The notes beneath the pieces were generated by a model, which did no database searches, was not told the origin of the DNA, and saw only the letters and a list, made by a program, of their open reading frames with translations. A stretch of DNA of 32,000 nt from Lysobacteraceae bacterium (GTDB lineage: Bacteria > Bdellovibrionota > UBA1018 > JAGTJX01), in NCBI GenBank assembly GCA_023657465.1, contig JAGTJX010000004.1, positions 18,053 to 50,052 of the forward strand. The letters run 5' to 3'. The translations under genes were made by a program, and so were the position numbers. Positions within the stretch are counted from its first letter, which is position 1, and every line of letters begins with the position of its first letter. Below are positions 1 to 32,000 of the stretch, one piece after another.

Positions 1-1
1 A

Positions 2-1066
2 CGCCAGGAATATATTAAAAACGGATTCACTGATTCATTCCTCATTCCACTTGACGGTGAGCTTCTTAAGAAAACCATTCATGAATCGCTAGAGCTCGCA
101 TACAAAGCTAAAAAAGCGATGCGCGCAGTGAAGCTCATTGACATCGGGGCGAACTCCAAATTAGAATTTGATCTATCAATCTATCTCCCTGCAAACAAAA
201 AATACATTAAGTACTCAGCTGCAGGTGATGTGCTCGAAGCAGATCGACTTGATAAACTCAAAGAAAAAAAAGTGAGCAATATCTTCGTCCCAGTAGATCA
301 AATGAAACAGTTCTATGAGTATTCGGCTCATCGATTAAAAGAGCTCAATACCCCAGGAAAAATGAGTGAGACAGAACGCAAGGAGAGATTAGAAACAGCT
401 GTTCGCGATCTCATTACTGGAATGTTCGTCACCGATAGCAGTACAGTTACGATTGAAGCTGGGAAAATGATGGTCTCTGATTGTCAGGAGATCGTATCTA
501 CCTTCATCAATGCAAGCGCCCCAGGCGACTGGTACGGAAAAATTACTAAAACTATTGGCTCTACTAGTGATACATATTCGCACTCTTTGTCTGTTTCTAC
601 ATTTGCCTCACTTTTCTCTCTGGGACTTCAAATGGGTAAGCCCGAAGACATCGTAATTGCAGGAATGTTTCACGATCTTGGAATGGCCGATGTGCCAGTA
701 GAGGTTCAAAATAAGTCTGAGAGTGAAAGATCTTCTCAAGAAAAAAAGCTATATGAGATGCATCCCGAAATCTCAGTGAAGATCATGAAGGAGAGGAAGC
801 TCATCGTTCCTCCTACTGTCATGAGTGGAATTCTTCAACATCATGAAAAGTTTGATGGAACAGGTTTCCCCAAACAACTTCCTGGAAACAGGATCACTAT
901 AGAAGCACAGATAGTCGCCCTAGCAGATCGATTTGATTATTTGACTAGAGAAGAGCCAGGCAAGAAAAAAGTATTTCCTCAACAAGCATTAGAACAGATG
1001 CTCACTGATCCAGCGTTCAATCCTGAGCTCGTTAAAAAGCTCATTATCATGATGCCCAAGAGTTAA
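2..1066 (+). CDS. HD-GYP domain protein, 5' end outside window; probably receiver-HD-GYP response regulator
   Basis: The frame stays open upstream of the listed Met (RQEYIKNGFTDSFLIPLDGELLKKTIHESLELAYKAKKAMRAV...), resembling the C-terminus of a receiver domain. HD motif HDLGM and HHEKFDGTGFP match HD-GYP. Confidence 0.85.
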   Translation, partial: RQEYIKNGFTDSFLIPLDGELLKKTIHESLELAYKAKKAMRAVKLIDIGANSKLEFDLSIYLPANKKYIKYSAAGDVLEADRLDKLKEKKVSNIFVPVDQMKQFYEYSAHRLKELNTPGKMSETERKERLETAVRDLITGMFVTDSSTVTIEAGKMMVSDCQEIVSTFINASAPGDWYGKITKTIGSTSDTYSHSLSVSTFASLFSLGLQMGKPEDIVIAGMFHDLGMADVPVEVQNKSESERSSQEKKLYEMHPEISVKIMKERKLIVPPTVMSGILQHHEKFDGTGFPKQLPGNRITIEAQIVALADRFDYLTREEPGKKKVFPQQALEQMLTDPAFNPELVKKLIIMMPKS

Positions 1067-1069
1067 ACA

Positions 1070-1387
1070 TTAAGTTTTAGGTTTGATGGGATTGAATACA
1101 CTGACCATTCCATCAGCTGTCACTTGCTTTAGGATTTTTGGATTCAGCTTTGCGCTAGTCAATTGTTTGCCTGCGTCTTTGAGAGCTTTTTGAAAAAGTG
1201 AAAGCGGTCTGTAAAAGGCAGTGTCAATGTTCTGAACATCGGAGCAATCTAGCAGGTGAATTTGACTGGGGAGATTAGCCCAACCTTGAAATTGGATTTC
1301 TAATTGTTTCGCTGTAACATTGTCTACGGTCTCAGGAAGTTTGATAATATGAATATTGTCTTTTTGTTGGGTTTGAATCGGTGCCAT
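1070..1387 (-). CDS. STAS-domain (anti-sigma factor antagonist-like) protein
   Basis: IHIIKLPETVDNVTAKQLEIQF...LLDCSDVQNIDTAFYRPLSLFQKALKDAGKQL pattern. Start at internal Met (MAPIQTQQ) chosen over the listed 1483 start, which overlaps the divergent CheY-like gene. Confidence 0.6.
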   Translation of the reverse strand: MAPIQTQQKDNIHIIKLPETVDNVTAKQLEIQFQGWANLPSQIHLLDCSDVQNIDTAFYRPLSLFQKALKDAGKQLTSAKLNPKILKQVTADGMVSVFNPIKPKT

Positions 1388-1408
1388 AATAGTTGAAAGG
1401 ATAATCAA

Positions 1409-1798
1409 ATGAGCATTAAGGTGCAAGGTGCGATTCTCGTAGTAGACGATATGATGTTGGTTCGTAGAACAATCATCAAACACTTTAAGGAACTAGGCGC
1501 GTCTCAATTCATTGAAGCAAGCAGTGGTCGTGAAGCGTTTGAAAAACTTTCACGGGGCACAGAAGCTGTAGGTCTTGCTCTCATAGACTGGTCGATGCCT
1601 GATGCTCCAGGAATTGATCTACTTACGCGTTTAAAAGGTGAAACGCGCTTCAAAGAACTCCAAGTCATCATGATGTTTCTCGACTCTGAGAGTGAACATA
1701 TCAAGGAAGCCCTTGGAAAAGGTTCGAACCAAACATTGACCAAACCATTCGGTCCTATTCAGATCAATGATGTTTTGAAAAAATTGAATCTAGTTTAA
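1409..1798 (+). CDS. CheY-like single-domain response regulator
   Basis: AILVVDDMMLVRRTI...ALIDWSMPDAPGIDLL...LTKPFGP: acidic pair, phospho-Asp region and conserved Lys. Confidence 0.92.
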   Translation: MSIKVQGAILVVDDMMLVRRTIIKHFKELGASQFIEASSGREAFEKLSRGTEAVGLALIDWSMPDAPGIDLLTRLKGETRFKELQVIMMFLDSESEHIKEALGKGSNQTLTKPFGPIQINDVLKKLNLV

Positions 1799-4700
1799 TT
1801 CTACAGAAACTACTTTTGAGACGCCTGGCTCTTCCATGGTCACGCCATAGAGAGTATCGTTCAATTCCATCGTTTTCTTATTGTGTGTGATTACAATGAA
1901 CTGACTCTTTGCAGACATCTCTCTCAGAAGTGCATTGAACTTACCGATGTTTGAATCATCGAGAGGTGCATCGACTTCATCGAGCAAACAGAATGGTGAA
2001 GGTTTAATGAGGAAAATTGAGAAAATAAGTGAGATCGCTGTGAGCGCTTTCTCTCCTCCTGAAAGCAAAGTGATATTGCTGACTTTTTTGCCAGGAGGTT
2101 GAGCCATGATCTCTACACCCGCTTCAAGAATATCAGTAGAACCTTCGGGATATACAAGAGTAAGAGTAGCTGAGCCACCACCGAAGATAATTGGGAAGAG
2201 TTTCTGGAAACGATCCGCAATTGCTTCGAATGCTTTCTGGAAGCGTTCTTCTGAAGTCTTATTGATGTGATCGATGGCTGCGTTTAAGTTCTCGATGGAT
2301 TTCTCAAGGTCGAGTTTCTCTCCATTGAGATATTCGAAGCGTTTTTTCATTTCTTCGAACTCTTCGACTGCCATGACGTTCACTTCGCCTAGCTTTCTAA
2401 TTTTTTCTTTGAGTTGCTCTACAGTTTCGAAAAGTTGCTTCTCATCTTCAGCAGACATCTCGCCTGTGATTACAGGATTGGTCATTTCTTCCTGAATCGG
2501 CGCTTGGTCAATGGGCTCGGTTAAGCAACCGACGCCATACTTTTCTTCAAGATTGAGCGAAAGGTGGGAGATCTCTCCAGACATTCTCTCAATGTCGATT
2601 GCAAGTTGGTTGACCGCTGTTGATTTTTCTTCGGACTTCTTATGAAGATCTTTGATTTGATCGAGGCCTAAGTTTAGCGCGAGAGAAGCTTGATCCAGTT
2701 TGTACTTAACGGCTGCTAATTCTGTTTGTTTCTCCGAGAGTTCACGCTGAAGTCTCTCTATTGTAGACTTCATGGAATCATCAGAATTTACAAACTGTAA
2801 TCGCTCGTCTGTCACGCGCTCAAGGAGTCTTTTGATCTCTTCAAGTCTAAGTTCCTTCTGATTAATGAATTGATTAGCCGACTCTAATTCTCGCTTCAAG
2901 CTCTGTAGGCGCTCCTTCTTGGAGGCTTCATCAATACGCTTGGATTGTAATACGTTGTTGAGGGCTTGAAGCTCTAAAGACTTTTTACCCAAAACAGAGT
3001 CATCATTTAAGAGCTTGGACTCTAGATTTGACTGAGAGGCGTTGATTGATTCTAATTGAGAAACGATTTGGATCTTCTCGTTTGCACTTTCATCAAGAGA
3101 AATTCGAATGCGTTCGCATTCAGAATTCATCTTCAGAGATTGTTTCTCAAGGTCTAGTATTTGAAGTTTAAGGCTAGAGATGTCTTTCTTGCTTGAGAAG
3201 ACATTCATCTCGATAGAGATCATTCGAGACTTGAGTGTCTCGATCGCTTGTTTAGCTGTAACTGTAGCGGTTTCACATTCTGTGACTCTAGCGATTGAAC
3301 TCTGATATTCCTGGGTTTGAGCATCAGTCTGAGTAGCTAATTCTTGAATGAGGCGCTTACGTCCTAAGATACTGACCGTCTGGTCGACTGTGGTGCTACC
3401 ACCACGAAGTGTGCCGTTGGCATCTACAGAATCTCCGTTGAGATCTACAAAAGTGAATCCAGAGAACTGAGCGAGAGTCGCTCCGTTAGAGATGCAGTTT
3501 AACAATAGCGGTGAAATCGATTCAACCACAAATGCCTTAGAGAATAACTGGTGCGTGAATGCATCGATATTCGATGTTGATTTGAAAGTGAGGAAGTCTA
3601 GAAGTGAGCCATGAAGAACTACGCCTAGAGAAGCGAGTTTTTCATAAGGAATGTTTTCAATTGTGGCATTCGGCATGAGCTGAATGCTTTGGAATGCGGC
3701 TCTGCCTTTGATGCGCTCTCTTAAGTATTGGAATGCAGTAATCGCATCTGTTGGGTTGCCAACGAAGATGAGTTCAAGTAGGGATTCTAGGAAACCTTCA
3801 AGCGACTTCTCATAGCCCTGCTTCACTTCGATACTGTCAGCTAAGAGCTGGAAGTTTTCAGACATTCCACTTGCACGAGCCCATTCCATTACAGCCTTAG
3901 GTCCGTCGCCTAAGCCTTCAAATTGGTCGTTGAGTTCTTTTAAACTATTCAGTCTTGATTCAGTTTGAGTGAGCTTCTTATGAAGAGAGTCACGAGCTTG
4001 TATCTCATTATAAGTTTGTTCTTGGAGAGAAGTAAGAGTGCTTGATGCAGCTTGGATTTCTGAAGAAACCGCATTCATGCTGGACTCTTGCTCAGAAAGC
4101 GATGCTATTGCTGTGTCCGACTGCGCATTCAGTGTAGCGACTTGCTCTGCGATTTCTGTGAGAGAGGTTTCAAAAGAGTGTTTCTGGTCAGTGAGTGACT
4201 CAATTTTAGCGCCAGTCGCAGCGAGTTGTGCTGAGAGCTCAGATCTACGATTCACGTTGCTGATGAGCTCTTGTTTGGCTTGATCGAGTACAGCTCTCGT
4301 CTCGTTGACTTCCTTCATGAGGGTGTCAGTTTGGATGGAGAACGAATTGATTTCTGCTTCGTGAGAAGCAAATTGAGATTGAATGTGGGTGAGTTCGTTT
4401 TCTTGAGTGAGTGTTCTCTCTTTGGATTCGAGCAGGTTCTGTGAAAGCTCAGATTGCTCGATAGTGAAGCTTTGGATTTGCTGATCGAGATCGCCTTGTC
4501 TTCTGCGTGAGAGATCAAGTGCGCTTTGTTCATGAGTGAGATCAGTAGAGATTGTTTGAATGAGTACTTGAAGATCATCAGAAAGCTTCTGATCTTGAAC
4601 TTGATTAATACGTTGAATTTCGAGTTCATTCTCAGAAGTAGAGAGTGTGGACTTAAGTCCGATGAGATCTTGTTCGAAAGTTTCGCGCTCAAGCTTAATA

Positions 4701-5473
4701 AATTCAATTTTCTCGCTTAGGATTTTAAATTTTCTGCGACCCCAGCTGATTTCTTTTTCGAAGAGTTCTTTTTTGTATTCTTTGTAGCGATTCGCTTTTT
4801 GGGCTTGGCGCTCAAGAGACGAAAGATTGCGCTCGATTTCCTGAAGGACGTCATTGAGTCTCGAGAGGTTAGCCTTTGCAGATTCAAGTTTGCGGAGAGA
4901 TTCTTTTTTGCGGGACTTGTACTTTGCAATTCCAGCGGCTTCTTCAACCAGGAGCCTTCGGTCTTCTGGTTTAGAGTTAACGATTTTGCCGATTTGGCCT
5001 TGCTCGATGACGGAGTAGCCCTTGGCTCCGATACCGGTATCCATGAAGAGTTCATGAATGTCTTTGAGTCGGGCAGTAATTCCATTGATGAAATATTCGC
5101 CTTCGCCTTGGCGGTTCACTCGGCGGGTGACGGAGACTTCCTTCATTTGTGTTGAAAGTGAGAGTGCAGGATCAAGGCTTGCGCCAGCAGGTGCTGTAGC
5201 AGGGTCTACCTGAGGAACTTCCATAACGAGAGTGGCTTCGGCGTAGGGAAGGGGCTGATATTTTGAGCTACCGTTAAATATCAAATCTTCAGCGTTGCTA
5301 CCGCGGATATGTTTGTAACTTTGCTCGCCCATGACCCAGAAAAACGCATCAACGATATTGGATTTACCGCAGCCGTTAGGGCCTACAATCCCTGTGATTC
5401 CATGGTCAAAATGGATTACTGTCTTGTCTTTAAATGATTTGAATCCTTGAACTTCTAGTCGTTTGACGCGCAT
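1790..5473 (-). CDS. smc: Chromosome segregation protein SMC
   Basis: N-terminal Walker A (GIVGPNGCGKSNIVDAFFWVMGEQS), central coiled coils and hinge, C-terminal signature LLSGGEKALTAISLIFSIFLIKPSPFCLLDEVDAPLDD. Start at MRVKRLEVQGFKSF (internal Met) preferred over 5527. Confidence 0.97.
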   Translation of the reverse strand: MRVKRLEVQGFKSFKDKTVIHFDHGITGIVGPNGCGKSNIVDAFFWVMGEQSYKHIRGSNAEDLIFNGSSKYQPLPYAEATLVMEVPQVDPATAPAGASLDPALSLSTQMKEVSVTRRVNRQGEGEYFINGITARLKDIHELFMDTGIGAKGYSVIEQGQIGKIVNSKPEDRRLLVEEAAGIAKYKSRKKESLRKLESAKANLSRLNDVLQEIERNLSSLERQAQKANRYKEYKKELFEKEISWGRRKFKILSEKIEFIKLERETFEQDLIGLKSTLSTSENELEIQRINQVQDQKLSDDLQVLIQTISTDLTHEQSALDLSRRRQGDLDQQIQSFTIEQSELSQNLLESKERTLTQENELTHIQSQFASHEAEINSFSIQTDTLMKEVNETRAVLDQAKQELISNVNRRSELSAQLAATGAKIESLTDQKHSFETSLTEIAEQVATLNAQSDTAIASLSEQESSMNAVSSEIQAASSTLTSLQEQTYNEIQARDSLHKKLTQTESRLNSLKELNDQFEGLGDGPKAVMEWARASGMSENFQLLADSIEVKQGYEKSLEGFLESLLELIFVGNPTDAITAFQYLRERIKGRAAFQSIQLMPNATIENIPYEKLASLGVVLHGSLLDFLTFKSTSNIDAFTHQLFSKAFVVESISPLLLNCISNGATLAQFSGFTFVDLNGDSVDANGTLRGGSTTVDQTVSILGRKRLIQELATQTDAQTQEYQSSIARVTECETATVTAKQAIETLKSRMISIEMNVFSSKKDISSLKLQILDLEKQSLKMNSECERIRISLDESANEKIQIVSQLESINASQSNLESKLLNDDSVLGKKSLELQALNNVLQSKRIDEASKKERLQSLKRELESANQFINQKELRLEEIKRLLERVTDERLQFVNSDDSMKSTIERLQRELSEKQTELAAVKYKLDQASLALNLGLDQIKDLHKKSEEKSTAVNQLAIDIERMSGEISHLSLNLEEKYGVGCLTEPIDQAPIQEEMTNPVITGEMSAEDEKQLFETVEQLKEKIRKLGEVNVMAVEEFEEMKKRFEYLNGEKLDLEKSIENLNAAIDHINKTSEERFQKAFEAIADRFQKLFPIIFGGGSATLTLVYPEGSTDILEAGVEIMAQPPGKKVSNITLLSGGEKALTAISLIFSIFLIKPSPFCLLDEVDAPLDDSNIGKFNALLREMSAKSQFIVITHNKKTMELNDTLYGVTMEEPGVSKVVSVELN

Positions 5474-5628
5474 GCCGTAGGAGAGTGTATCCAAAAGGTC
5501 GGAAAATACAAAAAATAAAACCGTCATTGAACAGACGTTTGACAGGGTGATTGAGACACTCTTTTAAAATAGAATAAATAATTGTTTTTATTAAAGTTTT
5601 AATCGGACACATGCCAGCTTTCTGAGTA

Positions 5629-5656
5629 TTGCAAGGCGTCACGATTGCGATATTCT
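5629..5656 (+). promoter_or_regulatory. Possible sigma70-like promoter for the downstream RNA candidate
   Basis: TTGCAA (5629-5634), 16-bp spacer, TATTCT (5651-5656). Confidence 0.35.
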
Positions 5657-5659
5657 GAG

Positions 5660-5984
5660 GGGGATAGTTAGGAGAAACAGTATGATGAAACACCAATTGC
5701 GGTATCTGGCTGAAAAAATCCAGGATACGGGCCCTCCGCGACACTAATAGCATGAGCCGATCTGATCGATATCGGCAGAGCTCATGTGACTTTGGATGGG
5801 AATGGCCGTTTCTGTCGCGAAGCCGGTTATAAAAATTGGTAAGTCTGTTAGTTAAATTGGATGAACAGATGGATTACGCGTAATACGGATCCATCCAAGA
5901 CAAAATAAACGACCCTTCTGTGGTTGTTAAAGTCGGAAGCCAAAAATCTTCCTAAAAGGCGGGCCTCGAACCCGCCTTTTTTTT
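5660..5984 (+). ncRNA. Candidate structured non-coding RNA or leader ending in an intrinsic terminator; family not recognised
   Basis: Gene-free between smc and the LRR gene; hairpins at 5751-5786 and 5857-5898; ends at GGCGGG-cctcgaa-CCCGCC plus T tract. Confidence 0.45.
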
Positions 5985-5985
5985 T
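5955..5985 (+). terminator. Strong rho-independent terminator
   Basis: AAAAGGCGGG cctcgaa CCCGCCTTTTTTTT. Confidence 0.85.
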
Positions 5986-6073
5986 GTCCTCGAATCAACT
6001 CTTTGATTATTCTGCTCTCAATGAGAAGAGTCACCTTGTTGACTTAATGCATTAACTAAATTAAAGGTTAATC

Positions 6074-7129
6074 ATGAAAATAATTTCTCATGTTGTTTTA
6101 ATAGCAATCATACACTCGATATCCGCTACTCACGTTTGGGCCCAAAGCATAGAGCCATACCAATGCAAAACAGATCTTCAACTCAGCTTTGATTTCTTAA
6201 TTAAAAAAGGAATTAAGATTGCGGATATATCTGCTCTCAAGTTAACCACCGCAATTGACTTAGGTGGCCTAGGAATGACCGATCAGGACTTGCATTACTT
6301 GTGCCCTTTGACTGAGCTCACTAGCCTAGCACTCTATAATGATAACTCTGCTAATCCTCTAACTGGAAAGACACTTGAAAACCTTTCCACTCTCAGCAAA
6401 TTAAAAACTCTTGATTTGGATAGTAATCAAATCCGCGCTAACGATCTTTATCGATTAAAAGGAATGCAGAGTTTATCTTTGTTGAAACTATTTAATAATC
6501 CTCTGACTGCTGACGGTGCGGAGGGATTTTCAGCATTATTGGATTTACCCAAACTCGAATCTCTTTATCTGCATAAAACAGGCATCACAGCTAAAGATCT
6601 TGAAGGGTTGTCGGCTCTTAAAGACAGTCAGTCTTTGAGAGAACTCATTCTCATTGGGAACTCTCTGGGAGATGAACTCGCTCCATTAGCACTTATGCAA
6701 AACATTGAGCGACTCGATCTTACAGGAGTTGAAATGAAAACAGGAGCTGGACTGCAAGCTATTGGCTCTTTGTCTCAATTAAGTTCGCTTGTAATCGGAA
6801 ATAATGGATTTTCGACACCTTTAATGAACTCTATCAAATCAGAAAATTTTCTATTTTTAGTGGATGCCAAAAACTTAAAGTCCTTAGACGTCAGAGGACT
6901 CTATGTGAATGATTCAGATATCGCTGCGATCACAAATATTCAATCTCTCGTGCAACTAGAAATCGGTTATTCAATGGATGTTTCTAATGAAGGTTTAATG
7001 AAGCTGAAAAATCTCCCTCATTTAAAATGCGTCGTAATCGAAAGTGAAATCAATTACGATTTGCTCAAATCTCAGCTTCCAGGAGTGAAAATCCTAAAAA
7101 ATTCCATGAGTCGTTGCCGGTTTTTGTGA
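6074..7129 (+). CDS. Exported leucine-rich repeat protein
   Basis: N-terminal signal peptide (MKIISHVVLIAIIHSISATHVWAQ) and repeated LxxLxxLxLxxN units. Confidence 0.8.
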   Translation: MKIISHVVLIAIIHSISATHVWAQSIEPYQCKTDLQLSFDFLIKKGIKIADISALKLTTAIDLGGLGMTDQDLHYLCPLTELTSLALYNDNSANPLTGKTLENLSTLSKLKTLDLDSNQIRANDLYRLKGMQSLSLLKLFNNPLTADGAEGFSALLDLPKLESLYLHKTGITAKDLEGLSALKDSQSLRELILIGNSLGDELAPLALMQNIERLDLTGVEMKTGAGLQAIGSLSQLSSLVIGNNGFSTPLMNSIKSENFLFLVDAKNLKSLDVRGLYVNDSDIAAITNIQSLVQLEIGYSMDVSNEGLMKLKNLPHLKCVVIESEINYDLLKSQLPGVKILKNSMSRCRFL

Positions 7130-7298
7130 GCATTGGTTTGCTTTATTAACCCAGGCTTTTTTAATCGAGAACATTAAAGGATGTCAGGTTTTTGACTGCC
7201 CCAATCAGTGTTTGAATCTTGTCGGCTTAAGTAACTAAATCTTAAACTCATGAAAGTCGCAAAAAATTGAGAAACTCACTCTAGATGCCGAATAGTAA

Positions 7299-8141
7299 GT
7301 GATGTTGATTGTGTATCCCAAACTACCATTGGAAGTAGCTCCGAGGCTTAAGGAATGTCCTATTTCAACGGTGGCACCTTATGCACTGATGTTGGCGCCG
7401 ATGTACGTCTTCATGCCGAAGAATAAAAGATTCGTTTCAGTCAAATCTCCTATGGATTTTTTTACTCCTGAAGAACTCAAAAAAATTGAAGTCATGACAA
7501 ACTTCTACGTTCCAGATTTTGTCGAGCATGTCGTACCTTATCGTAGTACCGGTAGATCAATCCGCTCCCTACTTACCTATCAAGTCGGTGAGAATGAACT
7601 AGGACCAACTCCGTTTGAACTCAGTGATTCGATTCTACGCCTCGTGGCTCCGCTCTGGAGATCGGGCTGGAAAGTAGATCCATTCTTCGTTTCAGTTCTT
7701 GTGAATGAATTATTCGAACCTCTTCCAGAAGCGGTTCTTAACCAGGCTCGTGATGAAAACGTAGATCAGTTTGAGAGATCACTCTATCAATCCAGCATCA
7801 CTGTGTTTCTTGCACTTCACTTGGGCTACACCGACCTTAAGGAGTTGGGAAAAATAAGAACACGCGTATTTGCGTTATCGAGCGCAAACCGTGCAGTGGG
7901 AGAACTCAAGACTGAGCTTGAAGAGCTCATTGCTTGTGTACAAAGTCTCTGCACTGAGTCCACTCAATGCACACTCGATTTCGATCAATTAGAAAAAGCA
8001 CCTGGAATCACATTTCAAAGACTCAAATTTAGGTTGAAGAGAATTCGTGAAGAGCTGAATAAAGCGCCGCAAGACTTCGTTTCGTTCAAATCATTATTAG
8101 AGGAAGAGATTAAGGTTAATGAGCTCACAGCAACAGCCTAG
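7299..8141 (+). CDS. Hypothetical protein, 280 aa
   Basis: Long ORF overlapping the next gene by 23 bp; no family recognised. Confidence 0.75.
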   Translation: MMLIVYPKLPLEVAPRLKECPISTVAPYALMLAPMYVFMPKNKRFVSVKSPMDFFTPEELKKIEVMTNFYVPDFVEHVVPYRSTGRSIRSLLTYQVGENELGPTPFELSDSILRLVAPLWRSGWKVDPFFVSVLVNELFEPLPEAVLNQARDENVDQFERSLYQSSITVFLALHLGYTDLKELGKIRTRVFALSSANRAVGELKTELEELIACVQSLCTESTQCTLDFDQLEKAPGITFQRLKFRLKRIREELNKAPQDFVSFKSLLEEEIKVNELTATA

Positions 8142-9849
8142 AGAGGCTAAGACATTCGGGGTAGGAAGTTGCCTGCAGGATGATGCAAGGGTCTACTATT
8201 CTCATTTGAGCTCAATGGATCATATTGGTCGTGTTTCTGATTTATTTTCTGCACTTCTAAAAAACCACTCTCCGAACCCATTAAAGATTCGCATGTTATC
8301 TCTCCTCATTGGATTCCAAGCTTACTTCGTCAGATCAGCGATTCAGAACGGAAATCAAACCGTTCTCATGGAATGCGGAAACGATTTGAATACTGTAGCT
8401 CTAGGTGTTTCATTTATCTATCCAGGATTCGGAAAGGAAGCACTAGCGGGTTTACCGGATCGTATACGTACAAATACTCCAGGAAGCGCATTTGAGAAGA
8501 TCCTCTTCAATTGCGCAGATATTTCTGATCGTTGTTACTTCAGGATTCAACCTCAGACTCAAAAAATTGAAATTGTGGGTGTGTTTGCGTTCTCTTCAAA
8601 AGACCTGGAAATGAATGTTCCGATCTCACAGAAGTTAAGTTTCATCTTGATTGGTGAAAACGCACCTAAGAAACCAGAAGTCAAAGAGTACAAAGAACTC
8701 GGTGATACTAATTATGCAAAACTACTTGAGCAGAAGATCCCGAATGACCAAATTCTAGCTCCTACAAACGGTGAGTTCATCGCTAAGTCAGTAAAGGTCG
8801 ACGACTTCAAGAAGATCATTGAAGATAGTCAGAAGAAAGACGACTTCAAACAAACGATCACAGACGACACCAATAAAGACGAAAATGATAAGACCTTTAG
8901 CGGTGAAGCTTACAAAAAAAATAACGAGAAATTCGTGTTTAAGGCTACAGCAGCAGACGAAGAAATTTATAAGTCTCTTCCTGAAGCTAAGGAAACAGAT
9001 CAAGAGTTAGAAGAGTCAGCAGCTGGATTAGATGATGTGGTAACTTCAGTTCGCGGTCAAACTCTCGATGGTCTCTCTCGTAGTAGTAATAGCAATAAAG
9101 ACGAGACTAAAAAAGCAGTGGATAGTTTGTTTAAGGATCTCGTCCAAGAAAAGTCAAAACTCGTGGATACAGCGCGAAGAGTGAGCATGCTTCTGAAGAA
9201 AAAGGCTCTCGAGTTTAGAAACAAAGAGCGCACCTGGCAGGAAGAAGCAAGACGTAAAGATGAAGAGATTAAGCAGAAGCAGTCCGCATATACTCATATC
9301 AAAGAAATGCTTTCAAAGGCAAATGCTCAAACTGAGCAGTTGCAAAGACAAGCTCTCGCTACTAACAACGATGTTATTTTTAAAGAAAAATACGACATTG
9401 TCAGAGCAGAATTAGCAGAGCTCAAGCGTGAACACATGCTCGCTACTCGCAAAGTAGCTGAAACCACAAGACAACTCACTGAGGCTCAAACAGCAGTGAA
9501 AGAGAACAGCACTTCTGAGTCACAGACCAAACTTGTGAGTGAACTCAATCAGAAAGTGGCACAGTCCAATCGTCAGCTCGAAGAATACAAACGTGTGAAT
9601 GCTCAGATCATGGGTAAGGTCACTGAACTTGAGAAAAAGCGTGGATCAGGTAATTCACAGCTCGAAGAATTCAAGTCGAAGCTCGCTAAGACCACTCAGC
9701 TCTTCCAAGAGAAGTCGAAAGAATCTGAAAGAAATAGAGTGAAGATCAAAGAACTGCAAGATGAGAAAGACAAGTTGTTTAAGGAGTTAGTAGAAGTCAG
9801 AACGGCATTTAATGCAATTAAGAAACCTACACCGCCTAAGGCTGCGTAA
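8119..9849 (+). CDS. Hypothetical protein with N-terminal globular domain and long C-terminal coiled coil
   Basis: 576 aa ORF; C-terminal heptad-rich region (KNKERTWQEEARRKDEEIKQKQSAYTHIKEMLSKANAQTEQLQ...). Confidence 0.8.
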   Translation: MSSQQQPREAKTFGVGSCLQDDARVYYSHLSSMDHIGRVSDLFSALLKNHSPNPLKIRMLSLLIGFQAYFVRSAIQNGNQTVLMECGNDLNTVALGVSFIYPGFGKEALAGLPDRIRTNTPGSAFEKILFNCADISDRCYFRIQPQTQKIEIVGVFAFSSKDLEMNVPISQKLSFILIGENAPKKPEVKEYKELGDTNYAKLLEQKIPNDQILAPTNGEFIAKSVKVDDFKKIIEDSQKKDDFKQTITDDTNKDENDKTFSGEAYKKNNEKFVFKATAADEEIYKSLPEAKETDQELEESAAGLDDVVTSVRGQTLDGLSRSSNSNKDETKKAVDSLFKDLVQEKSKLVDTARRVSMLLKKKALEFRNKERTWQEEARRKDEEIKQKQSAYTHIKEMLSKANAQTEQLQRQALATNNDVIFKEKYDIVRAELAELKREHMLATRKVAETTRQLTEAQTAVKENSTSESQTKLVSELNQKVAQSNRQLEEYKRVNAQIMGKVTELEKKRGSGNSQLEEFKSKLAKTTQLFQEKSKESERNRVKIKELQDEKDKLFKELVEVRTAFNAIKKPTPPKAA

Positions 9850-10105
9850 TCGCGCCTTCTGCACAATACTATTTTGATACTTTCTGAACACACCCACAAG
9901 TAGTTTATATCAGCGGATGAGTGCTCCCTCTTTCTTTTTCAATCCGCACTCGAACGGGCTCCTGCCCTTTTATGGGAGCGCATCCAGCTCCATAAAATCT
10001 TGTGCTAATAGAAAAAGAAAGAGGGAGAGGCATGCAAAGCATGAGCTGTCTACTTGTGGGGTGTGTTCAGAAAGTATGAGACTACTGCTTTGCAGAAGGC
10101 GCGAT
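9848..10105. repeat. Long-arm inverted-repeat element (MITE-like, or bidirectional terminator derived)
   Basis: Left: ATCGCGCCTTCTGCA...ATACTTTCTGAACACACCC-ACAAGTAG...CTCCCTCTTTCTTTTTC. The reverse complement of 10010-10105 reads ATCGCGCCTTCTGCA...ATACTTTCTGAACACACCCCACAAGTAG...CTCCCTCTTTCTTTTTC. Arms are ~90 nt. Confidence 0.8.
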
Positions 10106-11434
10106 AACAGAGTCTTGGGTGGTCCACCACTGTCCGAAATTCTCAATCGTCTGTTCAGACATCTTCTGTCTTAAGTCATCGCGTTTGAGTCCTGTGACAC
10201 CGGTGAAGAGAATCGGATTGAACAATCCAAAGTGAATATTAGAAGGCTGATAGTAATTGGGCTCAGATCCTGTGATGTGAGAGAGAAGTGCACCCAGAGC
10301 AGTGTTGAGTGGAGGAGGAGTGTAGGCTGCTCCCATGACTCTCTGATAAGCGAAGAAAGCTGCAAGAAGTCCACATGCTGATGATTCAACATAGCCTTCA
10401 ACGCCAGTGATCTGACCTGCTAGAAAAATATTAGAACGAGACTTAAGCGACAGATCTGGATTCAAAACCTTGGGTCCACAGACGTAAGTGTTTCTGTGGA
10501 TCGAACCTAAACGTAAGAACTCAACATTCTTAAGAGCGGGTATCATTTTGAATACGCGAGACTGTTCGCTGTACTTCAGTTTGGTTTGGAATCCCACGAT
10601 GTTGTAAGCAGTCTTGGCAATATTCTCAGAGCGGAGCTGCACGCATGCCCAAGGTCTGCGACCTGTCTTGGGATCAGTGAGTCCTACTGGCTTCATAGGT
10701 CCAAAACGTAAGCTTTCACGCCCTCCAGCTGCGATGGCCTCAATAGGTTGGCAACCTTGGAAGAAGTTTTCTTTCTCGAAGTTCTTGGGAGGGACTTTTT
10801 CCGCTGCGATCAGTGCATCGATGAATGCTTCGTATTCTTCCTTGTTCATCGGGCAATTGATGTAGGCACTCTCGCCACCTTTGTCGTAGCGATTGGCCAA
10901 GAATGATTTCTCAGGGTCGATGCTGTCTGCACTCACGATGGGTGCAATAGCATCATAAAAGTAGAGATCTCCTTCCCCTGTAGATTTTGCAATCCAAGAG
11001 GAGAGTGAATCTGAAGTGAGAGGTCCTGTAGCAATAATGGTGGGTGCTCCAAATTCAGGTGCAGAAACTTCTTCATTAACGAATGTAATGTTTGGGTGGT
11101 TTTTTAACTTCTCAGTAATGTATTTAGAAAATTGAACACGATCGACTGTGAGCGCTTCACCACCCGCGACGGCAGAGTCTTCGGCAGACTTCAGAATGAG
11201 AGAGCCCATTCTGATCATTTCGGCTTTTAGCATTCCAGGGGCAGAGGAGGGGGACTTGGACTTCAGGGAGTTGCTACAGACTAACTCTGCGCATTCGCCC
11301 GAATGATGGGCTTCGGTCATCTTGATGGGTCTCATTTCGTGAATCTCGACATGAATTCCATGTTCAGCCAACCAAAAAGCAGCTTCACTACCCGCTAAAC
11401 CGCTTCCTACGATGTGGATGTTTTTTTTGCCCAT
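10082..11434 (-). CDS. trmFO: Methylenetetrahydrofolate--tRNA-(uracil-5-)-methyltransferase
   Basis: IHIVGSGLAGSEAAFWLAEHGIHVEIHEMRP...HHSGECAELVCSNSLKS and ITGVEGYVESSACGLLA are diagnostic of TrmFO/Gid. Confidence 0.95.
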   Translation of the reverse strand: MGKKNIHIVGSGLAGSEAAFWLAEHGIHVEIHEMRPIKMTEAHHSGECAELVCSNSLKSKSPSSAPGMLKAEMIRMGSLILKSAEDSAVAGGEALTVDRVQFSKYITEKLKNHPNITFVNEEVSAPEFGAPTIIATGPLTSDSLSSWIAKSTGEGDLYFYDAIAPIVSADSIDPEKSFLANRYDKGGESAYINCPMNKEEYEAFIDALIAAEKVPPKNFEKENFFQGCQPIEAIAAGGRESLRFGPMKPVGLTDPKTGRRPWACVQLRSENIAKTAYNIVGFQTKLKYSEQSRVFKMIPALKNVEFLRLGSIHRNTYVCGPKVLNPDLSLKSRSNIFLAGQITGVEGYVESSACGLLAAFFAYQRVMGAAYTPPPLNTALGALLSHITGSEPNYYQPSNIHFGLFNPILFTGVTGLKRDDLRQKMSEQTIENFGQWWTTQDSVIAPSAKQ

Positions 11435-11460
11435 GGCGAGCTGTCTAACACGGGCTTATA

Positions 11461-12375
11461 ATGATGTTAAGGATGAAGATTAAAGCAGCAATCACACGCT
11501 TCCTGGCTCATTTGACTGATGGAATTCAGGCATCTCCCCATACGGTCAGGGCTTATGAGGGAGATCTCATGAAGGGGTTACTTCCATGGGCAGAGAAGCA
11601 GGGGTGGTCGACGCTCTCACAGATTGAGAGTGGTCTATCTAAAGTCGAGCTGAGAACTTATATTTCGGAGCTCCTGGTTGATCACGAGAAGACTTCAGTG
11701 GTGAGAAGGCTTTCTTGTTTCAGAGCGTTCTTCCAATATCTCTATTCTCAGGGTCTCATCGATACGGATCTAGCAGTCAAAATTCCACTTCCTAAGATCT
11801 CAAAGCCACTTCCAGTGTTTCTCAAGATTGAAGAATTAGGAATGCTCATTGAATCTGTCCAGGGCGAGGATTTCTTCAAGCTTCGGGACCGAGCACTGAT
11901 CGAACTCATGTATGGTGCAGGGATCAGAGTCAGCGAAGTAGTGACTCTCAAGTGCTCAAATGTAGATCTCTCCCAAGGTTGGGTGAAGGTCATCGGTAAA
12001 GGCTCAAAAGAGCGAATGGTTCCCATTGGAAAAAAAACCGTGCAAGCACTTCAGGAGTACATGAAGTTTTTAAATGAGACTGCTCAAGCGCCAATTTTCG
12101 TAAATACGGGGAACAGACCACTCACGACTCGTGGGGTAAATGATATTCTTAAGCGTAGGCAATCTCAGGCAGGTCTAGAGAGACCGGTCTCTGCTCACGG
12201 GTTGCGTCACAGTTTTGCAACCCATCTCATGGCTGGTGGAGCGGATCTTAGGGTCATTCAAGAGATGTTGGGACACGTCACGCTGAGTACGACTCAGAAG
12301 TATACTCATTTGGATTTGGATCGGTTGTCTGAAGAAGTACTGATGCATCATCCTTTGAACAAAAAGGAAAAATAA
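11461..12375 (+). CDS. xerC: Tyrosine recombinase, XerC type
   Basis: Catalytic pattern: YGAGIRVSEVVTLK, KGSKERMVPI, HGLRHSFATHLMAGGADLRVIQEMLGHVTLSTTQKYTHLD. Confidence 0.9.
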   Translation: MMLRMKIKAAITRFLAHLTDGIQASPHTVRAYEGDLMKGLLPWAEKQGWSTLSQIESGLSKVELRTYISELLVDHEKTSVVRRLSCFRAFFQYLYSQGLIDTDLAVKIPLPKISKPLPVFLKIEELGMLIESVQGEDFFKLRDRALIELMYGAGIRVSEVVTLKCSNVDLSQGWVKVIGKGSKERMVPIGKKTVQALQEYMKFLNETAQAPIFVNTGNRPLTTRGVNDILKRRQSQAGLERPVSAHGLRHSFATHLMAGGADLRVIQEMLGHVTLSTTQKYTHLDLDRLSEEVLMHHPLNKKEK

Positions 12376-12396
12376 GCTACCTTAGCCTCATCTCTC

Positions 12397-13014
12397 ATGG
12401 ATCATCTTGTTGATTTTCTTTTGAATTTTTACGGCCCTACTCCTTACCTGATTATCTTTGGAGTTTTGCTTGCCTGCGGTCTCGGAGTTCCCATTCCAGA
12501 GGACATCACGCTCTTCGCAGCAGGTCTCATGGCTTACTACGGAGTTTCAGATCTCTATCTCATGATTGCCGTGAGCTTAGTGGGAGTGATGATGGGGGAT
12601 TCGATTATTTTTTGGTTGGGTCGTACAATCGGTTCTCAACTCACTAAGAAATGGTTTTTTGCAAAACTGCTTCCTCCTGATAGACTGGATCACGTAGGTA
12701 AGTTATTTCAAACACGCGGTAACAAATTATTATTTGCCGCAAGATTCATGCCGGGACTTCGTGCTCCAGTGTTTTTCTCAGCGGGTGTTCTCAAAGTGCC
12801 ATTCAAAACATTTTTCTTCTATGACGGAAGTGCGGCTCTCATCAGTGTTCCACTCATCATTGGTGCGGTTTATAAATTCGGAGACGAGCTAGACCAAGTC
12901 GTGCGAGTGATCAAGAAAATCGAAGGCGGAATAGTCATCGTCATTGCAGTAGTGATTCTAGGCATTATGGGTAAATGGTATTTCTCTCGCAAAAGAAAAA
13001 TAAAAGAAGCATGA
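12397..13014 (+). CDS. DedA/SNARE-associated family membrane protein
   Basis: GLGVPIPEDITLFAAGLMAYYG...GDSIIFWLGRTIG...FAARFMPGLRAPVFFSAGVLKVPFKTF, typical DedA organisation. Confidence 0.88.
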   Translation: MDHLVDFLLNFYGPTPYLIIFGVLLACGLGVPIPEDITLFAAGLMAYYGVSDLYLMIAVSLVGVMMGDSIIFWLGRTIGSQLTKKWFFAKLLPPDRLDHVGKLFQTRGNKLLFAARFMPGLRAPVFFSAGVLKVPFKTFFFYDGSAALISVPLIIGAVYKFGDELDQVVRVIKKIEGGIVIVIAVVILGIMGKWYFSRKRKIKEA

Positions 13015-13889
13015 GAATGATTCCATTTATAATTTTAATGCAGTTGTTTTCTCTTCAAGCAAGAGCGACACCAGAAATCGATACGCTTTGCCAGGAAATC
13101 GACTTAGAAGTGAATGCTTTGAAGTGGAAGCTCCCGAGCTGCAATAAACTTGCGGAATGGAAAAGTCTGGGACAATCCGTAAAAGGTCGACCCCTCATTT
13201 ATGCTGAATTCGGAAACCCTGAATCAAAAAATACAACACTGATATTCTCCATGGTTCACGGTGATGAAATCACACCATTATTTATTGGTTTGAAGCTTGC
13301 AGACTGGCTTAAGCAGCAGCCAGTGATGCTCAAGACCCATCGTATTATTGTAGCTCCTCTGGTTAACCCAGATTCCTTCTTCTCTACACCGAGAACACGA
13401 GTGAATGCTCGTGGAGTTGATGTGAATCGGAATCTAGGCACTCTGGATTGGAAGTCCAAAGCGCTCCAGGCTTGGAAAACACAGTTCAAATCAGACAAAC
13501 GTAGATTCCCAGGTAATGAGCCTGACTCTGAGCCTGAAACGATATTTCAAAAAGACTTAATCAAGCTCACCAATCCTTCAAAAATCATGTCCGTTCATTC
13601 ACCTCTCAATCACTTGGATTACGATGGACCAACGACACTCTCTTTGTGGCGTTTTCCAAAAGACTATGTGGAAGAATGCATTAGGCTCAGTCAAAAAGTA
13701 AAAGCAAAATCTACAGGTTATTTTATTGGATCATTAGGTAACTATGCTGGAACAGAAAGAGGTATACCTACTTTCACCATGGAGTTACCTACTGCGAATC
13801 CCAAGAAAGCTTGGGATTATTGGCTTATCTTTAAAGCTGGGATCTATACAGTGATTCAGCATGGAGTTCCTAGAGTTGTCACGCATTAG
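13011..13889 (+). CDS. Exported M14-family zinc carboxypeptidase, MpaA-like (murein peptide amidase)
   Basis: Signal peptide; HGDE, NARGVDVNRNLGTLDW, SVHSPLNHLDYDGP and GTERGIPTFTMELP motifs. Internal start at 13011 gives an ATGA overlap with the DedA gene. Confidence 0.82.
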   Translation: MRMIPFIILMQLFSLQARATPEIDTLCQEIDLEVNALKWKLPSCNKLAEWKSLGQSVKGRPLIYAEFGNPESKNTTLIFSMVHGDEITPLFIGLKLADWLKQQPVMLKTHRIIVAPLVNPDSFFSTPRTRVNARGVDVNRNLGTLDWKSKALQAWKTQFKSDKRRFPGNEPDSEPETIFQKDLIKLTNPSKIMSVHSPLNHLDYDGPTTLSLWRFPKDYVEECIRLSQKVKAKSTGYFIGSLGNYAGTERGIPTFTMELPTANPKKAWDYWLIFKAGIYTVIQHGVPRVVTH

Positions 13890-14227
13890 CGCATTGAAGG
13901 ATTGAGTCTAGCCCATGCTGCAGAAGCTGGGTTACGGATAGGTGCAATTCTGTACCAATCACCATCCGAGTCGATGATTTGGTAGTCTTCTTTTTTGGCT
14001 AATCTTCCCACAATCGGAAAATAATCTGCAGGTCCTGATCTGAGTTCAAGTGAAGCATTGTCAGTTGAAAGTTTTGCAGAAAGAGGATGGGCGCGAGTGA
14101 TCGTAATGACGGGCTTCTTCTGAAGTTCTGCTAGTTTCTGAGATCCAGATACTGTTAAACCCACTCCAACGATAATGGACATCACTGATGAAAAAATAAA
14201 GGCTTTACTGAGTAAGTTAATTTTCAT
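13886..14227 (-). CDS. Membrane-anchored or exported SH3b-domain protein
   Basis: N-terminal hydrophobic segment then ASLELRSGPADYFPIVGRLAKKEDYQIIDSDGDWYRI, a bacterial SH3-like pattern. Confidence 0.7.
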   Translation of the reverse strand: MKINLLSKAFIFSSVMSIIVGVGLTVSGSQKLAELQKKPVITITRAHPLSAKLSTDNASLELRSGPADYFPIVGRLAKKEDYQIIDSDGDWYRIAPIRNPASAAWARLNPSMR

Positions 14228-14243
14228 CGTTCCTCAGGTTTAA

Positions 14244-15053
14244 TTATCTTACAGTTTCAGGAACTGTTTCAACCGGAACGTTTTGCCTAGAAGGCTCTTT
14301 GAAACCACTAAAAGGTATGGCGTGGATATCAGGGTGGAGTACGCGGACTACGACTCGGCGATTTTTTCCCATCGCTTCTTCACTGAGTTCTCCAGAGGGA
14401 GTGCGATCAGTGAGTTTGGGACGAGTGTCTCCGTACCCTATGGCTAGCATGTGAACAGGTAAAAACTTATTATCAATGAATTGTCTGACGATGCGAGAAG
14501 CCCTTGCTCCGGAGAGCTCCCAGTTTGAAGGGTAGATGCCACCAATAATGGGACGTTGGTCCGTATGGCCTTCAATGACAACGTTGTAATTTAACTTTTT
14601 TCGCTCTTGAGATTTCTTGATGGCGTTAGTAAGTTTTCCTAATACAAGTTTGCCATTGTCGGTAACATCAGCACTTCCAGTAATGAAAAACACTGCTGAT
14701 TCAAAAGTCACACTGACTCCCGTTTCATCGCTTGTGACGATGGACTCTTTATCAAGTCCAGCTTCTTGAATCATGTTTGAAATTTCTTTTTGAATATCTG
14801 CTGAAGGATTTTGATACTCGCCTTTGAAGTGCTTTGAGATTTCTTCTCTGACTTTTTCGAATTTGCCTTTTTCGAGATTTGCGAGACTGAACATCATGAT
14901 GAAGAATCCACAAAGGAGTGTCATCATGTCAGCATAAGAAATCAGCCAGTTGCCTTCACCTTCTTCTACATGTGGAGCGCTTGTATGATGTTCATACCTT
15001 TTGTCCTCATGGATCTCTGTCTGTTTTTTCTTAAATAAACTACGAATCGCCAT
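14244..15053 (-). CDS. motB: MotB-like stator protein
   Basis: GNWLISYADMMTLLCGFFIMMFS TM segment with the conserved Asp and OmpA-like VIEGHTDQRP...NWELSGARA. Confidence 0.92.
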   Translation of the reverse strand: MAIRSLFKKKQTEIHEDKRYEHHTSAPHVEEGEGNWLISYADMMTLLCGFFIMMFSLANLEKGKFEKVREEISKHFKGEYQNPSADIQKEISNMIQEAGLDKESIVTSDETGVSVTFESAVFFITGSADVTDNGKLVLGKLTNAIKKSQERKKLNYNVVIEGHTDQRPIIGGIYPSNWELSGARASRIVRQFIDNKFLPVHMLAIGYGDTRPKLTDRTPSGELSEEAMGKNRRVVVRVLHPDIHAIPFSGFKEPSRQNVPVETVPETVR

Positions 15054-15057
15054 CGAA

Positions 15058-15843
15058 TTATGCCGCGGCTTTCTTCACAACGCGATCCTTTGGTAGAAGG
15101 AAAGAGTTTAAGCTCTCGCGCATTGCTATGGGGTTTGTGCTTTGTTTAAGAAGTAGAGCGCCTTCGATGATCATTCTTCGAAGCATGATTTCATCTTTGG
15201 TTCTCTCGGCGAGATTCTCTGCAATAGGAATGAAAACCATGTTGGCAAGTGTAATTCCGTAAAGAGTACCTACGAGACCAATTGACATCGCAGGTCCGAT
15301 CATTTTCTCAGCTCCGGGTTGACCTAGCTTTTGAAGAAGTGCAATCATCCCTAGAGTAGTAGCCAGAAGACCGAATGCTGGAGGAAACTTACCGATGACT
15401 CTAAACATGTTGGCTTCGTACATGTAGCGTGCTTCGATTGTTTTTAAGCGAGTCTCAAGCACTTGTCTAATCTCTTTTTCACTGAGTACTCCGTTTGAAA
15501 CGAGTGAAACAGCTTCTTTGAGGAATTCATGTTTGAGAGTAGGAACGACTTCGCTGATTGCAGATAAACCAGCTACAGCTTTTTTGTTGAGTTCTAAGAA
15601 CTGTTCAATGATGTGTTGATGGCTTGCGTGATTGATTCCTAAGACGCGAAGGAAGAAAACTTTTGTAAGAGCAAGAAGCTTAGTTACTGGGAAGCAGATA
15701 CTAGCAGCTGCTAAAGTTCCGCCGATAACGATTACGACTCCGTGGAAGTTTAAGAAGAACGCCATCTCCATTCCTGATTCATGAAGAGAGGCAACTACGA
15801 TCCCTAATCCCAATAGAACTCCAAAAAGTGAGGATAGATTCAA
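15058..15843 (-). CDS. motA: MotA-like stator protein
   Basis: Four hydrophobic segments; GVVIVIGGTLAAA, FRVIGKFPPAFGLLATTLGMIALL, GLVGTLYGITLANMVFIPIAENL. Confidence 0.93.
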   Translation of the reverse strand: MNLSSLFGVLLGLGIVVASLHESGMEMAFFLNFHGVVIVIGGTLAAASICFPVTKLLALTKVFFLRVLGINHASHQHIIEQFLELNKKAVAGLSAISEVVPTLKHEFLKEAVSLVSNGVLSEKEIRQVLETRLKTIEARYMYEANMFRVIGKFPPAFGLLATTLGMIALLQKLGQPGAEKMIGPAMSIGLVGTLYGITLANMVFIPIAENLAERTKDEIMLRRMIIEGALLLKQSTNPIAMRESLNSFLLPKDRVVKKAAA

Positions 15844-15845
15844 GA

Positions 15846-16355
15846 TTATGCAGCCTCCTTACGACGTGCAAGAGCTGTTTTCCACAGCTGGTATTGACTA
15901 ATGACGTATTTTTGATCTGTTTCTCTGAGACGAGCAATCATTGTGTCGATGCATGATTTGTAAAATCGCATTTTTCTAGAATCATCGCTCATGACATAGG
16001 CTTCAAACTTCTCTCTAGAAATCTGAAACACTTGGCAGTCCATGAGCGCTCTTACGGTTGCTGATCTTGGATTGTTATCGATGAGAGAGAGCTCACCAAA
16101 CACTGCGCCGGGCTGCAAGTGACCTAAGTCGTATTGATTGCTTCCCATCGGATTGGCCTTACTCACTCCGACTTGTCCATCAAGAAGTACGAACATACCA
16201 CCTTTGGTATCTCCTTCAATCATGATGTTGGTGTGAGCTTGTACGGCATAAGTTTCTCCAGTAGAAATTAACTCTTGGATCTCTTCATCAGTGAATCCAG
16301 AAAGGAGTTTCACTTCTTTGATCGTTTCTACAGTTGGAGCTTGTATCTCTGTCAT
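15846..16355 (-). CDS. Cyclic nucleotide-binding (CNB/CAP-sensor) domain protein without HTH
   Basis: HLQPGAVFGELSLIDNNPRSATVRALMDCQVFQISREKF phosphate-binding cassette. Confidence 0.88.
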   Translation of the reverse strand: MTEIQAPTVETIKEVKLLSGFTDEEIQELISTGETYAVQAHTNIMIEGDTKGGMFVLLDGQVGVSKANPMGSNQYDLGHLQPGAVFGELSLIDNNPRSATVRALMDCQVFQISREKFEAYVMSDDSRKMRFYKSCIDTMIARLRETDQKYVISQYQLWKTALARRKEAA

Positions 16356-18616
16356 CCAGCCGCCTTGTAGAGAGCTGTATTCTCTCCGAACATTCTCTCA
16401 TTGGTTTCAATGAGATTAATGTGTCCATCTGTTGCCATGACTTTAATTCGGTTGAGTGCTTTTCGCTCAACCGCCATGTAGGCTTCTCTGTTTGGTGCTG
16501 GGAAGTTTGCTAGCTCTTCTTGTAATTCTTCTACTAAGTTAGTGGGTGCTTTTGAGAATACAACTCCACGAATTTCGTCGCTTGTACCGCGCAAGAAGGT
16601 AAGGAGCTCTTCGTGTTTGAGAGAAAGTACAAGATCAAGTAATTGATTGTCTTGCAAGTACTTGAGAGTCTCAAGACTGACTAACTTACTCTTAATAGTA
16701 CGAACACTATCAGGATTCACTGATCCTAGTGAGTGAACGACAGACTTCTGAGTTTCAGAATTAGACTTCTCAAGAAGAGTCACTAGCACATCTGACCCTG
16801 GTAATGCCTCTGTATTGAGTCTTGGATTTTCCACACGTTTACGTTTCAACGCGCTTGAGACGTTGTGAATATAATCTCTTGGTAAGTGGTCGATCCGTGT
16901 GAGTTCGGTTAATAGCTTCATTTTCACATCTTCTTCAAGATGTTGATAGATAGCGTTTCGTCTTTGGTGATCGACTTGAGTGAGAACGACAGCCTTTACT
17001 GTGAGAGATTCATTTCTTACGAGTTCAACAACTTGGAGTGCGTCCATTTCGACTAAGAAGTCGAAAAGACTTGAAGCCCGTGAACCCATAACGACCATCT
17101 TAGCTGCGACGGTTCTGTTATGAAGGTGTCTTAAGAGTTCAAGAGCGTCATCGTCTGCAATCTCTGTAGGGTTCTTAGCGTAATACTCCATGAGTTCTTG
17201 TAGATCTCCTTGAAGAGAAGGGTCTTTCAGCATGTCGATGACTACGCTTTCACCAAACATATGAATGTATTGTGCTGTGATTTCCATTCCTTCTTCTGTC
17301 AGGATTCTACTAAATACGTGTTTAGCGACTTTTGGCTGTTCGGCAAAAATCGTTGATAGCTCTTCTTTAAGCCGCTCGATTTCGTATCGCTTTGCAATAA
17401 TTGCTCCCTTGTCAGACCCACTACCAGAGTCTCCACCTGACTTGTATGTTGAGGGTGCGCTTGTAGATACTGGATCAGAAGTAAGGGATTGAAATATTCT
17501 GGAGACTCCAGATTTAGATTCACTACGAGAACCTCTAGCGCCAGCTATTGCGATGAAGATAAGAAGTAAAAGAATGGCGCAGCTGAAAATGAGCCCATAG
17601 ACTTTGAACTTTTGTAGTTCAGATTGAACTGCATCGCCATTTTCTACTCGTTCAATCTTTTCAAAACGTTCAAAACGTTCTTGTCTAGCAGTGTTGTGAT
17701 GTTCGTTTGAATTCTTGAATTCAGTATTGCTTGTTTTCTTATCTTCTGTTGAAGCAAATTTTCTATCTGTGTTCTCAGAGTTATTATTGGTAGTGTCGTT
17801 TTTGCTACTTGAACTAGAAGAATTATATCCGTTTGGATCCATGAGTGAACCAATCGACACGCCAGAGCTGGTCTTAGGGAACTTCATTACCTTAGACTTC
17901 ACATCTGCGTACTTCAGAAAGTTTGTTTTGAGTTTTGCCATCTCAATGATGTTGCGTTGCTCTTCGCCTGCAAGTACATCATTCATGAGTAGGGTACTAG
18001 AAACACGGTTGACCTTAATTGCGAAATCGCCATCTTGGAAAAACTCACCTGGAGAAGCGTATTGAGCTTCTTCAGTGTTGACTGGTTCGGCATTGATCTC
18101 GAAGTCAGCCATAATACAATTCTCAGGACAGACTTGTCCAATTAGCTCGTTCACGGCTTCTTTATATTGTCTAGAAACTCTCTCCCGTAGTTCTGCAAAC
18201 TTGCGAGCCGATGTTGCAGGTTGTGGAAACTTAGCGCTGGTCGTATCGATTCCTACTAAGTAGTTGAGACCTTCTAAGTTCTTCTTCATGAGATTGATGA
18301 AGTTATCTCGGGTTCCATTACCCAACATCGTATCGACTAAAATTTTTACTTTTGCTGATGCTGGTTTAAGATCAATTTCGTTAGAAAGAGTACGATCAGA
18401 GAATCCTGGAAGGAATTCGTCTGGTGTGGCCACTTCAACTTCAGCGTCTACTCCTAATAGCTTACATTGGTCAGGACAATATTTTGTGAGGAGTGGATCG
18501 ATGATTGCTCGAATGTCCGATTCAGACTTGCGCTTCACTTCTTCTACTGCACTGACTCTTTTTGCGTGCGACTCATTAGCACTGAATAGTATCGCTACAA
18601 ATAAAATAAACCTCAT
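16352..18616 (-). CDS. Exported single-TM protein with FliF-like periplasmic part and FliG-like C-terminal region
   Basis: Signal peptide (MRFILFVAILFSANESHA); VNRVSSTLLMNDVLAGEEQRNIIEMAKLK...VMKFP; TM FKVYGLIFSCAILLLLIFIAIAG; C-terminal YLQDNQLLDLVLSLKHEELLTFLRGTSDEIRGVVFSKAPTNLVEELQEELANF resembling FliG. Confidence 0.72.
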   Translation of the reverse strand: MRFILFVAILFSANESHAKRVSAVEEVKRKSESDIRAIIDPLLTKYCPDQCKLLGVDAEVEVATPDEFLPGFSDRTLSNEIDLKPASAKVKILVDTMLGNGTRDNFINLMKKNLEGLNYLVGIDTTSAKFPQPATSARKFAELRERVSRQYKEAVNELIGQVCPENCIMADFEINAEPVNTEEAQYASPGEFFQDGDFAIKVNRVSSTLLMNDVLAGEEQRNIIEMAKLKTNFLKYADVKSKVMKFPKTSSGVSIGSLMDPNGYNSSSSSSKNDTTNNNSENTDRKFASTEDKKTSNTEFKNSNEHHNTARQERFERFEKIERVENGDAVQSELQKFKVYGLIFSCAILLLLIFIAIAGARGSRSESKSGVSRIFQSLTSDPVSTSAPSTYKSGGDSGSGSDKGAIIAKRYEIERLKEELSTIFAEQPKVAKHVFSRILTEEGMEITAQYIHMFGESVVIDMLKDPSLQGDLQELMEYYAKNPTEIADDDALELLRHLHNRTVAAKMVVMGSRASSLFDFLVEMDALQVVELVRNESLTVKAVVLTQVDHQRRNAIYQHLEEDVKMKLLTELTRIDHLPRDYIHNVSSALKRKRVENPRLNTEALPGSDVLVTLLEKSNSETQKSVVHSLGSVNPDSVRTIKSKLVSLETLKYLQDNQLLDLVLSLKHEELLTFLRGTSDEIRGVVFSKAPTNLVEELQEELANFPAPNREAYMAVERKALNRIKVMATDGHINLIETNERMFGENTALYKAAG

Positions 18617-19335
18617 GGCGATGCTAACTTCCGTGATTGAACATATTTTTGTCTGTCGACAAATTTCTTTAATCCTATATTACTTGGATTAAACTCAAGG
18701 GCTTGGCCCCATGCCTTGATTGCTAAGTCTTGATAGCCTAACTTCTGAAGCACAGTCCCTCGCATTTCATAAAGTTTAGGATTGGTAGGATATTGTCTGA
18801 TCATTGGATCTACTTCAAGAAGCGCTGCTTCGAATCTACCCATGTTGTAGAGCTGTTTTACTTTATCAATCTTAGCAAGATAGCTACCATCAGAATCTGG
18901 TGTTTCATCTTGAGTAGGAGCAAGACCTAAGCCATTTTCAATTTCACGTCTTTTCCATTCATCGTTTGGATTACCTTTTGGAAAAGTTTGTTCAATCTCT
19001 CTATCTGCGATGGTTGGCTTTCTCTCATCATAGGTATAGTCGTACTGAGTATTCGATGCGACATTTCTTCCGCTGCTATTCATTTCATTAAAATCAGGAT
19101 TCATTGGCATAATAACATCGGTGATGTCTTTATCGGATTCTGGGATTTCGACTTCAATTGATCGATCGCCTTTTTTAGTTCTGAAAATCATTGGAGATTT
19201 AGATGCTTTAGCTGCGTTGTAGAAATCACCAAACGGGTTTTCAATAGGCTGAGCGCTTTCTTCTTTAGTTGAGAAAGCAGAACATCCAATCATGGTTGTC
19301 ATGAGCAATATGCTAAATATATTTTTCAAACTCAT
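18613..19335 (-). CDS. Lipoprotein with C-terminal TPR region
   Basis: Lipobox-like MMTTMIGC; YNMGRFEAALLEVDPMIRQYPTNPKLYEMRGTVLQKLGYQDLAIKAWGQALEFNPSN. Confidence 0.78.
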   Translation of the reverse strand: MSLKNIFSILLMTTMIGCSAFSTKEESAQPIENPFGDFYNAAKASKSPMIFRTKKGDRSIEVEIPESDKDITDVIMPMNPDFNEMNSSGRNVASNTQYDYTYDERKPTIADREIEQTFPKGNPNDEWKRREIENGLGLAPTQDETPDSDGSYLAKIDKVKQLYNMGRFEAALLEVDPMIRQYPTNPKLYEMRGTVLQKLGYQDLAIKAWGQALEFNPSNIGLKKFVDRQKYVQSRKLASP

Positions 19336-19353
19336 TTAACCCTAGCCTCCGAT

Positions 19354-20517
19354 TCAAAACATTGCGCTTACGCCAAGACCGATTTCGATACCCGAAACAC
19401 TTCCTGCGCTTGTTCCACTCAGGAACGCTGTAGCAGGTGGTCTGTAGCCTAAGCTCACTGGAACTGCCCAGTGCTTACCAAAACGCCATTCATAGCCAAT
19501 GCGACCAATTGCACCTAAGAATCCAGATGCATAAGTGCCGCCAGCTGCGATAAAAAGACTGTTTCTAGCCTTGTTATAGCTTTCAATTTCTCCCCAGAGA
19601 TTCCACGCATGAACGAAAAGGAGTGTGAGGTTGAAGCCAGAGTAGAGATTGACTGTACCTGCAGTAGGAGTCACACCCATTAGCGTGTTAACGTCCATCA
19701 TGTAGTTCATTTCAAAACCGACTTCCTTCTTGCGATTGTCGTAACGTTCTACCATTCTAAATGCGAATCCAAGAACGCTTGAATAAGTTCCTACGTTTGC
19801 TTGATAGAAGTAATAGAGAGTTGGGCGATACATCACAGTAGGCGCGAATTCGATTTGATCCGTTTTAGGATTGATCTGATTGAAATCAACTCCACGACGG
19901 AATGCAGTGGCACGGGAAGTTTCAGAGTTATAACTCTTAGACCATGCAACAGTGCCTGTTTCGGCGTCTACTATATAGAAAGAAATGAGCATTCCAGAGG
20001 GTTGATAAGAAAATGCAATGTCCATGAAGTTTTCAATTCCAGACATTTTTGCAATTCTCGCTAATTGTACAGAGTTTCCATCAGTATTACTGATCACAAC
20101 ATTATCACCAAAAATATTTGCACTTTTTGCCTTACAAGGAAGACATTGAATCATTCTGGTTTTTGAGTTTCTGACAATTTTTTCACTGGTGACTAATTCT
20201 AAGTGCTGTCTGAATGACGGCGGTACGTTCTCACTGACTCCGATGTTTCGGATAGTGAGATTCTTCAGTCCTGAGACTTGTCCGTTTTTTACGTCGTACT
20301 CGAAGTCTGCAATCGTCTCTTCTAAGACTTGGTAGAAACTTCTAAATTTTTTGTCTTTATCTTTTTCCAAACCTAGCTTCGAACCAGTGGTTTCTGGAGC
20401 AGTGTCTTTTTGTAAACTCACGTTAGGCTCCGTCTCGTCAGATTTTGGTGCTACCTGTGCGTAGAGATATCCTGAAGTGATTAAGGCGATAAGCAAAATC
20501 AATAGATGCGAGCGCAC
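19354..20517 (-). CDS. Exported protein: N-terminal CsgG/FlgO-like domain (tentative) plus C-terminal beta-barrel-like region
   Basis: Signal peptide; IAFSYQPSGMLISFYIVDAETGTVAWSKSYNSETSRA; C-terminal half of alternating aromatic/hydrophobic strands ending ...SAMF (terminal Phe). Confidence 0.6.
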   Translation of the reverse strand: MRSHLLILLIALITSGYLYAQVAPKSDETEPNVSLQKDTAPETTGSKLGLEKDKDKKFRSFYQVLEETIADFEYDVKNGQVSGLKNLTIRNIGVSENVPPSFRQHLELVTSEKIVRNSKTRMIQCLPCKAKSANIFGDNVVISNTDGNSVQLARIAKMSGIENFMDIAFSYQPSGMLISFYIVDAETGTVAWSKSYNSETSRATAFRRGVDFNQINPKTDQIEFAPTVMYRPTLYYFYQANVGTYSSVLGFAFRMVERYDNRKKEVGFEMNYMMDVNTLMGVTPTAGTVNLYSGFNLTLLFVHAWNLWGEIESYNKARNSLFIAAGGTYASGFLGAIGRIGYEWRFGKHWAVPVSLGYRPPATAFLSGTSAGSVSGIEIGLGVSAMF

Positions 20518-20844
20518 AAAGATTGTGCTCCTTCCTCAGATATCTCTTCGGACACAGGAGCTTGTGCTTAAGGACAAAGTAATTAATCTTGGGATTTAGT
20601 TAGTATTAGGTTGAAAATCGACATTTTTTTGTCAGTTCAGTGTGATTTACGTTTCTATTAAAAGTTAGAAGGAACAAGCGATGATCTGTATTCCTTAATA
20701 GAAAACGGCCTCAAAAATTGGAACGTTATTTAATAGAGATAGAAGGAGCCTGAATTTCTAGGCTCATTTTGAGAGTAGTGACTATATTTTACTCAAATAC
20801 ACATAATGGCAAAATCTACATCCCGGAAATAAGTAAATTCTAAG

Positions 20845-21042
20845 GTGAATTGTTTGAAAGATACGATTGTTAAGATGTTTCGTTCTTCATTCAAAAAGGT
20901 CGATAAAAAGTATATGGGAGTTCATTTGGTCATTCGCAATTTTCTTTATTGGATAACAGGTAATTCAGATAAACGTTTTTATGATATCTTTAATACAAAC
21001 AAGATAAAATTCAAATCTATAGATTCTGAAGAAAGCTTATGA
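20845..21042 (+). CDS. Small hypothetical protein
   Basis: 65 aa ORF with ATGA overlap to the next ORF; no homology recognised. Confidence 0.35.
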   Translation: MNCLKDTIVKMFRSSFKKVDKKYMGVHLVIRNFLYWITGNSDKRFYDIFNTNKIKFKSIDSEESL

Positions 21043-21281
21043 TTTTTATAAGCCAACAAAAATTCACTACATTAACCAATGCAATGCTCCTTGTATTTTG
21101 TATTAGTTTTACTGGGATATTCGTACCCATAATTTCTTATTTCATGCAAAAAAAATGGTTTCCCTCAAAATACTCAAATTTGAATGCAGGTCTTCGAACA
21201 GAAGCAATACTAGTAGAATCCACAAGTAATAAGCGAGCAGTTGCAAGCCAGGTGAAACAACCTAAAAAAGTCCGGCGTTAA
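21039..21281 (+). CDS. Small membrane protein, possibly frameshifted near its 3' end
   Basis: One TM-like segment (AMLLVFCISFTGIFVPIISYFM). A coding-like continuation lies in the -1 frame to 21463. Confidence 0.4.
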   Translation: MIFISQQKFTTLTNAMLLVFCISFTGIFVPIISYFMQKKWFPSKYSNLNAGLRTEAILVESTSNKRAVASQVKQPKKVRR

Positions 21282-21467
21282 GTCGGCCGATAATCAATAA
21301 GAATATTGCTACATCTCCAGCTAAGGAAGATTCCAAAGCTGAAAACCTTGCCGAAGCAGAAGCTCAAATAGCAGAAATCAAAACCGATCCTGAGTTTGAG
21401 CAGCTGTTTGGAGGCAATAGTGATTGGTTTTACAGAAGCTTTAGTTTTTGGAAAAATACTTGATGCA

Positions 21468-21511
21468 TTATTTGCAATTAATATTTGTTGGGTTATTTGC
21501 AATTAATATTT
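21468..21511 (+). repeat. Tandem pair of a 19-bp direct repeat
   Basis: TTATTTGCAATTAATATTT at 21468-21486 and 21493-21511. Confidence 0.9.
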
Positions 21512-21559
21512 TTATCAAAATGAAATTCTGTAACTAGATTTTGTTCTTTTGATGCTACC

Positions 21560-21703
21560 TCAGCTAACCAACTCATCGTCTGGCACGCTTTGAAGAAGTG
21601 TCTCAATGGCATCCGCCTTTTCCTGGGTCACAAGAAAAAGCTTTCTCTTAGTTTCACTTTTAATCGCAACCTCAATAAGGCGCGTTTTCACGACTACCGA
21701 CAT
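21560..21703 (-). pseudogene. Truncated N-terminal part of an antitoxin-like protein
   Basis: Translated by hand: MSVVVKTRLIEVAIKSETKRKLFLVTQEKADAIETLLQSVPDDELVS*, resembling the N-terminus of HTH antitoxins, with no HTH before the stop. Confidence 0.45.
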
Positions 21704-21948
21704 AAGTTACCTCCACTATTTTAACTTCGTTATTCACTACTTCCCAAACAGCAACATAGCTATAATTCAAATGGCAGTGATGAGTTCCATCAGTAAGTTT
21801 TGGATAGTTAGGTCAATTCACAGCGAACTGGACCGTTTGCCATGATATTGGCGATCAGGATCTGAAGTAATTCCCGAACATTTTTGGGCAGTTTACTTGG
21901 ACCTTTTACAGCCTTTTTCTTGGTTTTAACTGTCCAGGTCAACTTTAT
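21672..21948 (-). pseudogene. Frameshifted RelE/HigB-like toxin remnant
   Basis: LTWTVKTKKKAVKGPSKLPKNVRELLQILIANIMANGPVR in one frame, then NYPKLTDGTHHCHLNYSYVAVWEVVNNEVKIVEVTYVGSRENAPY* in another. One frame change plus a TGA lie at the junction. Confidence 0.7.
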
Positions 21949-21961
21949 TTCTAGTAAAAAA

Positions 21962-22141
21962 CTAAGCTCTCTTTTTACCAGGAGGGGAAGCCAATATTTT
22001 TTTAGCTTCCTCTAAATCCACCAGCTGATCAGTAACGTAGCGATGAATCACTGAGCCCACTAAGGTTTGGTAGGGAAGTCCATGCTTGAGCGCTAGCTTC
22101 TGTAACTTGAGCAAGTCCTCTTCTGGCAAACGAATGTTCAT
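21962..22141 (-). CDS. CopG-like antitoxin (59 aa, below the ORF-track cutoff)
   Basis: Hand translation: MNIRLPEEDLLKLQKLALKHGLPYQTLVGSVIHRYVTDQLVDLEEAKKILASPPGKKRA*. The same frame reads ...SSKSERMNIRLPEED upstream. Confidence 0.65.
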   Translation of the reverse strand: MNIRLPEEDLLKLQKLALKHGLPYQTLVGSVIHRYVTDQLVDLEEAKKILASPPGKKRA

Positions 22142-22254
22142 ACGTTCAGATTTTGAGCTCTTAGAAGACCGAACTATTAGATTTGCTCGTTAAATCGAAG
22201 AGTTTTGATCCGAGCATTGCTTGGAAAACATTGGATGAATGAGAGCCGTACATA

Positions 22255-22323
22255 TTTCGCTAAAAGCGAAGGATAGGCCATTCTCATTTAGTGAAACTGA
22301 CTCTTATTTCGTTTTTAGCGAAA
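22255..22323. promoter_or_regulatory. Spaced inverted repeat upstream of the 22343 gene
   Basis: TTTCGCTAAAAgCGAA (22255-22270) and TTTCGTTTTTAGCGAAA (22307-22323). Confidence 0.5.
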
Positions 22324-22342
22324 CATAGTGAAAAGGAAGTGT

Positions 22343-23044
22343 ATGAATAGAAATTTTTTATTGGTTTTAATGAGCATCACAGCATCTGCCTTCGCTCAAG
22401 AGCCATTCAATGCTTTATCTAGTTATAATAACGAGACTCATCCCATTTTACTTACAATTGAATTGCAAGAGACTAAGTCTTGGAAAGAAACAAACTCAAC
22501 AACTATAGCAAATATTTATGCTGATGAATCTGAGGAAGAGGTGGCACATAAATTACTTTTTCATAAGAAACATAATTTAATTGAAAATAAACTTTCTAAG
22601 TATCCTGTTTATGAAAGTATTAAGTCCATAATGGTGAATGCTAGAGAAGAAATTTATAGAACAATGCCTCAATCAATCACGAGAAAGACAATTTCAGAAC
22701 ATGGAACTGAATACCCAGTAATTATTGCTGATTTCAACCTTTTAGAAAATAAAGTGAGACTTTATTTATCAAGCAGCTCTAACTACAACGTAGAATTTGA
22801 TAGAATGTTACAAATTAGAAGAGATCGAATGAATGTTCTTGCTGGAACTAACTTCAGAATGGCACCTCCCACTCCAGGCGTTCCTCCGATTGAAAAAATT
22901 AATTTAAACGAAACACTAACTACTGAAGATAAAACTAAAATCACTAAACAATTAATAGATGCTATTCATTCTGCTTTTTCAATTACTATCAATACTTTTG
23001 AGTTTAATGAAAAATTGAGAACTACCATTGATTTGTTTAGTTAA
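22343..23044 (+). CDS. Small exported hypothetical protein
   Basis: MNRNFLLVLMSITASAFAQ signal peptide; RBS-like aaaaggaagt upstream of 22343. Confidence 0.65.
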   Translation: MNRNFLLVLMSITASAFAQEPFNALSSYNNETHPILLTIELQETKSWKETNSTTIANIYADESEEEVAHKLLFHKKHNLIENKLSKYPVYESIKSIMVNAREEIYRTMPQSITRKTISEHGTEYPVIIADFNLLENKVRLYLSSSSNYNVEFDRMLQIRRDRMNVLAGTNFRMAPPTPGVPPIEKINLNETLTTEDKTKITKQLIDAIHSAFSITINTFEFNEKLRTTIDLFS

Positions 23045-23266
23045 AAAATACTTAACCCTGATCACTAGCTCGCTTGATGCGTACTAAAGTAAAAGATTAA
23101 AATCACAAAAACGGGCCAAACAGAGCAGAGTGAGCGGGAAACAACGAAGTTGTTTCGTGCGATGCTCCAAATCTTGAGAGCTCCAGGTTTAAGCTGTACC
23201 CCTTCTAACCAAGAAGCACTGCAGCTACAGAACCCCTTCTGAAATAGCATTGACAGATGAACATTA

Positions 23267-23295
23267 GATTGTTACACAGCGATTAGATTTTAAAT
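23267..23295 (+). repeat. 29-bp promoter-like direct repeat, copy 1
   Basis: GATTGTTACACAGCGATTAGATTTTAAAT, exact match to 23642-23670. Confidence 0.9.
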
Positions 23296-23325
23296 ATTAA
23301 ACAGATAACTGAAGGGGAAAACTCA

Positions 23326-23616
23326 ATGAAAAATATATTTTTTGGAATGCTCGCTCTCGCTAGTTCAACTCAAGCGTTCGCCGCTTGGCCTGAAACACAG
23401 TTGTTTTGTAAAAACGGAAAACTCTACGGAATCATCTATAACAATGATCCATTTATTGTTACGGAGTTTACCAATCAGAAAGAGTGTTCAAACAGCTTCG
23501 TGAATAGAAAATATTGCAAGGAAGCCAACATGCACGTCGTCTATGTCAAAGATGATCAAGCAGTAGAACACTATGCTACTCAAGACGAATGTCGCGAGGC
23601 TATTGGTAAAAATTAA
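23326..23616 (+). CDS. Small exported cysteine-containing protein
   Basis: MKNIFFGMLALASSTQAFA signal peptide, RBS aagggg; 96 aa with 5 Cys in the mature part. Confidence 0.7.
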   Translation: MKNIFFGMLALASSTQAFAAWPETQLFCKNGKLYGIIYNNDPFIVTEFTNQKECSNSFVNRKYCKEANMHVVYVKDDQAVEHYATQDECREAIGKN

Positions 23617-23641
23617 CCTATAGAGATATAAAAGAACGTAG

Positions 23642-23670
23642 GATTGTTACACAGCGATTAGATTTTAAAT
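23642..23670 (+). repeat. 29-bp promoter-like direct repeat, copy 2
   Basis: Exact copy of 23267-23295, again just upstream of an exported small protein gene. Confidence 0.9.
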
Positions 23671-23693
23671 TATTGGTTTTAGGAGTACTGAAT

Positions 23694-24098
23694 ATGAAAA
23701 ATATCCTGTCGATAATTTTATTTTTATCAAGCCTGAGTGCTTTTGCCTATGAGTACCCTGCTGCAAAAAGAGATCGTCCAATTATCGAAAAAGCCTTGAA
23801 TATGTACGACATTTCATTTGATGAACTCAAGTTCCCTTTAAAACGTCAGATTTTTACAGGAACCATGACTGCTTTAACTAAAATTCCAGAACTTGTTTCA
23901 TTTTTGACTGGTCTAGGCGATCAGCATTTCGTCACTCTCCATGTTATTGAAGGAAAGTTTAATCATGAGCAAAAGACATGCATCGCATATGTGCAGTTGA
24001 ACTTTGATAATACTCAAGAAGTTGAAATTGCAAATTGTGGCACTCATTACACTGACTTTTTCAGTTCCAAAAGATTAGTTCCACTCACTAGACCCTGA
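23694..24098 (+). CDS. Small exported hypothetical protein
   Basis: MKNILSIILFLSSLSAFA signal peptide; start at internal Met preceded by ttaggag. Confidence 0.65.
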   Translation: MKNILSIILFLSSLSAFAYEYPAAKRDRPIIEKALNMYDISFDELKFPLKRQIFTGTMTALTKIPELVSFLTGLGDQHFVTLHVIEGKFNHEQKTCIAYVQLNFDNTQEVEIANCGTHYTDFFSSKRLVPLTRP

Positions 24099-24100
24099 TT

Positions 24101-24187
24101 ACATGAGCGCTGTTTGCTCATTAATTTAAAGAACTTAACGTGCACCCGAAGGCCTAATTGACATTCGGGCGTTTCCATTTCTATGAA
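24101..24187 (+). repeat. Dispersed 3' module copy 1 (tandem hairpins, terminator-like)
   Basis: TGAGCGctgtttGCTCA then CCCGAAggcctaattgacaTTCGGGCGTTTCCATTTCTATGAAA; shared with 27357, 28799 and 29297. Confidence 0.75.
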
Positions 24188-24191
24188 ATAA

Positions 24192-24644
24192 CGCTCCCCA
24201 CTCTCCGCCCCAGTTGATGCATCTGACTGGTATATCAGTGATCGATTATCAGAAAAGCTAAAGAGTTATCCAATGGCGGATTTAGTTCCCTATCGAAACT
24301 ATTATCTAAAGCATATTTGGAATCGAGCAAAGTTCTATAACGGTCTCTCGAAGAAAGTGTTGGGAAGAGAAGTAAAGCATACGCTACTGATTCATCACAA
24401 TCTACTTAACGCTCTTTTCTTAGATGATTTATTGGCTATGTTTAAGAAGAATGGGTGGAAAATCATCTCTGCTGAAAGTGCATTTTCTGATCCTATCTTT
24501 AAAACTGAAGCAAAAATAGCCCCAGCTGGAGAAAGCATTTTATGGGCACTTGCTAAGGAAACGGGTAAATTTGAATCAATATTACGTTATCCGGCAGAGG
24601 ATAGTGACTATGAAAAACCAGAAATGGATCGACTCGGACTTTAA
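24192..24644 (+). pseudogene. C-terminal fragment of a polysaccharide (NodB-family-like) deacetylase
   Basis: VDASDWYISDRLSEKL...HTLLIHHNLLNALFLDDLLAMFKKNGWKIISAESAFSD...RYPAEDSDYEKPEMDRLGL resembles the C-terminal end only; catalytic N-terminus absent. Confidence 0.55.
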
Positions 24645-24704
24645 GAAATTCGACTAAATTTGCGGAACCTTCCTATAGCATGGGTCTCTATTTCAAGTGT
24701 CCTC

Positions 24705-25007
24705 TCAAGCAACTTTCAGCCTGTAATCAGGATTGATCTTTGAATAAAGCCTGATGAGCTTATCAGTGCTAAATCGGGTAATCCGATGATTGAATATCCT
24801 GCTCATATCAGCCTTGGTAATGCCTAAAAATTTTGCCATCGCAACGGCACTTAATTCATGTTGCTGAGAGTACTTAAGAAGGTCCTGGCAAATCTGGAAT
24901 CGAAATCTAGCTAGCTCATCGGCGTCAGGCGATAGCATGAGAAAGCCAGGTTTCTTGCTAAGTTTTGCTCTGATTTTTGATAATTCCTTTTTACTTGGAA
25001 AACCCAT
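24705..25007 (-). CDS. XRE/HigA-like HTH antitoxin
   Basis: LSAVAMAKFLGITKADMSRIFNHRITRFSTDKLIRLYSKINPD; located 3 bp downstream of the toxin-like ORF. Confidence 0.72.
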   Translation of the reverse strand: MGFPSKKELSKIRAKLSKKPGFLMLSPDADELARFRFQICQDLLKYSQQHELSAVAMAKFLGITKADMSRIFNHRITRFSTDKLIRLYSKINPDYRLKVA

Positions 25008-25010
25008 TCC

Positions 25011-25300
25011 TTACTTCCTCCTATATGCGTTGACGACTCCAATATAAAGCTCATCACCTTCTAATAACCAAACTAACTTGTAGTTTTTTCCTTCAAGTCT
25101 CAGTTGGTCGGTAACAAAATACTCATAAGGTTCGTCGCTGTCTTGAACGGGATAAGTACCTCCGTCTAGTAATTTTACAAGCTTTACGACCAACTCATCA
25201 TTAATTACATTTTTATGTTAAACCTCATAGTGAGCGTCAATAACGACCTTATGGATCGGTCGAGAGTTTACGGTAATATTGATTGCGTATTCACGGCGAT
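25011..25300 (-). pseudogene. RelE/HigB-like toxin remnant with in-frame TAA
   Basis: Hand translation upstream of the track ORF: RREYAINITVNSRPIHKVVIDAHYEV*HKNVINDELVVKLVKLLDGGTYPVQDSDEPYEYFVTDQLRLEGKNYKLVWLLEGDELYIGVVNAYRRK. Same frame, one internal stop, no Met start. Upstream boundary approximate. Confidence 0.6.
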
Positions 25301-25442
25301 CCAAACATCCTAAAGTAGCATAATGTTGTCATATTTGACAACATCTATTTCTAGTTGGCTTTACGTGGTTTACCGGAAATAACTTCGTCACTTCAACTAG
25401 CCCGCTTAATGGATAGAATGTCCATTTAATCCGGTAAATAGC

Positions 25443-25772
25443 TCATGAGACTGGAGTGATCTCTGCGATGGCACGACCATGCTTTAGTAATCGCACAGTA
25501 TTTCCTCTCAGTACTTGATCGAGGATCTCTCCTGTTTTGTTCTTCAATTCAGTTGCCGAATAGCTCAGTATATTCTTTTTTAATTCAGCAATGACCCAGG
25601 ATTCGAGTTTAAGTAGCGACTGTACGGGTAGGGCGCTCTCAGACATGAGTCCGTCGTTTAAAATAAAATGCATCGCGACTGAAAACTCAATCCCAGGAAA
25701 ATAACCCTCGGAAATTTTCATTTTTAGATTTTCAATCAGATCAGGATTTAATATCTGCGACAATGTATTCAT
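25443..25772 (-). CDS. Phd/YefM-like antitoxin with N-terminal extension
   Basis: C-terminal YSATELKNKTGEILDQVLRGNTVRLLKHGRAIAEI. ATG at 25772 is preceded by AAGGAGTGAAC; the 25916 start overlaps fic. Confidence 0.72.
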   Translation of the reverse strand: MNTLSQILNPDLIENLKMKISEGYFPGIEFSVAMHFILNDGLMSESALPVQSLLKLESWVIAELKKNILSYSATELKNKTGEILDQVLRGNTVRLLKHGRAIAEITPVS

Positions 25773-25783
25773 AAGTTCACTCC

Positions 25784-26413
25784 TTATTCTTTTGAAATGC
25801 GTTTTTTGAAAAACCGCTCTAATTGTGAGAGGTCGCCCGAGTTGGCAGCTTCTAGTGCTCTCAGATGCTCGACTTTGTCCTTCAGTTTGAAAGTGAACAA
25901 GCTTTTGAATTTCCAATGCAGCCAGTACGCCATCAAAACCCTGCCTATTCGCCCATTGCCGTCTTGGAAAGGATGAATGCTCTGAAAAGAATAATAAAGC
26001 TCTGCTATTTGATTTCGGTCATGAGGATCACGATTGTAAAGCTTGATCCATTCCTGCATTGCAGTCTGAACTTTTGATGGACTGACATAATCAAACCTGC
26101 TCCCGTCTGAGCGAAAGGTATAGTTTTCGATCGATTTCCATTTGCCATGATCTCCAGAGAATCCAGTAAAGAGTTTCTGATGAAAACTCTGAATCAAGTC
26201 TATCGAAACATAAGGGCTTTTTTGTAATTCATGAATCAGCCATTCGACTGCAGATCTATAGTTGAGGAGTTCTCTGGCTTCAGAGATGGGGTGACCAAGT
26301 ACAGTCCTGCCAGCCAAGATCTCGCGAGACTCCTGTTCGGTCAATGTTGAGCCTTCGACGAGAGTGGACCCGATCAATAAGGCATCTTCAAGATCTTCAA
26401 GCTTCCACTTCAT
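25784..26413 (-). CDS. fic: Fic-domain protein (putative AMP transferase or toxin)
   Basis: Fic motif IHPFQDGNGRIGRVL; N-terminal inhibitory-type motif STLVEG ((S/T)xxxE(G/N)). Start at 26413 (MKWKLED). Confidence 0.88.
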   Translation of the reverse strand: MKWKLEDLEDALLIGSTLVEGSTLTEQESREILAGRTVLGHPISEARELLNYRSAVEWLIHELQKSPYVSIDLIQSFHQKLFTGFSGDHGKWKSIENYTFRSDGSRFDYVSPSKVQTAMQEWIKLYNRDPHDRNQIAELYYSFQSIHPFQDGNGRIGRVLMAYWLHWKFKSLFTFKLKDKVEHLRALEAANSGDLSQLERFFKKRISKE

Positions 26414-26453
26414 ATTGACTATATTAGCTAAAAAAGCTAATATAGTCAATATG
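26411..26453. promoter_or_regulatory. Perfect 19-bp inverted repeat forming a symmetric divergent promoter/operator at the fic start codon
   Basis: CATATTGACTATATTAGCT-AAAAA-AGCTAATATAGTCAATATG; each strand reads TTGACT-17 bp-TAATAT-AGTCAAT-ATG. Confidence 0.85.
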
Positions 26454-26547
26454 GTGTGAATACTTCGTCAGAGTGCCTTTAATGGGATCAGAACACTTGC
26501 CTGTTTTTTTTACAATCGTAGGACTTACACCGACTGGTTTGCACCAT

Positions 26548-26740
26548 CCGCCAAATCAACTAAATCGCTTAATGAGAATAATGGCAAGTATTTCCAGTAA
26601 AAGTGGGTGAGCGAGAATGAGCGTTATTGAATAGAAGGCTTGTTACAATACCCTACGGCGCCGCGCTTGACTGAGTATGTTAGAGTCGCTATTTAACTTT
26701 TGTTTACTAAATGAAAGAAAATGGATTCAAAACACGAATC
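26548..26740 (+). repeat. Dispersed 5' module copy A, including promoter TTGACT-17-TATTTA (26667-26695)
   Basis: AACTAAATCGCTTAATGAGAATAATGGCAAGTATTTCCAGTAAAAG...GAGCGTTATTGAATAGAA; shared with 28201-28380, 28919-29150 and partly 31205-31255. Confidence 0.8.
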
Positions 26741-26797
26741 ATATCTACTGGTCTAAAACCCTTGAACTTTAGTCGAGAATGAAATACTAGACTCAGC

Positions 26798-27355
26798 ATG
26801 AAAATATTCATTTTTTGTTTTTTTATACCTACTTTTGCTCTTAATTCTTTTGCAGAAGATCGAATTAAATTTGAAAAAAAAGGTGAAACTTACGATTTTC
26901 AAGTGAGTGATATCAATGGTCCTAATGGATCAACGGCACAAGAGGCCTTCCTCTATTACATATTTGCAGGCGCAAAAAAAAATAACTCGGATCAGAACGA
27001 CTGGAATGCATTCTACCGTATTCCTGGTTATAGAAAACAAACTATCAGTAAACTGCTTAAAGTAAATCTAGTTGGCGATTTACCAAAATATATTTGGCAC
27101 TTTTCACTTCCAACAGATGACCTGATTTCACACAAAAGCACGGAGAATAGCGAAGAGATACAAATCAAAGGTGAAGTAGCTGAGGTACTCTATGACGGTA
27201 TTCAAAATATACTAGCATACAACGATAGTCTTAGCTCTTGTGATAAGGAAAAAAGAGTTTTTCTTGGTAAAAAAATTGCTTGCTCACCAACTAAAATTAG
27301 AATCCAAAGTGAAGAATACGATTCAGCTCAATGTAAACTCACTTTAGATAAATAG
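26798..27355 (+). CDS. Small exported hypothetical protein
   Basis: MKIFIFCFFIPTFALNSFAEDRIKF signal peptide; sits between 5' module A and 3' module copy 2. Confidence 0.68.
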   Translation: MKIFIFCFFIPTFALNSFAEDRIKFEKKGETYDFQVSDINGPNGSTAQEAFLYYIFAGAKKNNSDQNDWNAFYRIPGYRKQTISKLLKVNLVGDLPKYIWHFSLPTDDLISHKSTENSEEIQIKGEVAEVLYDGIQNILAYNDSLSSCDKEKRVFLGKKIACSPTKIRIQSEEYDSAQCKLTLDK

Positions 27356-27356
27356 T

Positions 27357-27420
27357 TACCTGCTCAACAATTAGAAATGTCATGAGCGCCCGAAGATAAA
27401 TCACTTTCGGGCGTTTTCAT
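27357..27420 (+). repeat. Dispersed 3' module copy 2 (terminator-like)
   Basis: TGCTCAACAATTAGAAATGTCATGAGCGCCCGAAgataaatcacttTCGGGCGTTTTCATTT. Confidence 0.75.
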
Positions 27421-27439
27421 TTGAACTAAAATCAAATTA

Positions 27440-27808
27440 TTACGCAGCCCAATCCAAATCAATCCCTGAGAACTTGGCAAGTGGGATAAGTCCATTTCGA
27501 CTATTACCAGCTTCCTTCAAATCTATAAGACCAATATCGGCAAGGAGTTTGACATCGGTATGAACATTCTTGAAATCCCGTCCAAGTAGTTTCGCTAAAT
27601 CATAAATGGACTTGGGGCTTTGTTGAATGACCGCACGAAGAATCTCCATGCGAACTTTTGAAAAGACACGAGCTACCGCTTCTAGACTCGTAAAAATGAT
27701 TTCATCATCTTTTTGAATACCTTTTCTCTTACCCTCGATAGCCTCTGCCCATTCGCGTTTAGTGTTTTCTATTGTTTTAACAATAATTTTTGCATGTTTC
27801 TTTTTCAT
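27440..27808 (-). CDS. MarR/HTH-like antitoxin, TumA/HVO_A0114-like
   Basis: SKVRMEILRAVIQQSPKSIYDLAKLLGRDFKNVHTDVKLLADIGLIDL winged-helix pattern; ATGA overlap with the upstream toxin gene. Confidence 0.72.
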   Translation of the reverse strand: MKKKHAKIIVKTIENTKREWAEAIEGKRKGIQKDDEIIFTSLEAVARVFSKVRMEILRAVIQQSPKSIYDLAKLLGRDFKNVHTDVKLLADIGLIDLKEAGNSRNGLIPLAKFSGIDLDWAA

Positions 27809-28125
27809 ACTAAGAATCCCTCCATTCGAACCAAACTCCAAAAATCTTCAACTAACTGACTTACATCTTTAAATTCATACGCTTCTTCTCGCCCATTCCG
27901 GTGCAAATGGGGCCCCTTTGGCTTGTGGTTATCAAATCCAACGATCACTTCGCCTGACTCCCTCCAAACCAAGAAGAGAGAGAACTTTCGACCCTCTGGA
28001 TAATGAGGGCTTTCTGGAACATCAAATATTTTCAGCTCAGCAATGGCAACTTCTTCGCTAGCTCTATGAATGACTTGAACTTTAGAATGAAAAAGCAACG
28101 TCGCTGCTCGACGGGGAGAAGCCAT
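27805..28125 (-). CDS. TumE-like (DUF6516) toxin
   Basis: SGEVIVGFDNHKPKGPHLHRNGREEAYEFKDVSQLVEDFWSLV; partner arrangement with a HVO_A0114-like HTH. Confidence 0.7.
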   Translation of the reverse strand: MASPRRAATLLFHSKVQVIHRASEEVAIAELKIFDVPESPHYPEGRKFSLFLVWRESGEVIVGFDNHKPKGPHLHRNGREEAYEFKDVSQLVEDFWSLVRMEGFLV

Positions 28126-28200
28126 ATATGTTTATATTACCATATATAGAGCTTTGGTCAAGGATTTCTACGAAAGAACATTCCAAATTCTACGCCCCAA

Positions 28201-28380
28201 CCTCTACTAAGTAATTTCCATTTAATCCGGTAGGCTTGTTTTCTAGAATCGCGAAATCAACTAAAACGCTTAATGAAAATATTGGCAAGTATGAACCCGC
28301 CTCACTTGACTTAGTCTACTAATGTTGATATTTAACTCGTGTTTACAAAATCATAGAAAATCTATTCAGAACCTGAATCA
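28201..28380 (+). repeat. Dispersed 5' module copy B with promoter TTGACT-17-TATTTA (28306-28334)
   Basis: CCTCTACTAAGTAATTTCCATTTAATCCGGTAG...TTAATGAAAATATTGGCAAGTAT...CTTGACTTAGTCTACTAATGTTGATATTTAACTCGTGTTTACAAAATCA. Confidence 0.82.
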
Positions 28381-28418
28381 AAACTATTTAGTCAAATGAC
28401 GTGAAGGATAGTGATGTT

Positions 28419-28796
28419 ATGAAAAAAATTATATTATGTGTGTTGTTGTTGATTTCGAATGCTGCATTTGCTCAAATAGAATTTGTCGAAACATATACCA
28501 TCGTTAGCCAGAAACCAGATGACATCTTCAGTACCATTATTAATCTTACTGATAATACAGGAAAAGTATTTTGTATAACTTGTCAGAATCCATTTGATGC
28601 AAGCTTTAAACGATCTGTCGCGTTTTGGGCTTATGGAAATGGTAGCGATAAATGGATTGCAACAACAAGTGAAACATTTAATTCAGACACTTGTCAAAAA
28701 CAAATATACTCATTGCTCGAACGTTTAGATGGCACGAATTCAATTGAGATTACTGTGAAAAATAAAATCTTAGTGAAGATGGATCTTAAGCACTGA
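28419..28796 (+). CDS. Small exported hypothetical protein
   Basis: MKKIILCVLLLISNAAFAQ signal peptide; start at internal Met. Confidence 0.7.
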   Translation: MKKIILCVLLLISNAAFAQIEFVETYTIVSQKPDDIFSTIINLTDNTGKVFCITCQNPFDASFKRSVAFWAYGNGSDKWIATTSETFNSDTCQKQIYSLLERLDGTNSIEITVKNKILVKMDLKH

Positions 28797-28798
28797 CT

Positions 28799-28880
28799 TC
28801 ATGAGCATCACATGCTCATCCTAGTAAAAGATTCTCGAACGCCCGAAGGTAAATCGCTTTCGGGCGTTTTCATTTCTATG
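28799..28880 (+). repeat. Dispersed 3' module copy 3 (two hairpins)
   Basis: ATGAGCAT-cac-ATGCTCAT then CGCCCGAAggtaaatcgctTTCGGGCG. Confidence 0.82.
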
Positions 28881-28909
28881 AAAGAATTTTCGAAATCCTG
28901 CGCTCGAAC

Positions 28910-29150
28910 CTCTACTCAGTAATTTCCATTTAATCCGGTAGACTCGATTCCAAAAACCGCCAGATCAACTAAAGAGCTAAATGGGAATATTGGCAAGTAT
29001 TTCCGGTAAAAGAAGGGTGCTAAGAGTGAGCGTTATTGAATAGAATTTCAGCCATATTGCCATACGGATCCTACCTTGACTTAGCCTATTAGAGTCGCTA
29101 TTTAACTCTTGTTTACAAAATCAAAGAAACTCGATTCAGACCATGAATCT
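28910..29150 (+). repeat. Dispersed 5' module copy C (fullest copy), promoter TTGACT-17-TATTTA (29075-29103)
   Basis: CTCTACTCAGTAATTTCCATTTAATCCGGTAGACTCGATTCC...AATATTGGCAAGTATTTCCGGTAAAAG...TTGACTTAGCCTATTAGAGTCGCTATTTAACTCTTGTTTACAAAATCA. Confidence 0.82.
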
Positions 29151-29296
29151 AAATCATGGGTCTAAAGACAAAACTGCTGCTTCCATTTCAAAGGTCGTTA
29201 TTTTGATGAAAAGACAAAATCCATACTATTTTATAATAGCTGGAGTTGGCTCGAGTGATCCCGAAATAACTGTTTCGTGCATATTGTTCTGATCAC

Positions 29297-29380
29297 ACGA
29301 GCATCACCTGCTCATTAAAACAAAGGAATTATGAACGCCTAAAAAACTAAATTTCTTTCAGGCGTTTCCATTTCTATGAT
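29297..29380 (+). repeat. Dispersed 3' module copy 4
   Basis: CACGAGCATCACCTGCTCATTAAA...GAACGCCTaaaaaactaaatttctttcAGGCGTTTCCATTTCTATGA. Confidence 0.75.
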
Positions 29381-29454
29381 TGAACGTTCCCAATTCCATC
29401 CCTACTTCTACCGGAAGTATTGTCCATTTAATCGAGCAGTAAGGAAGAGAAACT

Positions 29455-29940
29455 ATGAAAATTTTAAGTCTTGGCATCTTAATAATAGGGTCAAATGCAT
29501 TTGCTTTAGATTTTGATGACTATAAACATTGGTACAATAACGGAAATAAAACAAAATTTACTAAAAATGCTCCTGATGAAACCGACCGTCTAAGTCGCTC
29601 AACTCCTCAATGCACCTTCGCTGTGCATTCTCCACCACGCTCAGAAAATGCTTCCGCAATTGCTATTGAGCCAACGAAAAATGGAGATATACTTGTTTTT
29701 GGATCTGTAACAACCATTGGAGACTCTAGAGCTCGTAAGATGCTTGCTAAATTAACTTCAAATTCTGAGTCGGACTCAGACTTGATTTTGGGTATTCGAA
29801 AAAACAATCTAGATGTTTATGAAGATGCTGCAGCTCCTGTAAGAATACTAATTCGTTCTGGTTATCGCGATCTCTACTTCAAAATCGAAACAGTTTCTGT
29901 GAGTGAAAAATTAAAGAATTTGCATACGGAAGATGTTTGA
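29455..29940 (+). CDS. Small exported hypothetical protein
   Basis: MKILSLGILIIGSNAFALD signal peptide; RBS-like ggaagag. Confidence 0.65.
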   Translation: MKILSLGILIIGSNAFALDFDDYKHWYNNGNKTKFTKNAPDETDRLSRSTPQCTFAVHSPPRSENASAIAIEPTKNGDILVFGSVTTIGDSRARKMLAKLTSNSESDSDLILGIRKNNLDVYEDAAAPVRILIRSGYRDLYFKIETVSVSEKLKNLHTEDV

Positions 29941-30014
29941 ACGCTTATAGAAAATATTAGTCCCTAAATTTGTAGCCTTTTGATGCTCTAAAAAGCAAAG
30001 GACTAAAATTCAAC

Positions 30015-30051
30015 AAAACCCTTGTTGGCATGATCTGCTAGCAGGGGTTTT
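30015..30051. terminator. Bidirectional terminator candidate between convergent genes
   Basis: AAAACCCTTG...CAGGGGTTTT hairpin. Confidence 0.6.
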
Positions 30052-30057
30052 ATGTTT

Positions 30058-30366
30058 TTACGAAGCCTGTTTCTTTTCGCTTTCAATGGATATTTTGAGA
30101 CCGACTGCTTTGAGTAGTGATCTTAGAGTCGAGAGTTTTGGGTTTCCATCTTTTGAAAGCGTCTTATAGAGACTCTCTCTACCTAATGAAGCGTGTTCTG
30201 CAATCTCTGAAACTCCGTGAGCTACAGCTACGTCTCGTAGAGCTAAAAGAAACACATCTTCACTATCATCTTCATCTAGATGAGCATTGAGATATGCAGC
30301 TGCTTCCTTTGGATCGTGCAGTGATTGAATGAGTCCATCTTCATATTTTTTCGTTCGTTTTGGCAT
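30058..30366 (-). CDS. HigA-like addiction-module antidote protein
   Basis: MPKRTKKYEDGLIQSLHDPKEAAAYLNAHLDEDDSEDVFLLALRDVAVAHGVSEIAEHASLGRESLYKTLSKDGNPKLSTLRSLLKAVGLKI. Confidence 0.85.
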   Translation of the reverse strand: MPKRTKKYEDGLIQSLHDPKEAAAYLNAHLDEDDSEDVFLLALRDVAVAHGVSEIAEHASLGRESLYKTLSKDGNPKLSTLRSLLKAVGLKISIESEKKQAS

Positions 30367-30380
30367 CTTTGTCTCCTTTG

Positions 30381-30713
30381 CTACACAGACTGATAATCTT
30401 TCCAATACTCTTTGGCCTTTTGAATATCGCGCTCCTGAGAGCCTTTATCTCCACCGACGAGGAGAACCACGATTTTTGCTCCATCCTCACCAAAATACAC
30501 TCGGTAGCCTGGGCCAAAATCAATTTTGAGTTCCCACACACCCTGGCTGAGATTTCTTGTATTACCCAGGTTTCCGGTACGCACACGGTTCAGGCGTTTC
30601 CGCACAATTGCTCGTGCTGAAATATCCTTCAGGCCATTCAACCAATCTTCAAATGGACACCGTCCATCTTCAGTGACGTAGTTTAGTAGCTCACGAGGAG
30701 TTGGTTCCTTATC
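30381..30713 (-). CDS. RelE/HigB-like (phage Gp49-like) toxin; start codon unclear
   Basis: Frame reads DKEPTPRELLNYVTEDGRCPFEDWLNGLKDISARAIVRKRLNRVRTGNLGNTRNLSQGVWELKIDFGPGYRVYFGEDGAKIVVLLVGGDKGSQERDIQKAKEYWKDY. The track begins at an internal TTG (30641). Confidence 0.75.
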   Translation of the reverse strand, partial: DKEPTPRELLNYVTEDGRCPFEDWLNGLKDISARAIVRKRLNRVRTGNLGNTRNLSQGVWELKIDFGPGYRVYFGEDGAKIVVLLVGGDKGSQERDIQKAKEYWKDYQSV

Positions 30714-30766
30714 TCAGCCTTTATTGTATCCTAAAAGATACATATATTGCAAGGTGTATTTTAGAC

Positions 30767-30937
30767 TCATTTATGGCGCCTCTCACCTAAAAGCTGCCTA
30801 TTCCACTTACCTAGGCTCATGATGTGCTGTTTTGAAGCGCCGTGCATGAGCTGCTCTGTGACATCGATAATCGTGCCGCTCCAACCCAATCCCAAGCCAA
30901 GCCAAATGAGTCGGTTGATCAAAGTTGAAATGTTCAT
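30767..30937 (-). CDS. Small hypothetical protein, 56 aa (below ORF-track cutoff)
   Basis: Hand translation: MNISTLINRLIWLGLGLGWSGTIIDVTEQLMHGASKQHIMSLGKWNRQLLGERRHK*, SD AAAGGA upstream. Confidence 0.45.
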   Translation of the reverse strand: MNISTLINRLIWLGLGLGWSGTIIDVTEQLMHGASKQHIMSLGKWNRQLLGERRHK

Positions 30938-31352
30938 AGGTTAGTCCTTTCGTTGATACTATATTTTGAATAGTGATAGAAATCCCCCAAGACACGCCAC
31001 CTGGCCTTAGGGGATTGATTAGATTTTAATTTTCAATGAACCTACCAGTAAGAGTTTATCCGCTCTTGCAAATCGTCGATCCCAGAGCGCATATATGTAC
31101 TCTCGAACAACAACCAGTGGTTCGTTCAAAATAGCTCGTCGCCCACCATTCAAGTAAAAAAGCGAACTCGCGTCAGGAATGTTGGCCTTACCATTAGAAA
31201 GAAGGGCAATTATTTCCGGTAAAAGAGGGTGCCTTAGTACGAGCGTTATTGAATAGAAATTTCAAGAATTATGAAGGGAAGCGTACAAGAAAAAGGCCGT
31301 TGAATTTCTAAGCTCTCAACCATCGTGAGGCTGTACCATGGGCTCAATAACA

Positions 31353-32000
31353 TTAACTCAATTTGTCTGACTCACTACGTTCTATCATTTGGTCAACTGC
31401 AGCTTCTAACACTTTTATTCGCTCTAAATTTCCTTCTGCCTCAGCACTAGAAAACATTTTAAAATTGGCGTTGGGTGCGAGCGCTGAATGGGTTCCAGCC
31501 AAATATTCATTGATAAAAATTTTCAATGCAGGTTGAGAGTTTTTATCATTGACCCCGAGCCAATTGAGGCGACGCTCAACAAAGAGGGTAGTAAAGCCAT
31601 TCACCATGGCCCAGCAGTGCATCGATTTGTGATAAGGGTCTCCTGGACCCACAATCCCCTCTTTTTGTAATAGTTCGATCACTTTTTTGAGTAATGCGAA
31701 AGTCAATCCTGCTGCTTTTTCGAGCTCAGGATATTCCGGACTTGGACAAACCGTAGAGCTCAACATGAGCTTGAAATGTTGAGGATGAGAAAGTCCCATT
31801 TTAAAGTAAGATTGAGCACATCCATGTAGCAGTTCTTTAGGTTTTTTTCTGTTTTTGATAAATGCCTCTAGCATGTATTTCATTTTTATTTCAAAGCCTT
31901 GCTGGCTAATCGCCGCGAGTAACTCATTGCGATTCTTGAAGTGACGATAAGGAGCTGCTTGGCTGACTCCTGCTCGAATAGCAAGTGTGTTGAGGGAGAG
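31353..32000 (-). CDS. TetR-family regulator, N-terminus outside window
   Basis: The frame continues upstream of the listed Met: LSLNTLAIRAGVSQAAPYRHFKNRNELLAAISQQGFEIKMKYM, the HTH end typical of TetR. Confidence 0.85.
   Translation of the reverse strand, partial: LSLNTLAIRAGVSQAAPYRHFKNRNELLAAISQQGFEIKMKYMLEAFIKNRKKPKELLHGCAQSYFKMGLSHPQHFKLMLSSTVCPSPEYPELEKAAGLTFALLKKVIELLQKEGIVGPGDPYHKSMHCWAMVNGFTTLFVERRLNWLGVNDKNSQPALKIFINEYLAGTHSALAPNANFKMFSSAEAEGNLERIKVLEAAVDQMIERSESDKLS

What the first reader, a model, noticed from the sequence alone, without database searches (positions are those of the whole stretch)
13886..20517. Seven-gene putative trans-envelope motor: MotAB plus an exported FliF/FliG-like rotor protein, CNB sensor, TPR lipoprotein and outer-membrane-like barrel
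Seen in sequence: seven co-directional minus-strand genes with almost no intergenic space. There are ATGA overlaps at 18613-18616 and 16352-16355, and gaps of 2 and 4 bp around MotA. Products span every compartment: predicted outer-membrane barrel with a CsgG/FlgO-like periplasmic domain (tentative), TPR lipoprotein, single-TM protein with a FliF-like periplasmic part and FliG-like cytoplasmic C-terminus, soluble cyclic-nucleotide-binding protein, MotA, MotB and an SH3b protein. Known: MotA/MotB are proton or sodium stators, and FliG is the torque-receiving partner in the flagellar C-ring. Inference: a non-flagellar stator-driven machine with its own rotor/adaptor, possibly gated by cyclic nucleotide. 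It could serve gliding, prey-envelope traversal or envelope work. No flagellin, hook, rod or export genes are present in the window.
Basis: partly seen in the sequence, partly recalled or inferred. Interest (0 to 1): 0.88.

Follow-up and report, generated by a model that had tools for sequence, protein, structure and literature searches.

The report
Flagellar stator with fused FliF–FliG partner
A conserved seven-gene operon in uncultured relatives of Bdellovibrio encodes a flagellar-type MotAB ion motor next to a natural fusion of the two flagellar rotor proteins (FliF and FliG) and outer-envelope partners; it looks like an undescribed second rotor or adaptor for the flagellar motor, and it is switched on with late flagellar genes.

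Summary
Seven minus-strand genes (13886-20517), two ATGA overlaps and every domain call were confirmed.

- **754-aa protein:** it has FliF topology. Two periplasmic ring-building-motif domains (fold-level match to the FliF MS ring) are followed by a disordered linker, one TM helix and a complete cytoplasmic FliG. The FliM-binding EHPQR motif is lost.
- **MotA/MotB:** these are flagellar-type, with plug, Asp, prolines and a charged loop conserved.
- **387-aa protein:** a TolB-N/LpoB-like domain plus an 8-stranded outer-membrane barrel.
- **Synteny:** six genes keep the same order in 48/48 complete loci (64 species, apparently GTDB class UBA1018). The SH3b gene is a shortened form of a conserved seventh gene. 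A rearranged five-gene core (barrel, TPR, MotA, MotB, FliF-FliG) recurs in Oligoflexia.

The "non-flagellar" reading is not supported. The operon carries a sigma-28-type promoter matching flagellin promoters of the same lineage. Flagellin genes lie within 7 kb in about half of the relatives.

Best reading (0.45): a MotAB-driven FliF-FliG rotor or adaptor that links to outer-membrane partners, is gated by a cNMP-binding protein and is co-expressed with the flagellum. Whether it stands alone or sits at the flagellar base is open. I found no description of it in the searchable literature.

The parts
20544..20571 (-). Sigma-28 (FliA)-type promoter: TTAAG (20571-20567), 15-nt spacer, CCGAAGAG (20551-20544)
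   Evidence: Sequence read. The motif T[TCA]AAG-N14-16-CCGA[ATG][AGT] lies within 75 nt of the first gene in 28 of 45 orthologous loci, against a background of 0.009 per 100 nt. The same motif lies upstream of flagellin genes.
20528..20537 (-). Shine-Dalgarno GAGGAAGGAG, 10 nt before the GTG start at 20517
   Evidence: The GAGGAAGGAGC string recurs upstream of the first gene in many orthologous loci (listing).
19354..20517 (-). Gene 1: 387-aa exported outer-membrane protein. Signal peptide; periplasmic alpha/beta domain (aa ~58-200, nt 19918-20346) with invariant CxxC (C125, C128); C-terminal 8-stranded beta-barrel (aa 228-387, nt 19357-19836) ending in Phe.
   Evidence: No Pfam or NCBIfam hit. 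AF2 pLDDT 79. Foldseek: TolB 4e-7, LpoB 8e-5, PelC 5.7e-3, FlgT 5.7e-3 for the N-domain; OmpW 1.9e-5, OmpX 3.5e-5, OmpA and NspA for the barrel. 363 homologues, all unnamed. Conserved residues.
18613..19335 (-). Gene 2: 240-aa lipoprotein (Cys18, Ser at +2) with C-terminal TPR repeats
   Evidence: TPR_2, TPR_11 and TPR_14 hits. The lipobox Cys column is invariant in 50 orthologues. ATGA overlap with gene 3.
16352..18616 (-). Gene 3 ('FliGx'): 754-aa natural FliF-FliG fusion. Signal peptide or TM1 (aa 1-19). Two periplasmic RBM-type domains, each with an invariant CxxxC (aa 20-245, nt 17882-18559). Disordered S/N-rich linker (aa 250-325, nt 17642-17869). Juxtamembrane helix plus TM (aa 326-362, nt 17531-17641). 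Cytoplasmic FliG N-M-C-like region (aa 401-753, nt 16358-17416).
   Evidence: Pfam FliG_M and FliG_C. PDB profile search: FliG 3hjl E 3e-10. AF2 secondary structure. Foldseek: FliG E 3-5e-6 with about 320 aligned columns to full-length FliG; FliF MS ring 7bk0_B at 1.1e-4 and 6scn_A at 1.9e-4. Invariant residues; motif analysis.
15846..16355 (-). Gene 4: 169-aa stand-alone cyclic-nucleotide-binding protein. Phosphate-binding cassette FGE...RSAT conserved, invariant C-terminal QLWKT motif, no DNA-binding domain.
   Evidence: PF00027 E 2.2e-20. Conservation in 61 orthologues. ATGA overlap with gene 3.
15058..15843 (-). Gene 5: MotA, 261 aa, flagellar-type (PomA/MotP/MotA-like)
   Evidence: NCBIfam MotP 5e-43, PomA 6e-41, MotA 2e-40. 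Best PDB matches are flagellar stators, aligned from residue 1. Equivalents of E. coli P173 and P222 are invariant. Loop [KR]87-[KR]88...G92...[ED]98 is conserved in 55-56 of 56.
14244..15053 (-). Gene 6: MotB, 269 aa, with plug, TM Asp42 and an OmpA-like peptidoglycan-binding domain
   Evidence: MotB_plug 1.6e-15 and OmpA 1.7e-13. MotD/MotS/MotB models. Asp equivalent to E. coli D32 is invariant, 56 of 56.
13886..14227 (-). Gene 7: 113-aa membrane-anchored SH3b protein. It is a shortened form of a conserved 270-440-aa protein (cytoplasmic Zn-ribbon, P/A-rich linker, TM, periplasmic SH3b).
   Evidence: SH3_3 1.3e-6. A homologous gene lies directly after MotB in 43 of 50 loci. Zn_ribbon_4 and SH3_3 hits in relatives.

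Best explanation
The seven genes form one operon, transcribed from a sigma-28-type promoter together with late flagellar genes.

**What it encodes**
- A flagellar-type, peptidoglycan-anchored MotA5B2-like ion motor.
- A dedicated partner, FliGx. This is a FliF-topology membrane protein whose cytoplasmic half is a complete FliG that can no longer bind FliM.
- Outer-envelope partners and a cNMP-binding protein.

**Proposed mechanism**
1. Ion flow through MotAB turns the MotA pentamer.
2. The conserved charged MotA loop pushes on the FliG_C-like domain of FliGx.
3. FliGx oligomerises through its two periplasmic ring-building-motif domains.
4. These domains are joined to the membrane helix by an ~80-residue flexible linker. 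They contact the outer-membrane TPR lipoprotein and the TolB-N-like domain of the 8-stranded barrel protein.
5. Stator work in the inner membrane is thereby transmitted to an outer-membrane-associated assembly.
6. The SH3b protein (with a Zn-ribbon in most relatives) anchors or positions the complex on the wall.
7. The small cNMP-binding protein gates the MotA-FliGx contact, in the way YcgR/MotI do for c-di-GMP.

The complex has no export gate, rod, hook or FliM/FliN. It is therefore not a second flagellum but an export-less rotor or adaptor that works alongside the flagellum.

**Shown:** gene order, domains, folds, conserved catalytic and interface residues, synteny, promoter motif.

**Inferred:** every physical contact, ring formation, rotation, the output, and the location in the cell.
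For: - **Operon structure and conservation.** Operon structure. Six genes lie in identical order in 48 of 48 complete loci. The seventh gene is present in 43 of 50. The core of barrel, TPR, MotA, MotB and FliGx is retained, in a different order, in Oligoflexia. Linkage kept across a rearrangement argues for physical or functional coupling.
- **Stator competence.** Plug, Asp, both prolines and the PG-binding domain are conserved. The charged loop is conserved. The closest solved relatives are all flagellar stators.
- **FliGx cytoplasmic half.** FliG_M and FliG_C score above Pfam thresholds. Profile hit to FliG E 3e-10. Foldseek aligns about 320 columns to full-length FliG. The torque-helix region keeps a conserved charged pattern, P691-[KR]-[DE]-L-V-x-[ED]-L-E-[ED]-E-L.
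- **FliGx periplasmic half and topology.** Two alpha-beta-beta-alpha-beta domains and Foldseek hits to FliF rings. The topology (signal peptide, invariant CxxxC pairs in the N-half, one TM, basic residues after it) puts FliG in the cytoplasm.
- **Not part of the switch complex.** EHPQR becomes N-E-S-L-T.
- **Outer-membrane partners.** for the barrel protein; for the lipoprotein.
- **cNMP protein.** The phosphate-binding cassette is conserved.
- **Co-expression with the flagellum.** Promoter motif.
Against: - No interaction was tested; AlphaFold-Multimer was not available.
- The FliF-likeness is fold-level only. There is no Pfam YscJ_FliF hit, and hhalign against E. coli FliF gives probability 0.2%.
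- In the HMMER alignment the residue matching E. coli FliG R281 is acidic in FliGx, with the basic residue one position earlier. The electrostatic match to MotA is therefore not established.
- The window's own copy has lost three consensus charges (T692, N693, Q699).
- An 80-residue disordered linker is a poor torque shaft.
- No obvious output component (adhesin, filament, channel) is encoded.
- The sigma-28 promoter and nearby flagellins fit equally well with these MotAB being the ordinary flagellar stators.
- I could not determine whether the genomes hold other motAB sets or canonical fliF/fliG.
- One locus (L015) has FliGx followed directly by the seventh gene, with no cNMP-MotA-MotB.
Confidence: 0.45

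Rival explanations
1. Integral accessory of the canonical flagellar motor. These MotAB are the ordinary flagellar stators of the lineage. The other five proteins are lineage-specific motor parts: a stator scaffold analogous to Vibrio MotX/MotY/FlgT/FlgO/FlgP or Campylobacter PflA/PflB/FlgP/FlgQ. FliGx would form an extra ring or docking platform around the basal body. That ring would hold or engage the outward-facing side of the MotA pentamers, as a static support or an outer 'ring gear'.
For: - Sigma-28-type promoter identical in form to the flagellin promoters.
- Flagellin genes lie within 7 kb upstream in 18 of 34 loci with a full flank.
- MotA/MotB are indistinguishable from flagellar stators. 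MotA is the most conserved gene of the set, with median identity 65%.
- Component types (TPR protein, OM-associated protein with a weak FlgT-like fold at E 5.7e-3, PG-binding protein) resemble known stator scaffolds (PMC13023049).
- Described members of the host lineages have a flagellum: thick and polar in FG cells of class UBA1018 (PMC13200544); flagellar genes and soft-agar motility in cultured Silvanigrellaceae (PMC7386786).
Against: - No known flagellar scaffold contains a FliG torque domain or FliF-type RBMs.
- There is no sequence match of any of the five proteins to curated flagellar accessory families.
- FliGx has its own membrane anchor and has lost the FliM-binding motif, so it cannot be a C-ring subunit.
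- The location at the motor is untested.
Confidence: 0.35
2. Stator decoy or brake. FliGx is a membrane-tethered FliG mimic that sequesters MotAB units away from the flagellar rotor. The cNMP-binding protein decides when, so swimming speed is tuned by cyclic nucleotide.
For: - FliG_C-like domain without FliM binding.
- Stand-alone cNMP-binding protein encoded between FliGx and MotA.
- Co-regulation with the flagellum.
- Precedent of second-messenger brakes acting on MotA/FliG: YcgR (PMC10140304).
Against: - It does not explain the conserved outer-membrane barrel, TPR lipoprotein, SH3b protein or the two periplasmic RBM domains.
- The Oligoflexia version keeps the core but has no cNMP-binding gene.
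Confidence: 0.1
3. FliGx is the lineage's only MS-ring and FliG, so the operon simply encodes core flagellar rotor and stator genes in fused form.
For: - It unites FliF-like and FliG-like parts.
- JGI annotates relatives as FliG.
- An engineered FliF-FliG fusion has been solved structurally (PDB 8z4d, listed), so covalent linkage of the two proteins is tolerated.
Against: - EHPQR is lost.
- Only two RBMs are predicted, with no recognisable RBM3 or beta-collar, and no sequence-level FliF signal.
- The operon uses a late (sigma-28) promoter, whereas the MS ring is the first structure built.
- A Silvanigrellales genome is reported to hold all structural flagellar genes (PMC12321486).
Confidence: 0.03
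4. A non-flagellar 5:2-motor system of a known kind: Zorya-type phage defence, or a Tol/Ton/Agl-Glt-type envelope or gliding system.
For: - MotB gives generic ZorB hits.
- The layout (IM motor, Zn-ribbon/TM protein, TPR protein, OM barrel) recalls Agl-Glt. This comparison is from my own knowledge.
Against: - No ZorA match, and MotA has no long tail.
- MotA is of the flagellar (FIT) type with a plug-bearing MotB, not TolQ/ExbB/AglR-like (classification in PMC12505986).
- No ZorC/ZorD-like genes and no TonB/TolA-like protein.
Confidence: 0.03

Closest known systems
Flagellar rotor-stator core (FliF MS ring, FliG, MotA5B2/PomAB)
   Same: - MotA/MotB have the plug, the essential Asp, both prolines, the charged cytoplasmic loop and the OmpA-like domain.
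- FliGx carries FliG N-M-C-like domains in the cytoplasm and FliF-like RBM domains in the periplasm, with FliF topology.
- Transcription is of the sigma-28 type, as for motAB and fliC in model organisms.
   Different: - FliF and FliG are one polypeptide.
- Only two RBMs, with no detectable RBM3 or beta-collar, and an 80-residue disordered linker.
- The FliM-binding EHPQR motif is lost.
- No export apparatus, rod, hook, FliM or FliN genes in the operon.
- The operon has its own outer-membrane and wall-binding partners and a cNMP-binding protein.
Chlamydiaceae FliF-FliG fusion (Bergeron 2016, PMC4768692)
   Same: A natural fusion of a shortened FliF (two RBM-like domains and TM helices) to a FliG-like cytoplasmic domain. 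It is suggested there to be a non-canonical or ancestral complex.
   Different: - The chlamydial protein is about 330 aa and carries only a FliG_M-like region.
- Its organism is not thought to be flagellated, and the paper lists only a few flagellar genes there (FliF, FliL, FlhA), with no stator genes among them.
- The protein here is 750-970 aa with complete FliG N-M-C, and it is always encoded with MotAB.
- No direct sequence comparison was made here.
Second-messenger brakes and clutches on the stator-rotor interface (YcgR, MotI/DgrA, EpsE)
   Same: A small cytoplasmic nucleotide-sensing protein encoded with, and presumably acting on, MotA/FliG-type partners.
   Different: - The sensor is a cNMP-binding (CRP-type) domain, not PilZ.
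- Its ligand and target are untested.
- It is absent from the Oligoflexia version.
Periplasmic stator scaffolds of high-torque motors (Vibrio MotX/MotY/FlgT/FlgO/FlgP; Campylobacter PflA/PflB/FlgP/FlgQ; E-ring FlgY/MotE with TPR partners, PMC13023049)
   Same: A TPR protein, an OM-associated protein with a TolB-N/FlgT-like fold and a PG-binding protein are encoded with the stator, in lineages whose described members have a polar flagellum.
   Different: - No sequence-level membership in any of those families.
- None of them contains FliG torque domains in the cytoplasm or FliF-type RBMs.
Trans-envelope systems powered by 5:2 motors (Ton, Tol-Pal, Agl-Glt gliding, GldLM/T9SS)
   Same: The design: an inner-membrane ion motor, a bitopic protein with a long flexible periplasmic linker, TPR and lipoprotein components, and an outer-membrane barrel.
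   Different: - The motor here is of the flagellar (FIT) clade.
- Coupling would go through a cytoplasmic FliG domain rather than through a TM helix inside the motor.

Membership tests
Flagellar-type MotA/MotB stator (FIT clade, PMC12505986) | MotA_ExbB channel domain, full-length similarity to flagellar MotA/PomA/MotP, conserved TM3/TM4 prolines | tested here: met
   PF01618 E 3.5e-19. MotP/PomA/MotA models E 1e-40 to 1e-43. PDB flagellar stators E 1e-33 to 1e-10 over residues 1-255. Equivalents of E. coli P173 and P222 present in 56 of 56.
Flagellar-type MotA/MotB stator (FIT clade, PMC12505986) | Charged residues in the MotA cytoplasmic loop (E. coli R90/E98; PomA R88, K89, E96, E97) | tested here: met
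   [KR]87-[KR]88 in 56 of 56, G92 in 55 of 56, [ED]98 in 55 of 56. The register against E. coli and PomA was inferred from the HMMER alignment and is offset by 1-2 residues.
Flagellar-type MotA/MotB stator (FIT clade, PMC12505986) | MotB with plug, essential TM Asp and OmpA-like PG-binding domain | tested here: met
   MotB_plug 1.6e-15 and OmpA 1.7e-13. Asp42, equivalent to E. coli D32, in 56 of 56.
Flagellar-type MotA/MotB stator (FIT clade, PMC12505986) | Drives rotation of the flagellum | not testable with these tools
   Only indirect evidence: sigma-28-type promoter and flagellin neighbours.
FliG (flagellar rotor/switch protein) | FliG_M and FliG_C domains | tested here: met
   PF14841 31.1 bits (cut-off 25). 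PF01706 50.6 bits (cut-off 23.3). Profile against PDB FliG E 3e-10. Foldseek E 3e-6.
FliG (flagellar rotor/switch protein) | FliG_N domain that binds the FliF C-terminus | tested here: inconclusive
   The Pfam FliG_N hit is below threshold and misplaced. Helices 401-510 precede FliG_M, and Foldseek aligns about 320 columns to full-length FliG 3hjl and 9n49_G. Here the segment is covalently joined to the TM helix.
FliG (flagellar rotor/switch protein) | EHPQR motif of FliG_M that binds FliM | tested here: not met
   It aligns to N-E-S-[LIM]-T. Only the Glu is kept (E536, 56 of 56).
FliG (flagellar rotor/switch protein) | Charged torque helix (E. coli K264, R281, D288, D289, R297) | tested here: inconclusive
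   The family consensus is P691-[KR]692-[DE]693-L-V-x-[ED]697-L-E699-[ED]700-E701-L...R710-[ED]711. The acidic pair matching D288/D289 is kept. The residue aligned to R281 is acidic, with the basic residue one position earlier. The window copy reads T692, N693, Q699.
FliG (flagellar rotor/switch protein) | Soluble ~330-aa cytoplasmic protein | tested here: not met
   754 aa, with a signal peptide, a periplasmic half and a TM helix.
FliF / SctJ (YscJ_FliF family, MS-ring protein) | Sequence membership (Pfam YscJ_FliF, YscJ_FliF_C) | tested here: not met
   No Pfam or NCBIfam hit in residues 1-400. Profile against PDB finds nothing. hhalign against E. coli FliF gives probability 0.2%.
FliF / SctJ (YscJ_FliF family, MS-ring protein) | Periplasmic ring-building motifs (alpha-beta-beta-alpha-beta) between membrane segments | tested here: met
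   Two such domains at pLDDT 80-92. Foldseek to FliF rings: 7bk0_B E 1.1e-4 and 6scn_A E 1.9e-4, probability 1.0. Weaker hits to PrgH, YscD and MxiG.
FliF / SctJ (YscJ_FliF family, MS-ring protein) | RBM3 with beta-collar housing rod and export gate; ring formation | not testable with these tools
   Only two domains are predicted. No multimer prediction was available.
Chlamydiaceae FliF-FliG fusion | Short FliF (two RBMs) fused to a FliG_M-like domain; few other flagellar genes and no stator genes listed for the organism | not tested
   Architecture compared from PMC4768692 only; no chlamydial sequence was aligned. Here FliG is complete and MotAB is always adjacent.
Zorya anti-phage system | ZorA (MotA-like with long cytoplasmic tail) plus ZorB plus ZorC/D or ZorE | tested here: not met
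   PADLOC gives only generic ZorB hits for MotB. There is no hit for MotA or the other proteins.
cNMP-binding domain proteins (CRP/FNR-type sensor domain) | PF00027 domain with phosphate-binding cassette (FGE...R[ST]A) | tested here: met
   E 2.2e-20. FGE and RSAT are conserved in 61 orthologues. No HTH or other output domain (169 aa). The ligand was not tested.
Sigma-28 (FliA) late flagellar regulon | TAAA(G)-N15-(G)CCGATAA-type promoter | tested here: met
   Window: TTAAG-N15-CCGAAGAG. Found in 28 of 45 orthologous upstream regions against about 0.009 per 100 nt background. The same motif is upstream of flagellins. Actual FliA dependence is not testable here.

The most novel reading that the evidence does not exclude
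The flagellar stator has a second, previously unseen client. This would be a ring of natural FliF-FliG fusion proteins that MotAB turns, possibly as an outer 'ring gear' around the flagellar base. Flexible tethers would transmit that motion to an outer-membrane barrel and lipoprotein assembly. If so, it would be the first output of a flagellar-type stator that is not the axial rod. It could bear on how the outer membrane or sheath is handled at the base of thick polar flagella, or it could drive movement of an outer-membrane component.
Probability: 0.3. Interest if true: 0.92.

Novelty: new variant of a known kind. Interest (0 to 1): 0.78.

Why it matters
Flagellar-type (FIT) MotAB stators are so far known to do only one thing: turn FliG on the C-ring of a complete flagellum (PMC12505986).

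Here a FIT-type stator is genetically locked, across two deep lineages and through a gene-order rearrangement, to a second FliG-bearing protein. That protein cannot be a C-ring subunit and comes with its own envelope partners.

- **If it is a separate or concentric rotor:** it shows that the FliF/FliG/MotAB rotary core can exist without the type III export apparatus. That bears directly on models of how the flagellum evolved, in particular whether the rotor-stator module is separable from the secretion module.
- **If it is a flagellar accessory:** it would be a new class of motor elaboration.

Either way it is testable. The Oligoflexia version occurs in MAGs of the order Silvanigrellales, an order that has cultured, motile members.

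Tried and rejected
- **Sequence-level link of the periplasmic half to FliF/SctJ.** Pfam and NCBIfam gave nothing. A profile against PDB found nothing. hhalign against E. coli FliF was not significant.
- **Zorya or other defence systems.** Rejected.
- **Riboswitch or other RNA in the window.** None found.
- **Other promoter types.** No sigma-54 or strong sigma-70 promoters upstream of the operon in relatives. The generic promoter/terminator scan of the window was no better than shuffles.
- **Canonical fliF/fliG or a second motAB in the flanks of 64 loci.** None within ±7 kb.
- **Alignment caveat.** A MAFFT alignment of MotA with E. coli MotA mis-registered the cytoplasmic loop (one search gave H72/E80). 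It was replaced by the HMMER alignment to solved stators and family column counts.
- **Literature.** Seven full-text searches found no description of this operon. The closest items are the chlamydial FliF-FliG fusion and the FIT/GIT stator survey.
- **FliGx as the lineage's only MS ring or FliG.** Considered and judged unlikely (see rivals).

Full report
**1. Observation**

The seven minus-strand ORFs exist exactly where stated. The two ATGA start/stop overlaps (18613-18616 and 16352-16355) were read in the sequence. MotA is separated from its neighbours by 2 and 4 nt. Composition is even across the cluster at about 41-43% GC. It drops to 35-37% just upstream, from 20.5 kb onward.

Pfam and NCBIfam confirm five of the seven calls:
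- SH3_3 in the 113-aa protein.
- MotB_plug plus OmpA in the 269-aa protein.
- MotA_ExbB in the 261-aa protein, with best curated models MotP, PomA and MotA (E 1e-40 to 1e-43).
- cNMP_binding in the 169-aa protein.
- FliG_M and FliG_C, both above Pfam thresholds, at residues 528-735 of the 754-aa protein.
- TPR repeats in the 240-aa protein.

The 387-aa protein matches no family.

**2. The 754-aa protein ('FliGx')**

*Family and conservation.* More than 200 full-length homologues of about 50% identity exist. All come from Bdellovibrionota-type MAGs and are named 'hypothetical' or 'FliG C-terminal domain-containing'. In an alignment of 42 of them, the invariant residues include two CxxxC pairs in the N-terminal half.

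*Predicted structure.* AlphaFold2 on that alignment gives mean pLDDT 71.5, with domains at 80-92. The predicted layout is:
- an N-terminal signal-like helix;
- two alpha-beta-beta-alpha-beta domains (residues ~15-128 and 134-245), the topology of ring-building motifs;
- a disordered S/N-rich stretch (250-325);
- a long helix running into a TM segment (326-360), followed by basic residues;
- an all-helical region (401-753).

*Fold and profile matches.* Foldseek against PDB returns FliG structures at E 3-5e-6, with about 320 aligned columns to full-length FliG. It also returns the FliF MS ring (7bk0_B at 1.1e-4, 6scn_A at 1.9e-4, probability 1.0), with weaker PrgH, YscD and MxiG hits. A family profile hits FliG in PDB at E 3e-10.

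*Limits of the FliF call.* The FliF-likeness is structural only. There is no Pfam hit. A profile of the periplasmic half finds nothing in PDB. hhalign against E. coli FliF is not significant.

*Topology.* The signal peptide, the periplasm-typical Cys pairs and the single TM helix place the FliG part in the cytoplasm. This matters because periplasmic FliG/MgtE-like ARM domains do exist, in E-ring proteins (PMC13023049).

*FliG motifs.*
- The FliM-binding EHPQR motif is replaced by N-E-S-L-T, with only the Glu kept.
- The torque-helix region keeps a conserved charged pattern, P-[KR]-[DE]-L-V-x-[ED]-L-E-[ED]-E-L...R-[ED]. The acidic pair that aligns with E. coli D288/D289 is retained.
- The position aligned to R281 is acidic, with a basic residue one step earlier.
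- The window's own copy deviates from the consensus (T692, N693, Q699).

Overall the protein is a natural FliF-FliG fusion. It cannot be a switch-complex subunit, but it still presents a FliG_C-type surface.

**3. The stator**

- MotA aligns from its first residue with solved flagellar stators: C. sporogenes, B. subtilis and Vibrio PomA.
- Across 56 orthologues, the equivalents of E. coli P173 and P222 and of MotB D32 are invariant.
- The cytoplasmic loop reads [KR][KR]-x3-G-x5-[ED], with 55-56 of 56 conservation. This is the counterpart of PomA R88/K89/E96/E97.
- The plug and the OmpA-like domain are present.
- By the criteria of the recent stator survey (PMC12505986) this is a flagellar-type (FIT) stator, not a Tol/Exb/Agl-type one.
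- PADLOC shows no ZorA-like protein.

**4. Envelope partners**

- **387-aa protein.** AF2 gives pLDDT 79. The N-terminal alpha/beta domain matches TolB-N, LpoB, GNA1162, PelC and, weakly, FlgT. The C-terminal domain is an 8-stranded barrel matching OmpW, OmpX, OmpA and NspA, and it ends in Phe.
- **240-aa protein.** It has an invariant lipobox Cys with Ser/Ala/Gly at +2, and a conserved TPR end.
- **113-aa SH3b protein.** At first sight it seemed not to be conserved. In fact a homologous gene follows MotB in 43 of 50 loci. In those relatives it encodes an N-terminal Zn-ribbon, a P/A-rich linker, a TM helix and a C-terminal SH3b domain. The window copy retains only the TM helix and SH3b.

**5. 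Conservation**

*Main lineage.* A scan of species-representative genomes found 64 loci.
- In all 48 loci that are complete, the six genes barrel-TPR-FliGx-cNMP-MotA-MotB lie in the same order and strand.
- Fifteen more loci are cut by contig ends but are consistent.
- One locus (L015) has FliGx followed directly by the seventh gene, with no cNMP-MotA-MotB. This is either a deletion or an assembly artefact.
- Median identity to the window ranges from 44% (TPR) to 65% (MotA).

Several of these MAGs (FG-2, JAMPXJ01, CAIRTR01, UBA1018) belong to GTDB class UBA1018. This class is uncultured; its observed cells are vibrioid with one thick polar flagellum (PMC13200544).

*Wider reach.* An exhaustive profile search of 1.8 billion representatives found 104 proteins at E<=1e-30. 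They include a second tier of 720-990-aa proteins at about 27-30% identity. The named members of that tier come from Silvanigrellales and Oligoflexaceae. Four tier-2 loci show the order [213 aa]-barrel-TPR-MotA-MotB-FliGx, with homology to the window proteins confirmed. They lack the cNMP and Zn-ribbon/SH3b genes.

Retention of the five-gene core through a rearrangement and across classes is strong evidence for a functional unit.

**6. Link to the flagellum**

- **Promoter.** Upstream of the first gene the window has TTAAG-N15-CCGAAGAG, followed by a strong Shine-Dalgarno sequence. The motif T[TCA]AAG-N14-16-CCGA[ATG][AGT] occurs within 75 nt of the first gene in 28 of 45 orthologous loci, against 0.009 per 100 nt overall. 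Its form and spacing match the sigma-28 consensus, TAAA-N15-GCCGATAA (from my own knowledge).
- **Flagellin promoters.** The two flagellin genes of locus L001 carry TAAAG-N15-CCGAAACG and TCAAG-N15-CCGATACG. The motif is found upstream of flagellins in 15 of 36 cases scanned. One Oligoflexia locus has TAAA-N15-CCGATAGA before its barrel gene.
- **Neighbourhood.** Flagellin genes lie within 7 kb upstream of the operon in 18 of 34 loci with a full flank.
- **The window itself.** Here that neighbourhood is replaced by a low-GC island with toxin-antitoxin genes.
- **Host motility.** Cultured Silvanigrellaceae are motile and carry flagellar genes (PMC7386786, PMC12321486).

**7. Interpretation**

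*Shown:*
- a sigma-28-type operon;
- a competent flagellar-type stator;
- a FliF-topology protein with a full FliG that cannot bind FliM;
- outer-membrane and wall-binding partners;
- a cNMP-binding protein with an intact phosphate-binding cassette;
- tight, ancient linkage of the core.

*Inferred:*
- MotA engages the FliG_C-like domain.
- FliGx oligomerises through its RBMs.
- Its periplasmic domains reach the TPR lipoprotein and the barrel protein through the 80-residue linker.
- The cNMP protein gates the contact.

I rate this MotAB-driven rotor or adaptor model at 0.45. Its main rival (0.35) is that these are simply the flagellar stators plus a lineage-specific scaffold, with FliGx as an extra ring at the motor. 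The promoter, the neighbourhood and the stator type do not discriminate between the two. A genome census for other motAB sets and canonical fliF/fliG would, but it could not be run here. A decoy or brake role (0.1) does not explain the envelope proteins. FliGx as the only MS ring (0.03) conflicts with the lost EHPQR motif, the missing RBM3 and the late promoter.

**8. Comparison and novelty**

The nearest described architecture is the chlamydial FliF-FliG fusion (PMC4768692). It is much shorter, has only a FliG_M-like region, and the few flagellar genes that paper lists for Chlamydia do not include a stator. Functional analogies are:
- second-messenger brakes such as YcgR, for the cNMP protein;
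- the stator scaffolds of Vibrio and Campylobacter;
- trans-envelope 5:2-motor systems (Ton, Tol, Agl-Glt, GldLM).

Seven full-text searches found no description of this operon. I file it as a new variant of a known kind: flagellar rotor-stator parts in a new, export-less, envelope-linked arrangement. There is a real chance (about 0.3) that it is a new kind of output for the flagellar stator.

Noticed in passing
window 20518-30500: Low-GC (35-39%) stretch directly upstream of the operon. It holds toxin-antitoxin-type genes: Fic/DOC 25784-26449, a Phd-like gene 25443-25916, an HI1420-type antidote gene 30058-30405 and HVO_A0114 27440-27841. It also holds many small ORFs. It looks like an inserted island. 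In relatives this position holds a conserved lipoprotein gene and, further out, flagellin genes.
   Followed up: partly
L001 7048-7959 (minus strand), and 43 other loci: A 303-aa lipoprotein with no Pfam family is encoded divergently, immediately upstream of the barrel gene, in 44 loci (counting L001 and L003, which overlap on one contig). It shares the intergenic region that carries the sigma-28-type motif. It is absent from the window. It may be an eighth component.
   Followed up: partly
L001 16351-17868 (minus strand), and 39 other loci: A 505-aa protein that looks multi-pass membrane by eye (topology not tested) and has no Pfam hit. It is conserved downstream of the operon on the opposite strand in 40 loci and is absent from the window.
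   Followed up: no
window 13886-14227: The window's seventh gene has lost the N-terminal Zn-ribbon and linker found in 43 relatives. Only the TM helix and SH3b remain. Its stop overlaps the convergent M14 peptidase gene by 4 nt.
   Followed up: yes
window 16352-18616 (residues 692, 693, 699): The window's FliGx departs from the family consensus at three conserved charged positions of the torque-helix region: T692, N693 and Q699, instead of [KR], [DE] and E. No compensating change was seen in its MotA loop.
   Followed up: partly
window 15058-15843 (MotA residue T162): The residue seven positions after the TM3 proline is Thr in 56 of 56 orthologues. It corresponds to E. coli A180 and, from my memory of the literature, to PomA T158, a sodium-site residue. 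The best curated models include the sodium-type MotP, PomA and MotS. The stator may be sodium-coupled.
   Followed up: no
L015 2628-4200: In one metagenome contig FliGx is followed directly by the Zn-ribbon/SH3b gene. cNMP, MotA and MotB are missing. The contig contains 10 Ns. It may be a real deletion or a mis-assembly.
   Followed up: partly
proteins P0367, P0371, P0376, P0384, P0387 (representative library): Other proteins of 600-680 aa carry FliG_(N)M and FliG_C at the C-terminus behind an unrelated ~350-residue N-terminal part. One cluster has 20 members, on contigs up to 1.77 Mb. Membrane-anchored or extended FliG proteins may be more widespread than this family. Their taxa and gene context are unknown.
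   Followed up: partly
window 19354-20517 (C125, C128) and 16352-18616 (C47/C51, C163/C167): All three periplasmic domains carry invariant paired cysteines: CxxC in the barrel protein's N-domain and CxxxC in each RBM of FliGx. The pattern is kept in the Oligoflexia versions too. This suggests disulfides or a shared metal site.
   Followed up: no
P0001 (identical to the window's 754-aa protein): NCBI labels the source MAG 'Xanthomonadaceae bacterium' (KA715_12850, 429-kb contig). All relatives are Bdellovibrionota, so the label is probably a binning or taxonomy error.
   Followed up: no
L068 5479-6120, L069 5693-6334: In the Oligoflexia version a conserved 213-aa cytoplasmic protein with no Pfam family precedes the barrel gene. 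A PilZ-domain gene lies about 3 kb upstream on the other strand in two loci.
   Followed up: no

Follow-up and report, generated by a model that had tools for sequence, protein, structure and literature searches.

A locally reiterated intergenic repeat separates orphan genes for small exported proteins in a low-GC island of a Bdellovibrionota genome

Analysis of a 32,000-nucleotide stretch of DNA (the window) from a metagenome-assembled genome (MAG) of an uncultured member of Bdellovibrionota revealed a low-GC island of ~11 kb, at ~20.6–31.3 kb of the window, in which orphan genes for small exported proteins and toxin-antitoxin (TA) pairs are divided by copies of a ~370-bp repeat. Our preferred, although tentative, reading is that the repeat is a locally reiterated intergenic expression module marking a hotspot of gene gain and loss, with an integron-like or rAID-like architecture. 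The evidence base is a single locus in one MAG. A sequence-only reading of this DNA had proposed that coding sequences are exchanged between conserved promoter and terminator modules; as a whole, that interpretation was partly supported.

The GC content was 0.35–0.40 in the island vs 0.41–0.47 in the core. In the nearest relatives (L009 and L010), nucleotide synteny, at ~75% identity, stopped at window position 20580. The array island is thus strain-specific and absent from the nearest relatives. The sequence-only reading was silent on both its low GC and this absence.

20581–31350, no strand: variable low-GC island with the whole array inside, delimited by the synteny break and GC
20646–20741, + strand: short palindromic element at the island's left margin, ending in a right-arm-like box, GAACGTTATTTAATAGAG (20721–20738), which shares 15 of 18 positions with the right-arm 18-mer

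The 3' and 5' modules, which had been taken for independent and interchangeable units, turned out to be the two ends of one composite repeat with a centre bearing terminal inverted repeats (TIRs). Part "a" of this repeat consists of a hairpin abutting the stop codon and an intrinsic terminator. Part "E," the middle, is ~175 bp long, with TIRs of 18–20 bp and two CCGGTA-containing cores. Part "d" comprises a −35/−10 promoter-like site and a leader of 75–100 nt with a small palindrome. All copies lie on the + strand, inside 24.1–31.3 kb of the window, and only one is complete.

24095–24211, + strand: 3' module copy 1 (hairpin and terminator), then the best-preserved E left arm, ATTTCTATGAAATAACGCTC; E is truncated at about 24211
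25367–25436, + strand: E left half, ending at the core TCCATTTAATCCGGTA, the TA2 insertion point as judged from intact copies
26532–26638, + strand: E right half of the same element, ending in the right arm GAGCGTTATTGAATAGAA
26661–26757, + strand: 5' module copy 1 (TTGACT-17-TATTTA and leader), preceding P9
27358–27422, + strand: 3' module copy 2, terminator intact, first hairpin without its left arm
28166–28292, + strand: E copy (repeat family D3) with left arm and centre, right arm deleted
28300–28400, + strand: 5' module copy 2
28793–29169, + strand: the sole complete composite repeat (3' module 28793–28871, E 28872–29047, 5' module 29070–29169)
29289–29433, + strand: 3' module copy 4 and E left half, broken within the core directly after TCCATTTAATC
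31197–31260, + strand: final E fragment (repeat family D5), second core and right arm, at the island's right margin

The module repeats are genuine and far above chance. The four 3' modules (24095–24203, 27358–27422, 28793–28886, and 29289–29396) shared 69–79% pairwise identity, and the motif TTCRGGCGTTTYCATTT occurred four times vs 0.02 expected, always on the + strand and within the array. The terminator stem was preserved in all four, with one compensatory change from C-G to U-A, and the module folded with z = −5.6. The earlier description of four double-hairpin modules placed at stop codons held for the number of copies and the terminator; the first hairpin was intact, and the block began at the stop codon, in three of the four. 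In the three copies with an intact first hairpin, the TGA stop lies inside the conserved block CTGAYnnCAYGAGC.

The three 5' modules that had been reported to share TTGACT-17-TATTTA were confirmed (26661–26757, 28300–28400, and 29070–29169; 74–82% identity), and a degenerate pattern of 47 nt had three matches vs 0.00 expected. TTGACT and TATTTAAC were invariant and the 17-nt spacer was variable; since the −10 hexamer lacks the canonical final T, a standard sigma-70 scan made no call. The leader palindrome was kept in all three, and the conserved block ended 19–41 nt upstream of the ATG. Invariant hexamers and stems, set against variable spacers and loops, form a pattern that fits expression signals.

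The TIRs of E, ATTTCTATGAAATAACGCTC and GAGCGTTATTGAATAGAAAT, were complementary at 16–18 positions. Outside the ~7-kb stretch, module copies were absent from the 20 kb of core in the window, and searches of the GTDB species representatives, JGI metagenomes, IMG/VR viral contigs, and plasmids yielded none. Within what was searched, the modules thus occur only at this locus, an outcome that the sequence-only reading had itself named as refuting its model, and neither an independent instance nor an exchange event is on view. In favour of our reading, a comparable array was observed on contig L038, where a TumE TA pair with 80% nucleotide identity to TA3 belongs to a small array whose own TIR elements, of ~160 nt, lie between a CopG TA pair, a gene for an exported DKNYY protein, and a YCII gene. 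Across L038, the top match of the best-preserved left arm was the arm of one of these TIR elements (score 18 vs 12.9 ± 1.3 for shuffles, reached by 0 of 100 shuffles). The likeness was confined to the ~38-nt arm, and profile tests of E against the L038 elements gave no support for homology (nhmmer E ≥ 0.38).

The slots between "d" and the next "a" appear to hold unrelated orphan genes. As previously noted, six ORFs of the array have Sec-type signal peptides, in which K/R at the N terminus precedes a hydrophobic core and an ending of the form xxFA. For all six, the codon score was positive in frame 1 only, and they are apparently real coding sequences, mutually unrelated apart from the signal peptides; the description of unrelated exported ORFs between conserved non-coding flanks was thus upheld. 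None matched a Pfam family, and all formed singleton clusters.

22343–23044, + strand: P1, exported orphan ORF, 233 aa
23259–23295, + strand: upstream repeat of 37 nt (family D11), copy 1, ahead of P2
23326–23616, + strand: P2, exported orphan ORF, 96 aa
23634–23670, + strand: upstream repeat of 37 nt (family D11), copy 2, ahead of P3
23694–24098, + strand: P3, exported orphan ORF, 134 aa
24273–24644, + strand: P4, 123-aa ORF without a signal peptide, probably a 3' gene fragment, since its frame stays open upstream to the left-arm edge
26798–27355, + strand: P9, exported orphan ORF, 185 aa
28419–28796, + strand: P12, exported orphan ORF, 125 aa
29170–29288, + strand: empty slot between the 5' and 3' modules
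29455–29940, + strand: P14, exported orphan ORF, 161 aa, with its own, different terminator (30015–30051)

Two of the ORFs, P9 and P12, were searched for homologues: among 5.8 billion proteins, the sole match of P9 was P9 itself, and P12 had no real homologue among 1.84 billion cluster representatives; the AlphaFold2 model of P12 (pLDDT 51) was too low for use. The suggested action of these proteins on prey is thus unsupported. The 49-aa ORF at 29143–29292, formerly counted as a gene, was rejected: its codon score was negative, its ATG lies within the conserved leader, and it is unannotated in the source record. Its unit is therefore an empty slot. The separate 5' repeat ahead of P2 and P3 was found again, as two 37-nt copies with 92% mutual identity, and P3 indeed joins this different 5' element to the common 3' module. 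The left third of the island (P1–P3) does not use the 5' module, which counts against our preferred reading.

The account of the sequence-only reading left out the genes of the minus strand, where five TA loci were found, two of them inserted exactly inside repeat copies.

21962–22141, − strand: truncated gene for a CopG-like antitoxin, 59 aa, with a weak Pfam match to CopG_antitoxin
24705–25193, − strand: TA1, HTH_37/XRE antitoxin (24705–25007) and 60-aa partner (25011–25193)
25443–26413, − strand: TA2, Phd-like antitoxin (25443–25772) and Fic/DOC toxin (25784–26413)
27423–28165, − strand: TA3 segment, inserted, HVO_A0114 antitoxin (27440–27808) and TumE toxin (27805–28125) with promoter
30058–30641, − strand: TA4, HI1420-type antidote (30058–30366) and Gp49/HigB-like toxin (30381–30641)

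TA3 occupies the exact junction of the 3' module with the left arm of E. TA2 follows the E core with equal precision, and the E halves on its two sides (25367–25436 and 26532–26638) rejoin colinearly with intact copies; a palindrome with 31-nt arms (26399–26465) was found upstream of TA2. The homologues of TA3 (80% nucleotide identity) matched only positions 27439–28163, in unrelated contexts; at this identity, such a promoter-to-stop extent may reflect how far selective constraint reaches and not where a mobile unit ends. Two 103-aa proteins encoded elsewhere in this assembly fell into one cluster with the 59-aa CopG-like product (≥90% identity). The junctions lay at different places: at the boundary between "a" and E, at the first or the second E core, and, for P9, deeper on the 3' side. 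Sporadic illegitimate events would explain this as well as a dedicated mechanism would.

Several other explanations were weighed. Simple tandem duplication of an ancestral exported-protein gene together with its flanks, followed by divergence or decay and overprinting of the coding parts, random TA insertion, and no cassette exchange, seems unlikely. Conserved UTRs around a fast-evolving coding sequence would produce the observed blocks, which end shortly before the ribosome-binding sites and, in three of four copies, start again exactly at the stop codon; the modules are confined to this locus, and the signal-peptide coding regions were slightly more alike in the array than in the core (0.43 vs 0.39 identity). 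However, that last effect is small and explicable by the shared xxFA end and low GC, and the flanks are 70–82% identical around proteins lacking similarity beyond signal-peptide composition, whereas ~25% neutral divergence would still leave proteins recognisable. The unequal lengths (125 and 185 aa, and an empty slot of 119 nt) and differing cysteine patterns also argue against duplication. Taken literally, the model of genome-wide interchangeable modules actively swapping coding sequences to diversify secreted anti-prey factors is very improbable. It draws on the conserved flanks around unrelated exported ORFs and on the mixed flanks of P3, but its modules are ends of one repeat, no copy lies outside the array in the core or the collections searched, and neither polymorphism nor exchange was observed at this one locus in one MAG. 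The proteins carry no functional information, and the predatory lifestyle of the source organism is inferred from its phylum only.

We also doubt that the locus is a decayed integron cassette array, a cluster of attC sites lacking an integrase (CALIN), with E copies as long attC sites, cassettes moved by an IntI encoded elsewhere, and stabilising TA pairs. The array resembles sedentary chromosomal integron arrays and CALINs in its one-orientation repeats 0.5–2.4 kb apart, which divide short, mostly orphan single-gene units, in the interleaved TA pairs, in its low-GC strain-specific region, and in the complementary AAC/GTT-containing boxes at the ends of E (...AATAAC and GTTATT...). The right-arm-like box at the left edge of the island, the enrichment of CGTTATT (11 occurrences vs 2.9 expected, 10 of them inside the island), and one L038 element that folds as a long imperfect hairpin (z = −3.9) speak for the same interpretation. 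However, the only tyrosine recombinase of the window is XerC/D-like, its score on the integron-integrase model being 122 bits where 265 is the cutoff, and its gene sits in conserved synteny in an array-free relative. Neither strand of complete E outperformed its shuffles in folding (z = +0.65 and +1.46), and the boxes of E matched RYYYAAC/GTTRRRY at just 4–5 of 7 positions. Known attC sites span 57–141 nt, which E exceeds, and the whole repeat is longer still. Unlike integron cassettes, each unit comes with a promoter, leader, and terminator of its own; the TA insertions lie mid-E or at its left end, not between G and TT of a right-end GTT, and the TA3 homologues carried no E-like site along. 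Membership in an integron was rejected, as the window has no IntI and E no attC-hairpin fold. Equally doubtful is E as a MITE-like non-autonomous element carrying promoter and terminator signals directed outward or inward (Correia-type), or the TIR-bounded units as mobile insertion cassettes, accumulated locally. The TIRs, the size of E, and the empty unit, which runs between a right and a left arm (29028–29390) as a TIR-bounded segment of ~360 bp with an internal promoter and terminator, would suit such an origin, as would the short direct repeats flanking the TA segments (ATTT at TA3, AATC(CG)GTA at TA2). Correia/ERIC/RUP-type repeats are likewise short, TIR-bounded, and non-coding, and supply promoters or terminators to neighbouring genes; those repeats, however, number tens to hundreds, are scattered in either orientation, and have target-site duplications. 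In our array, the copies form a single-orientation cluster and belong to a larger repeat, E lacks flanking target-site duplications, the island has no transposase, and no dispersed copy was found in the 20 kb of core or the searched collections. Mobile insertion cassettes, of which MIC231 of Bacillus cereus is one, resemble our array in that a passenger gene, but no transposase, is enclosed by inverted repeats; our array, however, has no known cognate IS, and in it sequence beyond the inverted repeats is also conserved. Since both E and the inter-E sequence are conserved, a mobile unit is not definable.

In the recombinase-associated acquired interbacterial defence arrays (rAID-1) of Bacteroidales, small genes are numerous, the intergenic sequence is repetitive and "reminiscent of integrons," and GC is skewed; active gene acquisition is suspected, and many products are periplasmic (bioRxiv 10.1101/471110). 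The array described here is similar in these respects. However, the defining features of rAID-1 are a conserved XerD-family recombinase at the array head and gene homology to immunity genes (bioRxiv 10.1101/471110), whereas in our window, from a different phylum, the nearest Xer-like gene is 9 kb off, within conserved core synteny, and the ORFs have no matches.

Thus, we favour, tentatively, the local reiteration of one intergenic segment of ~370 bp in a single orientation, giving an integron-like or rAID-like architecture without the attC/IntI machinery of integrons. Each slot has its own promoter and terminator and is therefore predicted to be an autonomous transcription unit, with one slot left empty and type II TA pairs probably inserted later, on the opposite strand, into repeat copies. 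Swapping of coding sequences is plausible. Selection on the expression signals would keep the repeat, and its copies may supply the homology or the sites for gain, loss, and replacement of gene-sized segments.

The shared flanks of the array genes are parts of one intergenic repeat. The sequence-only reading had treated a 3' module and a 5' module as separate units; in fact, both are ends of a single composite repeat of about 370 bp, in which the 3' module ('a', hairpin and terminator) is followed by an element with terminal inverted repeats (E) and then by the 5' module ('d', promoter and leader). The repeat is complete at one site only, and all other copies are partial.

Copies of the composite repeat and its parts
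28793-29169, + strand: sole complete composite repeat ('a' 28793-28871, E 28872-29047, 'd' 29070-29169)
24095-24203, 27358-27422, 28793-28886 and 29289-29396, + strand: four copies of the 3' module, 69–79% identity
24177-24211, + strand: E left arm only
25367-25436 and 26532-26638, + strand: E left half and right half
28166-28292, + strand: E left arm and centre, right arm deleted
29370-29433, + strand: E left half
31197-31260, + strand: E right part
20721-20738: box resembling the right arm (15/18 positions), at the left island edge

The core of the 3' module, TTCRGGCGTTTYCATTT, occurred four times against 0.02 expected, on the + strand every time. The GC-rich stem and the T-run are retained in all four, with one compensatory pair, and the module folded far better than shuffled sequences (z = -5.6). 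The first hairpin is intact in three of the four copies, and in these three a TGA stop codon falls inside the conserved block. The 5' module is present in three copies with 74–82% identity; a 47-nt degenerate pattern for it gave three matches (0.00 expected), which bears out the module described earlier. TTGACT and TATTTAAC are invariant and the spacer between them is variable, a pattern expected of the putative promoter; since the -10 hexamer is without the usual final T, a strict sigma-70 scan omits it. A small palindrome, GATTCA-N5-TGAATC, is conserved in the leader. The other upstream repeat, reported before the ORFs at 23326 and 23694, was recovered with a measured length of 37 nt. The comparison with known RNA families gave no match at the gathering score and only noise at E-values up to 1.

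The enclosed genes, whose proteins carry the accessions MCM0606974-MCM0606989 and the locus tags KA715_12865 to KA715_12940 on a contig of 429,514 bp, are mutually unrelated, as the earlier reading held: signal-peptide character was the only likeness in ORF-to-ORF comparison. The six ORFs assigned signal peptides do have K/R-hydrophobic-xxFA N-termini, and they showed a coding score in frame 1 only, relative to the core codon usage of the window. None of these ORFs had a Pfam match, and at 90% identity each ORF of the + strand forms a cluster of its own. Among 5.8 billion proteins, the exported protein P9 (ORF at 26798) matched only itself. Another, P12 (28419), matched itself and a junk tandem-repeat translation only in a HMMER search of 1.84 billion cluster representatives, and its AlphaFold2 single-sequence model (pLDDT 51) was too low in confidence for fold comparison. 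A 49-aa ORF at 29143, formerly counted as an array gene, had a negative coding score, starts within the conserved leader and is absent from the source annotation; thus, the 119-nt slot between the 5' module and the next 3' module is empty.

Element E is about 175 nt long. Its first bases are ATTTCTATGAAAKAAC and its last bases GAGCGTTATTGAATAGAA, and the ends are mutually inverted repeats: for the left arm at 24177-24196, complementarity with two right arms (26619-26636 and 31241-31260) is 89–90%. This left arm, the best preserved, formed duplexes of -31 to -34 kcal/mol with each of the right arms; the remaining left arms are degenerate, with arm-to-arm energies of -16 to -25. Two related cores, TCCATTTAATCCGGTA and GGCAAGTATTTCCGGTA, lie inside E. 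The five to six copies share one orientation (+), with right arms at 26619, 29028 and 31241, and three copies stand directly 3' of an ORF and its terminator.

Five type II toxin-antitoxin (TA) loci, not mentioned in the sequence-only reading, were identified by Pfam on the minus strand of the island, the variable low-GC stretch of about 20.6–31.3 kb that holds the whole array.

Toxin-antitoxin loci of the island
21962-22141, - strand: CopG-like fragment
24705-25193, - strand: TA1, HTH_37 and a 60-aa partner
25443-26413, - strand: TA2, Phd-like protein and Fic
27440-28125, - strand: TA3, HVO_A0114 and TumE
30058-30641, - strand: TA4, HI1420-type antidote and Gp49/HigB-like toxin

The loci are assigned to type II systems from family matches of small toxin and antitoxin genes that lie side by side. 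Two of the five loci lie precisely within repeat copies. The segment with the TumE pair, 27423-28165, runs from directly after the end of 'a' (…TTTTCATTT) to directly before the left arm of E (ATTTCTACG…), and the Fic pair comes immediately after the first E core, with the flanking E halves rejoining colinearly with intact copies. In addition, the segment 29434-31196, which contains the exported ORF P14 and TA4, has on one side a left half that breaks off in the first core and on the other a right part whose start precedes the second core. Breakpoints are recurrent at or near the E cores. Because TA pairs are found inside repeat copies, the repeats are older than the TA insertions.

At the start of the Fic gene, a palindrome with 31-nt arms (26399-26465, 84% complementary) overlaps divergent TTGACT-17-TAATAT promoter-like sites and is probably a TA operator. 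Two TTCGCTAAAAGCGAA-type palindromes between the CopG-like fragment and the exported ORF P1 (22252-22326) are probably another antitoxin operator and could also influence the expression of P1. The CopG-like ORF itself (59 aa; 21962-22141, -) is the truncated version of a 103-aa protein that two other sites of the assembly encode at 90% identity or more. One of them, KA715_13565, shares the contig of the array, and the other, KA715_06520, lies on a contig of 511 kb; these paralogues hint at further TA-bearing islands.

The two nearest relatives share nucleotide synteny with the window (about 72–76% identity over 10 kb) as far as 20580, and nothing to the right of this position was found in them. 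The GC content changes from 0.41–0.47 to 0.35–0.40 in the island. No recombinase was detected in or bordering 20.6–31.3 kb, and the island contains no transposase. A tandem 25-nt repeat, AATAYTTGWTGSRTTATTTGCAATT, lies in non-coding island DNA in two copies and a partial third (21455-21504). At the right edge, a TetR-family gene (31353-32000, -) extends past the window; the start listed for this ORF, 31883, falls within the gene, and the N-terminal helix-turn-helix is encoded by 31884-32000 and beyond. Outside the island, the gene at 16352-18616 (-) encodes a 754-aa protein with C-terminal domains of the FliG_M/FliG_C type, assigned by synteny with a contig of a nearest relative (L009). The protein begins like a signal peptide and contains a long linker of low complexity, an unusual predicted architecture for a FliG-like protein, and its gene lies upstream of those for a cNMP-binding protein and MotA/MotB. 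At NCBI, the source MAG bears the name "Xanthomonadaceae bacterium"; the conserved gene at 19354-20517 has its top homologues among MAGs of Bdellovibrionota, Bacteriovoracia and Oligoflexia, with 85% and 76% identity for the two closest, and the label is probably wrong.

Copies of the repeat were sought beyond the array. The first 20 kb of the window (1-20500) contained no module or E copy. In the GTDB species representatives, the right-arm 18-mer had eight single matches; the one in a Bdellovibrionales MAG lay inside a high-GC P450 gene and was rejected, and the others are taken as chance. Three patterns searched in IMG/VR viral contigs gave chance matches or 25–30-nt coincidences only, a 39-nt pattern of the second core and right arm had no match in JGI metagenomes, and plasmids contained no match to the modules. 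The TumE/HVO_A0114 pair is the only part of the array with relatives. The antitoxin falls in a cluster of 12 members at 90% identity or more, and DNA homologous to the pair (80% identity) was found in four contexts that differ from one another; in all of them, the homology spans only the promoter -35 to the stop codon (27439-28163 of the window). With sequences so diverged, these bounds may reflect selective constraint and not the extent of a mobile unit.

One of the related pairs lies on a JGI contig (L038) in a small array, alongside a TA pair of the CopG type, a YCII gene and a gene for an exported DKNYY protein. The genes are parted by elements of about 160 nt with CGAAATAAC…GTTATTTCG ends; one element forms a long, imperfect hairpin (z = -3.9), and another does not (z = -0.1). 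The window left arm (24174-24215) had its best local match across L038 exactly at such an element arm, with a score of 18 against 12.9 +/- 1.3 for shuffles (0/100). This match, about 38 nt aligned from a 42-nt segment, was the sole significant local alignment; nhmmer profile searches between E and the L038 elements were not significant in either direction. It is possible that the L038 elements are a diverged relative of E. Their pattern matched, in JGI metagenomes, only L038 itself and one chance site inside a gene, and a close relative of the L038 organism had no such array beside the shared LysR gene. In the empty slot of the window (29193-29275), CGTTATTTTG is followed 60 nt on by CGAAATAAC, the L038 end boxes in reversed order, which could be a cassette scar or chance; GAAATAAC occurred four times against 1.4 expected. 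In a groundwater MAG (GCA_964364175.1), a TumE/HVO_A0114 pair lies between a DUF3108 gene and an lpx cluster, flanked by direct repeats of about 40 nt, GACRTCTGAATGGATTTTAYAAACAAAATGAATTCTAAAA (9912-9960 and 10806-10855 of the contig), which look like a duplicated insertion site. In a further copy (74-2323 of contig L040), the toxin gene is cut by an IS21-family element (IstA/IstB), and a large serine recombinase lies 3 kb away.

The array architecture, with same-orientation repeats after genes, resembles that of integrons, and a decayed integron or CALIN would fit it. Sites of the attC type are imperfect hairpins of 57–141 nt with RYYYAAC and GTTRRRY boxes, and a CALIN does not require an adjacent IntI. 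At least two same-orientation sites less than 4 kb apart after genes are present if E is counted as a repeat, not as a proven attC. However, the complete E (28860-29060) had, for both strands, folding energies no more favourable than those of shuffled sequences (z = +0.65 and +1.46), the half elements were likewise rejected by folding, and the end boxes fit the consensus poorly (AAATAAC 5/7, GTTATTG 4/7). The terminator hairpin, considered as a short attC, was rejected, as its flanking boxes are not conserved across the four copies. No IntI was found in the window; its sole tyrosine recombinase (11461-12375) scored 276 bits for XerC against 122 bits for TIGR02249 (integron integrase; cutoff 265), is XerC/D-like, and is syntenic in the array-free L009. 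Moreover, array insertions lie inside E, not at its right end, and the TumE pair travels without any site, its homologues in the four other contexts sharing no flanking site of the kind a cassette with its own attC would carry. We therefore regard integron decay as improbable. The dif layout is 11-6-11, and the E arms, compared by eye, are unlike it. A MITE or mobile insertion cassette, to which the inverted repeats of E would point, appears about equally improbable, since E has no dispersed copies (window 1-20500 and the collections searched), no flanking target-site duplications and no transposase beside it in the island. Repetitive intergenic sequence, skewed GC and an array of small genes recall the rAID-1 arrays of Bacteroidales, which are defined by an adjacent XerD-family recombinase at the array head and by immunity-gene homology (bioRxiv 10.1101/471110); here, in contrast, no recombinase lies in or bordering the island. 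With regard to immunity genes, the exported ORFs gave no Pfam matches, P9 and P12 had no real homologue in the collections searched, and the P12 model was too low in confidence for fold comparison; roles as immunity proteins or against prey would be speculative.

The sequence-only reading had proposed that coding sequences are swapped by recombination in conserved flanks, and had named modules confined to this locus as a refutation. The searches of the window's first 20 kb, GTDB, JGI, IMG/VR and plasmids returned no copy, and we consider a genome-wide system of module swapping very improbable; the underlying observation stands and is extended, and the proposal is supported in part. Plain tandem duplication, in which the coding parts would have diverged extremely, is unlikely, though less so. 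The reading we tentatively prefer, at somewhat under an even chance, is a locally reiterated expression segment serving as a substrate for gene turnover. One intergenic segment of terminator, E and promoter-leader would have been reiterated locally and kept recognisable by selection on its expression signals; the slots between copies would hold unrelated orphan genes for exported proteins, each predicted to be transcribed separately, and TA pairs would have colonised the repeats later. At the copies of this reiterated segment, stretches of gene size would then probably be acquired, lost and replaced, through homologous, illegitimate or, at the cores, site-specific recombination. A bolder proposal, which we hold to be speculative and unlikely, is an integron-like gene-capture platform in some Bdellovibrionota. 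Each cassette would be self-sufficient in expression, bringing along promoter, leader, 3' hairpin and terminator; the TIR element of about 175 bp with its CCGGTA cores, and not an attC hairpin, would be the insertion and excision site of a putative recombinase; TA pairs would stabilise the array, and the TIR-element array of L038 would be a second, diverged instance.

The array has an unusual, integron-like architecture, known from one locus in one MAG and with no external copy. It bears on two little-understood matters, the assembly and turnover of arrays of orphan secreted proteins outside the well-studied Proteobacteria and the origin of integron-type cassettes. Unrelated genes with a common promoter-leader and a 3' hairpin-terminator would represent a compact natural "expression slot" design. 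Should the array be no more than the scar of local duplication, it would still illustrate cleanly how TA pairs colonise the repeats of an accessory island, though with limited general interest; if exchange is active, it would be a new recombination platform in a predatory phylum.
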